64,000 bases of DNA. Source: Peptococcaceae bacterium. GTDB taxonomy: Bacteria > Bacillota > Desulfitobacteriia > Desulfitobacteriales > Syntrophobotulaceae. Positions within the stretch are counted from its first letter, which is position 1. Each line of letters opens with the position of its first letter. The notes beneath the pieces are model-generated. The model did no database searches and was not told where the DNA came from. It saw only the letters and a list, made by a program, of their open reading frames with translations. The DNA is taken from assembly GCA_009783315.1 (NCBI GenBank), contig WRHI01000003.1:1417-65416 (forward strand). Direction: 5' to 3'. Made by a program: the position numbers and the translations under genes. Below are positions 1 to 64,000 of the stretch, in pieces.

Positions 1-803
1 TCGGCGGTTTCTTGCAAGAGCCTGCGGGCTTCTCTGAGTTCTTCCAGGTTGAGTCTTCTGATGAAGGTGAGCCGGTTGTCTTCTTGGTGGCGCAGAATGG
101 ATTGGGCGGCGTTGGTGAGTTTGACGGCGCTGTCCATGTGGGTTGAGGTGTCTTGGAGGATACGGTTCAGCCAGCCGGCTATGTCTTTGAGTCTTTGGAT
201 GCGGATGGTGATTCTGGTACCCTGGGCGCCGGCTGTGGCTTCTTGGGCTTGTTTGTAAAAGGATTCGGTTTTCCGGAGCATTTCGATGTATTCGGCCGTG
301 CGGTCGGCGGCGTTTTGTATATGTGAGTCCGGGCCCTTTTGGATCAGGTTCCATTGGATGCGGGCTATGGCGGCGTCGTCGCCTTCCCAGACCATGGCGT
401 CGATTTTGGCGTTCATGCGGTCGGTTCGTTCTATGGCGCTGTCCCGTTTCGTGGTTATGGTGTTGATGAGGGTTTTAAGGGCTGTCAGATCGACGATTAC
501 GGGTTTGTCGTCCGCCAGGGGTGGCGCGGAGACGTCCATGGTGTCGGCATGGATGAGGGCGCCTTGCTTGTAGTAGGTTACATAGGATTCGATGACGCCG
601 ACGCATTTGTTGGCGCTGGTGCCGGTGAAATCGCTTGTGATTTTGCTGTTGATAAGCTTGAGTTCGTTGGAGAGTTTGACCATTTTGCGGTCGATACGTT
701 CGAATTCATCGGTTTTCTGGATCACAGTGTGCGGGGGTACTGGTACACCGGCGGCCAGGGCGCTTTTGATGCTTTCTTCGATGGCTGCGTATATGTTCGA
801 CAT
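1..803 (-). CDS. hypothetical protein, 3' end runs off the window; possible WXG100-like helical segment
   Basis: Stop-free minus-strand frame from ATG (803-801) to the window edge, with GGAGGAG RBS at 808-814. Translation starts MSNIYAAIEESIKS. The segment AMVWEGDDAAIARIQWNLI...FYKQAQEA resembles a W-x-G helix-turn-helix. This ORF is not in the supplied track because it has no stop. Confidence 0.6.
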   Translation of the reverse strand, partial: MSNIYAAIEESIKSALAAGVPVPPHTVIQKTDEFERIDRKMVKLSNELKLINSKITSDFTGTSANKCVGVIESYVTYYKQGALIHADTMDVSAPPLADDKPVIVDLTALKTLINTITTKRDSAIERTDRMNAKIDAMVWEGDDAAIARIQWNLIQKGPDSHIQNAADRTAEYIEMLRKTESFYKQAQEATAGAQGTRITIRIQRLKDIAGWLNRILQDTSTHMDSAVKLTNAAQSILRHQEDNRLTFIRRLNLEELREARRLLQETA

Positions 804-924
804 GGCTCTCCTCCGTTAACGGTTTCCCCAATTGTCAGATATCAATTATCAGCTTTGCTGATATAGCTACATGATATCGTTGTCCCTATTGTCAATTTGT
901 CCACAGGCTGAAGGATATCAGCCC

Positions 925-951
925 TGTCCATTGTCCATTGTCCATTGTCCA
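925..951. repeat. tandem heptamer array (TGTCCAT) x ~4
   Basis: Direct reading gives tgtccat tgtccat tgtccat tgtcca. It is preceded by the small hairpin ggctga-aggata-tcagcc. Confidence 0.9.
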
Positions 952-1310
952 AAGGCGTGTTTGTTGATTTCGTTCATGGGGGGTTGTCCTTTTTGGCTGG
1001 TGCTACCGAAAAAAGCCGACATTAATCATGCAATCCGCTTCATGGTTTCGTATTCGTTGAATGGTGTTCAATTTCCTTTTTGCTCTCTGGATTATCTTGT
1101 TTCGGAAAATTTTGTATGATGACCAAAAGCGACATCGACGAAAGCGACATCGACGAACCCTTGAAATTGTCAAATTCCCGTAGTCAAACAAAAGACAGTT
1201 CAAAGCAAGCGCTGAGAACCGTCTTTGTCACAAAGTGTTTCTATTTCAGTCCCGGTCTTAAAATGCAGAGGGTATCAGCCCTGCCTATTGCCCATTGAAA
1301 AAGCCCATTG

Positions 1311-4300
1311 TTAATTGGAAAAGTCCATATCCGCCAGCCTTTTATAAGCCATGTAACGGTCGTGAGCGGCTTTTTCGGCGCCGGCGAACATTTCTTCGGC
1401 TGTTTCGGGGAAGGTGTTTTGCAGGGACGTGTAGCGGACTTCGCTCATAAGGAAGTCTCTGAAGGGGGTGCTGGGGGCTTTGGAGTCGAGGAGGAAGGGG
1501 TTTTTGCCTTGGTTCTGGAGGATGGGGTTATAGCGGTAGAGGTGCCAGTAGCCTGAGGTTACAGCCCGGTCAGCCTGACCGAGACAGTCGGACATGCCGC
1601 TGACGATGCCGTGGTTGATGCAGGGGGCGTAGGCGATAATCAAGGAGGGGCCGGGGTAGGCCTCGGCTTCTTGGATGGCCCGGAGAGTCTGGGTGTAGCT
1701 TGAGCCGAGGGAGATTTGGGCCACGTAGACGTAGCCGTAGGACATGGCCATCATGCCCAGGTCTTTTTTACGGATCTGTTTGCCGGCGGTGGCGAATTTG
1801 GCTACCGCCGCGTGAGGGGTGGCTTTGGAGGATTGGCCGCCGGTGTTGGAGTAGACTTCGGTGTCCATGACCAGCAGGTTGACGTCGTCGCCGGAGGCGA
1901 TGACATGATCAAGGCCGGCGAAGCCAATGTCGTAGGCCCAACCGTCGCCGCCGACGAGCCAGACAGATTTTTTGGTGAAGATGTCTTTTTTGGACCAGAT
2001 TTTGGCCATGAGAGGTCTGACGCTTAGGTCAATGTCGCCGTCAAGCTGGGCGCGGGCAAAGATGGCCAGGGCTTTGTCGGAGGCGGTCCGGGATTCTTCG
2101 CCTCGATCTTTGACGTTCAGCCATTCCTGGAAGGCTGTTTTGAGCTCGTCGGGTAGGGTTTCTGTGCGGATGGCTTCCGCGATTTCGTCAGCCAGTTTGG
2201 CCCGTTGTTGCTCGACGCCCAGATACATGCCGTAGCCGTATTCGGCGTTGTCTTCGAAGAGAGAGTTGCCCCAGCAGGGACCTTGGCCTTTGGCGTTGAC
2301 AGTGTATGGGTTGGAGGGCGCGCTGCCGCCCCAGATCATGCTGCAGCCGGTGGCGTTGGCGATCATCATGCGGTCACCATACAGCTGGGTTAACAGTTTG
2401 ATGTAGGCGGTTTCGCCGCAGCCGGGACAGGCGCCGGAGAATTCGACGAGGGGCTGGATGAACTGACTGTTTTTGACGGAGAATTTGTTGGTGATAAGGT
2501 TATCTTTGGGTGTCAGGGTGACCGCGTGTTCCCAGTTGGCATGTTGTATGGCTGTTTGTTCCATGGCCGGTTTCATGACCAGGGCCTTGTTGTTTTGGCG
2601 GCCCGGACAGATTTCTGCGCAGTTGCCGCAGCCTGTGCAGTCCAAGGGACTGAGCTGGATGCGGTATGTGTGTCCGGCCAGTTCTTTGCCGGTAGCAGGC
2701 AGAGAGGTGAATGCGTCCGGAGCGTTGGCGGCTTCTGTTTCGTCCAGCAGGAACGGCCGGATACAGGCGTGGGGACAGATGTAGGCGCATTGGTTGCATT
2801 GAATGCAGTGTTCGGGGATCCATTCGGGAACGATGACGGCGATGCCGCGTTTTTCATAGGCGCTGGTGCCGGGGGGATAGGAGCCGTCTTCCATGCCGGT
2901 AAAGGCGCTGACGGGCAGGTTGTCGCCTTCTTGGGCGGCCATGACCCGGAGAATGTCTTTAATGAAGGGGGCGTCGTCGTTGTTACCCAGGAAGATGCCG
3001 TCGTTTGGGTTGGCTTTGAACCAGGCGGCTGGAATGTCGATTGGGTCTAGGGCGGTGATGCCGGCATCCACGGCGGCGTTGTTCATGTCGACGATGGCCT
3101 GGCCTTTGCGGGCGTAGGTTTTGACGACGGAGTCTTTGAGATGAGCGACAGCTTGGTCGGTGGGGATAACGTGGGTCAGGCTGAAGAAGGCGGATTGCAT
3201 TATCATGTTGATGCGGCCGCCTAAGCCGAGCTGGCGCGCGATTTTGACGGCGTCAATGGTGTAGAATTTGACTTTTTTGTCGGCGATTTCTCGTTTGAGG
3301 GCGCCGGGGAGATGGGTTTCCAGATCCGCCGGTGTCCATTGGCAGTTGAGGACGAAGATGCCGCCGGGTTTTAGAGCTTTGATCAGGTTGTATTTGGTGA
3401 CGTAGGATTGGTTGTGGCAGCCGACATAGTCGGCGCTGTTGACAAGATAGGGGGCTCTGATTGGGGTTTTGCCGAAACGCAGATGAGAGACTGTTGTGCC
3501 GCCGGATTTTTTGCTGTCGTAGGAGAAATAGGCTTGGGCATAAAGATCGGTGTTGTCGCCGATGATTTTGATGGCTTGTTTGTTGGCGCCCACCGTGCCG
3601 TCAGCCCCGAGCCCCCAGAATTGGCAGCTGATGGTGTCCGCGGGCATGAGGTCAATGAATTCCCGCTGGGGCAGGGAGAGGTGGGTGACGTCGTCAACAA
3701 TGCCAAGGGTGAAGCCGTCCTTGGGGGCGTCTTGTTTGAGGTTGTCAAAGACCGAGAGGATGTGGGAAGGGGTGGTTTCTTTGGAAGCCAACCCGAAACG
3801 GCCCCCGATAATGGTGACGTTTCTTTGGGGCTGGTTTCTGGAGAAGGCGCCGACAACGTCAAGATAGAGGGGTTCGCCCAGGGAGCCGGGTTCTTTGGTG
3901 CGGTCGAGAACGGCGATTTTCTTGACGGTGGCGGGAATGGCGGCGCAGAGGTGTTCGGCGGAGAAGGGGCGGTAGAGGCGGACTTTGATAAGGCCGACTT
4001 TTTCCCCTTGTTTGTTCATGTAGTCAACGGTTTCGCTGATGGTGTCGCAGACAGAACCCATGGCTATGACGACATGTTCGGCGTCGGGGGCGCCGTGGTA
4101 TTGGAAGAGCTGGTATTCGCGGCCTGTGAGGGCTTGGTATTTTTGCATAGTGGCAGCGACGATGCCGGGCACGGCGTCATGGAAGCGGTTGGAGGATTCC
4201 CGGTGCTGGAAGTAGATGTCCGGGTTGGCCGCCGTGCCTCGCAGGCAGGGGCGTTCCGGATTGAGGGCGTTAGCCCGGAAGGCTTGCAAGGCTTCGTGGT

Positions 4301-4883
4301 TGAGCAGCGTGGCGACTTCGTCGTAGTCGGGGGCGCTGATTTTTTGGATTTCGTGGGAGGTGCGGAAGCCGTCAAAGAAGTGCAGGAAGGGTATGCGGCT
4401 TTCGATGGAGCAGAGATGGGCGAGATAGCCGAGGTCGAGGGCTTCTTGAACGCTGGTTGAGGATAGCATGGCAAAGCCGGTTTGGCGTGTTGACATGACG
4501 TCCTGGTGGTCGCCGAAGATGGAGAGGGCGTTGGCTGCCAGAGCCCGGGCGCTGACATGGAAGACCGTGGGCAGGAGCTCGCCGGCGATTTTGTACATGT
4601 TGGGGATCATCAGAAGGAGACCTTGGGAGGCGGTGTAGGTGGTGGTGAGGGCGCCCGCTTGCAGGGAGCCGTGCAGGGTGCCGGCGGCGCCGCCTTCGGA
4701 GTGCATTTCAATGACTTTGACGGTTTGTCCGAAGATGTTTTTCTTGCCGTAAGCGGCCCATTCGTCAACAAATTCCGCCATGGTTGAGGATGGGGTGATC
4801 GGGTATATGGCGGCGACTTCTGAGAAGGCGTAGGAGGCGTAAGCAGCGGCTTCGTTGCCGTCCATTGTTTTCATTGTGGCCAT
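1311..4883 (-). CDS. nifJ: pyruvate:ferredoxin (flavodoxin) oxidoreductase
   Basis: 1190 aa ORF. It has two 4Fe-4S ferredoxin motifs (CIQCNQCAYICP, CTGCGNCAEICP), a C-terminal TPP-binding GGDGWAYDIG motif and a typical MDGNEAAA...YPITPSS N-terminus. GGAG RBS upstream. Confidence 0.95.
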   Translation of the reverse strand: MATMKTMDGNEAAAYASYAFSEVAAIYPITPSSTMAEFVDEWAAYGKKNIFGQTVKVIEMHSEGGAAGTLHGSLQAGALTTTYTASQGLLLMIPNMYKIAGELLPTVFHVSARALAANALSIFGDHQDVMSTRQTGFAMLSSTSVQEALDLGYLAHLCSIESRIPFLHFFDGFRTSHEIQKISAPDYDEVATLLNHEALQAFRANALNPERPCLRGTAANPDIYFQHRESSNRFHDAVPGIVAATMQKYQALTGREYQLFQYHGAPDAEHVVIAMGSVCDTISETVDYMNKQGEKVGLIKVRLYRPFSAEHLCAAIPATVKKIAVLDRTKEPGSLGEPLYLDVVGAFSRNQPQRNVTIIGGRFGLASKETTPSHILSVFDNLKQDAPKDGFTLGIVDDVTHLSLPQREFIDLMPADTISCQFWGLGADGTVGANKQAIKIIGDNTDLYAQAYFSYDSKKSGGTTVSHLRFGKTPIRAPYLVNSADYVGCHNQSYVTKYNLIKALKPGGIFVLNCQWTPADLETHLPGALKREIADKKVKFYTIDAVKIARQLGLGGRINMIMQSAFFSLTHVIPTDQAVAHLKDSVVKTYARKGQAIVDMNNAAVDAGITALDPIDIPAAWFKANPNDGIFLGNNDDAPFIKDILRVMAAQEGDNLPVSAFTGMEDGSYPPGTSAYEKRGIAVIVPEWIPEHCIQCNQCAYICPHACIRPFLLDETEAANAPDAFTSLPATGKELAGHTYRIQLSPLDCTGCGNCAEICPGRQNNKALVMKPAMEQTAIQHANWEHAVTLTPKDNLITNKFSVKNSQFIQPLVEFSGACPGCGETAYIKLLTQLYGDRMMIANATGCSMIWGGSAPSNPYTVNAKGQGPCWGNSLFEDNAEYGYGMYLGVEQQRAKLADEIAEAIRTETLPDELKTAFQEWLNVKDRGEESRTASDKALAIFARAQLDGDIDLSVRPLMAKIWSKKDIFTKKSVWLVGGDGWAYDIGFAGLDHVIASGDDVNLLVMDTEVYSNTGGQSSKATPHAAVAKFATAGKQIRKKDLGMMAMSYGYVYVAQISLGSSYTQTLRAIQEAEAYPGPSLIIAYAPCINHGIVSGMSDCLGQADRAVTSGYWHLYRYNPILQNQGKNPFLLDSKAPSTPFRDFLMSEVRYTSLQNTFPETAEEMFAGAEKAAHDRYMAYKRLADMDFSN

Positions 4884-5197
4884 GGTTGAGTTTCTCCTCC
4901 GTTCATAAATGTTTAAAATAGATATGTTTATTATAGTCGGTTGCTAAAATCTCTATGTAAGCGCGGCTTTTGGTATGATCGGAATAATTCGCGGCTTAGC
5001 AAATAATTTCGGCAACTTCCTATTAGGGAGAAGTATACCATGAGGGATGGTGGTTGTCGAGTTTCGGATGACGAAGGTGCGGGGGGCGGAGGGGGCGACG
5101 AGTATGAGGTGCCCTGTTGCGGTTTTTCTTTGGGTTATGGCCATTAGGGTTTGGCAAGAATAGAGTATAGAAAAGCTTTGTATGGGAGGGTTTGCCT

Positions 5198-5449
5198 GTG
5201 ATTAGGCTGAAAGATTTCAGCAACCAGACTGTTTCGGACACTGTGTTTCCTAAATGTGTGTTGTGTCGGTCAACACCGGGAAAAGGGATTGTTGGCGGTC
5301 AGTTGGTGGCGCGCCGGTTCTTTTGTGATGATTGTTTAGCTGATATGATACGGCTTTCTCCTAAAGACGCGTCGTATAATGACGTCCTGAATGGGTTGGA
5401 TGGTTTGGGCTCGGCGGTTTTGCGGCAAGTCTACCGTGATTGCTATTAA
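5198..5449 (+). CDS. csfB: sigma-G inhibitor Gin (CsfB) family zinc-binding protein
   Basis: Small ORF with paired CxxC motifs (CVLC...CDDC). It sits directly upstream of the yaaO-like decarboxylase, as csfB does in B. subtilis. GTG at 5198 lies 8 nt after GGGAGGG; the track start TTG 5192 is too close to the RBS. Confidence 0.6.
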   Translation: MIRLKDFSNQTVSDTVFPKCVLCRSTPGKGIVGGQLVARRFFCDDCLADMIRLSPKDASYNDVLNGLDGLGSAVLRQVYRDCY

Positions 5450-5529
5450 TATGATATATTTAGAGAGGTATTCTACATCTAGCCGCTGTTCATCAGTTTG
5501 TTGCGGCGTTTTTTGCTAAGGGGGATACT

Positions 5530-7017
5530 ATGGCGGTATCCATGCGGGATGCGTCGTCTGAGTATTTAGCGTACGGGAGGATTTCTTTTCATACACCCGG
5601 CCATAAGGGTCGGCTTGAGTTTTTTGATGGGCTGAGGTTTCCTCAAGGCGACTTGACGGAACTGCCTGAGCTTGATTGTTTGGCTGTGCCTAAAGGAATC
5701 TTGGCGGAGGCGCAAAGCCGGGCTGCGCTGGCTTATGGCGCGGAGGAGACGTTTTATTTGGTGAATGGGGCGACAGCGGGAAATTTGGCCTTGCTGTTGG
5801 CGCTGGCTGGGCGTGTTTGTGAAGGGGAGAAGGGCGGCTGTCAGGTGGGCGGCGGTTGTGGTGTGGGCGACATTCGTGAGACGGTTGGGTCCCGGGATGG
5901 CTGTGTCTATGTGAGCAGAACCGCACATCGCTCGGTTTTGTCGGCTTTTGTGCTTTCTGGACTGACCCCGTGTTATGTTTTGCCGGTGATGCATCCGGAT
6001 TTTGCGCTGCCCCTTGGCGCTGAGGCTGAGGATTTTTGGCGGGGAGAGGATAAGACGCTGGCTGTTCATGTGACGTGTCCGGTTTATTATGGGTCGGCTT
6101 TGGACATGCCGGGGCTTTTGACTTTGCGGGATGAACTGGGGGGGCGTACGCCGGTTCTGGTGGATCAGGCCCATGGCGCCCATTGGCGGTGTGGTCTTTT
6201 TCCGCCGAATGCTGTGGAGTTGGGCGCTGATGGGGTTGTGCACAGTGTGCATAAGACTTTGGCCGGACTAACGCAGAGCGCGTTGTTGCATGCCCAGGGT
6301 TCGAGGCTTGACCGGCGTGTGTTGGCTCAGGCTTTGGCGATGGTGCAGTCTTCCAGCCCCAGTTACCTGTTGATGGCTTCATTGGACGCGGCGGTTGCCC
6401 AGGGGGAGATGGCTGGTGTTTGGCGGGATTTGCTGGCGGAGGCCCAGAGGCTGCGTGAGGATCTTGCCGATGTTTATCGTGTTCTGGGGGATAAGGATGT
6501 GGGGTCTTACGGCGTTGCGGCGCTGGATGGTTCCAAAATCCTGGTTAATACGCGGCCCTTGGGTGTTTCTGCCGGGGCTGTGGCTGGGGCGCTGCGTCGG
6601 GAGTTTGGGATTGAGCCGGAGTTTTGGGATGAAGAGAATATTTTGTTTGTGCTGGGTGTGGGTAACAGACCCGAGGATGTCGGAATGCTGCGCCGGGCGC
6701 TGCTTAAGCTGGCGGATCAATCCAGGGGCGTCGGGGCGCGACTTGAATCCTCGCAGGCGCGATCTTCGACCTTCGGACTTTCGTGTTCTCCCCCCATGCG
6801 GTTGACGCCGCGGGAAGCTTGGCTGGCGCCGCGGCGGTTGCTGGCTTTGGGGGACTGTTTGGGCCAAGTTGCCGCGGAGACCCTTGTGACGTATCCGCCG
6901 GGTGTACCTCTTGTTATTGCCGGAGAAGAGATTACGGAAGAGGTTATGTGCGGTGTTGCGTCGAATCCGCTTTTGCGGGAGTGTTCTTCGTTGTATGTGG
7001 TTGACGGTATCTTGTAA
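5530..7017 (+). CDS. Orn/Lys/Arg decarboxylase family PLP enzyme (YaaO-like)
   Basis: 495 aa with N-terminal FHTPGHKG and the PLP-lysine motif SVHKTLAGLTQS. Synteny matches B. subtilis yaaO. Contains a Gly/Cys-rich low-complexity insert (CEGEKGGCQVGGGCGVGD). Confidence 0.85.
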   Translation: MAVSMRDASSEYLAYGRISFHTPGHKGRLEFFDGLRFPQGDLTELPELDCLAVPKGILAEAQSRAALAYGAEETFYLVNGATAGNLALLLALAGRVCEGEKGGCQVGGGCGVGDIRETVGSRDGCVYVSRTAHRSVLSAFVLSGLTPCYVLPVMHPDFALPLGAEAEDFWRGEDKTLAVHVTCPVYYGSALDMPGLLTLRDELGGRTPVLVDQAHGAHWRCGLFPPNAVELGADGVVHSVHKTLAGLTQSALLHAQGSRLDRRVLAQALAMVQSSSPSYLLMASLDAAVAQGEMAGVWRDLLAEAQRLREDLADVYRVLGDKDVGSYGVAALDGSKILVNTRPLGVSAGAVAGALRREFGIEPEFWDEENILFVLGVGNRPEDVGMLRRALLKLADQSRGVGARLESSQARSSTFGLSCSPPMRLTPREAWLAPRRLLALGDCLGQVAAETLVTYPPGVPLVIAGEEITEEVMCGVASNPLLRECSSLYVVDGIL

Positions 7018-7096
7018 GGGCGGTTCGATGATTGTATTTCAGTATACAGTATTCGGTGTTCGGTATTAATTCCAATGAGAGTAGGTCGTAGGCGTT

Positions 7097-7450
7097 ATGG
7101 AGGATTTCAATTATGGCGGTTTCGTCGCCACCAAAAGTGTTAGGGATGGTAAGCCTATTGGTTTCATGTTCCGGGAAGAGTCGCCGTTTGTGCATTTGAA
7201 CGGTTGGTACCTTTTTGCGGTGGAAGATGATGATGAGTTGGTGAAGGATCCGGAGAATTTTGTTATGCTGGATGGGGCTGAAATTCGTGGATTGGCGCCG
7301 GCTGTTCTGGATATTTACAACGCTGCTTTTGGCACGGAAGTGAGCTGGATTTATGAAGAGGGCGTCCATTCTGGGTTTTATGATCTAAAGAATGAGTGTA
7401 TGACGACGGTGGAGGAAATTCTTGGGAGACGTTATGGGCGGGAAAGATAA
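7097..7450 (+). CDS. hypothetical protein, DUF2185-like
   Basis: 117 aa ORF. The pattern GGFVATKSV.DGKPIGFMFREE...NGWYLF...DPENF...APAVLDIY resembles DUF2185 as I remember it. No search was possible. Confidence 0.45.
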   Translation: MEDFNYGGFVATKSVRDGKPIGFMFREESPFVHLNGWYLFAVEDDDELVKDPENFVMLDGAEIRGLAPAVLDIYNAAFGTEVSWIYEEGVHSGFYDLKNECMTTVEEILGRRYGRER

Positions 7451-8351
7451 CGCTATCGGGTATTTTTGGGAGGCGATCCGGAAAGGCCAGGTTGCGCATT
7501 TTTATCTGTTTCATGGAGAGATAGGACGCCATAGGGAGCAGGCTCTTGCTTTGGCGGCCACGTTGAATTGTCTTAAGAAGCACACCGTTGTACAAAAGAG
7601 TGATGTGAGGGATCGGCTGTATTGTGGAGAGTGTTTAGCTTGCCGGAAGATTTTTGGCGGCTGCCATCCCGATGTGGAGTTTATCGGGCCGGCTAAGTCT
7701 TCGGTTGGCATTGAGCAGATCGTGTCTTTGCAAAAGAAGGTTTCGCGCAAGCCCTATGAAGGGTTGTATCAGATCTATGTTATCGAGGAGGCGGAGAAAT
7801 TAACTTTGCCGGCGGCGAATGCGCTGCTGGTTACAGCTGAGGAGCCGTCCGCCCAGACTGTCCTTATTTTGAGTTGTGTCAGCGATGGGGCTGTTTTGCC
7901 GACGTTGCGCAGCAGGGCCAGGGCCGTTTATTTTTCCCCTGAGGATGATCGTTTGGTTCGTGATGATGCGACCGGTTTGGATCCGGATTGGGAAGAAGCT
8001 TGGCGGCTGAGCGGCGGCAATGCGGTTCTGGCACGGGAGGCGGCGCGGGTTGGTGTTTCGGTGCTGCGAAATTTGACTGAGGGGTATGAGACGGCGGTGA
8101 ACACGGGGGATTTCTTGCGGTTGTTCGCGTTGTTTCCGTTGGAGCGAGAAGTTGCGCTGGTTTGGCTTCAGGTTATGGGGGCAAGCGTCTTGGAAGGTGG
8201 AAGACGGGAAACGTCTTTATCTGACATCCCATTTTTCACTTCTCACATCCCTACGGCTATTCAGGCTTTGCAACGACAGGCTGATGTGCGCTTAACTGTT
8301 GAGGTGCTGGCCTTAAAACATATGAGGAGGCTTGGTTTATGGCAAAAGTGA
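7434..8351 (+). CDS. holB: DNA polymerase III delta' subunit
   Basis: Motifs HFYLFHGE, CGECLACRKI..GCHPDV, AANALL...EEP and TLRSRA are present. Synteny is holB-yaaT-yabA. The ATG at 7434 is preferred over the track TTG at 7422. Confidence 0.85.
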   Translation: MGGKDNAIGYFWEAIRKGQVAHFYLFHGEIGRHREQALALAATLNCLKKHTVVQKSDVRDRLYCGECLACRKIFGGCHPDVEFIGPAKSSVGIEQIVSLQKKVSRKPYEGLYQIYVIEEAEKLTLPAANALLVTAEEPSAQTVLILSCVSDGAVLPTLRSRARAVYFSPEDDRLVRDDATGLDPDWEEAWRLSGGNAVLAREAARVGVSVLRNLTEGYETAVNTGDFLRLFALFPLEREVALVWLQVMGASVLEGGRRETSLSDIPFFTSHIPTAIQALQRQADVRLTVEVLALKHMRRLGLWQK

Positions 8352-9067
8352 TTGGGGTGCGTTTTAAAAAGGCCGGTAAGATATATTATTTTCTGCCGGG
8401 TAACCTGGTTCTGGAGCTCAATGATCCGGTTATTGTTGAAACTTCGCGGGGGACTGAGTATGGTCTGGTGGTGCTGCCGCAGCGGGATATTCCGGAGTGT
8501 CAGCTGGTTTCTCCTCTGAAAATGGTGACGCGGAAAGCGACGTCTGAGGATATAAGGCAAAATGATTTGAATGGGGAAAAGGAGAAGGATGCTTTTCAGA
8601 TCTGTCTCAAAAAAATCGCCACCCATAATATGCCGATGAAGCTTATCGATGTCGAGTATACTTTTGATAACAGCAAATTGATTTTTTCTTTTACAGCTGA
8701 GGGGCGGGTGGATTTCCGGGAGCTGGTTAAGGATCTGGCGTCGGTTTTTCGTACGCGCATCGAACTCAGGCAGATTGGGGTGCGCGATGAGGCTAAGATG
8801 TTGGGTGGCTGCGGCAGCTGCGGTCGTGAGTTGTGCTGTTCTTCGTTTTTGGGGGATTTTGAGCCGGTGTCGATCCGTATGGCAAAGGGGCAGAATCTTT
8901 CGTTAAACCCGACGAAGATTTCCGGTATCTGCGGACGTTTGATGTGTTGCCTGAAGTATGAAAACGGCACCTATGACAGTGAAGGTGAAGATGTGGTTCT
9001 AGAACAGTTGACAGTTGACAGCGGACAATCAGGGACAGGAGGAAAGAGGCCGGACCATTCAGACTAA
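8339..9067 (+). CDS. ricT: PSP1 domain protein RicT (YaaT), stage 0 sporulation
   Basis: N-terminus reads VIGVRFKKAGKIYYF, with a C-terminal Cys cluster GGCGSCGRELCCSSFL...CGRLMCCLKYE. Overlaps the holB stop. Confidence 0.9.
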   Translation: MAKVIGVRFKKAGKIYYFLPGNLVLELNDPVIVETSRGTEYGLVVLPQRDIPECQLVSPLKMVTRKATSEDIRQNDLNGEKEKDAFQICLKKIATHNMPMKLIDVEYTFDNSKLIFSFTAEGRVDFRELVKDLASVFRTRIELRQIGVRDEAKMLGGCGSCGRELCCSSFLGDFEPVSIRMAKGQNLSLNPTKISGICGRLMCCLKYENGTYDSEGEDVVLEQLTVDSGQSGTGGKRPDHSD

Positions 9068-9113
9068 CGTCTTCGAACAGATTTACTTGGTAAGAAGTCA
9101 AAACGGAATTCTT

Positions 9114-9141
9114 AATTGTCAATTGTCAATTGTCAATTGCC
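9114..9141. repeat. tandem heptamer array (AATTGTC) x 4
   Basis: Reads aattgtc aattgtc aattgtc aattgcc. It is followed immediately by the caagggggg RBS-like G-run and the yabA start. Confidence 0.9.
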
Positions 9142-9157
9142 CAAGGGGGGTGGGGTT

Positions 9158-9472
9158 TTGGGACAGTTTTCTCAGGCAATGGCGGAAGTTGAGGAGAATT
9201 TGACCAAGCTGTTGACAGAGATCAGCAGGATCAGGCATTATATTGATTCGCTGGAGGATGAGAATCTGCGGCTGAAACGGCAGCTGTGTGCTTTGTCCGA
9301 CGCGGAAACCGAGCGGGTTCAGAATAACGCTAATCTGATTCGGGAGCAGGCGCGGGAAAATTTGGATAAGTTGTATACGGAGGGGTTTCACGTTTGCCAT
9401 ATTTATTTTGGAGAACCGCTGGATGGGGTTTGTCTCTTTTGCAGCGCGTTTTTGCACAATGAACAAGATTGA
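9158..9472 (+). CDS. yabA: DNA replication initiation control protein YabA
   Basis: Coiled-coil N-terminus (LEDENLRLKRQL) and C-terminal zinc motif HVCHIYFGEP..GVCLFC, with conserved synteny. The start is uncertain: TTG 9158 lies 7 nt after the G-run RBS, with ATG 9179 as the alternative. The track start 9116 lies inside the heptamer array. Confidence 0.8.
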   Translation: MGQFSQAMAEVEENLTKLLTEISRIRHYIDSLEDENLRLKRQLCALSDAETERVQNNANLIREQARENLDKLYTEGFHVCHIYFGEPLDGVCLFCSAFLHNEQD

Positions 9473-10376
9473 GCCGGGGACCCTTTATGTATGCGCGACG
9501 CCGATCGGCAATTTGGCCGATGTGACTTTGCGGGTGCTTGATGTTCTGCGGAGCGTGGATCTGGTTGCGGCCGAGGATACGCGGCACTCCCGCAAGCTGT
9601 TGTCCCGGTATGAGATTCGGACGCCTGTGGTCAGCTGTCATGAGCATAATGAGCGGAGCAGGACGGTTGACCTGGTGGAGCGTTTGGTGCAGGGGGGGTC
9701 GGTTGCGTTGGTTTCGGATGCGGGGTTACCGGGGATCTCCGATCCCGGGGGCGTGCTTATCGCAGCTTGTCGGGAACGGGGGATTGCCGTTGATGTGTTA
9801 CCGGGCCCCAGCGCCGTTGTGACAGCCTTGGTGGCATCGGGGCTGGCAGCTGATACATATTTTTTTGGTGGGTTTCTGCCGGTCGACAAGAAGCGGCGGG
9901 AAGCTTTGTCTGGTCTTGCAGAGTTGGCGTGTACGATTGTGCTTTATGAGGCGCCCCACAGGCTGGTGCGGACGCTGGGAGATTTGGCGGGGGTTCTGGG
10001 GGAGCGGGACGCCGCTGTGTGCCGGGAGTTGACAAAGATTCATCAGCAGGTTCATCGGGGAACTTTGACGGCGTTGTTGGGGGAGTTTAAAGCTCTGGCG
10101 CCGCGAGGGGAGTGCAGTGTTGTGGTTGCGCCTCCCCAAGGAGGCGCAACCACAGGGGGTAGGCGTCAGGGGTTAGGGGTTAGGGGGGATACGGGTTTCG
10201 AGGCTCGGGGTTTGAGCCACGAAGGGGGAGAGGGGGATCTTATGTGCCGCCTGTGGCGGGAACTTACGGATGCCGGGATGGAGACGAAAGAGGCTGTGAG
10301 GGAAACGGCCCGGCGGTTGGATGTTCCTAAGAGAGAGGTTTATCGAGCGGTTATGATTAAGGAGGATCAGAAATAG
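9459..10376 (+). CDS. rsmI: 16S rRNA (cytidine1402-2'-O)-methyltransferase
   Basis: Starts MNKIEPGTLYVCATPIGNL.D.T.R, with motifs AEDTR, SDAGLPGISDPG and C-terminal PKREVY. ATG 9459 overlaps the yabA end. The linker is extended by a repeat-derived insert. Confidence 0.9.
   Translation: MNKIEPGTLYVCATPIGNLADVTLRVLDVLRSVDLVAAEDTRHSRKLLSRYEIRTPVVSCHEHNERSRTVDLVERLVQGGSVALVSDAGLPGISDPGGVLIAACRERGIAVDVLPGPSAVVTALVASGLAADTYFFGGFLPVDKKRREALSGLAELACTIVLYEAPHRLVRTLGDLAGVLGERDAAVCRELTKIHQQVHRGTLTALLGEFKALAPRGECSVVVAPPQGGATTGGRRQGLGVRGDTGFEARGLSHEGGEGDLMCRLWRELTDAGMETKEAVRETARRLDVPKREVYRAVMIKEDQK
10121..10188 (+). repeat. perfect 15 bp hairpin followed directly by a G-tract array (GGGGTTA-type), inside the rsmI coding sequence
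   Basis: Hairpin tgtggttgcgcctcc-ccaa-ggaggcgcaaccaca spans 10121-10154. It is followed by gggggtaggcgtc aggggtt aggggtt agggggg (10155-10188). Confidence 0.9.
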
Positions 10377-10824
10377 GATCCTCCGATGATTCGTCATCGG
10401 GCGGAAAGGTTTCCATGGTTGGATTCTGAATGGGGTGCCTTGCCGAGACGGATTCATCACGACCTCTGTGAGCGTCAATCTCTTTGTCGGGCTTCTGGCG
10501 TTTTGCTTTGCTGGTATCTTCCCCAAACACCGGAAGAAGGGATTCAGGACTTTCTTTGGTTGCGGTGTTGGCTTCCGCGCTTTCGGCAGGTTTTCTTACA
10601 CGAAAAGTCAGGCCCAAGGATATGCCCAAGATTGTTGCGAGACCGGCTGTGGCGCCGGCAAGCCAATTGCTGCCATGGGTCCACCAGTTGCCGTCGTGGA
10701 AGGCGTCGGTGGGTTCGTCATTATCGGGGAGGTCGTTGTTTGTATCGTTTTGATTGCACCCTGTGAGGGAGACAATCATGGCTAATATGAGAGTGATGTA
10801 AACCATGATGAGCTGTTTTTTCAT
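10357..10824 (-). CDS. putative lipoprotein, hypothetical
   Basis: Starts MKKQLIMVYITLILAMIVSLTGC, a lipobox signal peptide. Its ATG overlaps the stop of the upstream gene (ATGA). The C-terminal half is acidic and low in complexity. Confidence 0.6.
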   Translation of the reverse strand: MKKQLIMVYITLILAMIVSLTGCNQNDTNNDLPDNDEPTDAFHDGNWWTHGSNWLAGATAGLATILGISLGLTFRVRKPAESAEANTATKESPESLLPVFGEDTSKAKRQKPDKEIDAHRGRDESVSARHPIQNPTMETFPPDDESSEDPISDPP

Positions 10825-11675
10825 ACCGCCGCACCTTCTTTTGAGCCTTCTTTTTTTAGCAAATGTTTGATAAATGGCCCGAGGAAGAGTGCCGCTGCCG
10901 GGAGCAGCAAGAAGACGATTCGGGACCACATGCGGTAATCGCAAAGGAACCAGGTGAACAGAATCGCTGGGACGGCGATTAGCATGCCGATGGCAAAGCC
11001 GCCGACGGAGCCCGTAACCAGCGTCTGTAAGTGTCCCAGACCTCTGAGTCGGTTTAAGTCTGTTTTTGTTACGGCGAAGAAGAACATCAGACCGCTGCCC
11101 TTTTGGTTGGATAGCGACAGGAGTGACCAGAGCGCCAGGATGACAATTGTCAGCGGGTTTAGCACCAGGAAACTGAGCAACAGGGCCATAGCGACGCCAT
11201 AACTTTGGGAGCCCTGTTCTTTAGCCGTCAAAGACCGAATAAGTCTGACGGGAAGTTTGAGCAGTCCGGTGATCAGACGTCCGGCCTTGATTCTCATAAT
11301 CAGGTAGGTCAGGAAGGCGGGAAAGATGAAATACAGGGGTACAGCCAAGAAGGCGGTTCCTGTTTCGCGGGTGGTTCCAAAGAAGCGTAGAAATTGCAGT
11401 CCTTTGAAGGTGTCCAGATAGTGATCTTGTGTGATGATGACGTATGGCCAAAGGTTGTTGATGAAACCAAAGAATCCGCCTTTTTCCGGCCATTGTGAAA
11501 TCCGGTGAGCGCCGGCGATTCCCCCTTGGAATATCATGACGGCTGCTGTGACTGCTGCCATAATGATAAACAGGAACGGCAGCGTGCGCCGCCAATCTTC
11601 TTTGAGGACGCTGACAAACTGGCGGAGTTTTTTGACGGCCAGTCCCGGCAAAGATATGGACGAGGGATCATTCAT
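10821..11675 (-). CDS. polytopic membrane protein, hypothetical
   Basis: 284 aa ORF with several hydrophobic helices, translationally coupled to the downstream lipoprotein gene. I recognised no family. Confidence 0.6.
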   Translation of the reverse strand: MNDPSSISLPGLAVKKLRQFVSVLKEDWRRTLPFLFIIMAAVTAAVMIFQGGIAGAHRISQWPEKGGFFGFINNLWPYVIITQDHYLDTFKGLQFLRFFGTTRETGTAFLAVPLYFIFPAFLTYLIMRIKAGRLITGLLKLPVRLIRSLTAKEQGSQSYGVAMALLLSFLVLNPLTIVILALWSLLSLSNQKGSGLMFFFAVTKTDLNRLRGLGHLQTLVTGSVGGFAIGMLIAVPAILFTWFLCDYRMWSRIVFLLLPAAALFLGPFIKHLLKKEGSKEGAAV

Positions 11676-11875
11676 GGCAAAAACCCCCTATTGGTTGGTG
11701 CGCGGTTCGCGGTATAATTCCAAGTATCATAAGCTCTTTTATTTTGACATAATTTTTACGAACAATCAACAATCTCTTGGCCAGGGTTCTTGCTTGGAGA
11801 TGAGCCCCGGTGGTACCTGACCCCCAGCCAGGTCTGCCCGGGGAGAACGGAGCAGGGCAGACGCTTACTGTCCTG

Positions 11876-12004
11876 CGAGGGCCAATACATAAGTTGGGGT
11901 GCGGAGTATCCAAAAGCCCGCGGAATTTTTTGGGCTTCTCTGAGGCTTCGTCTGGCTAAAGACAGATTGGATACTCCGCACCCCAACTTATGTATCGGCC
12001 CTCG
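11876..12004. repeat. long inverted repeat element (36 bp arms with 1 mismatch, 57 nt core)
   Basis: Left arm cgagggccaatacataagttggggtgcggagtatcc (11876-11911). Right arm ggatactccgcaccccaacttatgtatcggccctcg (11969-12004). The core resembles the core of the hairpin at 13148-13262. Confidence 0.9.
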
Positions 12005-12225
12005 ATGAAATGAGGTCGTATGCGTTCTTTGTGTGCCCCCGAATTTGGTTTTTCCAGAGAGAACTCTCTTGGATATTCGAATGAGTCCAATATAGATTGA
12101 CCAAGGGGCTGCGCCGGGCAGTTATTGGATGACTGCTTGCGCAAGAGTCTCTTGCCGGGAGAGTCGCCATTTTGCGAATGCCGTCATTGTTACAGCATGA
12201 GATTTATGTTACAGATCAGACCTGC

Positions 12226-12444
12226 CGGAGCCGTAGAAAGCATGCTCGAAGCTCGAAGCAGAAATGGATGAGTATCTTGGTTACGAGAAGCAGCATATCC
12301 GATAACAATAACAACAGCGGCAATAGCCGCAACGAGAATGGAAGCAAGACCATAAACAGCGAATGGGGTTTAGTAGTAAGTAGCGGGCACGTACCTGTTC
12401 CACAAAGGCCGGAGAAAAGGATCTGCGCAAGAAAGCCAGTCTGA
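12226..12444 (+). pseudogene. IS256/Mutator-family transposase N-terminal fragment, frameshifted
   Basis: One frame reads ...EMDEYLGYEKQHIR*. The +1 frame continues DNNNNSGNSRNENGSKTINSEWG..V...VP. This matches the family hallmark E.DEHLGYEK...SGNSRNG.S.KT..SE.G.V...VPRDR. No catalytic DDE region follows. Confidence 0.6.
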
Positions 12445-12707
12445 AAAGTGCCCAACCGGGGGGTGTGCCGCGTTTCGTGTAAATGCAATAATCAATCCAG
12501 CGAATACAAGGCTCCAGAGTGTGGCAAGAATAGCATTACAGTAAGAGGATAGGAGCTACCGCAGAGGTGCGGTTCGAGCGCTTACTGTGGCATTATTCGG
12601 TATGCGGATAGCTTAGTGGCTGTCCGTTTGTCCGTTTTCTATTCCGGCAATGCCTTAAGCCGTAACCTCGGGGGTCCGGGGCAGCGCCCCGATTTTCCTT
12701 CTATACC

Positions 12708-12788
12708 GATATCCAAACTATGCTGATGTTTTCGGGAACGCCAGTCATTAAGGGGCTTCTCAGGAAAACATCGGCATAGTTTGGATAT
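12708..12788. repeat. long inverted repeat (26 bp arms, 2 mismatches, 30 nt loop)
   Basis: Left arm gatatccaaactatgctgatgttttc, right arm gaaaacatcggcatagtttggatatt. One of the mismatches would be a G-U pair in RNA. Confidence 0.85.
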
Positions 12789-13080
12789 TGAGGTTGAAGT
12801 CCAAAGCACAATCCCCCATGCTTGAATCATTAATAACATGGGGGTGCAATCATTTATGAGAAATGACTAAAACTTGATGATCTCATTCGGATGGTTTTGG
12901 AGTCAATGGCTGAGCAAAATTACAGTCAAAGAACCATAAAAAACTATTGCCACAACTTTAGTCGTTAGAAACACATTTCAAAAGAAATGGGTGTTGACCA
13001 TCCTACACCAGAATTGTTTTCTGTATTTCAGGCCGGTGTTGGAAATACCGAGACCGGGCAACCAGATGTTATTAATCTTT

Positions 13081-13388
13081 TAATTGCTCCAAAAAATCTG
13101 CTATTCGGGGGTATTCATGGGGCATATGTATACAGTTCAATGAGGCACGAGGTAGGGTTTGGTGAGCGGGAGAATCCAAGCGCCTCTTTGCCTGACGCAA
13201 CCTCAAAAGGCGAAAAAAATTCGCGGGCTTTTGGAGTCTCCCGCTCACCAAACCCTACCTCGGGACTGTTACGAGCCCACATAATATCCATCTCCATTCA
13301 CCATTAGATTGCGGGAGAACCGCAGTAGATATTTCTATTTATTTTTTTGTCGCTTCCTGCACTTTGAAAATATGAAAAATATGCACCC
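13081..13388 (+). repeat. ~310 bp dispersed repeat, copy 1, with a central 26 bp-arm hairpin (13148-13262); sits just 5' of metG
   Basis: Nearly identical by eye to 38173-38484. The right half is present inverted at 47941-48107. It ends in the motif cctgcac-ttTGAAAATATG-AAAAATATGCACCC. Confidence 0.9.
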
Positions 13389-13412
13389 GCTTATCGGCTT
13401 ATCGGAGCTTCC

Positions 13413-13442
13413 TTGCGGGTACAGCCTATATTGGCGTATAAT
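13413..13442 (+). promoter_or_regulatory. candidate sigma-A promoter for metG
   Basis: TTGCGG, an 18 nt spacer, then TATAAT, about 45 nt upstream of the metG ATG. Confidence 0.4.
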
Positions 13443-13486
13443 ATAACGATCCCTCTCCATTCTTCCTACAGAAAGGAACTTTTGGC

Positions 13487-15481
13487 ATGAACTATTATAT
13501 ATCAACGCCAATCTACTATCCCAACGCGAGCCCCCATATCGGCACAGCATATACGACCATTCTGGCGGATGCTATGACGAGGATCCGGCGCATGAAAGGC
13601 GATCATGTTCATTTTTTGACAGGGACAGATGAGAATTCTCAGAAAATTGTCCGGATGGCTGAGGCGAAAGGGGTGAGCCCCCAGGCTTATGTGGACCGTA
13701 TTGTGGCGTCTTTCCAAAAACTTTGGCGGGAACTCGATATTGCCAATGATGATTTCATCCGCACGACGGAGAGCCGCCACCACCGGGTGGTGCAGGATCT
13801 CTTTGTTCGGCTGCAGGCTCAGGGAGATATCTATAAATCGGAGTATAAAGGTTGGTATTGTACCCCTTGTGAGACGTTTTGGCCGGAGAGCAAACTTGTG
13901 GATGGCCGCTGCCCAAACGAGGATTGTGGCCGCGAGGTGACGTGGTTGACAGAAGAGAGTTATTTCTTCCGATTGTCAAAATACCAGGAGCGCCTGTTGC
14001 GCCATCTTGAGGATAATCCGGACTTCATCCAGCCTGTGTCCCGGCGCAACGAAATGATTAAGTTCATCGAGGGCGGTCTGGAGGATCTAAGCGTTTCCCG
14101 CACAAGCCTCAGTTGGGGTATCAAGGTGCCCGGCGACGAAAAACATGTGGTTTATGTCTGGCTGGACGCGCTGGTGAACTATATCTCGGCTCTGGGCTAT
14201 CCCGATGGTCCGTTGTATGCCCAGTACTGGCCGGCTGACGTGCATCTTGTGGGCAAAGACATTATTCGTTTTCACACGGTGATCTGGCCTATTATTCTGA
14301 TGGCGGCCAGTGTGCCTTTGCCGAAGAAGGTTTTTGGACACGGTTGGTTCCTTGACCGAGAAGGCGCTAAGATTTCCAAGTCCCGCGGCAATGTTGCGGA
14401 TACTTTTGAACTGATTCGCTGCTATGGCGCGGATGCCATTCGCTATTATTTGCTCAGAGAGATGCCTCCGGGTCAGGATGGAACCTTTGGCGAGGAAGCG
14501 CTGGTGGAACGTTTTAACAGCGACTTGGCCAATGATTTCGGCAATTTTTTCTCGCGCACATTGGCTATGGTGGAACGGTATTGCGAAGGGATTGTGCCGG
14601 CGCCCCGTTTTGAGGGCGAAGCCCAGGAGGCGCTGCGTGCTTTGGCGGCTGAAACAGCCGACGCCATTGAGGAGAAGCTTCTTTCCTGCGACGGGGCGGG
14701 CGCTTTGGATGCCCTTTGGCAGCTGGTTGGCTGGGCGAACCGCTATGTTGACGCGTCGGCGCCGTGGGCGCTGGCGCGGGATCCTGAGCAGCGGGGTGAA
14801 TTGGAGACGGTGCTGTACACGTGTGTTGAATGCGCGCGTATCCTCGGGGTACTGGCGGCGCCGTTTATGCCGGGTGTTCCGGTGAAATTGCTGCGGTTGT
14901 TTGAATTGCCCGATGTGGGTGATCCCGGGTTATTTGATTCGTGGGAGAACGCGAAGAAATGGCGGCAGATTCGCCCCGGCACACGTGTGCACAAGGGGGA
15001 TCCCCTCTTTCCGCGTATTGATCTTGATCAGGTGCTGGCGGAACGGGAGGGGCAAGGAAACGGAGCAGATGTGATTCGGGAGCAATCACAAGAACTGGGG
15101 CTGACGCAGCCTCAGCCGGAAGCGCAGGAAAATTCCCCGGCCCAATCGGCCATCAATCCGGAGATTGATATAGAAGACTTTGCCAAGGTGGATTTGCGCG
15201 TGGTTAAGGTTCTCGCCGCGGAAAGAGTTCCCAAAACCGATAAACTGCTCAAACTCAGCGTCCAGCTGGGTGACGAGGAGCGTGTTGTGGTATCGGGTAT
15301 CGCCCGGCACTACGAACCGGAGGATCTTGTTGGCAGGCTTGTCATCCTTGTGGCCAATCTCAAACCGGCCAAATTGCGTGGGATAGTCTCTCAGGGCATG
15401 ATCTTGGCGGCGTCCCATGAAGGAAGCCTGGAGGTTCTGAGTCTGGATCAGCCGTTGCCGCCGGGTGCACAGGTTAAGTGA
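13487..15481 (+). CDS. metG: methionine--tRNA ligase with C-terminal tRNA-binding (Trbp111/EMAP-like) domain
   Basis: 664 aa. HIGH-type motif PNASPHIGTAY, a KMSKS-type KISKSRGN, the zinc knuckle CTPCETF...CPNEDCG, and a C-terminal DLRVVKV...KLLKLSV OB fold. Confidence 0.95.
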   Translation: MNYYISTPIYYPNASPHIGTAYTTILADAMTRIRRMKGDHVHFLTGTDENSQKIVRMAEAKGVSPQAYVDRIVASFQKLWRELDIANDDFIRTTESRHHRVVQDLFVRLQAQGDIYKSEYKGWYCTPCETFWPESKLVDGRCPNEDCGREVTWLTEESYFFRLSKYQERLLRHLEDNPDFIQPVSRRNEMIKFIEGGLEDLSVSRTSLSWGIKVPGDEKHVVYVWLDALVNYISALGYPDGPLYAQYWPADVHLVGKDIIRFHTVIWPIILMAASVPLPKKVFGHGWFLDREGAKISKSRGNVADTFELIRCYGADAIRYYLLREMPPGQDGTFGEEALVERFNSDLANDFGNFFSRTLAMVERYCEGIVPAPRFEGEAQEALRALAAETADAIEEKLLSCDGAGALDALWQLVGWANRYVDASAPWALARDPEQRGELETVLYTCVECARILGVLAAPFMPGVPVKLLRLFELPDVGDPGLFDSWENAKKWRQIRPGTRVHKGDPLFPRIDLDQVLAEREGQGNGADVIREQSQELGLTQPQPEAQENSPAQSAINPEIDIEDFAKVDLRVVKVLAAERVPKTDKLLKLSVQLGDEERVVVSGIARHYEPEDLVGRLVILVANLKPAKLRGIVSQGMILAASHEGSLEVLSLDQPLPPGAQVK

Positions 15482-15686
15482 GGGTGGCCAGTTGAAGGAA
15501 CTGTTTGGATGACTTGTCAGAAAAATTGGAGAAGTGCTCATTTAGCAAATTATGAGGGTTTCTGAAACCAACTGTGTTGGCGAACCTTTGATGAAAGCCA
15601 TCATAGAAACAATCGACCATATTGTTGAGTAAATGAAGGAAAACGGACTGAAAAGAAACATAACAAAAGAAACGAGGGACACCTTT

Positions 15687-16499
15687 ATGGAAACCGAGAC
15701 CAACACCACTGCGGCGTTGCTTATCTGGGACACCCACGCTCACTTGGACGACAGACGCTTCAAATCCGATTTGGCAGAAGTTCTGCGCCGGGCGCAAGAA
15801 GCCGGCATAAGAAAGATGCTGAACGTTGGTCATTCAGAAGCGACCAGCCGCCGATCCATTGAAATGGCCGAGAGGTATGAGTTCATGTATGCTTCTGTCG
15901 GCGCCCATCCTCACGACGCCAAGGACTGTACAACCGCGACCTGGGACAAGCTGGCGCAATGGGCGAATCATGCTAAAGTTGTGGCCTGGGGGGAGATCGG
16001 TCTCGATTACTACCGGGACTTGTCGCCGCGGGATGTGCAGAAAAAAGCCTTCATAGAACAAATTGAGCTGGCTAACGCGGCCGGTCTGCCAATTATCATC
16101 CATAACCGGGACGCCCATGGGGATCTGGTCAGCGTCGTCAAGGAACATCCGCCGGTTCATGGCGGCGTGTTTCATTCCTATTCCGGCTCGTGGGATATGG
16201 CCAAAGGGCTGCTGAACCAAGGTTTCTTTCTGTCGTTTTCCGGGCCCCTGACGTACCCGGACGCCCGGCGGGCTGTTGAAGTTGCGGCTCACGTGCCCGG
16301 GGACCGTTTTCTGGTGGAAACGGATTGTCCGTATCTGCCGCCGCAGCCCCATCGCGGTCAGCGCAATGAGCCGGCTTATGTGCATTATGTTGTTGAGCGA
16401 CTGGCTCAGATCAGGAATATTCCTTATGAGGAAGTTGCTCGATTGTCCTCGGCTAACGCCGAAAAGCTCTTTCAGCGGGCGCGGTCATTCCGGGAATAA
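15687..16499 (+). CDS. tatD: TatD family metal-dependent DNase/hydrolase
   Basis: Motifs WDTHAHLDD, GEIGLDY, IIHNRDA, FHSYSGS and ETDCPYLPP are present. ATG 15687 lies 8 nt after GAGGGA and is preferred over the track start 15633. Confidence 0.9.
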   Translation: METETNTTAALLIWDTHAHLDDRRFKSDLAEVLRRAQEAGIRKMLNVGHSEATSRRSIEMAERYEFMYASVGAHPHDAKDCTTATWDKLAQWANHAKVVAWGEIGLDYYRDLSPRDVQKKAFIEQIELANAAGLPIIIHNRDAHGDLVSVVKEHPPVHGGVFHSYSGSWDMAKGLLNQGFFLSFSGPLTYPDARRAVEVAAHVPGDRFLVETDCPYLPPQPHRGQRNEPAYVHYVVERLAQIRNIPYEEVARLSSANAEKLFQRARSFRE

Positions 16500-16686
16500 A
16501 GGCGTTTGTATCACAAATGACAAACCTCGATCAGTGAATCACGAACGGCGAATTTGTCTTCCTCTCTATTTCGTCGTAAAATAGGGAGGAATCTGTTTTG
16601 GCGCGGGAGAATAAGGCGTTATGGCGAGAAGGATGACGATTATGGCCCGGAATATAGGACAAAGAATGACTGGAGGGATAACGACA

Positions 16687-18087
16687 ATGGATACTTCTGG
16701 AGTAATGGCGCTGGTTCTGGCAGCAGGAAAAGGCACCCGTATGAAATCGGCGGTGACAAAAGTTATGCATAACATGTCCGGGAAACCGCTGCTTGGCCAC
16801 GTGCTCACAACCTTGGAAACGTTGCCGTTCACGAAGATAGGTATCGTTGTCGGTCATGGCCGGCAGCAAGTTGAAAGCTATCTGGCCCAAGGGGAAGAAG
16901 CCTGGCTAAGCTCCGGCGTTTGTGAGGTTGTCGTTCAAGAAGAACAGTGGGGAACCGGTCACGCTGTCCAGCAGGCGCTGCCTCTGATTCCGCCCGGCTG
17001 TACCGTTATGGTTGTCAGTGGCGATCAACCGCTGCTCACGCCGGAAACATTGGGCGGGCTTTTGGCGGTTCATAAGAGCGAAGTGGCCGCGGCTACTGTT
17101 TTGACTGCTCATATGGAAGATCCCAGCGGGTTGGGTCGTATTGTCCGCGACAAGGATAGCGATGTCTCCGCAATTACACGTATCGTTGAAGAAAAAGATG
17201 CAGACGACTTTGTTCGCGGCATCAAAGAAATCAACACCGGGACTTATTGTTTCGACGGAGATGCTCTCCGGCAGGCTTTGGCCCATATTCGTCCGGACAA
17301 TGCCCAGAAGGAATACTACTTAACGGACGTCTTTGGCTATCTGTCGGAGCGGGATATGCTTGTAGCAGGCTACAAGATGCGTGACGCTCAAGAAGCTATG
17401 GGCATCAACGATCATTGCCAGCTGGCCGCGGCTGAGGAGTTTTTCTATGATAGGATCCGCCGGCGTTGGATGAAGGAAGGCGTTAAAATGGTTTGTCCCG
17501 GAAGCATTCTTATTGACGCCGATGTGCGGCTGGAGGCGGATGTGACGTTGCTGCCCAATACATGGCTGCGGGGGAATACGTCGATCAAAAAAGGTTCGGT
17601 GATTGGGCCCCAGACCTCCATGATGTCTTGTCAATGCGGCGAGAGTTGTGTTGTCTCTTATTCCGTGGCTGAAGAGGCTGTAATCGGAGAAGGCTGTCTT
17701 GTCGGGCCTTTCAGCCGCTTGCGCAAAGGCTGCGTTCTTGAGGCTCGCGCCCATATCGGCAACTTTGTCGAGATTAAAAATACTGTGTTTGGCTGTGAGT
17801 CCAAGGCAAACCACCTGACCTATATTGGTGACGCCGAGGTCGGCGAGCATGTGAATGTGGGGGCCGGGACGATTACATGCAATTATGACGGAACCAACAA
17901 GCATAAGACGGTTATCGGCGATCGCGCTTTTATCGGCAGCAACGCCAATTTGGTAGCACCGGTGTCCGTGGGACCCGGCGCGGTGATTGGCGCCGGATCC
18001 ACCGTTACCAGAGATGTGCCGGAGGGAGCGCTGGCTGTTGAACGGGCCGACCAGAAAGTCTTCAGCAATTGGGAAACACGAAAATAG
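16687..18087 (+). CDS. glmU: bifunctional UDP-N-acetylglucosamine pyrophosphorylase / glucosamine-1-phosphate N-acetyltransferase
   Basis: Has LVLAAGKGTRMKS, GTGHAV and C-terminal left-handed beta-helix hexapeptide repeats. ATG 16687 follows a GGAGGG RBS. The glmU-prs synteny is conserved. Confidence 0.9.
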   Translation: MDTSGVMALVLAAGKGTRMKSAVTKVMHNMSGKPLLGHVLTTLETLPFTKIGIVVGHGRQQVESYLAQGEEAWLSSGVCEVVVQEEQWGTGHAVQQALPLIPPGCTVMVVSGDQPLLTPETLGGLLAVHKSEVAAATVLTAHMEDPSGLGRIVRDKDSDVSAITRIVEEKDADDFVRGIKEINTGTYCFDGDALRQALAHIRPDNAQKEYYLTDVFGYLSERDMLVAGYKMRDAQEAMGINDHCQLAAAEEFFYDRIRRRWMKEGVKMVCPGSILIDADVRLEADVTLLPNTWLRGNTSIKKGSVIGPQTSMMSCQCGESCVVSYSVAEEAVIGEGCLVGPFSRLRKGCVLEARAHIGNFVEIKNTVFGCESKANHLTYIGDAEVGEHVNVGAGTITCNYDGTNKHKTVIGDRAFIGSNANLVAPVSVGPGAVIGAGSTVTRDVPEGALAVERADQKVFSNWETRK

Positions 18088-18099
18088 GAGGGCGCGGCT

Positions 18100-19053
18100 A
18101 TGTCTCAGGAACTCAAGGTTTTCAGCGGCAACGCTAACCCGGCGTTGGCTCAGGAAATTGCCGATTATTTAGGCGTCAAGCTGGGTGTGGCGAGTGTGAA
18201 GCGTTTTGGTGATGGGGAGACGAGCATTGAAATCGCGGAAAGCGTCAGGGGGTCCGATGTTTTTGTAATCCAGCCCACATGTTCTCCGACCAATGATAAT
18301 GTTATGGAACTGCTGATCATGATCGACGCTCTGAGCCGGGCGTCAGCCAGCCGCATCACGGCCGTGGCGCCGTATTACGGATATGCGCGTCAGGAGAGGA
18401 AGGTGCGCGCCCGGGAGCCTATTACCGCCAAACTTATTGCCAACCTTATTACCATCGCCGGCGCTGACCGTGTGGTGACGATGGATTTGCACGCCCCGGC
18501 CATTCAGGGTTTTTTTGATATTCCGTTGGATCATCTTCCGGCGGCGCCGATTCTGGCGGAATATTTCATGAAGAAGAAGTTGGAAAACATTTGCGTGGTT
18601 TCTCCCGATATCGGCGGAGTGGGCCGGGCCCGGAATTTCGCCGAGCTCATCGGCGCCAGCTTGGCTATAGTGGATAAACGGCGTCCGGAACCGAATGTTT
18701 CAGAAGTCATGCATGTGATCGGAGATATGGAAAACAAAAATGTCATCATGATTGACGACATCATTGATACAGGCGGGACGATTGTGCAGGCCGCCGCGAA
18801 ACTGAAAGAAAAGGGAGCTGTCAGAGTTTTTGCCTGTTGTACCCATGCTGTTTTTTCGGATAACGCCGTTAATAATCTGAACAATTCTGTCATTGAGGAG
18901 ATTGTGGTGACCAACACCATTCCGGTGCCGCAAAAAGCTATTGACGCGAAGATTCATGTGCTTTCCGTAGCGCCGTTTCTGGGTGAGGCGATTCTCCATG
19001 TTAATGAGAACCGGTCTATCAGTAAGCTTTTTGCGAAACAAAAGAGAGGATAA
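18100..19053 (+). CDS. prs: ribose-phosphate pyrophosphokinase
   Basis: 317 aa. Contains ITAVAPYYGYARQERK and the PRPP loop VIMIDDIIDTGGT. Confidence 0.95.
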   Translation: MSQELKVFSGNANPALAQEIADYLGVKLGVASVKRFGDGETSIEIAESVRGSDVFVIQPTCSPTNDNVMELLIMIDALSRASASRITAVAPYYGYARQERKVRAREPITAKLIANLITIAGADRVVTMDLHAPAIQGFFDIPLDHLPAAPILAEYFMKKKLENICVVSPDIGGVGRARNFAELIGASLAIVDKRRPEPNVSEVMHVIGDMENKNVIMIDDIIDTGGTIVQAAAKLKEKGAVRVFACCTHAVFSDNAVNNLNNSVIEEIVVTNTIPVPQKAIDAKIHVLSVAPFLGEAILHVNENRSISKLFAKQKRG

Positions 19054-19095
19054 CATTGTCAATTGACAATTGACAATGGACAATGGACAATGGGG
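19054..19095. repeat. heptamer array, palindromic arrangement (ATTGTCA / TGACAAT / GGACAAT)
   Basis: Reads cattgtcaattgacaattgacaatggacaatggacaatgggg. It lies between the convergent 3' ends of prs and the PRC-barrel gene. Confidence 0.9.
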
Positions 19096-19111
19096 AGTAT
19101 GCCGAAAGTGA

Positions 19112-19771
19112 TTATTCTTTCGTGTCTTGGGGATCTTCGCTGGGAGAATCTGTACCTGGAGAGTTTGTGCTTTTCTTCTTGGGCAAATGGCTGACCAGGC
19201 GGGTTTTGAGCTTGGAAGCTTTGCCAGAAGTGGTTTGCCACAACTCTCTTGCGTTTTCGTTAAGACCTTTGTTGGCGACAAGCTTTTCCAGGTTTTCGTG
19301 ACGGATGACCACGGCGTCTTTGCCAAAGGTCATGATGTTTTCGACCCTGAGGCGGAAACGGCCAGAAAAGAACCCTTCTATGCGACCGCCGGAAACTTCC
19401 AATTCCATGATGTTGCCTGTTTCGGTATCGACATAGAATTCTTCGACCAGCCCCAAGGTCTTGCCCGCATCGGTGACCACGCGCAGCCCGACAACCAGAG
19501 TGCGTTCTTTGATCAAGCTCATAATGTTCGGCAGATTCGCGGCTTTCTCCGCCTGATTGCCGCTGGTTACAGTGATAGCGTCTTCGCCAATGCTGGAAAC
19601 CCGGTTGAAAGGAATGATGCGCTGGTCCTGAAAAAATCCCTTGGGATCAACCATCAGCGCGGCTATGGATTTGGTGTTGGGGTTGATGACAAGAGAACGG
19701 ACATGTCCGACCCGCTGGCCTTCCTGAAGTGAGAAAATGGGCAAGGATAAAATTTTACGGCTGGCAAACAT
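19112..19771 (-). CDS. PRC-barrel domain protein (two PRC barrels)
   Basis: Two repeats of the ...G..VG.V..LVI......I.AL.V pattern. ATG 19771 follows a GAGGAGG RBS; the track ORF extends further upstream without an RBS. Confidence 0.7.
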   Translation of the reverse strand: MFASRKILSLPIFSLQEGQRVGHVRSLVINPNTKSIAALMVDPKGFFQDQRIIPFNRVSSIGEDAITVTSGNQAEKAANLPNIMSLIKERTLVVGLRVVTDAGKTLGLVEEFYVDTETGNIMELEVSGGRIEGFFSGRFRLRVENIMTFGKDAVVIRHENLEKLVANKGLNENARELWQTTSGKASKLKTRLVSHLPKKKSTNSPGTDSPSEDPQDTKE

Positions 19772-19949
19772 TTTCGCGCCTCCTCGGGATAGTGTAATTG
19801 GGAGTTCATATTGTGAATCTATTCCGTAATCGGTAAAAATATGCAATACCTGATGAGCGCTGCAATGATTACGGGGTGAAATTCTCATTGAGTTAGGAAC
19901 AGCGAACCACGAACATCGAACATCGAACCAGCGAATAGGGGGGGGTTTG

Positions 19950-20504
19950 GTGAAAGCAATTATTGGGTTGGGGAATCCTGGTCTTGATTACGCGGAAACC
20001 CGTCATAACGTTGGGTTCCTTTTGCTTGATCAATGGGGCAAGACGCGGGGATTGAGCTATAAGGGGCGTTTTCGCGGTAAGTTTGCTGAGGATAGATTTG
20101 ACAACGAAAAAGTCTTTCTGCTTAAGCCCCAGACGTATATGAACCTGAGTGGCATGGCTGTGGCTGAGTTGGTTGGGTTTTACCAGTTGGACCCGGAAGA
20201 TCTGCTGGTGGTGCATGATGATATTGATTTGCCCCTGGGGAAGTTGCGTTTGCGGGCTCAAGGAGGCGCGGGGGGACATAATGGGCTTAAGTCCATTCAG
20301 ACCCATTTGGGATCAACAGAGTATTGGCGGCTGAAAATCGGGGTAGGGCGTCCCACGGATGACGATGTGGCGGGGCATGTGTTAAGTCCCTTTGGAAAGG
20401 CGGAGAAGCAAGAGATCGAGGAGGCAGTGATTGTCGGGCTCCAGGTGCTGGATCTATGGCTGCGGGGAGAAGCGGAGCGAGCGATGAATTTATTTAATGG
20501 ATAA
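19950..20504 (+). CDS. pth: peptidyl-tRNA hydrolase
   Basis: Contains KAIIGLGNPG..Y..TRHNVGF, the HDDIDLPLGKLRL motif and GGHNGLKS. Confidence 0.95.
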   Translation: MKAIIGLGNPGLDYAETRHNVGFLLLDQWGKTRGLSYKGRFRGKFAEDRFDNEKVFLLKPQTYMNLSGMAVAELVGFYQLDPEDLLVVHDDIDLPLGKLRLRAQGGAGGHNGLKSIQTHLGSTEYWRLKIGVGRPTDDDVAGHVLSPFGKAEKQEIEEAVIVGLQVLDLWLRGEAERAMNLFNG

Positions 20505-20515
20505 GGAGCAAGCAA

Positions 20516-22696
20516 ATGGACATTGAGGCTATGGGTGTCGTTTGGCCTGAGTGGGAAGTGGTTCAGCAGATCGGCGAAGGGACTTACGGAAAAGTCTATA
20601 AGGTTGTGCGCGAGGAGTACGGACTTACTTCTTATGCCGCTGTCAAGGCCATTTCGATTCCTCAGAACGACGCCGAGATTAACGTTTTGTTCTCTGAAGG
20701 CCTGGAAGAGGCCTCTGTGCGCTCTTATTTTGCCAGCATCGTCAACGATTTTGTCAACGAAATCAAGTTCATGGTTTCGATGAAAGGCGCGGCTAATATC
20801 GTCAGTGTTGATGATTACAAAGTTGTGGAAAAGACCGGAAAAATAGGCTGGGGGATTTTTATTCGCATGGAACTCCTAACGAGCCTTGTTGACTACACCG
20901 CCAAGAGGAAAATGACAGAGACGGAGGTTACCAAGCTGGGACAAGATGTCTGTGCCGCGTTGGCACTCTGTTCCCGGCGCAAAATCATCCATCGCGATAT
21001 TAAACCGGAGAATATTTTTGTTTCGCCTTTTGGTGATTTTAAGGTGGGGGATTTTGGCATTGCCCGCGAATTGGAAAAGACCAGCAGCGCTATGTCCGCT
21101 AAAGGGACATACAACTATATGGCGCCGGAAATTATGTCGTCCCAATACGACGCTACAGTGGACTTCTATTCGCTGGGACTCGTGCTGTATAAGCTGCTTA
21201 ACAACAACAGACTGCCTTTTATTGACGCCCACGCTCAGCGCATTCTCTATTGTGACCGACAGAACGCTATTGAGCGCAGATTCAATGGCGAACCTCTTCC
21301 CGCGCCTGTGGAAGCAAGCCCTCAGATGGCGCAGTTGATTCTGCAAGCGTGCGCCTTTGATCCGGTCACGCGTTTTCAGACGGCCGCTGCGTTTAAAAAT
21401 GCTCTTGAGGTGGTGAAGGGTGGTTTGCCGGAGGCGGATGAGCAGACGAAAGAACAAACAGAGGCCCTGGTTCTGGCCGAACCGGCTGCCGTTATGCTGG
21501 TGGAGGAGGTCGTGCCTGATATCGATTCTACCATTGCCGGACGCAGACCCCAAGGGGTTCAAGGCGTTCAGGGGGCTCGGGGCGTAAACGCAGACTTCCC
21601 CGCCTATCCGAATCAAGGTTATAATGGCTCAATCGGAACATTGGGAAAAAGCAAGCAAGCGTTCAGCAGAGAAACGGTTATCGTTATGGCTGTTATTGTC
21701 GCCTTGATTGCCCTGGCCGGTGTCGGCGTCATCTTTCTGTTGAATGTGATGCAAAACGCCAAAGACGCCAATAATGACTTCGGCAGAGGCTTGGATTTCG
21801 GCGATGAGTTCAAGGGAGAGGACCAAAACTTCTCTGACAAAACGGATGTCTATGTACCGAACACTGTTGGCAACACGTCCGGCAATATTGTTTGCGGGGG
21901 CCGCGTCGCGGCTCAAGGTGACCAAGTGTATTATTTCAATCAAGATGACAGCAAGTATGGTTTGTGGACGATGGGATCTAACGGCGACAACAAGAAAAGA
22001 TTGATTGATGAATCAGCGTTCTACATCAATGTGGTTGGGGACTGGATTTATTATTTTGGCGTTGACTCGATCAATTCTATCAAAACCGATGGGAGCCATA
22101 TCTATAAAGTCGTTGACGCATATGTGTCGAATTTGATTGTGGTTGACGACTGGATTTATTTCAGCGTATCGTCTGATGGTATTTATTCTTTACGACCCGA
22201 CGGCACCGGCATGGTGAAGCTTTATGAATATAGCTTGTTTGATTATGGTGAGCGCGAAATCAACATTGACAACGGACGAATCTATTTCGACGCTATGAGC
22301 GGCGTGCATTCCATGAAAACTGACGGCAGCGATCTGATAAAACTCAGTGATGATCCTGTCTCATGTCTAACTGTTTCGGACGGCAGGATCTATTATTTAA
22401 ATCTTGACGATGCGCAAAAAATCTACTCAATGAAAATCGATGGCAGCGACCGCAAAAAAGTCTGTGACGAACTCCCGTATCAGATCAATGTAGCGGACGG
22501 CAAGATCTATTACATCAATCGTTACGGCGGCAACATTTGCGTTATCAATGTTGACGGCAGCGGCTGGAAAGAACTCAACAATGAGGATTCCTTTAGCGTT
22601 AATATCATCGGCGACAGGATCTATTACTATAAATCTGAAGACCTCAGCCTTCACTCCATGAAAACAGACGGCAGTGACAAGATAAAGGAGTCGTGA
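20516..22696 (+). CDS. Hanks-type Ser/Thr protein kinase, one TM helix, extracellular DUF5050-like repeat (beta-propeller-like) domain
   Basis: Kinase motifs GEGTYGKVYK, HRDIKPENIF, DFGIAR and APE. The TM segment is VIVMAVIVALIALAGVGVIFLL. The C-terminus carries about 7 repeats of the GDWIYY...DG type. Confidence 0.9.
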   Translation: MDIEAMGVVWPEWEVVQQIGEGTYGKVYKVVREEYGLTSYAAVKAISIPQNDAEINVLFSEGLEEASVRSYFASIVNDFVNEIKFMVSMKGAANIVSVDDYKVVEKTGKIGWGIFIRMELLTSLVDYTAKRKMTETEVTKLGQDVCAALALCSRRKIIHRDIKPENIFVSPFGDFKVGDFGIARELEKTSSAMSAKGTYNYMAPEIMSSQYDATVDFYSLGLVLYKLLNNNRLPFIDAHAQRILYCDRQNAIERRFNGEPLPAPVEASPQMAQLILQACAFDPVTRFQTAAAFKNALEVVKGGLPEADEQTKEQTEALVLAEPAAVMLVEEVVPDIDSTIAGRRPQGVQGVQGARGVNADFPAYPNQGYNGSIGTLGKSKQAFSRETVIVMAVIVALIALAGVGVIFLLNVMQNAKDANNDFGRGLDFGDEFKGEDQNFSDKTDVYVPNTVGNTSGNIVCGGRVAAQGDQVYYFNQDDSKYGLWTMGSNGDNKKRLIDESAFYINVVGDWIYYFGVDSINSIKTDGSHIYKVVDAYVSNLIVVDDWIYFSVSSDGIYSLRPDGTGMVKLYEYSLFDYGEREINIDNGRIYFDAMSGVHSMKTDGSDLIKLSDDPVSCLTVSDGRIYYLNLDDAQKIYSMKIDGSDRKKVCDELPYQINVADGKIYYINRYGGNICVINVDGSGWKELNNEDSFSVNIIGDRIYYYKSEDLSLHSMKTDGSDKIKES

Positions 22697-22702
22697 AATT
22701 CA

Positions 22703-25030
22703 GTGAGCAAGGACAACATCAATCGAACAACGTTATACCAAAAACCCGCGGCTAAAATCATTATTGACGTTGCGCATTTGATGATTTTCGACGGCACTGC
22801 CCAGCCCATCGAAATGGATTTGGCGGATTTCTCCAAAAGTGTTATGACCTTTGGCCGGGGAGAGGGAAATGATATACAACTGCGCTCGGGCTATGTATCT
22901 CGTTCCCATGGTCAAATCCGCCTGATTAACGGCAAATGGGTCATTGAGGATCTGGGCAGCCGCAACGGGTTGGTTTTCAATGGACAAAACATTATGAGCC
23001 GTGTTCTGGAAGACGGCGATTCTATTCGCATTGACGATGGCGCAGAGACCACCGTTGACGGCGTCCTGCTGGTGTTTTCCCAAAGCGGCCATGACGCCGC
23101 GTGGAAAACCGTTGACATAACCAACCATGGAGAAACCACGATTGGGCGGGATCCCGCCTGCTCGATCGTCCTTGATCACGTGAGTGTTTCGAAAATTCAC
23201 GCCAAAATCATCAAAAGAGGCGACGTATACATCATTGTGGATTTCCACAGCACCAACGGTCTCATGATTAATGGCAAAAGAATTGTGCACCCGTACCAGC
23301 TCCGCGAGAAAGACTTAATTCTTATTACGAACTCGAAGCTCATTTTCAACAACGGCCAGATCTCCTACCATTGTTTTAAGAAAGGTATCCGGGTGGATGC
23401 TTTCAAAGTCTCCCAAAGGGTTGGCAAGAACCGCAAAACCATCTGCAGCAACGTGACGCTGAACATCAAGCCTTGCGAACTGGTGGCTATCATCGGCGGT
23501 TCCGGCGCGGGTAAATCCACTTTGATGAACTGTATCAGCGGCTACAGTTTGCCCACAGAGGGCAGAGTTGCTATCAACGGTATGGATCTCTATGGGAATT
23601 TCAGCGCTTTGAAAAACATCATTGGTTATGTACCGCAGCAGGACATTGTGTTCGATAATCTGACGGTGAAAAACATGCTGTATTACGCGGCAAAATTGCG
23701 GTTGCCTAAGGATGTTATTGAAAGCGAACGGCAGCAGATTATCGCCCGTGTTCTTGATAATGTTGAATTGACTGCTCATAAAGACAAATTAATCAAAAAT
23801 CTTAGCGGCGGACAGAAAAAACGCGCCAGCATTGCTGTAGAGCTGTTGGCCGATCCGACACTTTTCTTTTTGGATGAACCAACCTCCGGTCTTGACCCCG
23901 GTACAGAGCGCAATTTGATTAAAACCCTCAAAACCATGGCGGAAAGCGGCAAAACTGTGGTTTTTGTCACCCACAGCACTTTGAATTTGCGGATGTGCGA
24001 TAAAATCGTGTTCATGGGCACGGGCGGTCACCTTTGCTTTTGTGGAACCTATGAGGAAGCGCTGGAATTTTTTGCTATCGACGATGTTGTCGACGTCTAT
24101 AATCTGATTGCGGACAATCCGCAGGTTTATTCGAGCCAATATCTTTTCGCCCGGCAACTTAGTGAAAACGACAGAGGGCTGGCAACAGCAGAAATTCCCA
24201 AACAATCGAAAAGGCATGGACGACTCAAGCAAGTGGCCGTGCTGAGCAGACGACACATGCATATCATGTTAAATGACCGCGTTCGTTTAATCTTGCTGCT
24301 TGTTCAAGCCCCTGTGTTGGCGTTGTTGATTGCCCTTGTGGCCAATGACAAGCAATTTACCCAGTATGAAATGACGAAAAGCCTTTTGTTCGCTATGGCC
24401 TGTTCCGCCTTTTGGATTGGGATCCTCAATTCCATTCAGGAAATCTGCAAAGAGCGGATTATTCTGAAACGGGAATACATGACCGGTCTGAGACTTGATT
24501 CCTATCTCTTCTCCAAGACTCTAGTCATGGGGCTGATTTGTCTGGTACAGGCTTTTCTGCTGACGACGGTGTTTGTTGTCACTGTTGGTAAGCCGGATGA
24601 AGGGGTTCTTTTCGGGGCCTATCCCGAACTGCTGCTGACCACATTTTTAACGGCGCTGGCGGCCTCCTCAATGGGTCTTTTCGTGTCAAGCCTGTTCAAA
24701 AACGCCGACAGAGCCATGACGGCGGCGCCCCTGCTCCTGATGCCGCAACTGCTGTTTTCCGGAATGATATTTGTTCTGGATGGCCCTTCTAAGATGATTT
24801 CATGGCTTGCTGTTTGTCGGTTTTCCATGGAAGCCTATGGCACGACAGCCAACTTGAACAGCCTGTCAACGGGACTCCAACTTCTAGGGTTTATGCAATT
24901 TGGTCACTCGGCGGAGGATTTCTACACATTTTCAACAGCGCATTTTGCTTTCGCTTTGGGTCTGCTGTGCGCGTTTGTTGTGGCTTTTTTGGCGGTGGCG
25001 GGCCTTGTGCTTCGCGGCATCAAGAAATAG
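22703..25030 (+). CDS. ABC transporter with two N-terminal FHA domains, an ATPase and an ABC-2/ABCG-type permease fused in one protein
   Basis: Two FHA cores (FGRGEGNDIQL..VSRSHG...GSRNG; IGRD..CSIVL..VSKIHA...STNG). Walker A GGSGAGKST, signature LSGGQKKR, Walker B FFLDEPTSGLD, and 6 C-terminal TM helices. It starts 7 nt after the kinase stop. Confidence 0.9.
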   Translation: MSKDNINRTTLYQKPAAKIIIDVAHLMIFDGTAQPIEMDLADFSKSVMTFGRGEGNDIQLRSGYVSRSHGQIRLINGKWVIEDLGSRNGLVFNGQNIMSRVLEDGDSIRIDDGAETTVDGVLLVFSQSGHDAAWKTVDITNHGETTIGRDPACSIVLDHVSVSKIHAKIIKRGDVYIIVDFHSTNGLMINGKRIVHPYQLREKDLILITNSKLIFNNGQISYHCFKKGIRVDAFKVSQRVGKNRKTICSNVTLNIKPCELVAIIGGSGAGKSTLMNCISGYSLPTEGRVAINGMDLYGNFSALKNIIGYVPQQDIVFDNLTVKNMLYYAAKLRLPKDVIESERQQIIARVLDNVELTAHKDKLIKNLSGGQKKRASIAVELLADPTLFFLDEPTSGLDPGTERNLIKTLKTMAESGKTVVFVTHSTLNLRMCDKIVFMGTGGHLCFCGTYEEALEFFAIDDVVDVYNLIADNPQVYSSQYLFARQLSENDRGLATAEIPKQSKRHGRLKQVAVLSRRHMHIMLNDRVRLILLLVQAPVLALLIALVANDKQFTQYEMTKSLLFAMACSAFWIGILNSIQEICKERIILKREYMTGLRLDSYLFSKTLVMGLICLVQAFLLTTVFVVTVGKPDEGVLFGAYPELLLTTFLTALAASSMGLFVSSLFKNADRAMTAAPLLLMPQLLFSGMIFVLDGPSKMISWLAVCRFSMEAYGTTANLNSLSTGLQLLGFMQFGHSAEDFYTFSTAHFAFALGLLCAFVVAFLAVAGLVLRGIKK

Positions 25031-25200
25031 CGGCCATGGGTCGGAGTGCGAGGGCGCACTCTGTTATCAGCAGACTTGTTTTCTCCGAAATGGATCAGGA
25101 AAAAGATTGCGATCCATCTGATCCTGTGTCATAATATGGAAGACCCAAACAATAAGTCTGCAACAGCGGTATAAGCTCTTGGTTAATCGGATAATCTATT

Positions 25201-25228
25201 AGCAATTGACAATTAATAATTGACAAGC
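25201..25228. repeat. degenerate heptamer array (CAATTGA-type)
   Basis: Reads agcaattgacaattaataattgacaagc, upstream of fin. Confidence 0.6.
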
Positions 25229-25316
25229 AGCAGTACAATTGGACGACGATTTCATGCTGATAGATATCATGCCGGTATTCGGCAATAGAGAATTCCTTCC
25301 CAAAGGAGCGAAACTT

Positions 25317-25487
25317 ATGTACATGCTGAAAGTGTGCCATTGTTGCGACGCCATTATTGGCGAACTGGACGAACACGCTTTATCCAACGCCAAAGACGTA
25401 GAGATCCGGGGGAACGTAGCCTACAGTTTGTGCAGCAGATGCATGGGAGATTTATCGAGGGAACATAATCACAACTATTTTCAATAG
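25317..25487 (+). CDS. fin: anti-sigma-F factor Fin (YabK) family protein
   Basis: 56 aa starting at ATG 25317, 7 nt after an AAGGAG RBS. Has CHCC...CSRC zinc-ribbon cysteines and a C-terminal HNHNYFQ, similar to B. subtilis Fin. Its position between pth and mfd is conserved. Confidence 0.7.
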   Translation: MYMLKVCHCCDAIIGELDEHALSNAKDVEIRGNVAYSLCSRCMGDLSREHNHNYFQ

Positions 25488-25494
25488 GAACACT

Positions 25495-28400
25495 ATGGGC
25501 ATACTTAATGATTATTTGGACAATGGTCTTGGACTGGCTCAAGCCGAAGCAGCTTTGACAAAAGGTCTGAACCCGCAAAGCGTTTATCAGATATCCGGGA
25601 GTCAAAAAACAGCTTGGACGGCTCGCTGGCTGCACAGCCATCCCGGGTTCATCGTCACCTACGGTGAGGAACAGGCAAGAAAATGGTTGGAAGACCTGCA
25701 GTCCTGGCTGCCGGAACGGCCAGTTTATTTGTTTCAACCCAACGAATGGATGGATCTCGACATCGTTAGCCACACCAGGCCCAACGCCGAAGGACGCTGC
25801 CGGGTTCTCGACGTGCTGACCCAATATCTGGAGCAATCTTTGATGTCGCCTGAACCGTTGTCTCAGGCAGAACAGACTTCGCAGCCAGAAAGACCACAGC
25901 CAGACGCCGCGCAAATAAACAATTGTCAATTGTCAACTGTCAATTGTCAATTGCCACTGGTTGTCTTGCCCGTGCAAGCTCTCGTCCAAAAACTTGTCTC
26001 CCCTCAACGACGGCAAGCAAGCTGTCTGGTGCTGCAAACCGGTCAAACATACCCGCCAGACACTTTGATCCGCGAACTGGTGCGCATGGGCTACCGGCGG
26101 GAAAAAATGGCGGAAGAACCGGGTTCCTTCGCGGTTCGGGGCGGCATTTGTGATATTGTTCCGTTGGCGGCGCCGCCGACGCGTTTGGAATTTTTTGATG
26201 ATGAGATCGACTCTATCCGCACTTTCGATCTGGAAACGCAAAAGTCATTGGTTAACCTCAGCGCGGTGACTGTGTCGCCAGTGGCGGAGATTATCCTGAG
26301 CCGGGGAGAGATTGAGACCATCCGCTGGACGGCGCGGGTTCAGGCGCAAAAAACCCGTGGGCGTCTGGAGAATATGGGGAGTGAAGAAGCCTGCCGAAGA
26401 TTGGACAACCGGGTGAAGCGTCTGGAAGAACGCTTGGACGGGGGCGTTATTGACGAAAGCGTCTACCCCTATTTGATGCTGCTGAACGAGCCCTTTGTGA
26501 CGTTGCTGGATTATTTGCCGGCGCAAGCCCGAGTCGTTTTTGACGAACCCCACAAAATGAAAGATCAGGTCGTTTTTTTGCATAAACAGCGGCAACGGGA
26601 TTTTATGGCTGACCTTGAGCGAGGCGAAGCCTTTGTGGATGGGGAGGCGATGTATTGCCGCTTCGAGGAGGCTGTTGAAGCCGCAAAAAGGTTTGCTCTA
26701 AACGGTCTGTCTTCTCTGGAACATAGCATCCTTGCCCTGACGCCGCGCTATCATTTGCCTGTGCCGGTCAAGGGTCTCGCTCCCTATCTGAAAACGACGC
26801 AATTCCTGGACGATTTGGAGCGTTGGCTTCAACAGGGTTACAGCGTGCTTTTGTGCGCGGGTTCAGAGGAATACGCGGAACGGCTGTTGCAGGCACTGCG
26901 GGAAAGGGGGACGTCTGCTGACACGTTGCCTCCTGAACGCGCATTGACGCCGGGGCGGGTTTTTGTCGCGCCTTTTTCTCTGGAGAACGGGTTTGCGCTG
27001 CCTGAGAGCAAGCTGGTTGTGTTCAGCGAACTAGAGATTTACCAACGGGACCGCAAAGAAAGACGTACCGCCGCTAGACGGGTGCAAGCCCTGGCGGCGC
27101 GGTCGGAAAAAGGGTTTGAGTCCGATAAGAACATGCCTCTGGGCAACCTCCAGCCCGGTGATTATCTTGTCCACGCCCATCATGGGGTCGGCAAGTTTAT
27201 CGGATTGGAAAAAATCGAGTTTGAAGGGGTGGCCAGAGAATATTTCAGCCTTCAATACGCGGGGGAAGACCGGCTTTATGTACCGGTCTATCAAGTGGAA
27301 CTTCTGCAAAGATACCTGGGAGCCGAGGCCGAGGCCCGTCCCCGTTTGAACAAAATGGGGGGAAGCGATTGGCAGAAAGCGAAGAGCCGGGCCAAGTCAG
27401 CCATACGCGAACTCGCCATCGATTTGCTGGCCCTTTATGCTGAACGAGAAAAAATCAAAGGGTTCGCGTTCCCTCCTGATGACACTTGGCAGCAAGAATT
27501 TGAGGATCAGTTCGAATATGATGAAACGCCGGATCAACGCCGCTGCATCCAGGAAATCAAGAAGGATATGATGAAAAACCAGCCGATGGATCGTTTGCTA
27601 TGTGGCGATGTGGGTTACGGCAAGACCGAAGTGGCCATGCGGGCTGTGTTTAAAGCTGTAGCCAGTGGCAAGCAAGTGGCCGTGCTGGTGCCGACGACAA
27701 TCTTAGCTCAACAGCATTTTACGACTTTTCAGGAAAGGTTCAAAAACTATCCTGTCACAGTGGATATGCTGTGCCGCCTGCGTTCCGTCAAAGAACAAAA
27801 TGCCGCTATTCGGGGGTTGCGCGGCGGGACTGTGGATGTGGTGGTGGGTACCCACCGCCTGATTTCCGAAAGCGTCAAATACAAAGATCTGGGCCTTCTT
27901 GTCGTTGATGAAGAACAGCGATTCGGTGTTGAGCAAAAGGAAAAAATCAAATCGCTAAGAAAGAACGTCGACGTCCTAACCTTGTCGGCGACGCCGATTC
28001 CACGTACGCTTCATATGTCCCTTGTGGGGCTCCGGGATATGAGCATTATCAGCACGCCGCCGGAGCACCGTTACCCGGTTCAGACTTACATCGCCGAATA
28101 CTCCCCCGAGCTGATTCGCGGAGCGATACAGCGCGAAATGCAGCGAAACGGCCAGGTTTATTATGTCTACAACCGCATTGAAGGCCTGGAAAAAATCACA
28201 GCCTATCTCAGCAGACTTGTGCCGGAAGCGCGCTTATGCATGGTTCACGGCCGTATGCCCGAGGTCCAGCTGGAAAAAGAGATGCTGTCTTTCATCAACA
28301 AAGAAAAAGACGTTCTGGTTTGTACAACAATCATCGAAACAGGTCTGGATATAGCCAATGTGAATACACTGATTGTGGACGAAGCCGATTGTTTCGGTTT

Positions 28401-29220
28401 GAACCAACTCTATCAGCTGCGCGGCCGTATTGGTCGATCCGACCGCAAAGCATACGCCTATTTTCTTTACGCGCCCCAAAAAGTTCTCACAGAAGAAGCC
28501 GAAACCCGCCTGCGCACAATCCGCGAATTCACAGAGCTGGGCGCCGGTTACAAGATTGCTATGCGTGATCTGGAAATCAGAGGCGCTGGCAATCTGATCG
28601 GCGGCGAACAGCATGGGCATATGGCAGCCGTAGGGTTTAGCATGTACACCCAGATGCTGCAGCAAGAAGTAGAAAAACTGCGGCGCCTCGGCGACGAAAA
28701 AACCATGGGCCAACATGATGAAGAAGAAATTGTGCCCGCGATTGACATCAATATACAGGCTCTGCTGCCTGACGAATTCGTTCCTGACCGGCAGATCAAA
28801 GCGAACCTTTATCAGCGCATCTTAGGCATCGCCAACGAAGAAGAAATTGACGCTATGTGGGAAGAGCTGGTAGACAGGTTTGGCACGCCCCCGGCTGTCG
28901 TTGAAAACCTTTTCTGCGTTGTTCGCATCAAATTGTTGATGAAGCAGCTAAAAATTGATCAAATCGAACAAAACCACGACATCTTCAGCATTCGTTTTTG
29001 CGCCGATCCGGGATTTAGCGGCGAACAATTCCTCAGGATCACCTCTGAGTCGCCGTATGCCATCTCGATAGCGGCGAACGCATCCTCATTGGAATTGAAA
29101 GTGAACACAAAAGAGAAGAATAAACTGAAGGAGAGGACGAATATTCTTTCACAGGAGAAAAACATTCTCTTCGAGCTGCAAAAACTACTTACGCGCCTTC
29201 GCGTTGAAGGGTTGGGATAG
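25495..29220 (+). CDS. mfd: transcription-repair coupling factor
   Basis: 1241 aa. Contains a CarD-like domain (GDYLVHAHHGVGKF), helicase motifs (GDVGYGKTEVA, DEEQRFGV, TATPIPRT, QLRGRIGR) and a TRG motif. Carries a repeat-derived low-complexity insert near residues 115-160. Confidence 0.95.
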   Translation: MGILNDYLDNGLGLAQAEAALTKGLNPQSVYQISGSQKTAWTARWLHSHPGFIVTYGEEQARKWLEDLQSWLPERPVYLFQPNEWMDLDIVSHTRPNAEGRCRVLDVLTQYLEQSLMSPEPLSQAEQTSQPERPQPDAAQINNCQLSTVNCQLPLVVLPVQALVQKLVSPQRRQASCLVLQTGQTYPPDTLIRELVRMGYRREKMAEEPGSFAVRGGICDIVPLAAPPTRLEFFDDEIDSIRTFDLETQKSLVNLSAVTVSPVAEIILSRGEIETIRWTARVQAQKTRGRLENMGSEEACRRLDNRVKRLEERLDGGVIDESVYPYLMLLNEPFVTLLDYLPAQARVVFDEPHKMKDQVVFLHKQRQRDFMADLERGEAFVDGEAMYCRFEEAVEAAKRFALNGLSSLEHSILALTPRYHLPVPVKGLAPYLKTTQFLDDLERWLQQGYSVLLCAGSEEYAERLLQALRERGTSADTLPPERALTPGRVFVAPFSLENGFALPESKLVVFSELEIYQRDRKERRTAARRVQALAARSEKGFESDKNMPLGNLQPGDYLVHAHHGVGKFIGLEKIEFEGVAREYFSLQYAGEDRLYVPVYQVELLQRYLGAEAEARPRLNKMGGSDWQKAKSRAKSAIRELAIDLLALYAEREKIKGFAFPPDDTWQQEFEDQFEYDETPDQRRCIQEIKKDMMKNQPMDRLLCGDVGYGKTEVAMRAVFKAVASGKQVAVLVPTTILAQQHFTTFQERFKNYPVTVDMLCRLRSVKEQNAAIRGLRGGTVDVVVGTHRLISESVKYKDLGLLVVDEEQRFGVEQKEKIKSLRKNVDVLTLSATPIPRTLHMSLVGLRDMSIISTPPEHRYPVQTYIAEYSPELIRGAIQREMQRNGQVYYVYNRIEGLEKITAYLSRLVPEARLCMVHGRMPEVQLEKEMLSFINKEKDVLVCTTIIETGLDIANVNTLIVDEADCFGLNQLYQLRGRIGRSDRKAYAYFLYAPQKVLTEEAETRLRTIREFTELGAGYKIAMRDLEIRGAGNLIGGEQHGHMAAVGFSMYTQMLQQEVEKLRRLGDEKTMGQHDEEEIVPAIDINIQALLPDEFVPDRQIKANLYQRILGIANEEEIDAMWEELVDRFGTPPAVVENLFCVVRIKLLMKQLKIDQIEQNHDIFSIRFCADPGFSGEQFLRITSESPYAISIAANASSLELKVNTKEKNKLKERTNILSQEKNILFELQKLLTRLRVEGLG
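25921..25955 (+). repeat. heptamer array (AATTGTC) x 5 inside the mfd ORF
   Basis: Reads aattgtc aattgtc aactgtc aattgtc aattgcc, translated in frame as NCQLSTVNCQLP. Confidence 0.9.
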
Positions 29221-29354
29221 AATACGTGTTGTTCTTTCGGGACGCAAGAAGAATTGCTTTTTTTGCCAGAAACTGTTATAATTATGCGAAAGCTGTTGGA
29301 GACGCCTAATGAAAGCCAGATGGGTTTTGAGGTAAGGAGGTGAGAAGAAAAGCA

Positions 29355-30287
29355 ATGAGGGTGAAGCTGTGGGGTTTGGGTTCATTGGTTCTCTTGTGTT
29401 GTGGGTTTCTGCTTTCCGGCTGCGGGTCCGGTTATTTCGTCAAGATTGATGGCGTAAAACTTGCGGTTTCGGCTCTTAATGAGAATTATGCGGCGGCTGA
29501 ACCGTACTACGTGGATATGGGATACGAGTTTGATAGTGATGATATGAGACGCAGTCTGAGGAAGTTTATCGCAGGGAACATGATTATGGCGGAGATTGCC
29601 CGGGCAGATATGGAAATGCAGAAATGGGAAAGTGAAATACCGGAAGTGTTGGCGGACATCGAGAACAGCAAGAACAATGATCCGGAATGGTTCCAAATGT
29701 ATCTTGACATCAATGGTTTGACGGAGCAACAAATGGTACGGTGCCTGACACATTTCGAATATGTTACCAGAGATATAAATGTAACAGAAGAAGAGGTCAG
29801 GCAGTTTTTTGTAGATAATCTGGAAAACCCGGCATTCGCCAATGAACTTGGTGAGAAAGTAACGGCGCGTCATATTCTTGTGAATACAGAAGAAGAAGCG
29901 AAAGAAGTGATTGCCCGGTTGAAAGCCGGGGAAGGTTTTGCCGCTTTGGTAGAAGAAAAATCTCAGGATCCGGGATCAATAAGCAACGGCGGCAAATATG
30001 AGGACATTACGCGCGGTCAAATGGTAGCGGAATTTGAGGACGCGGCTTTCAGCCTAAACCCCGGCGAACGGTCTGAGCCGATACAGACGACCTACGGCTT
30101 CCATATTATTGAAACCTTGGAGCACAAACCTGGGAAAACCGCAGAGGATTTTGAAGAGTTTCGTTCCACGATGGAAACCTATATGTTGGATGAAGCCAAG
30201 AGCGTCAAATATGATACGGTTTACAGGCAGTTGCTTGAAGGAGCCAAAATCGATTACGCAAAGGGATATGAGTATCTGAAAGATTGA
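29355..30287 (+). CDS. prsA: PpiC/parvulin-type peptidyl-prolyl isomerase lipoprotein (PrsA-like)
   Basis: Lipobox LLSGCGS. Parvulin core ARHILV...S.D.GS...GG......G.MV.EFE.AAF......S.PI.T.YGFHII. The start is uncertain among 29340, 29355 and 29361. Confidence 0.8.
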   Translation: MRVKLWGLGSLVLLCCGFLLSGCGSGYFVKIDGVKLAVSALNENYAAAEPYYVDMGYEFDSDDMRRSLRKFIAGNMIMAEIARADMEMQKWESEIPEVLADIENSKNNDPEWFQMYLDINGLTEQQMVRCLTHFEYVTRDINVTEEEVRQFFVDNLENPAFANELGEKVTARHILVNTEEEAKEVIARLKAGEGFAALVEEKSQDPGSISNGGKYEDITRGQMVAEFEDAAFSLNPGERSEPIQTTYGFHIIETLEHKPGKTAEDFEEFRSTMETYMLDEAKSVKYDTVYRQLLEGAKIDYAKGYEYLKD

Positions 30288-30298
30288 AATGGCGGCAG

Positions 30299-30372
30299 AA
30301 GAGAGACAGAGATAGGGATTGAGACAGAGACTGAGACAGAGACAGAGACTGAGACAGAGATAAGGATTAGGG
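30299..30372. repeat. hexamer microsatellite (GAGACA/GAGACT)n bounded by gagata(g/a)ggatt
   Basis: Reads gagagacagagatagggatt gagacagagact gagacagagacagagact gagacagagataaggatt. It begins 12 nt downstream of the prsA-like stop. Confidence 0.9.
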
Positions 30373-30474
30373 CCAGGAAGGTGAATGGGGTGATTTGCTG
30401 ATGTTTGTTTCCTCGCAACGGTTTAGCGCTGTCGGTTTTTTGGACTGGCAATTATCTTGCGAGGTGGAAAAATA

Positions 30475-30505
30475 TGAATAACAAACCCAAATCGGATATA
30501 TACTA
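30475..30505 (+). promoter_or_regulatory. candidate forespore sigma-G/sigma-F-type promoter of spoVT
   Basis: TGAATA, an 18 nt spacer, then TATACTA. The sigma-G consensus is GAATA-N17-18-CATACTA, and spoVT is sigma-G dependent in B. subtilis. Confidence 0.45.
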
Positions 30506-30542
30506 ACACTGAATTTAGTTGTCAAGGAAAAGGAGGGAGATA

Positions 30543-31082
30543 ATGAAAGCAACGGGAATAGTCAGACGAATTGATGATTTAGGTCGCGTCGTTATCCCTA
30601 AAGAGATCCGTAGGACTTTGCGTATCCGTGAAGGAGATCCTCTAGAAATCTTTGTAGACAGAGAAGGGGAAGTTATCCTGAAAAAGTATTCGCCCATCGG
30701 CGAATTGGGTGACTACGCGAAAGAATATGCCGATTCTCTTTTTGAAACAACCGGCCATATTGCTTGTATTGCGGACAGAGACGTCATCATCGCGGTTTCT
30801 GGTGCCTCTAAGAAGGATTTTCTGAACAAAACCTTGAGTGCCGAAGCTGAAAGAGCTATGGATGAACGCAAGACGATATTTACATCTGACGGCAGCGTTC
30901 TGTCTGAAGGTGACGAAAAGGGCCGCATGGTCAGCCAAGTCATCGCTCCGATTATTACTGAAGGAGACCCCATAGGCGTAGTCATACTTATGTCTAAGGA
31001 TCCCAACACAAAAATGGGCGAATTGGAAGCAAAGCTGGTGGAAACAGCCGCAGGGTTCTTGGCGAAGCAAATGGAGCAGTAG
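30543..31082 (+). CDS. spoVT: stage V sporulation protein T (AbrB-family transcription regulator)
   Basis: Starts MKATGIVRRIDDLGRVVIPKEIRRTLRIREGDPLEIF (SpoVT-AbrB swapped hairpin) and has a C-terminal GAF-like domain. The AAGGAGGGAG RBS precedes ATG 30543. Confidence 0.9.
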   Translation: MKATGIVRRIDDLGRVVIPKEIRRTLRIREGDPLEIFVDREGEVILKKYSPIGELGDYAKEYADSLFETTGHIACIADRDVIIAVSGASKKDFLNKTLSAEAERAMDERKTIFTSDGSVLSEGDEKGRMVSQVIAPIITEGDPIGVVILMSKDPNTKMGELEAKLVETAAGFLAKQMEQ

Positions 31083-31146
31083 CACTCTTTTTTGTCTCAT
31101 ATTCGATGTTTTGGCGCTGAAGAGCTCAATTTTAGGAAGCGCTTTG

Positions 31147-31180
31147 GAACTGCCGGATAGTTGTCCGGCAGTTCTTTGTG
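31147..31180 (+). terminator. hairpin downstream of spoVT
   Basis: gaactgccgga-tagttg-tccggcagttc followed by tttgtgg. The stem is 11 bp and the U-tract is weak. Confidence 0.45.
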
Positions 31181-31196
31181 GTAAGGAGCTGGTCCA

Positions 31197-32021
31197 ATGG
31201 ACATAAATCATGATCTCGACCAATTTTCCGGTTTGACCAAACTCAAAAAAATTATGGCGCGCCTGCGATCCGAGGAAGGTTGTCCTTGGGATCGTGAGCA
31301 GACACATTTTTCCTTAAAAAAATATCTTTTGGAAGAGACATACGAGGTTTTACAGGCAATTGATGAGTCAAACATGTATAATTTACGGGAAGAATTGGGA
31401 GACTTGTTACTGCAGGTCGTTTTTCATGCTCAAATGGCTGAAGAAGAAGGTGAGTTTACTCTAGAGGACATCATCGATAATCTCAACGAAAAAATGCTTC
31501 GCCGTCATCCCCATGTTTTTGAGGCGGCTGAAGCCAAGCCCGGGAAGGATGGTTTCGGTGTTCACGATGTGAATAAAGCTTGGGAACAGATTAAACTGCA
31601 AGAGAAAGAGTATTCTGAGACAGGATCAGACCCGGCTTACTTGCAAACACCGAAAGGGTTGCCGGCTCTGATGTATGCGGAAGCAACCCAAAGAAAAGCG
31701 TCACAATGGGGATTTGACTGGCCGGACAAAACCGGCCCCTGGGCTAAAGTTTATGAGGAACTGGCCGAATTGGAGCAGGCCGTTGCCCAAGGTTCCCAAC
31801 AGGATCGGGTCGATGAAATGGGGGATATGCTTTTTTCTTTGGTCAATGTTTCGCGTTTTATCGGTGTTGATCCCGAAGACAGCTTGAGAAAGAGCACAAA
31901 GAAATTCCGGAAACGCTTCACAGACATGATGGAAACAATAGGAGCATTAGGGGAAAATATCGAAAATAAGTCGATAGAAGAGCTAAATGAGGTTTGGAAT
32001 ATTATAAAACTCAGAAAATGA
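31197..32021 (+). CDS. mazG: MazG nucleoside triphosphate pyrophosphohydrolase (tandem MazG domains)
   Basis: Contains LRSEEGCPWDREQTH.SL..YLLEE.YE and a second EELAEL motif. Its position matches B. subtilis yabN. Confidence 0.9.
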   Translation: MDINHDLDQFSGLTKLKKIMARLRSEEGCPWDREQTHFSLKKYLLEETYEVLQAIDESNMYNLREELGDLLLQVVFHAQMAEEEGEFTLEDIIDNLNEKMLRRHPHVFEAAEAKPGKDGFGVHDVNKAWEQIKLQEKEYSETGSDPAYLQTPKGLPALMYAEATQRKASQWGFDWPDKTGPWAKVYEELAELEQAVAQGSQQDRVDEMGDMLFSLVNVSRFIGVDPEDSLRKSTKKFRKRFTDMMETIGALGENIENKSIEELNEVWNIIKLRK

Positions 32022-32121
32022 AGGTGTTTTCGATTTTCTTGGAGCGATTTAGCAGGAGAATAGCCATGTTTAGCGAATATAGGACAAAATTGTTACTATA
32101 ATTTTATAGGAGGGACTGCTG

Positions 32122-32397
32122 TTGAATAAAGCAGAACTGGTCGCCGCGGTAGCCGAGAAGGCTGATATCACGAAAAAGGATGCTGATAAACTGGTTGTTT
32201 CAGTTTTCGAGGTCATCCGGGAAACGTTAGCAGACGGAGAGAAGGTTGCGTTGCTTGGGTTTGGCAATTTTGAAGTTGCCGACAGAAAAGAGCGCATGGG
32301 ACGCAACCCTCAGAACAACGAACCCATGAAAATTCCTGCCTGCAAAGTGCCGAAATTCAAACCTGGCAAGGATCTCAGAGACGCTGTCAACCAATAA
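32122..32397 (+). CDS. hup: DNA-binding protein HU
   Basis: Reads MNKAELV..VAEK....KKDA...V..VF..I...LA.GEKV.L.GFG.FEV..R..R.GRNPQ. TTG start. Confidence 0.95.
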   Translation: MNKAELVAAVAEKADITKKDADKLVVSVFEVIRETLADGEKVALLGFGNFEVADRKERMGRNPQNNEPMKIPACKVPKFKPGKDLRDAVNQ

Positions 32398-32410
32398 GCG
32401 GCTCGCAAAA

Positions 32411-32438
32411 AAAACCGGGATTAATCCCGGTTTTTTTT
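32411..32438 (+). terminator. Rho-independent terminator of hup
   Basis: aaaaccggga-ttaa-tcccggtttt followed by a T-run, flanked by A and T tracts, so it may work in both directions. Confidence 0.85.
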
Positions 32439-32489
32439 CGGGAAAATTCGAAATACGAACGACCGAACAATCCGGTAGGGGGAGACAGG

Positions 32490-32756
32490 ATGCGTCTGGA
32501 CAAATATTTAAAGGTTTCGAGGCTCATCAAGCGGCGAACGGTGGCTAAGGATGTGTGCGACGGCGAAAAAGTTAGTCTGAACCATCGTTTGGTCAAGCCG
32601 TCGGCTCAGGTTAACCCTGGTGATATCATTACCATCAATATGAAAAATCGTGTTCTGGAAGTAAAAGTGCTTGAGACGCCGGCCAATGTCAGGGCTGAAC
32701 AGGCAGACACATTGTATGAAGTGTTGCAGGACAGGGTTGAGGCAATGGACAATTGA
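32490..32756 (+). CDS. rqcP: S4-domain RNA-binding protein YabO/RqcP
   Basis: Starts MRLDKYLKVSRLIKRRTVAKD (S4 fold). 88 aa, with yabO-yabP-yabQ synteny. The last codons are supplied by a heptamer array. Confidence 0.8.
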   Translation: MRLDKYLKVSRLIKRRTVAKDVCDGEKVSLNHRLVKPSAQVNPGDIITINMKNRVLEVKVLETPANVRAEQADTLYEVLQDRVEAMDN

Positions 32757-32777
32757 CAATGGACAATTGTCCATTGC
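32743..32777. repeat. heptamer array, palindromic (GGACAAT / ATTGTCC)
   Basis: Reads caatggacaattgacaatggacaattgtccattgc. It overlaps the stop of yabO/rqcP. Confidence 0.9.
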
Positions 32778-32855
32778 TATTCATGTCTAATTCCAGCTCC
32801 TGGCGAATATTCTAGTACGATGAAACATTTGCGTGCTGGGTAGGAGGGTTGGAGC

Positions 32856-33152
32856 ATGATTGAACAGAGAAGTGGGCTGAAGCCGGGGTTAGGGGCGTCG
32901 AAGCATACTTTGACGATGATCGGTCGCCACACGTTGAAAGTGACGGGTGTGGGCAGCGTTAAGTCTTTTGACGAGAAGGAGATCCATTTGGAGACGCTGG
33001 AAGGAACCCTTGTTATCAGCGGAGAGGAACTGGGCGTAAAAAATCTTAATCTGGAGCAATCTCAAGTGGAGATTGAAGGCGCGATTCGTGTTTTAAGCTA
33101 TATGGCTGCCCATGTTCGCAGGAAAAAGATTATGGAGAGATTGTTTAAGTGA
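32856..33152 (+). CDS. yabP: sporulation protein YabP
   Basis: Contains HTL...GRHTLKVTGV.SV.SFDEKEI.LET..G.L.ISGE.L..KNLNLE...V.IEG. The 4 nt overlap with yabQ is conserved. Confidence 0.9.
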   Translation: MIEQRSGLKPGLGASKHTLTMIGRHTLKVTGVGSVKSFDEKEIHLETLEGTLVISGEELGVKNLNLEQSQVEIEGAIRVLSYMAAHVRRKKIMERLFK

Positions 33153-33661
33153 AAGCCGATCTAATGGTGATGGGGCTTTTGCTGCTTAGCGGAGCCTTTT
33201 CCGGACTGTTGTTTGATTTTTATAGGATGATGAGAAGAGGGAGCCGCTGGCGCCGGACGGCGACTTTTATTGGTGATGTGCTTTTTTCTATGGTCGTTCT
33301 GGGGATTCTGGTGTTCGTTTTCCGCAAAGCGAATTATCTGGAATTGCGGTTCTACCTCTTTCTGGCCAGCCTGACCGGTCTGGCTCTCTATTTAGCGGTG
33401 CTGAGCCGCAGCGCTAAGAGGTTTTTTGCCGGTTTTTTTGGTTTGTCCCAACAGGTTGGGGGCACGCTGTCCTATCAGGTAAAGGGATGGTTCGGGGTGG
33501 TGAACCGCCTTTGCCGCGCTTTGCTGGCGATACCTTACGGGATCCTGCGATGGATGGGGCTGTTGATTTACAGGATTCTGGAAGCGATCGCGCTTTCTGC
33601 GCGCCGTTCTGTGGACACGCTAAAAACTGAGCGCTCCAGGCGCAAACGGAAGCAAGAATAG
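33149..33661 (+). CDS. yabQ: spore cortex biosynthesis protein YabQ
   Basis: Membrane protein with the GLLFDFYR motif. GTG start overlaps the yabP stop. Confidence 0.8.
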   Translation: MKADLMVMGLLLLSGAFSGLLFDFYRMMRRGSRWRRTATFIGDVLFSMVVLGILVFVFRKANYLELRFYLFLASLTGLALYLAVLSRSAKRFFAGFFGLSQQVGGTLSYQVKGWFGVVNRLCRALLAIPYGILRWMGLLIYRILEAIALSARRSVDTLKTERSRRKRKQE

Positions 33662-34094
33662 AAAGAAAAGCACAAACAGCATGAGAATAAAAAGAGAAAT
33701 AATAATATATTAAAAGATATAAAAGGAAAGTTAGCAGTATTTTCAGCGTGAGAGGAGGTCGGGGAAGAGGGCGATGGGGATGAGCAGACATCATAAAAGA
33801 GAGAAACAGCAGGTGGAGAGGATATAGAGAGTTTTTATTCAAATAGATTATTTAAAAAAGCCTGGAAATATCTAGTTCCTTATTGTAGTATTAAAGAGTA
33901 ACCCTTGGACTAACCATGAATAGTACGCTGCGTTTTCATTTATATATTATACAATCATAGCAGCAGGAGTCTTAACTTATTTCTATCGGCTATCAATTCG
34001 CTGAGTGAAGCGGTCTACGGTCGGTTCTCAGCTATGATTGGATCGGCAAGCATCGCGTTCGCGATGGCAATCAATAGGGATTGGGGTGATTACT

Positions 34095-34412
34095 ATGAAA
34101 AACAAAATATCTCCAAAGCGTCAAGGGCGTAAAAAAGGGCGGAAAATGAGTCCGCTGTACGTTGTCGTGACCTTTGTCTTTTTGGTGTTGGTAATCACTT
34201 GGTCCGTTCAGCTGAATAAAACTGAGCGGGATCTGAATGCCCGTATTCAGGAGTTAACCCGGCAGAAGACGGATCTTATTGCCCAGAACGATTCCTTTCG
34301 TAAGGAAATTGAGCTTTTGAACACACCTGATTATATTGAGCAACTGGCTCGTGATAAGCTTGGGTTGGTGCGGAAAGGCGAATATGTTGTTGCGCCTAAG
34401 AAGGACAGGTAG
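34095..34412 (+). CDS. divIC: septum formation initiator (FtsB/DivIC family)
   Basis: Basic N-terminus, a single TM (LYVVVTFVFLVLVITW), a coiled coil, and C-terminal DYIEQLARDKLGLVRKGE. ATG 34095 is preferred over the track start. Confidence 0.8.
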   Translation: MKNKISPKRQGRKKGRKMSPLYVVVTFVFLVLVITWSVQLNKTERDLNARIQELTRQKTDLIAQNDSFRKEIELLNTPDYIEQLARDKLGLVRKGEYVVAPKKDR

Positions 34413-34565
34413 TATAATTGGAAAAATATAACAGATAGAGCGGCTTATCTGTTATCCTGAAGGGTGTTCTTGGAGATCCTGCGCGGATCGTCTAAGAGCC
34501 TTTTTTTTCGCCCAAATAGCACTTCTGTGTTTTGACAAGGATTCGCCCTGGGACAGGCTATAATG

Positions 34566-34626
34566 CAATGGACAATTGAGACAATGGACAATTGAGACAA
34601 TGGACAATGGACAATGGATAATGGGG
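34566..34626. repeat. heptamer array (GGACAAT / GAGACAAT units) ending in GGGG
   Basis: Reads caatggacaattgagacaatggacaattgagacaatggacaatggacaatggataatgggg. Confidence 0.9.
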
Positions 34627-34722
34627 ACAAGGTTGTGCTCATGTATCTAGCGTGGATCCTCATGCCACAAGGAGAGAAGATTTTCTTCATAACGAATTAA
34701 ACCTAAGCGAAGAATCATTAAT

Positions 34723-34755
34723 AATTGTCCATTGTCCATTGTCCATTGTCCATTG
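34723..34755. repeat. heptamer array (ATTGTCC) x 4.5, inverted relative to 34566-34626
   Basis: Reads aattgtcc attgtcc attgtcc attgtcc attg, followed by aaaaggggggg and the spoIIE start. Confidence 0.9.
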
Positions 34756-34773
34756 AAAAGGGGGGGATTCTTG

Positions 34774-37167
34774 GTGGAGTGGGCTATGGTGGAAACGATG
34801 CGCGCCAAGTGGGCGAAAGGGCTCTTAGGGTCTTTGGGTATGCTTGGTTTGGGCTGTGTGTTGGCTCAAGCCGGGCTGGCGGGGCTGCCGGTTTGGGGTC
34901 TGGCCGCTATGGTTGTTTTTATTAAAATGGGCAGCCGCTTTTGGCCGGCTTTTGCTGGTGTTGCCATGGGGATCCTTTTCAGCGGGGCGCCTTGGGGGGT
35001 GAAGTCGTCTTTTTTGTTGATTATGGCTTTGGTGGTGTTGGCTAAGGTTTTGGTGGGGACGAAAATTTTTAAGGGATATCATGCCGCTTTCTGGGCCGGA
35101 TTGCTGAGCTGCGGCGCTGTGTGGGGGTGGCGGGGTTTTCCGGTGGGAGCGGAGCAGTTTGGTGGGGCGGTTTTGTTCGGGGTGTTGGCGGCCGGTTTTG
35201 CGGTGGCGTTGCAGTGGCTGTGCATTCCGACCAATTGGCAAGGGGTTCTGGTCAAAGGCGCGGATATTAGGCCGGGAACGACGGATATTCCTGCTGTTGG
35301 TGCTTGGCTCAGAAAGAAACGGAAGGAGAAGAGCGGAGGGCAGGAGGAAACTCAGGCGCGTCGGTTGAGCAACTGGAAGGGACTCCGTTTTGAAGTTTCT
35401 GTGCTGACTGTGAGCGCTGTGGCGGTAATGGGATTGAGTGGTGTACAGATGTTTGGGATTAGTGCCCAAATGGTGTTTCTTGGTGTGGTGGTGATGCTGC
35501 TGGCGGAGTTTCGTGGGTCGGGCGCGGCTGCGGGAGCGGGAATTCTGCTGGGCGTGTTAATGGGAACAATGGCGCCGGAAACGGCTGGGGCCGGTTTGGC
35601 CGGTACAGAGAGTGTGTATATGGGTGGCTTGCCGGTGCAAGTGAGCCGGTTGATGTTGAGTTTTGGGTATGCCGGGGTTTTTGGCCTTTTGGGCTGGGGT
35701 TGTGCGATATTTGGTTTTTTGGGGCGGCTGGGGATTGTGCTGGCTTTTTTTGTTATGAGTTTGATTGGCGGTTACGCGCTTAATGTGGGAAGTTTGGCTG
35801 ATTACAGTTTATCGGCGCTGACGGCTGCTTTGGCTTATTTGTTTTTGGCGCCGCGGGGGTCTGTGGGAATGTCTTTGAAGGAGTACATGATGCCGCAGAT
35901 TGAGACGACGGTGAATAAGGTTAAGACTTTGGCCAATATGTTTGAGGAGGTGGCCTGGGGGATGCAGGCTGCCGGCGAGGAAGCGGAGGCGAGGGAGCCG
36001 GAGTTGACGGAGATGATGAATGTGCTGGCAGAGAAGGTCTGTTATGGTTGTCCCTCGGTGAACCGGTGCTGGGATAAGGAGTATTATCGTACCTATCAGT
36101 TTTTCTTAGATGTGTTGGAGGCGGCGGAAACAAAAATTCTGGCCGATGAGGATGGCGTCTTGGCAGTGGAGCCGGATGGCTGGGGGGCCGGCGCGGGCGG
36201 CCGGGGGCCCGAGGGGGGTAGCGGAGGATCTGGTGCGGATGGCAATGGATCAGGGACTGGCAAGATTGATGCGAAAATAAGGAATTGTGCCGGTTCTCAC
36301 TGTGTGCGTCTTGACAGGATGGAACTGGCGGCTGATTTCATTGTGGCTCAGGAGATGGAACGCCAGGTTTGGAAGATGAATGCTAAGGCGAGTAAACAGG
36401 ATTTGGCCAGTCAGTATAAGAGTGTGTCTCAGGTTATCCACAGTGTGGCTCAGGAGTTGTTTAATCATCGCGCCCAGAGTCCGGTGCAGTCTTGGAAGCG
36501 CCGGCATATGAGCAAGATCGATTTTGGGGTGGCGTCGTTTATGCCGGCGGGGGAGGAGGTTAGCGGCGACGCGTATATAACCCTCGGTATCGGTGAGGAT
36601 AAAATCGTTTTTGTCGTTTGTGACGGTATGGGCACGGGGGAAGAAGCGGCGAAGTTGAGCAATTTGGCTCTTAGTATCTTAGAGCAGTTGCTGGGTACAG
36701 GGTTTGATCCGGCGGGAGCACTGAAGGCTCTGAACGCGATTTTTGTGTTGCGGTCGCCGGAGGAGAGTTTTGTTACGCTGGATATGGCTGTGGTGGATCT
36801 GGGGAAGAGCGCTCTGAAACTTTTTAAGGTGGGGACGCCGCCCAGCTATATCAAGCGCGGCAATCATGTGGAGGTTCTGCGGACGTCGAGTTTGCCGGTG
36901 GGAGTTTTTAATGAGGTAGAGGCGCCGCTGATTGAGCGGCCGTTCCGTTCAGATGTGCTGGTTCTGGCGTCGGACGGGGTTGTTGACGCCTGCCGGCGGC
37001 TCAGTGGAAGCGAGAATTGGATTGAGAAGTATTTGGAGGAATCTGAGGAGGAGGCATCGCAGAATCTGGCGAATGCTATTGTGGAAGAGGCGGTCAAGCG
37101 CACCGGCGGGAAAATGAGTGATGATGGGATTGTATTGGTTGTGAGGCAGAAGCAGGCGCCATCATAA
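34774..37167 (+). CDS. spoIIE: stage II sporulation protein E (PP2C phosphatase, polytopic N-terminus)
   Basis: About 10 N-terminal TM helices. The C-terminal PP2C region reads GDAY......DK.VFVVCDGMGTGEEAA and ASDGV. The start is uncertain (GTG 34774 lies 7 nt after the G-run; the track start is inside the repeat). Contains a Gly-rich insert GAGAGGRGPEGGSGGSGADGNGSGTG. Confidence 0.9.
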   Translation: MEWAMVETMRAKWAKGLLGSLGMLGLGCVLAQAGLAGLPVWGLAAMVVFIKMGSRFWPAFAGVAMGILFSGAPWGVKSSFLLIMALVVLAKVLVGTKIFKGYHAAFWAGLLSCGAVWGWRGFPVGAEQFGGAVLFGVLAAGFAVALQWLCIPTNWQGVLVKGADIRPGTTDIPAVGAWLRKKRKEKSGGQEETQARRLSNWKGLRFEVSVLTVSAVAVMGLSGVQMFGISAQMVFLGVVVMLLAEFRGSGAAAGAGILLGVLMGTMAPETAGAGLAGTESVYMGGLPVQVSRLMLSFGYAGVFGLLGWGCAIFGFLGRLGIVLAFFVMSLIGGYALNVGSLADYSLSALTAALAYLFLAPRGSVGMSLKEYMMPQIETTVNKVKTLANMFEEVAWGMQAAGEEAEAREPELTEMMNVLAEKVCYGCPSVNRCWDKEYYRTYQFFLDVLEAAETKILADEDGVLAVEPDGWGAGAGGRGPEGGSGGSGADGNGSGTGKIDAKIRNCAGSHCVRLDRMELAADFIVAQEMERQVWKMNAKASKQDLASQYKSVSQVIHSVAQELFNHRAQSPVQSWKRRHMSKIDFGVASFMPAGEEVSGDAYITLGIGEDKIVFVVCDGMGTGEEAAKLSNLALSILEQLLGTGFDPAGALKALNAIFVLRSPEESFVTLDMAVVDLGKSALKLFKVGTPPSYIKRGNHVEVLRTSSLPVGVFNEVEAPLIERPFRSDVLVLASDGVVDACRRLSGSENWIEKYLEESEEEASQNLANAIVEEAVKRTGGKMSDDGIVLVVRQKQAPS

Positions 37168-37525
37168 TTGTTGACAAACGCGCCTCGCCGATCACCGGGC
37201 GCTTGACATATTCCTGCAAGCGCGTACCGGGGGGGCGGGAGCGACATAGGGGCAAGCCATTCTATTTTAAGGGCACCTTCCATGATCGTGTCAATGTGGC
37301 CATTTGTGCGTATTGGCTCCCGCAGGTTTTTCAGCCCCTTGCCCCCGGTGCTTCACTTCCCCCACCATCGCGTCCCCCGTCCCAGATGAACCAGGTGATC
37401 TCTGCCGAGGTATTGAGAGATACCGTGCTCAATACAGCAGGCCTCCTCGTAGTCGCCTACGACGGGAACCGTCACCAAACGGAACGAAATGGGTGCGCCG
37501 TTGCCCACTCACTTCCCATCTCCGC

Positions 37526-37735
37526 CTATTCCCAGCTTGTCTGTATTTGTTTCTTTTGAGTAACACAGTCAGAAAGATAAAGATTAATAAGGGTCTGATA
37601 TGGGATACCGCAAGATTCAGACTGATTTTTGAAATAATCTATCGTATCGCTGTCAATATTGATAGTAATTTGCTTTTTGACCCCTTTGACATATGGATTT
37701 TTTTTGCCATTTGAAAAGTCATATTCTTCTCTCAT
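37526..37735 (-). CDS. brnA: BrnA antitoxin
   Basis: Contains YDFSNGKKNPY...KKQITINIDSDTIDYFK......GIPYQTLINLYL, typical of the BrnA family. It starts 5 nt downstream of brnT. Confidence 0.85.
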   Translation of the reverse strand: MREEYDFSNGKKNPYVKGVKKQITINIDSDTIDYFKNQSESCGIPYQTLINLYLSDCVTQKKQIQTSWE

Positions 37736-37739
37736 AATT

Positions 37740-38030
37740 TCACCTCATTTTGCTATACTGCGTTGACTCTGACCTCGTTGCTCTTCTTGCTGAAATAATG
37801 CGAATTACCGTTTCAGTTTCTCTATAGCAATGACAGACCACCAAAAGTTTGGCTTCCTTGCTCAGCCCTAAAATAATAAATCTTTCTTCCTCCTCGGCAT
37901 GCTCGGGGTCATCAATGACTATAGCTTCCATGTCATAAAATACTGTTTTTGCTTCCTCAAACGATACTTTATGCTTGGATTGATTAATGCGATTTTTATT
38001 TTCGTCCCACTCAAATCTTATGTCTTCCAT
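37740..38030 (-). CDS. brnT: BrnT toxin (DUF497 ribonuclease)
   Basis: Starts FEWDENKNRINQSKHKVSFEEA..VF.D......DD..H...EER....G.......L.VV...R......RIISAR.AT..E. Confidence 0.85.
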   Translation of the reverse strand: MEDIRFEWDENKNRINQSKHKVSFEEAKTVFYDMEAIVIDDPEHAEEEERFIILGLSKEAKLLVVCHCYRETETVIRIISARRATRSESTQYSKMR

Positions 38031-38172
38031 AATTATATTATAATTATATTATAATTGCTTGTCAATATACTTTCTAGGGTTCCGAATAAGGATATTCAAT
38101 ATATAATTCTCACTACGCTGTTGGCATGAATAAAGAGACTGCTCATACAATCTCAAGAATGGAACAGTCTTG

Positions 38173-38484
38173 TAATTGCTCCAAAAAATCTGCTATTCGG
38201 GGGTATTCATGGGGCATATGTATACAGTTCAATGAGGCACGAGGTAGGGTTTGGTGAGCGGGAGAATCCAAGCGCCTCTCTGCCTGACGCAACCTCAAAA
38301 GGCGAAAAAAGTTCGCGGGCTTTTGGAGTCTCCCGCTCACCAAACCCTACCTCGGGACTGTTACGAGCCCACATAATATCCATCTCCATTCACCATTCGG
38401 TTGCGGGAGAATCCCGCAGGAGATATTTCTATTTATTTTTTTGTTGCTTCCTGCACTTATAAAATATGCGTAAAATATGCACCC
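38173..38484 (+). repeat. ~310 bp dispersed repeat, copy 2 (central hairpin 38240-38354), just 5' of mgtE
   Basis: Colinear with 13081-13388 at a constant offset of 25092 nt through the hairpin, with only scattered substitutions by eye. Confidence 0.9.
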
Positions 38485-38660
38485 TTTCAACTAAGTTGAA
38501 TTGTCCCCGCCTGCCATATGTGTTATACTTTTTTGCGGATACATGGAACTTACTGTTGATTTGGCGCGAAAATGATACAATGGTAAGTGGATAGGGTGTA
38601 ATTGGAGTTTTGCTCAATTTCCCCTTGCTCGGATTCCCATATAATAGATCAGGTGATTTC

Positions 38661-40001
38661 ATGAATGAAACAATTTTGGCGCTTATGAATGAAAACCCCA
38701 TTAACTTGGTGAAGCTGCATGATGTCATCGCGAAGATGAATACTGTGGATATTGCCGAGATTTTTGAGGAGCTGGATAAGGAGAAGACGATCCAGATTTT
38801 TCGGTTGCTGCCGAAGAGTATGGCCGCCGATGTTTTCTCATACATAGTGCCGGAGAAGCAACAGATTATTGTGGGCGCTTTAACGGACAACGAGATCGGC
38901 AAAATCATTAATGAGTTGTTTGTTGACGATGCGGTTGATTTTATTGAGGAAATGCCGGCGAACGTAGTCGAGCGTGTTCTCAAAAATATTTATGACGATA
39001 AAAGACAGCTGATCAACCAGTTGCTGCAATATCCTGAGGATTCAGCCGGCAGCATTATGACCACGGAGTATATCGCCTTGAGAGAGGACGCTTCCGTCCG
39101 GGAGGCTTTTGATACCATCAGGGCGACAGGTATCAATAAGGAGACCATCTACACATGTTTTGTCATTCGGCGTGACAGGCTGCTGGTCGGTGTGATTTCA
39201 GCCAAGGCGTTGCTGCTGGCTAGACCCCAGGACCGTATTGGCGATATTATGGACGCCAATCTGATTCTGGCCCATACCACTGACGACCAGGAACTGATTG
39301 CCGATTTGTTTAAGAAATACAGCTTACTTTCTTTGCCGGTGGTTGACAAAGAGCAGCGGCTTGTCGGCATTGTCACAGTGGACGACGTGGTCAAGGTCAT
39401 TGAGGAAGAGAACACTGAGGACTTTGAAAGAATGGCCGCGCTGAATCCCTCCTACGAACCCTACTTAAAAACCAAAATCTTTAAATTGGCCGGCAACCGC
39501 ATTGTTTGGCTTATGGTGCTGATGCTTTCCGCGACGTTTACGGGGTCTATTATCTCACACTTTGAGGACTCCATCGCGGTTCTGCCCGCCCTCATCGCTT
39601 TTATTCCGATGCTGATGGGTACCGGCGGCAACGCGGGATCCCAGTCTTCTACACTGATTATTCGCGGTATGGCCTTGGGAGAAATCCAAATCAGGGATAT
39701 CCTCAAGGTGATTTGGCGGGAAGTGCGGGTCGGCGCGATCTGTGGCCTCGCTTTGGGTCTGGTGAATTTTGCCCGCATCTATCTCATGAACGGCAAAGAC
39801 GCGGTTATGTCTCTAACCGTGACGCTCAGTCTGTTCTGCACGATTATTCTCGCCAAAAGCGCCGGGTGTATTCTGCCCATCGTTGCCAAAAAACTTAGAA
39901 TCGATCCCGCTATCTTGGCAGCGCCTCTGATTTCGACGATTATTGACGGAACGTCGCTGATTGTCTATTTTTCCATCGCCCGGGTGATCCTGCACGTGTG
40001 A
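38661..40001 (+). CDS. mgtE: magnesium transporter MgtE
   Basis: N-domain, tandem CBS region (IMTTEYIAL..., PVVDKEQRLVGIVTVDDV), and a TM domain with GTGGNAGSQS. ATG 38661 follows an AGGTGA RBS and is preferred over the track TTG 38610. Confidence 0.9.
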   Translation: MNETILALMNENPINLVKLHDVIAKMNTVDIAEIFEELDKEKTIQIFRLLPKSMAADVFSYIVPEKQQIIVGALTDNEIGKIINELFVDDAVDFIEEMPANVVERVLKNIYDDKRQLINQLLQYPEDSAGSIMTTEYIALREDASVREAFDTIRATGINKETIYTCFVIRRDRLLVGVISAKALLLARPQDRIGDIMDANLILAHTTDDQELIADLFKKYSLLSLPVVDKEQRLVGIVTVDDVVKVIEEENTEDFERMAALNPSYEPYLKTKIFKLAGNRIVWLMVLMLSATFTGSIISHFEDSIAVLPALIAFIPMLMGTGGNAGSQSSTLIIRGMALGEIQIRDILKVIWREVRVGAICGLALGLVNFARIYLMNGKDAVMSLTVTLSLFCTIILAKSAGCILPIVAKKLRIDPAILAAPLISTIIDGTSLIVYFSIARVILHV

Positions 40002-42442
40002 TTGATTTGAGCGGATATAAACACGTCTCCGGTTCGGCAATCCATTGTGATAACATCGCCGTCCCGAATAACTTCGGTGGCGTTGTGGACAACCAGGATG
40101 CAAGGGAGGCCGTATTCCCGTGACACCACAGCCGCGTGGGAAAGCATGCCGCCGGTTTCGGTGATAACGCCGCTGATCTTGCTGAAAACAGCCGTCCAGG
40201 CGGGATCGGTGCACTTGGTGACAAGGATGTTGCCTGGTTCGAGCCGGTGGGCGTCGTGGATGTCTTGAATAACCCGGGCTGTCGCTGTGACGGTTTCGCC
40301 GCTGCAGGGAACACCATGAAGGATAGGGGTTTCTCCGGCTGACGTCATCCGGGCCTTACTCATCGCTGCCGTCGTGTGTTTGTTGCCGATTTCGTTGGGG
40401 TTGCTGAAGTTGATGAAAGAGGCGTAGTATTGTTTGTTTTTCGTCAGTTTGGTTTTAACATCAGGGGACGCGCCAGAAGGGAATTTGTTTGTGACGTCTG
40501 GAAGAGCGGTGATATCGTCTACAGTCAAATAGAATATATCATCCGCCTCTTCTAGGACGCCTGCTGCTGCCCACGCTTGTCCTAAAGCTAGAGACAGACG
40601 GCGGATATGATAATAGGAGCGTGTGGAAATGTCGCGGAACTCCTCGCGCCACCAAAGAAAATCCCGTAGTTGACTGATATCCTTGTGCAGATGGCGGGGT
40701 ACGCGGGATTTGGCGGCAAGATATTTCTGGTGCTGTCTCTCAGTCAGGGCCTTGGGATCGCGGTCATCGGGCAATGCGGCAAAGTCGTGGATCATAGCGA
40801 GAACCACCTGGGGCTGTTCGTCCCAATTGGGGTAGGAGACGTCCAGCTCATGCTGGGAGTGATAGCCGTAATCTGATAGGAAATCAGCGAATGCTTCCCC
40901 GGGATAAGCAAGTTCTTTGTCGTGGGCTTTGCTGCTGTTGGTTCCGGAACCGACTGTTTTGCTGCCATGATCTTCTTCCAAGGTTTCATCAATGTGGATT
41001 CGGCGGCTTATGTCCCACATCCGGCAGATCGGGCGCATGTGAGACAGGTCGGTCAAGCCAATCATCAGGTTGGTGATTTCGCCGGCCGGGAGATGTTTTT
41101 TGATTTTATCTTTGAAGAGGGTGGACAGAATCATATTGCAGAAAATATAGCCAAAATATGTGTATTCGGATGTATAGTAGTCGTCGCGGACGAAGCGAAT
41201 CCATAACTTGTGCAGATCCGTTGCGGACCGGCCGGTTAAGTCCAAGCTGCCGATGGTGGTGAGTCGCTGCAGCAGTTCCTGCCGACGGACAGCGGCTTTG
41301 TCGCCCATAATTTTGATATGGCGGCTGATGGCCCTGAGGGTGAGTAAGCCGCGCCAGAGGGTGCGAGGCGTGGTCGGGGTGACGACGCCGTCGCCGGTGT
41401 AGGTAGGAACGACCCCCATATCCTCATCGATTTCGCGTTCGACAAACCCAGGCAATCGGGCGAAGCATTCTTTTTCCAAGGTCAAACGCCAATAAGGACG
41501 CGCAAAAAACACCTCGTAGATGGATTCCTGGTACGCCGTCGGCAGCAGTTTGATGGTTTTCAGGGAATCGAGAAAGGAAGCGTTGAAGACGAGACCGTAC
41601 AAGGAGGCCATCAGGGGTTTACAGGCCGCGGCGGAGACACCGCCGTCGCGAAAATCCGCCGTCGTCCACTCTTGGGGGATGGCCCTGGTGCTGATGGTTG
41701 TGATGGGGCGGCTTTGCAGAATAAAGATACTGCCGTCAGCTATGGCCCATTCCACATCCACCGGGAACCCGTAGAATACCTGGATATCAAGAACGACGGC
41801 GGCGACGGCTTTGACTTCCGCTTCTGTCAGAACCCCGCCTTGGTATGATGTCAAGATGTCGTCGTACCAATGATACCCATAGCTATCCGGGGTGACTTGC
41901 CCGCTGACCAGTTGGTCGCCCAGGCCCCTCACAGCTTCGATGAGGATTTCTTTATCCTTGCCGTTAACGCTGTCGATGGAAAAGGCGACGCCGGATTTGT
42001 CGCTGTCAACCATGGTTTGTATGATGACCGCCATAGGGTATTGGCTGATATCGTTGATGCCCCGGCTTTGTGCGTAGGCCGCTAAACGGTCATTATGAAT
42101 CGATTGGGCACATTTCAGGGTGGCTTCATACACGCTAGCGGTGCCTTTGACATTGAGATAGGAATCATATTGCCCGGCAAAGGATAAGTCAGCCAGGTCT
42201 TCACCGACGCCGCTGCTGCGCACGGCGTAGGCGGTGTTTTCATCGATGTATGCCCCCAAGGTCTCGGTGGTGAAGGTGTTAAGCGGCGCGGTGCCGGAGA
42301 GGCCCCCCAGCTCTGCTGTTGTAACGACGAAACCTCCGGGAACGTTAAACCCGCCTTCTCGCAAGCGAATCAGGTTTTCGGCTTTGCTGCCGATCAGCGT
42401 CGGCCTGTCTGCAACGCTGATAAGGTCATCAAATCTGTACAT
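39965..42442 (-). CDS. PEP-utilizing enzyme with rifampin-phosphotransferase/PEP-synthase-like architecture (ATP-grasp, central domain, swivel His domain)
   Basis: 825 aa. N-terminal PPDK_N-type ATP-grasp (IGSKAENLIRLREGGFNVPGGFVV). C-terminal mobile domain TETGGMLSHAAVVSREYGLPCIL with the catalytic His. Confidence 0.85.
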   Translation of the reverse strand: MYRFDDLISVADRPTLIGSKAENLIRLREGGFNVPGGFVVTTAELGGLSGTAPLNTFTTETLGAYIDENTAYAVRSSGVGEDLADLSFAGQYDSYLNVKGTASVYEATLKCAQSIHNDRLAAYAQSRGINDISQYPMAVIIQTMVDSDKSGVAFSIDSVNGKDKEILIEAVRGLGDQLVSGQVTPDSYGYHWYDDILTSYQGGVLTEAEVKAVAAVVLDIQVFYGFPVDVEWAIADGSIFILQSRPITTISTRAIPQEWTTADFRDGGVSAAACKPLMASLYGLVFNASFLDSLKTIKLLPTAYQESIYEVFFARPYWRLTLEKECFARLPGFVEREIDEDMGVVPTYTGDGVVTPTTPRTLWRGLLTLRAISRHIKIMGDKAAVRRQELLQRLTTIGSLDLTGRSATDLHKLWIRFVRDDYYTSEYTYFGYIFCNMILSTLFKDKIKKHLPAGEITNLMIGLTDLSHMRPICRMWDISRRIHIDETLEEDHGSKTVGSGTNSSKAHDKELAYPGEAFADFLSDYGYHSQHELDVSYPNWDEQPQVVLAMIHDFAALPDDRDPKALTERQHQKYLAAKSRVPRHLHKDISQLRDFLWWREEFRDISTRSYYHIRRLSLALGQAWAAAGVLEEADDIFYLTVDDITALPDVTNKFPSGASPDVKTKLTKNKQYYASFINFSNPNEIGNKHTTAAMSKARMTSAGETPILHGVPCSGETVTATARVIQDIHDAHRLEPGNILVTKCTDPAWTAVFSKISGVITETGGMLSHAAVVSREYGLPCILVVHNATEVIRDGDVITMDCRTGDVFISAQINHTCRITRAMEK

Positions 42443-42446
42443 TCAT

Positions 42447-42992
42447 TTAGCCCTTCTGTCCTCTAAGTTTCATATGGAACAATATGATGTTGAAAAGATA
42501 ATGGGTGGCTGTGGCGATGACAAAGACCCCCAAGGCTTCCTGCCAGGATAAAGGATAGATCAACGGCAGAAACAGCAGGTAGCCGATAACGCTGTCCGCC
42601 TGGTCAAAAAAGGTTTGGACCGCGCCGCCGCTTTGGCCCGGGGGCAAATTCAGACGGCGTTTGACAAAACTGTTCGGCAACTCAAACAGGACATAGGCCA
42701 GACCCAGCCACGCGCCGCAAAGGAAACTGTATGGAAACGCACCGTGCCAAACCAACAAAGCGGCAAAGGCGGTCAGCACAATCATGCCGAAAAACCCTTT
42801 CCAAGTCTTATTATCGCCAAAAAGGCGGTTACCGTCCCGCAGGGTTTTGCCGCCGTCCATAGGAACTCGCCAAGATGGCAACACCGGCAGCTTGACAAAG
42901 ACCATATTGAGAATGGCCCCAATAATACAAGGTAGAATGAGGAAATAGATATGTCCAATAAATTGTACCGATAACAGTATAAACTCTATCAC
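42447..42992 (-). CDS. CDP-archaeol synthase (CarS, DUF46) family membrane cytidylyltransferase-like protein
   Basis: Motifs FGDNKTWKGFFG and NSFVKRRLNLPPGQSG....FDQADSV match the CarS family signature as I remember it. 5 TM helices. GTG 42992 lies 9 nt after AAGGAG; the track TTG 43010 overlaps the RBS. Confidence 0.7.
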   Translation of the reverse strand: MIEFILLSVQFIGHIYFLILPCIIGAILNMVFVKLPVLPSWRVPMDGGKTLRDGNRLFGDNKTWKGFFGMIVLTAFAALLVWHGAFPYSFLCGAWLGLAYVLFELPNSFVKRRLNLPPGQSGGAVQTFFDQADSVIGYLLFLPLIYPLSWQEALGVFVIATATHYLFNIILFHMKLRGQKG

Positions 42993-43007
42993 GCTCTCAT
43001 TCTCCTT

Positions 43008-43034
43008 CAAACAAAAGGGAATTTAAAAATTCCC
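43008..43034 (-). terminator. terminator-like or attenuator hairpin within the operon
   Basis: Minus-strand RNA reads gggaattt-tt-aaattccc followed by ttttgtttg. It lies directly upstream of the CarS-like RBS. Confidence 0.4.
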
Positions 43035-43039
43035 TACCA

Positions 43040-43086
43040 CCCCTAACCCCTAACCCCTAACCCCTAACCCCTAACCCCTAACCCCT
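43040..43086 (-). repeat. (GGGGTTA) x 6.5 tandem array on the transcribed strand; shown as CCCCTAA on +
   Basis: Six perfect cccctaa units plus cccctg, in the intergenic spacer of the minus-strand operon. Confidence 0.95.
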
Positions 43087-43087
43087 G

Positions 43088-43119
43088 CTTCTCAAAGAGG
43101 CCTAAGCCTCTTTGAGAAG
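43088..43119 (-). repeat. perfect 14 bp hairpin enclosing the stop codon of the upstream gene, directly 5' of the G-tract array
   Basis: Reads cttctcaaagaggc-ctaa-gcctctttgagaag. The stop (cta on +, 43102-43104) lies in the loop. Confidence 0.9.
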
Positions 43120-44721
43120 CCTAACTTCCCCACTCCCGCCATCAATGCTAAGCAGATCTCCTGTCTGAATAACAGAGGTTGAGCGGGTGACCGCCACCAC
43201 GGCGGGGATTTTGAGCTCGCGGGAGACGATAGCTGTATGGGATAACAGGGAGCCTTTCTCCGCCACAATACCGGCGGCCATAGTCAGCAAAAAGACCCAG
43301 CCCGGGTCAGTGGTCTTGGTGACAATGATTTTGCCTTTGACATCCACATTGTCATGGGGGGATTCAAGAACCACCGCCGCCGCTGTGACGTTGCCAAAAG
43401 AGGCGCCGACACCCTGAAAGATTCCTGTCCAGTCGGGGGTTATTTTGCTCTCAAGCAGTTCTCCGCCGCGGAAGACGAGGCGCGGCTGCGTCGGTAGGCG
43501 GGCATAAGACGTGTATTCCTCGCGGCGTTGGGCGATGATTCCCTTGAAGTCTTCGGCGCCGCCGCCGGGATTATCCCAAGCGGCAATTTCCCCTACCGTG
43601 AGATAGAAGACATCTGTGGGCGCATCGAGGCAGCCGTCCCGATGGAGGTTGGCTCCGATCGTCAGGAAGATCCGCCGTACCATGCCATAAATGCGACTGC
43701 GGTTAAGACGGGAGATTTCGCGGTTTTTGATACCCAGACGCGCTCTTTTGGCGATAAAACTGTTGCGCAGAGGCAGGGTTTCTTGGCGGCGTAAGCCGTC
43801 AACGATCTGATCAAGCTTGGCTGGGTCGGCGGCGTATTCGCGGATTTTGGCCTCAAGGAGTGAGGGGTCTTCCCGGTATGTGACGGTTTCCAGTTTAAGT
43901 TCGCCGGGGCAACGGTCTCCGTACAGGGCCAGGTATTCGCGCACCTCGGCGGTGTCCGAAAGAGTGGGTTCGGGAGATGCTGCTTCGGCGCCGGTTTCCG
44001 CGGAATTCGCGGCGGCATAGTGTTGGGCGATGTCCAGGAGTTTTGTCAGGGGTTTCAGGCTTTCCAACGCCGTGATGCCGGCTATGCTTTGGGTGACGTC
44101 CGACCCTTGGCGCGCCAGCCGGCGTTTGAGCAGCCCCGTCCAGATGAAGGCGTACATGTCGTTGGCCAGGGTAACGGACCATCGGGTTAAGACGGTGTCC
44201 TTGATTTCTTGGAAAAGAGCCAGCAGTTCTTCGTTGGTCATGGTTTCTTGATAGGTTTCCGCAAAGGTGTTTTGCACGGCTTGAAAGTCACGGTTGAGGC
44301 GATCCATTTCCCGGGGAACGCTGAGGGCGAGCTTCAGTATGCGTCCGTTCATGGCGGCTTTTTGCCGCAGGGTGAATTTGTGACGGATGCCCAGATAGAT
44401 GTCGGTGTTTTGGACTCCCATCATGTCTTGCCAGATCGGAATGATTTTGCGTGAGAAAGGAAGAAAGTCAATCAGGGAGTACCAATTGTTGATGCGATAA
44501 TAGACCCGACCCTGATAGTCTGCGATCATATTAGCAAAAATATCGCTGTATTTGTCCAGGACGACGTCATTTTTTAGGATGGTCCCGACCAAACCCCGGA
44601 AGACGCCTTCATAAGCGATGCGGATGAAGGCATGGGTCAGGGGCAGGGTTAGGCCGGGGTAGCTTTCCACGATGTTGCTGTTGTCGAGCACGGTCCATTC
44701 TGTATGGTTCATAGCATCCAC
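43102..44721 (-). CDS. PEP-utilizing enzyme homolog lacking the ATP-grasp domain (central domain plus swivel His domain)
   Basis: 539 aa. The N-terminus VESYPGLTLPLT aligns with the central domain of the 825 aa paralog. C-terminal TTDPGW...AEKGSLLSHTAIVSRELKIPAVV. Confidence 0.8.
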   Translation of the reverse strand: MDAMNHTEWTVLDNSNIVESYPGLTLPLTHAFIRIAYEGVFRGLVGTILKNDVVLDKYSDIFANMIADYQGRVYYRINNWYSLIDFLPFSRKIIPIWQDMMGVQNTDIYLGIRHKFTLRQKAAMNGRILKLALSVPREMDRLNRDFQAVQNTFAETYQETMTNEELLALFQEIKDTVLTRWSVTLANDMYAFIWTGLLKRRLARQGSDVTQSIAGITALESLKPLTKLLDIAQHYAAANSAETGAEAASPEPTLSDTAEVREYLALYGDRCPGELKLETVTYREDPSLLEAKIREYAADPAKLDQIVDGLRRQETLPLRNSFIAKRARLGIKNREISRLNRSRIYGMVRRIFLTIGANLHRDGCLDAPTDVFYLTVGEIAAWDNPGGGAEDFKGIIAQRREEYTSYARLPTQPRLVFRGGELLESKITPDWTGIFQGVGASFGNVTAAAVVLESPHDNVDVKGKIIVTKTTDPGWVFLLTMAAGIVAEKGSLLSHTAIVSRELKIPAVVAVTRSTSVIQTGDLLSIDGGSGEVRLLKEA

Positions 44722-45611
44722 CTTGTGGCAATAAGGGCCATTTCAATCAGGACGACAGGGGTTTCGGTAATCAGTTCGTAGATTTCGACGCGGCTGACCA
44801 ACTTGAAGCGCTCCGGATTTTTCATGTATTTCACGCATTGGGCCACAAACCACAGGTAGGCCGCGACCACGGCGATGAGACCCCAGCTCCACAGTTCGTA
44901 CATTAATTTGGCGCTGGTAATGAGGTCAAGGGTGAGGATGATGAGAATGATGGCGGTAATTTTTTTGTAGCCGTAGAGTTTGGAGTAGGTGGTATAGGCG
45001 GTTTCGTCCTTGGGCGCGCGGGTTTTGCGGGCAATTTCCCAGATGAGGGCCGGCCAGTAGAGGGTGAGGGCGATGAGCACGTTGTTCAGGGTTAAGAGGG
45101 GCAGGCCGTATTTGAGGCAGGTGAAAGAGATAATGTAGATGTTGATAATGACGTCCACAGGATTATGGGTGAGCAAAGCCATAGGCAAGCTCTTTTGGAT
45201 TTTGGACCGGGCAAAAAACCATACGGACATGAGTGTGCCGTAGATCATCAGCCCGGCGTAGAACAGAAGATTGTTCATAAAGAGAATGTTGAGGGGGATG
45301 GCGACGGTGTTGATGGCAATCAGCAGAATGGCCAGATCGGTTTTCTTAACGCGGCCGGAGGGCAGAGGTCTGTCGGGGAACAGAATTCTGTCGGTTTTAT
45401 AGTCTTTGAAATCGTCAGCTATGCGCAGGCTTAATAGGAAGGCAGCGACAGTGTAGCAGCCGATGATTTCCTGGATGCCGATGTGAAACATGCCTACGTC
45501 GGTGATCAGGATGATCAGGAAATAGATCTCGAAAAAGAGGACGACGGAAACGGCGGAGAGTTTGATGGGCGGCAGCATTTCTTTCAGGTAGATGTTCAGG
45601 CGTTTAAACAT
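44709..45611 (-). CDS. UbiA-family-like integral membrane prenyltransferase
   Basis: About 8 TM helices. The first Asp-rich motif ADDFKDYKTD...DRPLPSGRV fits (N/A)DxxDxxxD...RPL. The second motif is degenerate. Overlaps both neighbours. Confidence 0.65.
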   Translation of the reverse strand: MFKRLNIYLKEMLPPIKLSAVSVVLFFEIYFLIILITDVGMFHIGIQEIIGCYTVAAFLLSLRIADDFKDYKTDRILFPDRPLPSGRVKKTDLAILLIAINTVAIPLNILFMNNLLFYAGLMIYGTLMSVWFFARSKIQKSLPMALLTHNPVDVIINIYIISFTCLKYGLPLLTLNNVLIALTLYWPALIWEIARKTRAPKDETAYTTYSKLYGYKKITAIILIILTLDLITSAKLMYELWSWGLIAVVAAYLWFVAQCVKYMKNPERFKLVSRVEIYELITETPVVLIEMALIATRWML

Positions 45612-46458
45612 AGCTTTCTCCGATCTTTTCGCCCCGGGTGACTTTGGTTTCGATCCCTTGGACTGAGTGGGCCAGGATGTCTGGGTCGATGATGGCGGCG
45701 TCTTGTTTTAGCAGAAGCACGATGCTGGAACCGCCAAATTCGAAGTAGCCTTTTTCGTCACCTTTGCGGGCCGGCGCGCCGGTGTGGGTCTGGATGATAC
45801 GGCCTACCAGCATGGCGCCCACTTCCGCCCAGACGATCCGGCCGAAACGGGCGGTTTGCCAGACGGAGACGTCGCGGGCATTCGAGGACAAGGTAAAGCG
45901 ACCGGTGGCGTTGGTGTTGACGGAGTCCAGGAAACCTCTGACGTGTTTGCGGCTTTCCAGAAGGCTGTCGTCAACGAAGCAGAACCGATGGTCGTCGTAA
46001 ACTCTCAGGCGGAAAACCAGACAGACGCCGCCTGTGTACGTCTGGGCCAGGGTGTCGTCGCGGAGAAAGCGGGCCAGGGTGTAAAGTTTGTTTTTTACGG
46101 TCAGCGTCGCGCCGGGGTTGATGGGGTAGGCCGACATACAGCTGTCCGCCGGCGCGATAAGGTGGTTGGGGTTCTGGTCAATGGTCTCGCGGGTGCGTTT
46201 TCTGGTGATAAAGTCGTTAAAACTGTTGTATCCGGACGGGTAATCCCTCATGTCAATGTTATAGGCGGCTATGAAGGAGGCGATTCTGTTCCGGGAACGC
46301 CGGGTTCTTTGGCCGAGGCCATAAAGTTTGCTGACCAGGGGCAAACGCAGAAACAGGACGCAGAGGCCCCCTAGGGTGGTGTTGTATAGAAAGCCCATGA
46401 GGCTATTTTGATAGACGATCTCCGGCGCGGTGACGCCCGTTTTCCTGTCATGAATCAT
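45604..46458 (-). CDS. psd: phosphatidylserine decarboxylase proenzyme
   Basis: The self-cleavage motif FEFGGSSIVLL (GS[ST] type) lies near the C-terminus. ATG 46458 overlaps the pssA stop (ATGA). The longer track ORF lacks support. Confidence 0.85.
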   Translation of the reverse strand: MIHDRKTGVTAPEIVYQNSLMGFLYNTTLGGLCVLFLRLPLVSKLYGLGQRTRRSRNRIASFIAAYNIDMRDYPSGYNSFNDFITRKRTRETIDQNPNHLIAPADSCMSAYPINPGATLTVKNKLYTLARFLRDDTLAQTYTGGVCLVFRLRVYDDHRFCFVDDSLLESRKHVRGFLDSVNTNATGRFTLSSNARDVSVWQTARFGRIVWAEVGAMLVGRIIQTHTGAPARKGDEKGYFEFGGSSIVLLLKQDAAIIDPDILAHSVQGIETKVTRGEKIGESYV

Positions 46459-47171
46459 CGCAGACACCATATGAGGATGAGCAGAACCGCCAAAGCGGGG
46501 AAGATCGCGTACCAGACGCCTTTGGGTTTGGGAATGCCGATATTGAGGACGTAGAGAACGCCGACAGCGGCGAGGGCGCTCAGGCTCGCCCATTCAGCGG
46601 CAAAGAGCAGAACCACAGGTAGGATTAGGGCGATATAGGTTACCGGCAAACCGCGGTAGTGGGAAGCAGGTCTTGGGTTCGGGGGGGGCGGTGGCTCGGG
46701 GATCGGGTGATCGGGGTTCGAAGGGTCGGGGTTGGCAGGATCCGGCGCCGTGGTGTTGTAATAAGCGAGTCTGATGACGGCGCAAAGGATGTAGAATCCG
46801 TAGATGATGAGAGCGTACCACGCCGCGCTGACTGTGGCGAAAGCTATGATAATGGGAGTCATGCCGAAGCTAACAACGTCGGCCACCGTGTCCAATTGTA
46901 CACCAAAAGCTTTGGCGGCGTCGGTGCGCGTGATTTTTCGGGCAACGAAACCATCGAACAAATCGCAGATACCGGCGATCATGAGGCAGACAACAGCGGT
47001 TTTGAGGGTTCCCATCAAAGCGAAGCAGCAGCTTGCCAGGGAAAAGAGCAGACCGAGCAAGGTCAGATAATTGGCCAGGTTGTAATGGCCGATCAGGATT
47101 AGCTTTTTTGAAGGGGGATTGTCTGATATAGAGGGAGTCTTGTGTGTGTGTGGGTTCTTGGCTGCACGCAA
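46455..47171 (-). CDS. pssA: CDP-alcohol phosphatidyltransferase (phosphatidylserine synthase type)
   Basis: Motif DLFDGFVARK.......FGVQLDTVADVV equals DGxxARx8Gx3Dx3D. TTG start lies 7 nt after GGAGG. Carries a Pro-rich insert TTAPDPANPDPSNPDHPIPEPPPPPNPRP. Confidence 0.85.
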   Translation of the reverse strand: MRAAKNPHTHKTPSISDNPPSKKLILIGHYNLANYLTLLGLLFSLASCCFALMGTLKTAVVCLMIAGICDLFDGFVARKITRTDAAKAFGVQLDTVADVVSFGMTPIIIAFATVSAAWYALIIYGFYILCAVIRLAYYNTTAPDPANPDPSNPDHPIPEPPPPPNPRPASHYRGLPVTYIALILPVVLLFAAEWASLSALAAVGVLYVLNIGIPKPKGVWYAIFPALAVLLILIWCLR

Positions 47172-47345
47172 TTTCTTGCCTCCGTTGCGAACGACTTAAC
47201 TCATTCGAATTGTATAACAAAATAACAAATAATTCAACAAAAAACTCAGTTGTTAGGCAAGGCAGACTGATTGCTTCAAGCATACAATAATCATGGCACA
47301 ATCCTCGGTGTATACGGCGTCTTCAGAGCGCATTAATCCCGATTC

Positions 47346-47978
47346 TTGAGGATTAGGATCAAGAAGCGCCCCTTTGATTTTGATCAAACTGAGAGAAAGG
47401 ATTCACTCTTTATGGCCCTCATCTGCCCTGCGGGATACCCTGTTATTGATCCCAAAATGGACTGTTATGCTTATGATCTGTTTGCCTATCATAGGAAAGA
47501 TGTTCGTCTGCCTTTATGCTTTTATCTGGAATTTGCTTCGCGGCTGGTTTCTGGTGAAAACGTTGGCGCCCGCAACACCACAGAAACACCTGTTGGAATA
47601 CTGCTGCTTCCTTTGCTCACAATACATGTATCATCCAGTTTTTATGTCATTGTCATTATTGATGTAGTGTATGATCTTATGATCAAAAGAAAGGCAATTC
47701 CGGAGGTCTCTCACGATGGACTTCCTGAAAATCCTAATGTGGAAGACATTTTTCCGACTCCCGGACTTGATATTTATCTGGCTATCAGCGGCGATTTTGA
47801 AAAGGAAAATCCGCGGGCCTCAACATGGTTTCATTATCTTCTCGCCTGTTTTAAGACTGTACCTGCTTGGGCGCCTCCGGTCTTAGCCTTTATCCTTTAT
47901 GTGATTGATAAGATGTCCCAGAGCAAAAACAGGTACAAAGGTGAATATTTTAAAAGTGCAGGAAGCGACAAAAAATAA
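47346..47978 (+). CDS. hypothetical membrane-anchored protein; C-terminal ~75 aa paralogous to the ORF at 49451-50086
   Basis: The shared C-terminal pattern is FP.PG......I...F......ST.F.Y.....F...P.W.PPV.A.I.Y. The start is uncertain, and the stop lies inside repeat copy 3. Confidence 0.4.
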   Translation: MRIRIKKRPFDFDQTERKDSLFMALICPAGYPVIDPKMDCYAYDLFAYHRKDVRLPLCFYLEFASRLVSGENVGARNTTETPVGILLLPLLTIHVSSSFYVIVIIDVVYDLMIKRKAIPEVSHDGLPENPNVEDIFPTPGLDIYLAISGDFEKENPRASTWFHYLLACFKTVPAWAPPVLAFILYVIDKMSQSKNRYKGEYFKSAGSDKK

Positions 47979-48107
47979 ATAGAAATATCCACTGCGGGGT
48001 TTTCCCGCAACCGAATGGTGAATGGAGATGGATATTATGTGGGCTCGTAACAGTCCCGAGGTAGGGTTTGGTGAGCGGGAGACTCCAAAAGCCCGCGAAC
48101 TTTTTTC
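47941..48107 (-). repeat. ~310 bp dispersed repeat, copy 3: inverted and truncated within the hairpin core (one arm only)
   Basis: It is the reverse complement of about 38300-38475 (gtgcaggaagcgacaaaaaataaatagaaata...cccgaggtagggtttggtgagcgggagactccaaaagcccgcgaac). Confidence 0.85.
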
Positions 48108-48169
48108 ACCTTGTTGTTTGTTATCTCTTCATGCACTTTTAAATATGCACCCCAGGTACAAAGAGCAGG

Positions 48170-48198
48170 TTGTCAAAACTGCAAACATATGATAGACT
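48170..48198 (+). promoter_or_regulatory. candidate sigma-A promoter for tRNA-Ala
   Basis: TTGTCA, a 17 nt spacer, then TAGACT, about 30 nt upstream of the tRNA. Confidence 0.4.
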
Positions 48199-48227
48199 GG
48201 TACAAGTTCCAAACAGATTCACGACAT

Positions 48228-48303
48228 GGGGGTATAGCTCAGCTGGGAGAGCGCCAGAATCGCACTCTGGAGGCCAGCGGTTCGATTCCGCTTACCTCCA
48301 CCA
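48228..48303 (+). tRNA. tRNA-Ala (anticodon CGC), CCA encoded
   Basis: Hand-folded cloverleaf. Acceptor GGGGGTA/TACCTCC with the G3:U70 alanine identity pair. D arm GCTC-AGCTGGGA-GAGC. Anticodon arm CCAGA-ATCGCAC-TCTGG. T arm AGCGG-TTCGATT-CCGCT. 3' ACCA. Confidence 0.9.
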
Positions 48304-48472
48304 TAGTACACCAATTGACAACTCTTAATTTTAGGGGTTGTCGTTTTCGTTTTAGCTAAAAAGATGGCTGAATTACTGTTTTCTCAGGGGCACTTGATAA
48401 CGCTCTCGGATTTGTTGTATCCTTAGTAACGGATACGTCGAAAATCTATGAGTGTTTTGGGAGGCATGTCCG

Positions 48473-48928
48473 ATGAACAAGAAATATATTCTGGCGCTGC
48501 TGGCGGTTGTGGGTATTATCGCCTTGTGCTTATGGCTCCCGGGTTTGTTTGATCAGACAATTGATGCGCCGGAGAATGAGCGTATTGATATTCTGAACAG
48601 CTTCGACGATGTTGCGGAGTATATACGGCAGAACGGACGGCTTCCCGCCAATTATATAACCAAAGCCCAAGCAACAGCCGCGGGCTGGGTTGCTTCCGAG
48701 GGGAATCTGGCGGAGGTGGCGCCGGGAAAGAGTATTGGGGGAGACATATACAGAAACGCTGAAGGTGCTCTGCCCGCGGCGCCAGGAAGAATCTGGTATG
48801 AAGCGGATATCAATTATACATCGGGATTCAGAGGGAGCGACAGGATCCTCTATTCCAACGATGGACTGATTTATGGGACGACAGATCATTACGCGACGTT
48901 TATCGTGATAAAGCCGGAGGATATATGA
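48473..48928 (+). CDS. barnase-type secreted ribonuclease
   Basis: Close similarity to B. amyloliquefaciens barnase: LP.NYITK..A...GWVAS.GNLA.VAPGKSIGGDI..N.EG.LP......W.EADINYTSGFR.SDRILYS.D.LIY.TTDHY.TF. An N-terminal signal/TM segment is present. ATG 48473 lies 8 nt after GGGAGG. Confidence 0.9.
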   Translation: MNKKYILALLAVVGIIALCLWLPGLFDQTIDAPENERIDILNSFDDVAEYIRQNGRLPANYITKAQATAAGWVASEGNLAEVAPGKSIGGDIYRNAEGALPAAPGRIWYEADINYTSGFRGSDRILYSNDGLIYGTTDHYATFIVIKPEDI

Positions 48929-49200
48929 GCAATATCGTTATTCTGAGAAGCGAAGAATTTGCCAGTATTGATGAATTGCATCAGTTGTTAATGGAAAGGT
49001 TGGCGCTGCCGGGTTATTATGGCAAAAACCTTGACGCCTTGTGGGATTGCCTGACCGGGTGGATAAAACTGCCAACTACGATCCTCTGGCTTGGCTATGA
49101 GAACAGCGCGCGAAAGGTCGGCCCTTGCGCGGAGAAGGTGGCGGAGGTTTTTCGAGAGGCGGAGCGGGAAGTTGAGGGTTTTACTTTTATCAGATATTAG
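48925..49200 (+). CDS. barstar (barnase inhibitor)
   Basis: Contains LH..L...L.LP.YYG.NLDALWDCLTGW...P....W, near-identical to the barstar core. Overlaps the barnase stop by 4 nt. Confidence 0.9.
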   Translation: MSNIVILRSEEFASIDELHQLLMERLALPGYYGKNLDALWDCLTGWIKLPTTILWLGYENSARKVGPCAEKVAEVFREAEREVEGFTFIRY

Positions 49201-49362
49201 TACTCCGCCAAGTCCAAATCACTTAAATGGATTGCAAGTATTTAGACACGATGCAAGGAAGAACCGACGACGAATACCGGGTGTCTTCTAGGAGGATCTT
49301 ATGAAGCAGCGTGTCGAAAGACGCCGCAAGACATTAAGTGATTTTGGCTTGGCGGAGTACTA
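49198..49362. repeat. long inverted repeat (29 bp arms with one indel, ~107 nt core) starting at the barstar stop codon
   Basis: Left arm tagtactccgccaagtccaaatcacttaa (49198-49226). Right arm ttaagtgattttggcttggcggagtacta (49334-49362). Confidence 0.9.
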
Positions 49363-49450
49363 GTCCACCGAATCATCAAACACACAATGAAATATACGCA
49401 TATACTGAAACACAAAGATGAAATGACTATAGCAAGGGAAGCGATGGGCA

Positions 49451-50086
49451 ATGCCGAGAAGAGCGCTTGTTGATCAGAATCCTCTGGAGTATCCGCTCTC
49501 CCCTTTGAGGTTGAGTCTCAGTTTGGTCACTGATTTGACCCACCAGGACGTGGGGCCTTCTTCTGGTGTTATTTTTAATATCATCAACTGTAATATTCCC
49601 TACGCGTATTTTCTTGTTGTGTTTCTTGACGCTCTTTCCGCTATGGCCGTCAAACACTCATTTTTTACGGAAAGCCAGATGCCGGCCCTTTTTGAAACAG
49701 CCTGGCGAAACCCGGGGCAGGCGATGGGGCAGGCGATGGGACAGGGACAGGGATTGGGGCAGGAGCAGGGATTGGGACAGGGATTGGGGCAGGGGCAGAG
49801 GCAGGGGGAGCGCAGTCCGGTACAGTTCCCTGGGGTGCCATCGCCTGATCAATCGTCCCCTCAAGAGGATTCGTCTTCCGACCCTCTTTTTCCCCAGGGC
49901 ATCGGCGTCAATCTGCTGATTGACACACCTTTTCGCATCCGGGACAGAGATTCTTCCACAGTATTCGTCTATCAGATCATGGATTTTCCGAAAGCTCCTC
50001 CCTGGATTCCGCCTGTCATCGCCCTGATTATTTATATTGTCACCTGTATACAATCCCTAGAGAAGAGGAGAAAACACACAGAATAA
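49451..50086 (+). CDS. hypothetical protein with a (G-Q/L)-rich low-complexity region; C-terminus paralogous to 47346-47978
   Basis: An ORF with GQAMGQAMGQGQGLGQEQGLGQGLGQGQRQG encoded by a degenerate GGGCAG/GGGACA repeat (about 49715-49805). Has a C-terminal TM helix. The start is uncertain. Confidence 0.4.
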   Translation: MPRRALVDQNPLEYPLSPLRLSLSLVTDLTHQDVGPSSGVIFNIINCNIPYAYFLVVFLDALSAMAVKHSFFTESQMPALFETAWRNPGQAMGQAMGQGQGLGQEQGLGQGLGQGQRQGERSPVQFPGVPSPDQSSPQEDSSSDPLFPQGIGVNLLIDTPFRIRDRDSSTVFVYQIMDFPKAPPWIPPVIALIIYIVTCIQSLEKRRKHTE

Positions 50087-50195
50087 AATTTTCCTGACAG
50101 TCTATAAACAGATCCAACCTCATATACATTTAACATCCGTCAAGCGGAAATCCTGATCAGCTACGGGGTTGGCTGTTAAAGAGGGTGGACAGGCG

Positions 50196-51059
50196 ATGAA
50201 TCCTCTGGACAAGTGGGATGACTGGGAATGGGAAAGGGCTGCCCAAGAGCTGACCCGCCCCCATGATGAAATTAAAAACGGCGGCAGCCGCACCGCCGGC
50301 GACAATTACGGCGGATATGGCGGGGCCCGCAGGAGCGGCAAGAGTGGCGGCTTCGGCGGTTTTGGCGGTTTCGGCGGCTATAACAGGAACAGCCGCAATA
50401 CGGGATTCTCTTATAAACGGGATTCCCGTAAAGGAAGTCGTTCCAATCTGAATCTGCTGAAATGGACGGGAAGTCAGCGGCGTGTTGCGATCGCGGCGGT
50501 CTTTTTCCTGTTGGTTTTGTTTAGCTCCTATGGAGCCGATAAGCTTTCGCAAACGGTCTATAACGCGTATCAGGCGGGTATGGGCAACGACTCTTATCCT
50601 GTTATCAGCAACATGATTTCTGACGCGTTGGGGTTGACCGGCGGCGACGCTTTGCCTGTGGATGCTCAGTCACGGGTTTTTTATCCGCCTGTAGCCGGAG
50701 CGGTGAAAGTGGCTTTCAAGGCCAAAAACGATCAGGGCAAAACAAACCAAGGGGTTTGTATCGGCAGTTCTCTCGGAACCACGGTCTATTCCCCGGGTAC
50801 CGGCGTGGTTATGGAAGTGGGGACGGATGAGGCGATGGGCCATTTTGTTCGCGTCAAGCTTGACGATGGCTGGGAAACCCTTGTTGCCAATCTGGGAGAT
50901 ATCTGGGTCGTCAAAGGGGATCCTGTACAGAAAGGCGGCGTCCTTGGCACTGTGGGGACTTCAGCCAGCCATCGCAATCCGTGGATCTATCTGGAACTGC
51001 GCAAAAACGGCAAAGCTGTGGATCCTTTGTTGTATTTGCTGCAAGGGGAGGCTGCCTGA
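50196..51059 (+). CDS. spoIVFA: M23/LytM-domain membrane protein, SpoIVFA-like
   Basis: One TM (VAIAAVFFLLVLF). The C-terminal LytM fold reads G.F..V..........G..I.......VYSPGTGVV..VG.....G..V.V....GW.T...NL....V..GD.V..G..LG. It sits directly upstream of spoIVFB. Confidence 0.55.
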   Translation: MNPLDKWDDWEWERAAQELTRPHDEIKNGGSRTAGDNYGGYGGARRSGKSGGFGGFGGFGGYNRNSRNTGFSYKRDSRKGSRSNLNLLKWTGSQRRVAIAAVFFLLVLFSSYGADKLSQTVYNAYQAGMGNDSYPVISNMISDALGLTGGDALPVDAQSRVFYPPVAGAVKVAFKAKNDQGKTNQGVCIGSSLGTTVYSPGTGVVMEVGTDEAMGHFVRVKLDDGWETLVANLGDIWVVKGDPVQKGGVLGTVGTSASHRNPWIYLELRKNGKAVDPLLYLLQGEAA

Positions 51060-51062
51060 GCC

Positions 51063-51965
51063 ATGAAATTCCCAAAACTCTTTTCTTGGCGCATCGCGGG
51101 AACAACCGTGCGGATTCACCCGACGTTTTGGGTGCTGCTGCCTTTGGGATTGCTTGGCGGCAGGCTCATGGAGATCTTGGCAGTGTTCGGACTGGTGCTT
51201 ATGCATGAAACAGCCCATGTTTTGGCGGCGCGCAGTTTTGGGGCTGTGACCCAGTCGGTGGAGCTCTACCCGTATGGGGGTTCGGCCATCATGGAAGGAG
51301 ACTTCGAGGGGAAGCGCTGGGAAGAAAGTGTTATTGCCTTGGCGGGGCCTGCTTTTAATTTTTTCTGTTTTTTGGTGTTGCAGGTTTTGCGTTGGCAGGG
51401 CTGGGTGAGTGGCGATTGGGCTTTGGAGTGGGCCAAAGTTAACCTCTGGCTTGCCGGGTTTAACTGTCTGCCTATACTGCCTTTAGACGGCGGGCGTGTT
51501 GTGCGGGCGCAATTGGCCGGGGTGTTTGGGTTCGTTCGGGTGACCCGGGCTTTGGCCTGGCTGGGACGGTGGACGGGGGTGGCTTTCGTGATCCTGGGCC
51601 TGAGTTTGCTTGTGTATCCGTTGGCTTTCCCGGAACCGATTATGTTGATTGTGCTGGGGATTTTTCTTTGGATCGGCTGCGGCGATGAATTGAAGAAAGC
51701 CCGCCTGATCTTTCTGAAAACCCTTTGCCGTAAAAAAGAGCTGCTGCTTCGGCGGGGTCTTATGCGCAGCATCTGTTTGACGGTCAACCGCAAGACGCCT
51801 CTCGGCCTTGTGGTGGACGAGCTTGCGGCCGATCGCTACAGTTTGATTTCCGTCACGGGGGCCCGGGATCATCTTGAGCATACGTTGAGTGAGACGGAGG
51901 TTATTGCGGCCTTGATTGAGAAAGGGCCGGATGGGTTGATTGGAGAAATTGCCCGGAGATCGTGA
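51063..51965 (+). CDS. spoIVFB: site-2 metalloprotease SpoIVFB (M50B) with C-terminal CBS domain
   Basis: Has HETAHVLAAR (HExxH) and NCLPILPLDGGRV (NxxPxxxLDG), with 6 TM helices. Confidence 0.8.
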   Translation: MKFPKLFSWRIAGTTVRIHPTFWVLLPLGLLGGRLMEILAVFGLVLMHETAHVLAARSFGAVTQSVELYPYGGSAIMEGDFEGKRWEESVIALAGPAFNFFCFLVLQVLRWQGWVSGDWALEWAKVNLWLAGFNCLPILPLDGGRVVRAQLAGVFGFVRVTRALAWLGRWTGVAFVILGLSLLVYPLAFPEPIMLIVLGIFLWIGCGDELKKARLIFLKTLCRKKELLLRRGLMRSICLTVNRKTPLGLVVDELAADRYSLISVTGARDHLEHTLSETEVIAALIEKGPDGLIGEIARRS

Positions 51966-51995
51966 CAGCATTCCCCCAATCAGGTTTGTCTATAG

Positions 51996-53540
51996 TCATT
52001 GTACCCAAACAGCATATATTGTAACGTGTCTGGCAATGAGCCTATCGTAGTTGCCGCCGGGCAGATAATCCGGTTCCGAGGCACCGGGGTCGTTGGCCCA
52101 ACCCAGGAAAGTGAAGCCGGGACGTGTAGGTTTTATGTCGGGCAGTGTGGTTGGTTCAAGGGTGTATGATCTGTAGATAGAATCGGGAGCGCCTGTGCCC
52201 CCGTTCGGGTCAAAGATGATTCTGGATTGCCAGTCCGCGTGCAAGGTGATATTTGCGTCAATGTCAAATACGTCACCTGGCTGGAAGTTTCTGCCGTCCG
52301 CGATCCAACCCATGAAGTCCATGTTGTCGCGTTCGGGGAAAATATTGCTCAGGTTAAGAGCCTCGCCCTTTGTTTTCGTTTGTGGTTCAATAGCAGGGTA
52401 CCCAAAATTCATTTTGTAACTGATGGTATATGTGGTTGAGACATCAATGATTTCAGTGCGGCTATCCGGTATTGCCGCGCTTTCCGGCGCAGCTAGGGCA
52501 CGCCCGGAGGAGGCCCCCAGCAGGCAGGCCGCCCCAATCGATATCATGAGAATCATGGCGGAAGCCATAAGATCGGAACCCTTAGGCGCTTTGTATTTCA
52601 TGATGGACAACAACCGTTCCTGCAGAGATTTTCTTTCCTCGCACAAGGTTGTGGCAAGAACTGCCTTAGAAGCCGTGACCTTGTCGGCCATGGCAATCAA
52701 GGTATCGCCATAAATTTTTCTTTCACTGACACCAAAATGGCGAATAACGGAGACATCACAAGCGAGTTCGCAGGCGCGGCTGATTTCGCGTCGGGCCAAC
52801 CAGACTATGGGATTGAACCAGTGCAGGGAACAGGCCAGCATTGTCAGCCATTTGCCGAAGACATCCCGTCTGCGCTGGTGCGCCAGTTCGTGCAGCAGGA
52901 TGTTTCTCAACTGATAATTGGTGTATTCCCGGTCGGGGAGGATGATCCTAGGCCGGAACAGTCCGACCAGCATGGGAGTTGCGGCTAGAGGACAGAGGTA
53001 CAGGCGCGGTGGGTGCTTGCCGGCGCACAGTCCGGCGAGAGTATCGGGGTTCGATAGGCTAACAACTTTGCGAAACCGGATTTTGCCTCTGAAATAGGCG
53101 TACCCGACGAGATTGTATAGAAGTTGAACCATGACCCCAAAGGGGTAAACAACCATGAAGCCAGTATTGACTTTGGTGAACAGATCAGGTTTCTCCGCAA
53201 GGGAAGAAACATCATAGGTATTGATAACACCTGTTGCGTCGACAGGAACCAAACTGGTGTGGCTTGCTTCTTCAGCGGCGGATGGGATCTTGTGTCCAAT
53301 GACAGAATGAATCTGGGTCAGTGTGATATTGGTTCCTGTGGCAGGAAGAACAACAATCTTGGATACAGGAATCAAGAAAGCCGCGAGAACCACAAACCAG
53401 AGAGCGTGCTGGGCGGCTTTGGGAATGCGATGGCGTATAAGAGGTCTGATCAGCATAAAGGTCAACGTGAGCACACTGCCGGAAAGTGACATGACAAGAA
53501 TTGTTCTAACGAGATCCATGAAGGTGTCCGGAGCACTCAT
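51996..53540 (-). CDS. BlaR1/MecR1-type M56 peptidase signal transducer with two extracellular Listeria-Bacteroides repeat domains in place of a penicillin-binding sensor
   Basis: N-terminal TM region with HELAHQRRRD (HExxH). The C-terminus reads YTISYKMN...FMGWIADG...ITLHADW and IIFDPNGGTGAP...PTRPGFTFLGWANDP...VTIYAVW. Confidence 0.8.
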   Translation of the reverse strand: MSAPDTFMDLVRTILVMSLSGSVLTLTFMLIRPLIRHRIPKAAQHALWFVVLAAFLIPVSKIVVLPATGTNITLTQIHSVIGHKIPSAAEEASHTSLVPVDATGVINTYDVSSLAEKPDLFTKVNTGFMVVYPFGVMVQLLYNLVGYAYFRGKIRFRKVVSLSNPDTLAGLCAGKHPPRLYLCPLAATPMLVGLFRPRIILPDREYTNYQLRNILLHELAHQRRRDVFGKWLTMLACSLHWFNPIVWLARREISRACELACDVSVIRHFGVSERKIYGDTLIAMADKVTASKAVLATTLCEERKSLQERLLSIMKYKAPKGSDLMASAMILMISIGAACLLGASSGRALAAPESAAIPDSRTEIIDVSTTYTISYKMNFGYPAIEPQTKTKGEALNLSNIFPERDNMDFMGWIADGRNFQPGDVFDIDANITLHADWQSRIIFDPNGGTGAPDSIYRSYTLEPTTLPDIKPTRPGFTFLGWANDPGASEPDYLPGGNYDRLIARHVTIYAVWVQ

Positions 53541-53744
53541 ATCTATTTACCTCCATCCTCCGTTATGGCTGCCCAAGCGCCGACTGGCACGCAATTACCA
53601 CAAGCGTATCCTTGCCGATATGATTGCGGGCATACTTTTGCCTCCTGTCCTGTGGATGCGGAACGCTCGTTTGAATTAGACGGGTCTTCAATATAAACCA
53701 TACTACAACTGAAAGAAGGCTTCGTCAATGGAAGTAACTACCAC

Positions 53745-53773
53745 TTGACGCATCAATGCCACTTTGGTAGCAT
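53745..53773 (+). promoter_or_regulatory. candidate sigma-A promoter of the first giant surface-protein gene
   Basis: TTGACG, a 17 nt spacer, then TAGCAT. The flanks (taccacTTG...gTAGCATg.acaca) recur at 58295-58323. Confidence 0.45.
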
Positions 53774-53849
53774 GGACACATGAATCCCACGTGCGTGGCA
53801 CAAAAGTCTTCAAGTTTAAAACGAAAAAATCCATGGGAGATGATTCGGC

Positions 53850-56800
53850 ATGAAACCAAAGCCCCGTTGGTTAACTTTCCTGTCTTCTTTTGCCTTAGTC
53901 TTGTTTCTGAGCTTGTATGGTTCTGTCGCTGATGTTCATGGGGCCGACCCTCAGGAGAAGACAGTAACGGTTAAATTTATCAGTTATAATGGAATCGAAC
54001 AAGTGATTAACAGCGAAGTGACCCGGACAATAACTGTCGGAGAGACCATGATGATCCTTGTTCCGGAGCTGAGTGATTATCCTGGCGGCTGGGTTCCCCG
54101 GGGATGGGTTGATTCTCCGGAAGCCACTTCCGAAGGTATTAATCCGGAGCAGATTCAAACCATTTGGACATCTGACGATATGATTTTCTATGGTGTCTAT
54201 GAACGGCAGGTCAAGCTGATCTTTGAGACCGGCAGCGAGGATGTGCAGGCACCGGAGAATGCATCATGTCAGCAATTCGTTAACAGTTCAGACGTGACCA
54301 GAACTTATGGGGGTCAGACCTTCCGGCTGCCGTCAGAAGTCATCAAAACGAATGCGAATTTTGGCGGTTGGGTTGTCAACGACAGCAATGGCGCGAAGTA
54401 CCCGCCGGAGAGCTGGGCGATCATTGGCTTGCATGGTGCCGACAGCGCCACGATGCAGGCGGTGTGGGAGCCCATTATCTATACGATCCATTACAACAGG
54501 AACGGGAGTACCATGCAGACGCCTCCTGATCAAAAGAAAGCAGCCGGAGAACCCATTATCCTGGCGGAAATGACTCGCGATAATATGGTCTTTAAAGGAT
54601 GGGCCCGTACTTCGGGTAATCCCATTCCTCAATACCCTGTGGATACGTTGTTCAATGATGATAATCAGTTTGACGCGGACGGGAACCTGACTTTATATGC
54701 AGTGTGGCATTATGGAATTTCCTATGATGCAAACGTAGACGAGGGCGATCTTGTCAAGGATTTTCCGGACGATTTTACAGTTGAGTTCACAAACAATCCG
54801 ACAACATTATCTGCGCAGAAGCCGGAACGACAGGGCTATACCTTCCTGGGCTGGGCCAGGTCTGAGAATGCGACAGTGGCGGATTATCATGAAGGTCATA
54901 ACTTTGAGCCGTTGCGTGAAACTTTATACCTGTACGCTGTATGGGAAAGAGATGCTCTTTTAAGTCCTCCCACTGTTTATTCACAGGAAGAATTGCCGTC
55001 AGACTTTGACGTGTATCTGTGCATCGGACAGTCCAATATGGCAGGGTATGGCGCTTCTCCTGAAGACCAGGATCTGTTCGCGATCCCCAACGCTCTCCTG
55101 TTTAATGGAGAACAGTGGCAAACAGCCCAGTTTGATAACGAGAACACGAATCTGGGGTTGAACCGATATAACAATGTTGGGAATCCCTTAGCCGAAAACG
55201 GTCTCAACCCGGCTTTCTATTTTGCTGATACGATGCAGGTCCATTCCCCGGGAAAAACAATCGGCATTATTTCTGACGCTAGGGGAGGTTCTTCCATATC
55301 ACAATGGGCCAGAGGCGGCGATGCAGGCAGAGAATACTTCAGGTCCGCGTGTGAGATGACTCATAAGGCCTTGGAGCAGGGCGGTACGCTGAGGGGAATT
55401 CTCTGGCTGCAGGGTGAGGCGGATCTTACTTTGAACGTGAATGGCAACAATTTGGCGCTCTATATGGAGAGACTGAATAGTCTTGTGGATAATCTGCGCG
55501 ATGAACTGGGGGTTTCGGCGGAACAATGCCCTTTCATCGCGGGAGAGATTCCGTACACGTATACAAGTAACAACATGTACAGTACCTATGACTTCAACAG
55601 CATTCTTTGGAGTTTTACCAACCCGGAACGGAATACAGACTATGTTTCCGCTGCCGGGGAATTGGCATACAGGCAGACTCCGGAGGATCCCGCGGCCGGC
55701 GGGTTGCTGTCGCAGCAAGGGGATCCCACCCATTTCAGCACCTCATCCCAGCGTGAAATGGGCAAACGTTTTGCCGAAAAAATGCTGGACATGCAGTCCA
55801 AAACTTACACTGTCACGTATGACTATTGGGAAAATGGCGGTAATACCGTATCACAACCGATGGTGACGGCGCCCATTGGCACTGAGATCGATCTGACGAT
55901 TTCCAGGGCCACCAGAGAAGGCTGGGCGTTTGTTGGCTGGCACTGGGATCCGGACGCTGAGGAAAAGATGGATTCCTTCACCATGCCCGGGCGCGATGTG
56001 ACGTTGTACGCTATCTATAAGAAAGAGCTGAAGGCAAGTCTTGTTTATTATGAAGGAGCAGAGAAAGTAACCGAAGAGGTTATCAGGGAAATTTTTAATA
56101 AAGATACCAGCGGCAGCCTTCCTTTCCCGATACCGAATTGTGACGGTTGGACGTTCAGAGGATGGACAACAAAAGATATTCCGAACGCTTCTGCGACCGG
56201 CATCATCAGTTCCATGATAATAACCGCCAACATGCCGACTCAAACGTATTATGGTTTGTATGTGCGCGGATTGACTGTCAGTTTCAATGCTGACGGCGGC
56301 GTGCCGGTACCGATCAACCAGACGGGTCGGCCGCAGTATTTCAACAGTTTTGACATCGAGAATAAAACGTGTCCAACGGTTACCCTGGCCGGACCGGTCT
56401 CGAAACAGGGCTTTGACTTCGAGGGTTGGGTTAACGATGTAACCGGCGAATTGTTTGACGCAAACACTGTTATTTATCCCGCCGATCATGAGTCGTATGC
56501 GGCCAGATGGAAATCGGCGCAATCGGATTGGATACTCGTTATAAGCGATGATTTTTCAGGAAATGTACTCAATTCGGAAAACTGGGGATCTCAAAGTCCG
56601 GGCAGCACGAAATTCGGGGTTGAGAACGACAGGTTGTTCATGGGAGACGGTCGTTTTGTCTGGCTTAATGACCAGAACGCTCTGACAGACTATGCTGTGG
56701 AGTTTGCCGTAACAAAGGAAAATCAATACTTCCCGAATTCTTATCTGACCCTCCAATTCAGCAATTCAGAACTCCTGATTTTGCATAAATTATGGTTCAA

Positions 56801-58133
56801 GCCAACCGGCTATGGTATTGTCTCCAGCTCGGCACCGGCGCTGCCGTTGTCATATAAGGGAACGGATGTGGGCGAGACGGTTTATATAAGAGTGGAGGTT
56901 GTTGACGGCCAGATTACTGTTTTCACAAAAGACTCGCCTGGGGAACAATACCAGCAGCAGGGCATTTCGTATGCGGTGGATGGTCTTGCGGATGTCCCCA
57001 CATTTGTCGGTTTTGTGAGTCAGGCAGTTGATCTGTCTATTGGGAGTTTCAGGCTCTATAAGCCGTATCAGGAACCCGCTGATAAAGAGACGGATGTAGC
57101 CCTCGGTATGTATTATTTTGGAGGCTGGTCCGTGAATTCATCTCCCAGTCTTCGCGATCCCTGGACGAAAGATAACAGCACCATTATGGAATATTATAAT
57201 GGTGAAAGGGAACCGTTACGCGGTTGGTATGATCTGAAGGATAATGTGGAGCTGGTCAATGAGCAGCTGGAATGGATGAGTCAATATGGCATTGATTTCA
57301 TCTCGTTTGCGTGGTACTGGAGCGCTGACAATGTGAAATTTGCCAATGCTCCGTGGGAAAATTGGGAACCGGATCATCCCGCGCTTAGCCCCGAGACGGC
57401 CATTCGTGCTTACTGGCAGACGGAGAACAGTTCCAGGATCCCCTACACGCTGTTGTGGTGCAATGAAGGTTCTTCTCCGTCTCCGCGGACACCGGGTGAA
57501 TGGGATGAAATGGTTGAGTACTGGATTGATCGCCATCTGAGCAATTCAAAGTACTATAAGATAGACGGGAAACCTGCCGTGTTTATAATCTCGCCGAAAC
57601 CATGGATGGCCGGTGTCATTGGCATGACGCCTGCCGACATGCTTCAGTATGCGAGGGATAAAGCGATTGAAAAGGGGCTGGAGGGTATATATTTTGTCGT
57701 CTGTACTGATATGAGTCGGGTGAACGATGCCATGCAGCTTGCTCCTGATGCTCTTACCGGTTATAGTTACAGGGCTCCCGACTGGACAGGTTATTCCGAT
57801 CTTGACGGAAATTCCCAGAGGCCTGGATACAGGGGGCAATGGAACAAAATCATGACGGACTCTACAATACCGTTCTTTGTACCCATGAGCGCCGGCAGGG
57901 ATGAAACCCCCTGGGGAGGGAGCAACTTGCCCTGCATGCCAACACCTGATGAATTTGAAACGCATCTGCGTGCCGGATACGATGTTATTACCGGCAATAT
58001 GGAAAAGACAAAAGGTATTGGGATGCTATATGCCTGGGACGAGTACGGGGAAGGCGGGTTTATCGAACCGACCCGGGTGCGGGGATTCAAGTTTTTGGAG
58101 CGCATTCATAGGATTTTTAGAGAAAGGGAATAA
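53850..58133 (+). CDS. secreted multidomain protein: N-terminal paralog module, Listeria-Bacteroides repeats, SASA-type (sialate O-acetylesterase-like) esterase, LamG/DUF1080-like lectin fold, C-terminal glycoside-hydrolase-like (WbsX/GH99-like, tentative) domain
   Basis: 1427 aa with a signal peptide. The SASA motif is CIGQSNMAGYG...LWLQGEAD...HFS. There are several ...GW......LYA(V/I)(W/Y) Flg_new repeats. The C-terminal region reads GMYYFGGW...GWYDL...QYGIDFISFAWYW. Confidence 0.8.
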   Translation: MKPKPRWLTFLSSFALVLFLSLYGSVADVHGADPQEKTVTVKFISYNGIEQVINSEVTRTITVGETMMILVPELSDYPGGWVPRGWVDSPEATSEGINPEQIQTIWTSDDMIFYGVYERQVKLIFETGSEDVQAPENASCQQFVNSSDVTRTYGGQTFRLPSEVIKTNANFGGWVVNDSNGAKYPPESWAIIGLHGADSATMQAVWEPIIYTIHYNRNGSTMQTPPDQKKAAGEPIILAEMTRDNMVFKGWARTSGNPIPQYPVDTLFNDDNQFDADGNLTLYAVWHYGISYDANVDEGDLVKDFPDDFTVEFTNNPTTLSAQKPERQGYTFLGWARSENATVADYHEGHNFEPLRETLYLYAVWERDALLSPPTVYSQEELPSDFDVYLCIGQSNMAGYGASPEDQDLFAIPNALLFNGEQWQTAQFDNENTNLGLNRYNNVGNPLAENGLNPAFYFADTMQVHSPGKTIGIISDARGGSSISQWARGGDAGREYFRSACEMTHKALEQGGTLRGILWLQGEADLTLNVNGNNLALYMERLNSLVDNLRDELGVSAEQCPFIAGEIPYTYTSNNMYSTYDFNSILWSFTNPERNTDYVSAAGELAYRQTPEDPAAGGLLSQQGDPTHFSTSSQREMGKRFAEKMLDMQSKTYTVTYDYWENGGNTVSQPMVTAPIGTEIDLTISRATREGWAFVGWHWDPDAEEKMDSFTMPGRDVTLYAIYKKELKASLVYYEGAEKVTEEVIREIFNKDTSGSLPFPIPNCDGWTFRGWTTKDIPNASATGIISSMIITANMPTQTYYGLYVRGLTVSFNADGGVPVPINQTGRPQYFNSFDIENKTCPTVTLAGPVSKQGFDFEGWVNDVTGELFDANTVIYPADHESYAARWKSAQSDWILVISDDFSGNVLNSENWGSQSPGSTKFGVENDRLFMGDGRFVWLNDQNALTDYAVEFAVTKENQYFPNSYLTLQFSNSELLILHKLWFKPTGYGIVSSSAPALPLSYKGTDVGETVYIRVEVVDGQITVFTKDSPGEQYQQQGISYAVDGLADVPTFVGFVSQAVDLSIGSFRLYKPYQEPADKETDVALGMYYFGGWSVNSSPSLRDPWTKDNSTIMEYYNGEREPLRGWYDLKDNVELVNEQLEWMSQYGIDFISFAWYWSADNVKFANAPWENWEPDHPALSPETAIRAYWQTENSSRIPYTLLWCNEGSSPSPRTPGEWDEMVEYWIDRHLSNSKYYKIDGKPAVFIISPKPWMAGVIGMTPADMLQYARDKAIEKGLEGIYFVVCTDMSRVNDAMQLAPDALTGYSYRAPDWTGYSDLDGNSQRPGYRGQWNKIMTDSTIPFFVPMSAGRDETPWGGSNLPCMPTPDEFETHLRAGYDVITGNMEKTKGIGMLYAWDEYGEGGFIEPTRVRGFKFLERIHRIFRERE

Positions 58134-58165
58134 GAAATTAATCTCGTAAATGAGTCCGATCTGAC

Positions 58166-58203
58166 AAGATCCCGCCCATCCATTCGGATGGGCGGGATCT
58201 TGG
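58166..58203 (+). terminator. strong hairpin downstream of the first giant gene
   Basis: aagatcccgcccatcc-attc-ggatgggcgggatctt. The stem is 16 bp and there is no clear U-tract. Confidence 0.5.
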
Positions 58204-58294
58204 CTTGTAAGTGGAAGGGGATTATCAAGACAGTGCGACATAATGAATACCTTTCAGTGAGAGGGACAGGAGGCTATCTTGTAGAATTTACCAC

Positions 58295-58323
58295 TTGCAA
58301 AAAGGTGCTACAGAGAGTAGCAT
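58295..58323 (+). promoter_or_regulatory. candidate sigma-A promoter of the second giant surface-protein gene
   Basis: TTGCAA, a 17 nt spacer, then TAGCAT. It shares flanking bases with 53745-53773. Confidence 0.45.
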
Positions 58324-58478
58324 GATACACATAGGCGACTACCTGTCGTACAGAAGGATAGGTTTGAGATGTGACCCTGAAAAAGGGAAGAGACTGAGAG
58401 GTGAAGGAAAAGGATAAGGCAAGCGGCAGCATTGTCCGGATCAGGGCTTCGGCCCATACGTTAAGAAAGAGATAGGAG

Positions 58479-61400
58479 ATGATTGTATTGAAGAGAAGTA
58501 TGCGCGTTTCCTTTGCGTTCGTATTTGCATTATTTGTTATTCCATTATGGTTTGTTTCGGACGTCTGTGCGGCAGAGCCTCAGGAGAAGACAGTGACAGT
58601 CACCTTCACCAGTTATGATGGAAACGCACAAGTGGAAAACGCCAGAGAAACCCGAACGATATACAACGGGGTAAGCGAGATGATCCCGGTGCCGCCGTTG
58701 AGCGATTATCCCGACGGCTGGGAAGCCCGGGGTTGGGTCGCATCAGAGACGGCCACATCCAGCTGTATTGATCCGCGATTGATAACGTCCCTTTGGATAT
58801 CTGACGACATCACTTTTTACGGAGTGTATGAACGGCAGGTTGAACTGGCTTTTGATACCGGCGACAACAATGTGCAGGCGCCGGCTAATGCGTCCTGTCC
58901 GCAATTTGTCAACAGTTCCGACGTTACCAGAATGTATGGCGGACGAACCTTCCTTTTACCACCGGGAGTCATCTGGAAGGGCACGACATTCGATGGCTGG
59001 GCGTTAAACAATCTCGACGGCACGAAATACCCGGCAGAGAGCCTGATTTCTATTGATTTACAGGGCGCTGGCGGCGCTACGATGCATGCCGTGCTGAAAT
59101 ACACGATCAGATACAATGGGGTTGGCGGTACTGACCTAGCCGATCAAACGAAAACCGTCGGAATGCCGATATCCCTGAGAGCGGAGGAACCTATTCGCAG
59201 CGGCCTGGTTTTTAAAGGATGGGCTTTGAATTCTTCGGATCCGGAACCGGAATATCTCAGAGGTCGGGAATTCGACGATGATGAGAAGTTCAAAAACGGG
59301 GAACTGCTCTTATATGCGGTATGGCATTCCCGGATCATTTTTGATGCAGCCGGCGGCAGCTTTGACGAGAATTTTGGCGCGGAGCTCGGCGCGGATTTCC
59401 GGGAGGACGGTCGGCCATTCATAACAAGGGCGTATTATTTCCAGGCAAAACCTCTGCCCGGGGGCGAACCCGCGTGGCCGGGCTACAAATTTCGGGGCTG
59501 GTCCCAGGATCCCGGTAATTCCAACGCGAGAGTGTATGCGAAAGGTGAAGATTTCGCAGAGCTGATATATGGGGATTATATTTTATGCGCGGTATGGGAA
59601 GCCGACGGCCCTCTCAGTCCGCCAATTATCTATGAAGCTGATGAGTTGCCGTCAAACTTCGACGTGTATCTGTGCATTGGAGCCTCCAACATGGCGGGGC
59701 AGAGCGCTGCTCCCGATCCTGAGGATCTCGTTTCGATTCCCGGTGTCCTGCTTTTTAACGGTACGCAATGGGAAACAGCGCAATTTGATTGGCGGAATCT
59801 GACCCAGGGCTTAAACCGCTACAACAATCTGGATTACTATAACAATGGAATAGCCAATCAGCTTGGCGCGGCCTTTTATTTCGCCAAAACTATGCAAGAA
59901 CAATCCCCCGGAAGAACAATCGGCATTGTCGCCGATGCCAGGGGTTCCTCAGATATAAACGACTGGAGCGAAGGCGGCGCTTGCTATAATGGGGCGGTCG
60001 CGATGACACAGGCCGCCCTAGAGGGCACGGGCGCCAAATTGAGAGGAATCATCATCCATCAGGGTACGACAGATTTTCTTACCGGAAGTCTGGATCCGGG
60101 GAATTATGCAAGAAAATTGAACGCTGTCGTGGATGCCCTGCGCACAAAGTTTGGCGTAACCGCGGCGGAATGTCCGTTTATTGCGGCGGAAATCCCGTAT
60201 GCGTGTGGCATCAATCCTGTGACGAACAGATTTTCAGACGAATATAACAGCCTTCTTCCATCTTTCGTAAACACCGCACGCAACACAGATTATGTTTCTG
60301 CCGCGGCGGATCAGAATATCCCGCAGAATCCGGCGAATCCTACAGCCGGAGGGCTGGAAACGCGGATCCAGGCCGGAGACGCGCCTCATTTTACGACCGC
60401 GTCGCAACGTGAAATGGGCAAGCGCTATGCTCTGAAAATGCTGGATATGCAGGCAGCCAGTCTCCTCACGTATACGATCACATTTGATCCGATGGGTGGC
60501 GTTTTCGATGAGGACTTTGACGCGGATATCGGCGAAGATGGTTTGGCATTCAGAACATGGCCGCATATCGACGGAGGAACCACGCTGCCCATGAGGGGGC
60601 CAAAGCTTGAGGGCCATACCTTCCAAGGCTGGACCGAAGACCCGGAGGAGTCGACAGTATCATATCCGCCTGGTACGATTCTGGCCGGAACCAATTTCAA
60701 TCGCAATCTTACGTTATTTGCTGTTTGGGAGGTCAATTCTGGTAGAGCTATCAGGATACTGGTCATCGGCAACAGCTATTCTCAGGACGGTATGGACTAT
60801 AATGATGGGGGTGGCAGCCATTTGTTTCAGCTTCTCAAGGAAGCAGGGTATACGGACATCACTTTGGGAATTTTGTACAGAGGCAGCTGCAGCCTGGAAC
60901 AGCATTGGGTCAGCGCTGCGAGTGAAAGCAACGACTATGAGTACCAGACATTGAGGTCTCAAACATCTTCCGGCGTCTGGGACAACACGTTCTCATCAGA
61001 AAAAAAGCCGCCGGAAAAGAAAACCATGCGCTATGGAATCAGAGACGAGGCCTGGGATGTTATTGTTCTCCAGCAAGTCAGCGGCTTCTCCCACGACGCG
61101 AATTCCTTTGATCCCTGGCTTAGTAGACTGATCGGCTATATCGATACCCATAAAACCAACCTGGATGTCCGCCTCGGCTGGCATATGACATGGGCATACG
61201 GGTTGATCGGAGAGACCGTTGGTACAGGCACACTGAAACCCACCCAGGCTGCGCAGGATATCATGTACAACAGCATCATATCCGCGGTGGAAAGAAAAAT
61301 TGTGGTCAATCCAGCCTTTGATTTTATCATTCCCACCGGCATCGCCATTCAGGAAATGCGCGGGCATGGATTGGGGTCCCGCCTGATTCGAGACCTCAAT

Positions 61401-63242
61401 TCTCATCTATCCTATAGCCTTGGGCGCTATACCGCAAGCATGACATGGCTGCAGGCCATTACCGGCACGTCTGTTGATTTGATCACCTGGAGACCCGCAG
61501 GCGTTAATGAAGTTGATCAGAATCATGTTAGACAGTCCGTCAACGTGGCGATGAATTACATGTATGATGATACAACATGGACAGAAAGCGATTTCGATGT
61601 CTCTTTGTACAACGAAATAGATTGGCATTACGCGGACCTAGGGTATTGGAATTCCATTGATGGCGGATACGATGAGAACCCCCGCGTAACCAGATCGGCA
61701 GACAATTCCAAATATTATCTTGCGTCCAAACGCTTCAGCAAAGAGGAACTTCCCGTGGGCAGCAAGATTGTCGTTGATGAGGGTTACGGATATCGTCCCG
61801 AGGGATGGGCTGAGAAGAGTGCTGAGGCGCCCGGACGCCCCCTTGAAACAACACAATGTTTTGAGGTTGGTGAAGACTGGTGGGATGGTTTTGAATACCG
61901 CGCGTTCAATGTTTATCAGGCCCCTTACAACTCCGTGAACCTGACTGGCAGGGAAGCGGAGGTAGCATCTCATTTCCGTATTTATGTGCCGGCGTATAAA
62001 TCCCTGGACTGGCGGGCAACAGATGGGGGATACTGGAATTCTCCCAACGGCGGATATGTGGCGGGCGATCCCCAACCCCTTAAGACAGCAGGCAATTCCA
62101 AAAATTTTCTTGCCTCCGGACGCTATTCCAGAGAGGATCTTCCGGTTGGAACAGTTATTGAGATTGACCCCGGTTACCAGTATCGCCCTGAAGGATGGGG
62201 GTATCAGGGCATACCGGCGCCAGGGCGTCCTCCTCTCAGACCAACACAGGGTGGTGTGGATCGCGTGGTTGTGAATCAGACATGGTGGGGGAATTACGAA
62301 TATCGGGGGTTCAATGTGACCACCGATCCTGAAGGCAGCTTGATCGGACGGGAAGATGATGTTGCGTCTCATTTTCGGATTCTTGTGCCTTTATCCGCTT
62401 ATGAAGCGGATGCGATGGATTACAGTCTGTACAACCAACTGGATTTGTCGTATGAATCCCAGCTGGGATTCTGGCTTTCCAATAGTGGCCGATACGATGT
62501 TAACCCCGTGATAAACAAATCAGCAGATAATTCTGGGTGTTATCTTGCGTCATCGCAACGCTATACTCGGGAAGACCTCCCTGTGGGCAGCGTTATTGAA
62601 ATCGACGTGGGCTATTTCTATCGTCCCGAAGGGTGGGCCGCGAATGGTGCGGGATCCCCCGGACGTCCCGATTATGTGACCAAAAACCGAATTGTGATCG
62701 ATGAAGAATGGTGGGAAGGTTACGAATACCGCGCGTTTAATATCGCCAAACTCCCCTATAATCTTGTGAATCTGACCGGTAGGGAAACGGAAACGGCGTC
62801 GCATTTCCGGATTTATGTGCCGGCTTACAAATCCCTGGACTGGCGAGTAACAAACGGGGGATACTGGAATTCTCCCAACGGCGGATATGTAGCCACTGTT
62901 CCCGGGCCTGTTCCGGTTACGACGCAGGTCAATTCTCCGTATTTCCTTGCTTCCGGGCGTTATTCCCAGGAAGATCTTCCCGGTGGAACATTGATAGAAA
63001 TTGATCCCGGTTACCAATATCGTCCTGACGGGTGGGGGTATCAGGGACAACCGGCGCCGGGACGTCCTCTGCCTTGGCCAACACAGAATGTTGTGGATCG
63101 TGTTGGTATGGATCATACGTGGTGGGAGAAATACGAATATCGCGGTTTCAATGTGTGTACAGATCCGCAGAGAGGCCTGATCGGCAGAGAAGATTATGTT
63201 GTGTCCCATTTTCGAATTCTTGTGCCTATGGATATGCCTTAG
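58479..63242 (+). CDS. secreted multidomain protein: N-terminal paralog module, Listeria-Bacteroides repeats, SASA-type esterase, DUF4886-like SGNH-type domain, four C-terminal ~125 aa repeats of unknown family
   Basis: 1587 aa with a signal peptide. SASA motif CIGASNMAGQS...IIHQGTTD...HFT. The DUF4886-like region reads IRILVIGNSYSQDG. An ABAB repeat block occupies about 61620-63239. The start could instead be TTG 58488. Confidence 0.8.
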   Translation: MIVLKRSMRVSFAFVFALFVIPLWFVSDVCAAEPQEKTVTVTFTSYDGNAQVENARETRTIYNGVSEMIPVPPLSDYPDGWEARGWVASETATSSCIDPRLITSLWISDDITFYGVYERQVELAFDTGDNNVQAPANASCPQFVNSSDVTRMYGGRTFLLPPGVIWKGTTFDGWALNNLDGTKYPAESLISIDLQGAGGATMHAVLKYTIRYNGVGGTDLADQTKTVGMPISLRAEEPIRSGLVFKGWALNSSDPEPEYLRGREFDDDEKFKNGELLLYAVWHSRIIFDAAGGSFDENFGAELGADFREDGRPFITRAYYFQAKPLPGGEPAWPGYKFRGWSQDPGNSNARVYAKGEDFAELIYGDYILCAVWEADGPLSPPIIYEADELPSNFDVYLCIGASNMAGQSAAPDPEDLVSIPGVLLFNGTQWETAQFDWRNLTQGLNRYNNLDYYNNGIANQLGAAFYFAKTMQEQSPGRTIGIVADARGSSDINDWSEGGACYNGAVAMTQAALEGTGAKLRGIIIHQGTTDFLTGSLDPGNYARKLNAVVDALRTKFGVTAAECPFIAAEIPYACGINPVTNRFSDEYNSLLPSFVNTARNTDYVSAAADQNIPQNPANPTAGGLETRIQAGDAPHFTTASQREMGKRYALKMLDMQAASLLTYTITFDPMGGVFDEDFDADIGEDGLAFRTWPHIDGGTTLPMRGPKLEGHTFQGWTEDPEESTVSYPPGTILAGTNFNRNLTLFAVWEVNSGRAIRILVIGNSYSQDGMDYNDGGGSHLFQLLKEAGYTDITLGILYRGSCSLEQHWVSAASESNDYEYQTLRSQTSSGVWDNTFSSEKKPPEKKTMRYGIRDEAWDVIVLQQVSGFSHDANSFDPWLSRLIGYIDTHKTNLDVRLGWHMTWAYGLIGETVGTGTLKPTQAAQDIMYNSIISAVERKIVVNPAFDFIIPTGIAIQEMRGHGLGSRLIRDLNSHLSYSLGRYTASMTWLQAITGTSVDLITWRPAGVNEVDQNHVRQSVNVAMNYMYDDTTWTESDFDVSLYNEIDWHYADLGYWNSIDGGYDENPRVTRSADNSKYYLASKRFSKEELPVGSKIVVDEGYGYRPEGWAEKSAEAPGRPLETTQCFEVGEDWWDGFEYRAFNVYQAPYNSVNLTGREAEVASHFRIYVPAYKSLDWRATDGGYWNSPNGGYVAGDPQPLKTAGNSKNFLASGRYSREDLPVGTVIEIDPGYQYRPEGWGYQGIPAPGRPPLRPTQGGVDRVVVNQTWWGNYEYRGFNVTTDPEGSLIGREDDVASHFRILVPLSAYEADAMDYSLYNQLDLSYESQLGFWLSNSGRYDVNPVINKSADNSGCYLASSQRYTREDLPVGSVIEIDVGYFYRPEGWAANGAGSPGRPDYVTKNRIVIDEEWWEGYEYRAFNIAKLPYNLVNLTGRETETASHFRIYVPAYKSLDWRVTNGGYWNSPNGGYVATVPGPVPVTTQVNSPYFLASGRYSQEDLPGGTLIEIDPGYQYRPDGWGYQGQPAPGRPLPWPTQNVVDRVGMDHTWWEKYEYRGFNVCTDPQRGLIGREDYVVSHFRILVPMDMP

Positions 63243-63376
63243 AATGAAGACAGGAGTATTCTCATGAAAACAAAATCGCGTTTGTCTCAGCTAGGATATA
63301 ACGCTAGGGTATCCTTTGATGATTTGAAAGTGTATAAGTTTGGCTTCTGAGAAAAAGAAGAAAAGGGAGTGTTTTC

Positions 63377-64000
63377 ATGAAAGCAAAACGGCAATGGTTC
63401 GTATTCATCTTCGCGGTCGCTTCAGCCTTGTTCCTGAACACACAATGTCTGATTCCGAAGGCTTACGCGGCAGAGCCTCAGGAGAAGACAGTGACAGTCA
63501 CCTTCACCAGTTATGATGGAAACGCACAAGTGGAAAACGCCAGAGAAACCCGAACGATATACAACGGGGTAAGCGAGATGATCCCGGTGCCGCCGTTGAG
63601 CGAGTACCCCGGTGGCTGGGAAGCCCGGGGTTGGGTCGCATCAGAGACGGCCACATCCGGCTGTATCGATCCGCGATTGGTAACGTCCCTTTGGATATCT
63701 GGCGACATCACTTTTTACGGAGTGTATGAACGGCAGGTTGAACTGGCTTTTGAGACCGGTGATGTCAATGTGCAGGTGCCGGCTAATGCGTCCTGTCCGC
63801 AATTTGTCAACAGTTCCGACGTTACCAGAATGTATGGCGGACAAACCTTCCTGCTGCCGCCGGGAGTCGGCAAAGGGGGCGCGCTCTTCGACGGCTGGGC
63901 GTTGCACAGAGTCGATGGCGCGAAGTACCCGGCGGAGAGTTGGGCCTTTATTGATCTGCAGGGCGCCGGCGGCGCTCCAATGCACGCCGTCTGGAAGAAC
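63377..64000 (+). CDS. third paralog of the giant secreted proteins, N-terminal part (runs off the window)
   Basis: ATG 63377 follows AAAGGGAG. Starts MKAKRQWFVFIFAVASALFL...AYAAEPQEKTVTVTFTSYDGNAQ. The open frame runs to the window end. It is not in the supplied track because it has no stop. Confidence 0.8.
   Translation, partial: MKAKRQWFVFIFAVASALFLNTQCLIPKAYAAEPQEKTVTVTFTSYDGNAQVENARETRTIYNGVSEMIPVPPLSEYPGGWEARGWVASETATSGCIDPRLVTSLWISGDITFYGVYERQVELAFETGDVNVQVPANASCPQFVNSSDVTRMYGGQTFLLPPGVGKGGALFDGWALHRVDGAKYPAESWAFIDLQGAGGAPMHAVWKN

What the first reader, a model, noticed from the sequence alone, without database searches (positions are those of the whole stretch)
39965..47171. Six-gene operon joining PssA/Psd with a CarS-like cytidylyltransferase, a UbiA-like prenyltransferase and two RPH-like phosphotransferases
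Six minus-strand genes are packed with overlapping or near-abutting start and stop codons: ATGA between pssA and psd, 8 nt and 13 nt overlaps further on, and a 4 nt gap at 42442/42447. Their order is pssA (CDP-alcohol phosphatidyltransferase motif), psd (GGSS self-cleavage site), a UbiA-like membrane protein (ADDFKDYKTD...RPLPSGR), a 539 aa PEP-utilizing homolog that has the phosphohistidine swivel domain but no ATP-grasp, a DUF46/CarS-like protein (FGDNKTWKG, SFVKRR, DQADSV), and an 825 aa full-length ATP-grasp, central and swivel-His enzyme. That last protein has the architecture of rifampin phosphotransferase and PEP-synthase paralogs.

In archaea, CarS makes CDP-archaeol, and UbiA-family DGGGP synthase makes the ether-linked precursor. 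Serine transfer and decarboxylation then follow. Finding these four activities co-transcribed in a spore-forming Bacillota, with two small-molecule phosphotransferases added, suggests a self-contained route. The inferred steps are lipid alcohol or prenylated glycerol, then phosphate ester, then CDP-activated lipid, then serine headgroup, then ethanolamine headgroup. This could yield an ether, isoprenoid or otherwise non-canonical phospholipid. I know of no described pathway with this gene set. No GGGP synthase or G1P dehydrogenase gene is present in the window.
Basis: partly seen in the sequence, partly recalled or inferred. Interest (0 to 1): 0.7.

Follow-up and report, generated by a model that had tools for sequence, protein, structure and literature searches.

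The report
Conserved bacterial CarS-UbiA phospholipid gene cluster
Six tightly packed genes in a spore-forming gut bacterium encode an apparently undescribed route to an unusual membrane phospholipid, and the same gene set recurs in hundreds of bacteria, including easily engineered oral streptococci.

Summary
Six intact minus-strand genes (39965-47171) encode, in order:
- a CDP-alcohol phosphatidyltransferase (PssA-like)
- a phosphatidylserine decarboxylase
- a divergent UbiA-fold prenyltransferase, whose closest solved structure is archaeal DGGGP synthase
- a rifampin-phosphotransferase-like protein without an ATP-grasp domain
- a CarS-family cytidylyltransferase, whose only solved relative is archaeal CarS
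- a full-length Rph-like dikinase

Five junctions are overlapping or nearly abutting. The sixth is a 91-109 nt gap holding a heptamer repeat and a weak hairpin.

The family calls stand, and the gene set is conserved across Bacillota (Streptococcus sanguinis, S. gordonii and S. cristatus, Clostridium, Butyrivibrio, Lachnospiraceae). Variants occur in Proteobacteria, Paenibacillus and Bacteroidota. Natural fusions tie the parts together: UbiA::CarS, CarS::PlsC-type acyltransferase, CarS::ATP-grasp and CarS::acyl-reductase.

Most relatives carry two further genes that this window lacks: a GNAT-like acyltransferase and an acyl-AMP ligase.

The best reading is a self-contained pathway: lipid alcohol, then phosphate, CDP-lipid, phosphoserine and phosphoethanolamine. 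The substrate and the order of steps are inferred, not shown. No GGGPS or G1P dehydrogenase was found, so a true archaeal lipid is unsupported. I found no published description.

The parts
47209..47237 (-). Sigma-70-like promoter candidate (TTGAAT-17-TACAAT) upstream of pssA. A GGAGG ribosome-binding site precedes the TTG start at 47171.
   Evidence: Consensus scan and sequence read. Consensus match only, not evidence of function.
46455..47171 (-). PssA-like CDP-alcohol phosphatidyltransferase, 238 aa. It carries a Pro-rich insert at residues 142-170 (46662-46748).
   Evidence: PF01066 at 49.5 bits. Best NCBIfam hits are archaetidylserine synthase (80.7 bits) and pssA (66.6 bits), both below cut-off. 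Motif D..DG..AR...G...D...D at residues 70-98.
45604..46458 (-). Phosphatidylserine decarboxylase proenzyme, 284 aa, sharing ATGA with the pssA stop.
   Evidence: PF02666 at 131 bits. NF001941 at 247 bits, cut-off 371. FGGSS self-cleavage motif at residue 242.
44709..45611 (-). Divergent UbiA-superfamily membrane prenyltransferase, 300 aa.
   Evidence: PF01040 at 21 bits, below the gathering score of 34.2. NF010118 (PRK13592 prenyltransferase) at 388 bits, cut-off 443. AlphaFold model pLDDT 87.7. Best PDB fold match is 7BPU DGGGP synthase, E 3e-5, TM 0.66/0.70. The first Asp-rich motif DDxxDxxxD...RPLPSG is invariant in 34 homologs; the second motif is replaced by WExxRK...PxxE.
43102..44712 (-). 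RphB: Rph-like protein with a substrate-binding region and a phospho-His swivel domain but no ATP-grasp domain. It is 536 aa from the ATG at 44712, or 539 aa from the GTG at 44721.
   Evidence: PF00391 only. It matches positions 280-821 of NF004882. It aligns to residues ~310-870 of full-length orthologs at 40% identity. His motif GSLLSHTAIVSRE. Best PDB match is Listeria rifampin phosphotransferase 5FBS.
43016..43086 (-). Intergenic (TAGGGGT)x6.9 tandem repeat (43039-43086) followed by a weak terminator-like hairpin (43016-43035).
   Evidence: Tandem Repeats Finder, terminator scan and sequence read. Function unknown.
42447..43010 (-). CarS-family CTP:lipid-phosphate cytidylyltransferase homolog. 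It is 187 aa from the TTG at 43010, or 181 aa from the GTG at 42992.
   Evidence: PF01864 at 51.9 bits, above the gathering score of 22. NF003114 at 77.7 bits, below the cut-off of 148. A profile finds only 5GUF ApCarS in the PDB, E 1.8e-10. The model (pLDDT 86.7) has 5GUF as its only significant fold hit, TM 0.64/0.75, 27% identity.
39965..42442 (-). RphA: full-length Rph-like dikinase with ATP-grasp, central and His swivel domains, 825 aa.
   Evidence: PF01326 at 183.6 bits plus PF00391 at 90.6 bits. Best PDB match is rifampin phosphotransferase 5FBS/5HV1, E 1e-57. All NCBIfam equivalog cut-offs are missed. His motif GGMLSHAAVVSRE.

Best explanation
The six genes are one conserved biosynthetic cluster for a non-canonical membrane phospholipid, made independently of the housekeeping CdsA route.

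Inferred flow:
1. The UbiA-like enzyme attaches a prenyl chain to a small backbone, probably glycerol-based.
2. In most relatives a GNAT-like acyltransferase plus an acyl-AMP ligase add an acyl chain. This window lacks both genes.
3. An Rph-type dikinase (ATP to AMP + Pi through a phospho-histidine) converts a free hydroxyl into a phosphate monoester.
4. The CarS-like enzyme condenses that lipid phosphate with CTP to give a CDP-lipid.
5. The PssA-like transferase exchanges CMP for L-serine.
6. Psd decarboxylates the serine head group to phosphoethanolamine.

The ATP-grasp-less RphB is probably charged in trans by the ATP-grasp domain of RphA.

Shown here: the enzyme families, their intact catalytic motifs, the conserved clustering and the fusions. 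Inferred: the substrate, the step order, the division of labour between the two Rph-like proteins and the trans-charging.
For: **Families and folds**

**Conservation seen from the CarS side**
- A CarS-like profile confirmed relatives in at least 589 species genomes.
- Of 50 fetched loci with at least 8 kb on both sides, 47 carry an Rph-like gene. 37 carry UbiA next to RphB, 31 carry pssA plus psd, and 22 carry all six.
- These include S. sanguinis, S. gordonii, S. cristatus, Clostridium lacusfryxellense and Butyrivibrio.

**Conservation seen from the UbiA side**
- Three of three long contigs carry the whole set.

**Fusions and paralogs**
- Natural fusions were found: UbiA::CarS (preceded by an Rph-like gene), CarS::PlsC-type acyltransferase (five examples), CarS::PPDK_N ATP-grasp, and CarS::fatty-acyl-reductase domain.
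- RphA and RphB are old paralogs, about 25% identical to each other. Each has orthologs across taxa.
- ATP-grasp-less RphB occurs only in clusters that also hold RphA. Every cluster without RphA has a full-length RphB.

**Lipid context in variant clusters**
- Variant clusters add MMPL, PEMT/ICMT, SCP2 and KASIII-like genes, or replace RphA with an HMG-CoA-reductase::kinase fusion, that is, an alcohol maker joined to a kinase.

**This window**
- The start and stop overlaps suggest translational coupling.
Against: - No substrate or product is known, and nothing here is biochemical.
- The UbiA-like protein is below Pfam's gathering score and its second Asp-rich motif is divergent.
- Every NCBIfam equivalog cut-off is missed.
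- CarS, CdsA, dolichol kinase and phytol kinase share one CTP-binding superfamily (my own knowledge of these families). Motif conservation therefore cannot separate a cytidylyltransferase from a CTP-dependent kinase.
- Why two dikinases are needed is unexplained.
- If the UbiA acceptor is already phosphorylated, as in archaea, no kinase is needed for that step.
- Some clusters lack pssA/psd or RphA.
- The CarS::PlsC fusions suggest that some family members simply handle diacyl phosphatidate.
- The loci were found with CarS as bait, which biases the counts. Three UbiA-baited loci only partly correct this.
Confidence: 0.5

Rival explanations
1. Ordinary PE synthesis with unrelated neighbours. 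PssA and Psd use the cell's normal CDP-diacylglycerol, or CarS-like is simply an alternative CDP-DAG synthase. UbiA and the Rph-like proteins do something separate, such as modifying PE or recycling polyprenol.
For: - Psd best matches the clostridial-type PSD model, and PssA matches bacterial pssA almost as well as the archaeal synthase.
- CarS::PlsC-type acyltransferase fusions suggest that a diacyl-phosphatidate-like substrate is used somewhere in the family.
- Some clusters lack pssA/psd, so the modules can be separated.
Against: - The six genes travel together across distant taxa in both bait directions.
- UbiA is physically fused to CarS in one lineage.
- The whole set occurs in streptococci. 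From my own knowledge, not tested here, streptococci are regarded as lacking PE and already possess CdsA.
- The gene overlaps suggest coupled expression.
Confidence: 0.2
2. Prenol salvage feeding a prenyltransferase. CarS-like acts as a CTP-dependent prenol kinase, like dolichol kinase or plant VTE5. An Rph-like enzyme adds the second phosphate, and UbiA uses the resulting prenyl diphosphate. PssA and Psd supply PE as acceptor or act independently.
For: - CarS shares its superfamily with the CTP-dependent kinases (established family knowledge).
- Two phosphotransferases could supply two sequential phosphates.
- The hosts live in gut, rumen and mouth, where free prenols such as phytol and farnesol occur (inference).
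- UbiA and RphB are always adjacent.
Against: - The protein scores in PF01864, and its only structural relative is CarS itself.
- It clusters with a CDP-alcohol transferase, which needs a CDP-alcohol, in 34 of 50 complete loci.
- The fusions to PlsC-type acyltransferase and to an acyl reductase point to a lipid-phosphate substrate.
Confidence: 0.1
3. A genuine archaeal-type lipid: isoprenoid diether on glycerol-1-phosphate, that is archaetidylserine or archaetidylethanolamine, made in a bacterium.
For: - The closest solved structures are archaeal DGGGP synthase and archaeal CarS.
- The PssA top NCBIfam hit is archaetidylserine synthase.
- The UbiA::CarS fusion mirrors the consecutive archaeal steps.
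Against: - No GGGPS/PcrB or G1P dehydrogenase was found in the window.
- Apart from the six genes themselves, the only families that recur widely across 83 loci are the GNAT-like gene (46 loci), the AMP ligase (17) and the HMG-CoA reductase::kinase fusion (14).
- DGGGPS equivalog scores are negligible, 16-20 bits against cut-offs of 296-353. The CarS equivalog cut-off is missed.
- Acyl-handling partners (the AMP ligase, the GNAT-like gene and the PlsC fusions) point to acyl or hybrid lipids.
Confidence: 0.07
4. A soluble or secreted phosphodiester natural product rather than a bulk membrane lipid. Membrane-embedded CDP-alcohol enzymes can act on soluble substrates, as in di-myo-inositol-phosphate synthesis.
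For: - The Vibrio variant sits with inositol-1-phosphate synthase, an aminotransferase and a sulfotransferase.
- The Chitinophagaceae variant abuts NRPS/PKS-like genes.
- Rph relatives such as PigC and RedH work in pigment biosynthesis (NCBIfam names).
Against: - Four of the six proteins here are membrane enzymes.
- Partner genes in other clusters are lipid-related: MMPL, SCP2 and a fatty-acid ligase.
- The cluster lies among housekeeping genes in the core chromosome.
Confidence: 0.08

Closest known systems
Archaeal phospholipid segment: DGGGP synthase (UbiA family), CarS, archaetidylserine synthase, archaetidylserine decarboxylase
   Same: - The same four protein families are present.
- The closest solved structures are 7BPU and 5GUF.
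- The CTP motifs align with ApCarS.
- A UbiA::CarS fusion exists in bacteria.
   Different: - The host is bacterial.
- All equivalog cut-offs are missed.
- No GGGPS or G1PDH was found.
- Two Rph-type dikinases are added.
- Acyl-handling partner genes occur in relatives.
- The second Asp-rich motif of UbiA is divergent.
Bacterial CDP-diacylglycerol pathway: CdsA, PssA, Psd
   Same: The head-group logic is the same (CMP activation, serine transfer, decarboxylation). PssA and Psd are of ordinary bacterial length, with intact motifs.
   Different: - The activating enzyme is CarS-type (PF01864), not CdsA (PF01148).
- It is clustered with UbiA and dikinases.
- It is present in streptococci, which already have CdsA (my own knowledge, not tested here).
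Rifampin phosphotransferase (Rph) and the PEP-synthase superfamily, including split phenylphosphate synthase and the PigC/RedH ligases
   Same: - The domain order is ATP-grasp, substrate-binding region, C-terminal phospho-His swivel.
- The catalytic His motif is conserved.
- The best PDB hit is Listeria Rph.
- A version lacking the ATP-grasp domain recalls the separate subunits of phenylphosphate synthase (my own knowledge).
   Different: - The scores are far below the Rph, PigC and PEP-synthase cut-offs.
- There is no PEP/pyruvate TIM-barrel domain.
- The genomic context is lipid enzymes rather than antibiotic resistance or pigment genes.
- The substrate is unknown.
Bacillus subtilis PcrB/YvoF heptaprenylglyceryl phosphate pathway, and the GGGPS/DGGGPS genes of FCB-group bacteria (PMC7852524)
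   Same: These are bacterial uses of archaeal-type prenyl-glycerol chemistry.
   Different: - Those systems rest on a PcrB/GGGPS TIM-barrel enzyme and lack CarS. CarS was explicitly not detected in Ca. Cloacimonetes.
- This cluster has CarS and UbiA but no GGGPS.
Plant phytol salvage: VTE5 (CTP-dependent kinase), VTE6, then UbiA-family VTE2 or ChlG
   Same: A member of the CTP-binding membrane-enzyme superfamily works with phosphorylation steps and a UbiA prenyltransferase (my own knowledge).
   Different: The plant pathway has no CDP-alcohol transferase or decarboxylase. The protein here is CarS-type by profile and fold.

Membership tests
CarS / CDP-archaeol synthase family (PF01864) | Profile match above Pfam's gathering score | tested here: met
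   51.9 bits against a gathering score of 22, covering profile positions 8-171 of 175.
CarS / CDP-archaeol synthase family (PF01864) | Five-helix CarS fold, with the CTP/Mg-binding loop motifs aligned to ApCarS | tested here: met
   A profile of 22 homologs hits only 5GUF in the PDB, E 1.8e-10, aligning GD(N/G)KT..G, SF(I/V)KRRL and DQ.D. The model's only significant fold hit is 5GUF, TM 0.64/0.75; CdsA is not retrieved.
Archaeal CarS equivalog (NF003114, CDP-2,3-bis-O-geranylgeranyl-sn-glycerol synthase) | Score above NCBI's equivalog cut-off | tested here: not met
   77.7 bits against a cut-off of 148. It is a bacterial paralogous subfamily.
Archaeal CarS equivalog (NF003114, CDP-2,3-bis-O-geranylgeranyl-sn-glycerol synthase) | Forms a CDP-lipid from CTP and DGGGP | not testable with these tools
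   Requires an enzyme assay.
UbiA prenyltransferase superfamily (PF01040) | Profile match above the gathering score | tested here: not met
   21.0 bits against 34.2 for the window protein. Many 53-75% identical homologs do carry a precomputed PF01040 hit. NF010118 'prenyltransferase' scores 388 bits against a cut-off of 443.
UbiA prenyltransferase superfamily (PF01040) | UbiA membrane fold | tested here: met
   The model has pLDDT 87.7 and pTM 0.86. The top PDB hits are all UbiA-family: 7BPU DGGGPS (E 3e-5, TM 0.66/0.70), ApUbiA, AfUbiA and the Rv3806c-type PRTase.
UbiA prenyltransferase superfamily (PF01040) | Two Asp-rich Mg/diphosphate-binding motifs | tested here: inconclusive
   The first motif, D66-D-x-x-D70-x-x-x-D74...R81-P-L-P-S-G, is invariant in 34 homologs. 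The second is replaced by an invariant W191-E-x-x-R-K...P200-x-x-E203.
Archaeal DGGGP synthase (NF009521/NF009522) | Equivalog-level profile match | tested here: not met
   19.9 and 15.7 bits against cut-offs of 296 and 353.
Rifampin phosphotransferase (NF041857) | Equivalog score | tested here: not met
   825-aa protein: 288.9 bits against 999. 539-aa protein: 102.8 bits.
Rifampin phosphotransferase (NF041857) | Architecture of ATP-grasp, substrate-binding region and C-terminal His swivel domain with the catalytic His | tested here: met
   Met for the 825-aa protein. The 539-aa protein lacks the ATP-grasp domain entirely.
PEP synthase (TIGR01418) | Equivalog score and a C-terminal PEP/pyruvate-binding domain | tested here: not met
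   251.6 bits against 739.75. No PEP-utilizers_C domain was detected, and the His domain is C-terminal.
CDP-alcohol phosphatidyltransferase (PF01066) / phosphatidylserine synthase | Pfam match and the D(x)2DG(x)2AR...G(x)3D(x)3D motif | tested here: met
   49.5 bits against 22. The motif lies at residues 70-98. Serine specificity is not established: TIGR00473 scores 66.6 against 107, and NF038087 scores 80.7 against 240.
Phosphatidylserine decarboxylase (PF02666) | Pfam match and a G-S self-cleavage site | tested here: met
   131.1 bits against 22. FGGSS lies at residue 242. NF001941 scores 247 against 371.
Complete archaeal ether-lipid pathway | G1P dehydrogenase and GGGP synthase present | tested here: not met
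   Neither domain appeared among about 36 scanned ORFs of the window. Neither gene family recurs in 83 related loci. The rest of the genome could not be searched.

The most novel reading that the evidence does not exclude
Many bacteria possess a self-contained, CdsA-independent 'CarS route'. These include oral streptococci and a wide range of gut and rumen Clostridia. The route builds prenyl-containing phosphoethanolamine lipids, possibly hybrid prenyl/acyl lipids.

It would be a bacterial counterpart of the archaeal DGGGPS, CarS, serine synthase, decarboxylase segment. In it, Rph-type phospho-histidine dikinases serve as lipid kinases. That would be a new role for a family known from antibiotic inactivation and pigment ligation.
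Probability: 0.35. Interest if true: 0.8.

Novelty: new variant of a known kind. Interest (0 to 1): 0.65.

Why it matters
- It would add a second, CarS-based way for bacteria to activate lipids with CTP. CarS has been treated as an archaeal hallmark of the 'lipid divide'.
- It would assign a physiological role to the large, mostly unannotated family of Rph/PEP-synthase-like proteins outside antibiotic resistance.
- It would predict an undescribed phosphoethanolamine lipid in commensals of the mouth, gut and rumen. These include streptococci thought to lack PE, and such a lipid could matter for envelope properties and host recognition.
- The identical gene set sits in naturally competent S. sanguinis and S. 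gordonii, so the hypothesis can be tested directly by knockout and lipidomics.

Tried and rejected
- **Literature.** Ten full-text searches combined CarS, UbiA, Psd, PssA, Rph, PEP synthase and Streptococcus terms. None found a description of the cluster. A comparative oral lipidomics paper (PMC11052126) reports only that PE was at very low levels and less prevalent in Gram-positives than in Gram-negatives, with nothing specific to S. sanguinis or S. gordonii. The Cloacimonetes paper reports CarS as absent there. Subscription-only papers were not searchable.
- **UbiA by sequence.** A sequence search of the UbiA-like protein against the PDB found nothing. Only the fold search worked.
- **The ~365-aa partner protein.** It has no NCBIfam or PDB sequence match. 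It has only a weak GNAT signal, in 8 of 12 members.
- **Missing partners in this window.** tblastn for that protein and for the AMP ligase in the window found nothing.
- **Pseudogene idea for the 539-aa gene.** Rejected, because the truncated form is conserved at 52-56% identity in relatives.
- **Horizontal transfer signal.** The cluster's GC content (0.53-0.54) is within the range seen elsewhere in the window.
- **Fusion contigs.** The contigs carrying the CarS fusions were too short to give context.


Full report
**Observation**

The region 39965-47171 holds six minus-strand ORFs, exactly as described. I read the junctions directly.
- pssA stop and psd start share ATGA.
- psd and ubiA overlap by 8 nt.
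- The carS stop and the 825-aa start are 4 nt apart.
- The ubiA/next-gene overlap is 13 nt only with the GTG start. Gene calls on identical metagenome contigs use the ATG three codons later, giving 536 aa and a second ATGA overlap.

One junction is not tight. Between the stop of the 536/539-aa gene (43102) and carS (TTG 43010 or GTG 42992) lie 91-109 nt. This gap holds a perfect (TAGGGGT)x6.9 repeat and a weak terminator-like hairpin.

A promoter-like site and a GGAGG ribosome-binding site precede the TTG start of pssA. The 3' end overlaps the convergent mgtE gene by 37 nt.

The window is core chromosome of a spore-forming Clostridia. It carries PFOR, holB, metG, glmU, prs, mfd, spoVT, yabQ, spoIIE and M23/M50 peptidase genes. 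A 100% identical UbiA-like protein is deposited as 'MAG: Peptococcaceae bacterium'. The closest CarS relatives come from MAGs labelled Oscillospiraceae or Bacillota.

**Protein identities**

Pfam gives these assignments:
- PssA-like: PF01066, 49.5 bits.
- Psd: PF02666, 131 bits.
- 539-aa protein: PF00391 only.
- 187-aa protein: PF01864 CarS-like, 51.9 bits (gathering score 22).
- 825-aa protein: PF01326 plus PF00391.
- 300-aa protein: PF01040 at only 21 bits, below the gathering score of 34.2.

The 300-aa protein also scores 388 bits on NCBIfam PRK13592 'prenyltransferase', against a cut-off of 443. Its AlphaFold model is confident (pLDDT 87.7). The best solved match is archaeal DGGGP synthase 7BPU (E 3e-5, TM 0.66/0.70), followed only by other UbiA-family structures. 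Its first Asp-rich motif and the RPLPSG segment are invariant across 34 homologs. The second Asp-rich motif is replaced by a conserved WExxRK...PxxE.

A profile of the CarS-like family finds only Aeropyrum CarS (5GUF) in the PDB, E 1.8e-10. The model (pLDDT 86.7) has 5GUF as its only significant fold match, and CdsA is not retrieved.

Both large proteins are closest to Listeria rifampin phosphotransferase and keep the phospho-histidine motif. The 539-aa protein aligns to residues ~310-870 of full-length orthologs, so it lacks the whole ATP-grasp domain.

None of the six reaches an NCBIfam equivalog cut-off. They are members of the broad families but not of any characterised orthologous group.

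**Conservation**

I called ORFs in the 80 fetched loci and scored them against the six window proteins. Of the 50 loci with at least 8 kb on both sides:
- 47 have an Rph-like gene;
- 37 have the UbiA-like gene with an adjacent RphB;
- 31 have pssA plus psd;
- 22 have all six.

The usual order is carS - RphA - pssA - psd - ubiA - RphB. The window is a circular permutation of that order.

Carriers include S. sanguinis, S. gordonii, S. cristatus, Clostridium lacusfryxellense, Butyrivibrio, Oribacterium, Ruminococcus and many Lachnospiraceae and Oscillospiraceae MAGs.

Starting instead from UbiA-like homologs, three of three long contigs carry the full set.

Two further genes usually follow RphB:
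- A ~365-aa protein without a Pfam family is present in 46 loci. Eight of 12 members give a weak GNAT hit, with a best E-value of 1.4e-6.
- An AMP-binding, fatty-acid-ligase-like enzyme follows in many loci.

Both are absent from this 64-kb window. They are present in a Peptococcaceae MAG that has the window's gene order.

**Variants and fusions**

In Desulfobacterales, Pseudoalteromonas, Paenibacillus and Vibrio, RphA is replaced by a ~900-aa fusion. It joins an HMG-CoA reductase domain (355 bits) to an EcKL/APH-type kinase.

Other variants add MMPL and PEMT/ICMT genes. A Chitinophagaceae variant carries SCP2 and KASIII-like genes next to NRPS-like genes.

An exhaustive search of 1.84 billion cluster representatives found 1514 CarS-like representatives. 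Several are fusions:
- UbiA::CarS. Both halves belong to the window's subfamilies, and the gene is preceded by an Rph-like gene.
- CarS::PlsC-type acyltransferase, in five examples.
- CarS::PPDK_N ATP-grasp.
- CarS::fatty-acyl-reductase-like domain.

These Rosetta-stone fusions are independent evidence that CarS-like works in one pathway with UbiA, with the Rph machinery, and with enzymes that make acylated lipid phosphates or alcohols.

**The two Rph paralogs**

RphA and RphB are about 25% identical to each other. Each is 32-40% identical to its ortholog in streptococci and clostridia.

ATP-grasp-less RphB occurs only in the window's clade (L001, L004-L006, L086), and always beside a full-length RphA. 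Every cluster that lacks RphA has an RphB with its own ATP-grasp domain. One contig encodes RphA as separate ATP-grasp and His-domain proteins. I infer that the truncated RphB is charged in trans, as in split phenylphosphate synthase (my own knowledge of that enzyme).

**Mechanism**

The best-supported reading is a lipid pathway in these steps:
1. A backbone is prenylated by the UbiA-like enzyme.
2. In most organisms it is acylated through the GNAT-like protein and the AMP ligase.
3. It is phosphorylated by an Rph-type dikinase.
4. It is activated to a CDP-lipid by CarS-like.
5. It is coupled to serine by PssA.
6. It is decarboxylated by Psd to give a phosphoethanolamine lipid.

The families, motifs, synteny and fusions are shown. 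The substrate, the step order and the need for two dikinases are inference.

The main rivals are:
- ordinary diacyl PE synthesis with unrelated neighbours;
- CarS-like acting as a CTP-dependent prenol kinase in a salvage route. This is possible because CarS, CdsA, dolichol kinase and phytol kinase share a superfamily;
- a true archaeal G1P diether lipid;
- a soluble phosphodiester product.

The archaeal reading is weakest. No GGGPS or G1PDH was found in the window or as a recurring neighbour. The DGGGPS and CarS equivalog cut-offs are missed. The partner genes handle acyl groups.

**Comparison and novelty**

The system works like the archaeal DGGGPS - CarS - serine synthase - decarboxylase segment and like the bacterial CdsA - PssA - Psd route. 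It belongs to neither at the ortholog level, and it adds Rph-type dikinases.

Ten literature searches found no description. The review of archaeal lipid synthesis treats CarS as the archaeal enzyme. The study of archaeal-like lipid genes in FCB bacteria reports CarS as absent. NCBIfam (June 2026) has only generic names for these proteins. Papers outside the searchable library cannot be excluded.

I rate it a new variant of a known kind. Interest is fairly high because it bears on the lipid divide and can be tested directly in competent streptococci.

Noticed in passing
window 43016-43086: A perfect (TAGGGGT)x6.9 heptamer tandem repeat on the coding strand is followed by a weak terminator-like hairpin. 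Both lie in the only loose junction of the cluster. A two-unit copy, GGGGTTAGGGGTTA, also lies at 10169-10182 inside the rsmI-like ORF.
   Followed up: partly
window 46662-46748: The PssA-like protein carries a Pro-rich low-complexity insert (APDPANPDPSNPDHPIPEPPPPPNPRPAS, residues 142-170). It makes the protein about 40 aa longer than homologs in related clusters (194-205 aa).
   Followed up: no
window 11676-13486: A 1.8-kb stretch upstream of metG has no credible ORF. It holds several long hairpins: 38-nt arms at 97% complementarity (11876-12004), 42-nt arms at 88% (13143-13267) and 36-nt arms (12698-12799). Rfam gave no match at its gathering scores.
   Followed up: partly
loci L018, L025, L028, L035, L079, L086, L090-L092 and others (46 loci): A ~365-aa protein with no Pfam family (weak GNAT signal in 8 of 12 members) almost always follows RphB. 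An AMP-binding, fatty-acid-ligase-like gene often follows it. Both are missing from this window.
   Followed up: partly
P0252 (L093 571-2013), P0286, P0301, P0324, P0335, P0364, P0359, P0386: Natural fusions of bacterial CarS-like domains: UbiA::CarS, CarS::PlsC-type acyltransferase (five examples), CarS::PPDK_N ATP-grasp, and CarS::NAD_binding_4 acyl-reductase-like domain.
   Followed up: partly
L002, L008, L009 (Vibrio), L014, L017, L020, L034, L050, L019-L026 (Paenibacillus): A ~800-980-aa fusion of an HMG-CoA reductase domain with an EcKL/APH-type kinase sits beside CarS-like and replaces RphA. In Vibrio it is clustered with inositol-1-phosphate synthase, an aminotransferase and a sulfotransferase.
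   Followed up: partly
L090 6613-9130: RphA is encoded as two ORFs, a 362-aa PPDK_N ATP-grasp protein and a 470-aa Rph_4th plus His-domain protein. This is either a natural split or a frameshift in the assembly.
   Followed up: no
window 37740-38030 and 48452-49200: A BrnT-family ribonuclease toxin gene lies at 37740-38030. A barnase-like ribonuclease with an overlapping barstar-like ORF flanks the cluster region at 48452-49200, next to tRNA-Ala(CGC) at 48228-48303.
   Followed up: no
window 53850-63242: Two giant proteins (1427 and 1587 aa) combine SASA carbohydrate-esterase domains, Listeria-Bacteroides repeats, and WbsX or DUF4886 domains.
   Followed up: no
window 20516-25030: A Ser/Thr protein kinase fused to DUF5050 is followed by an ABC transporter carrying two N-terminal FHA domains.
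   Followed up: no
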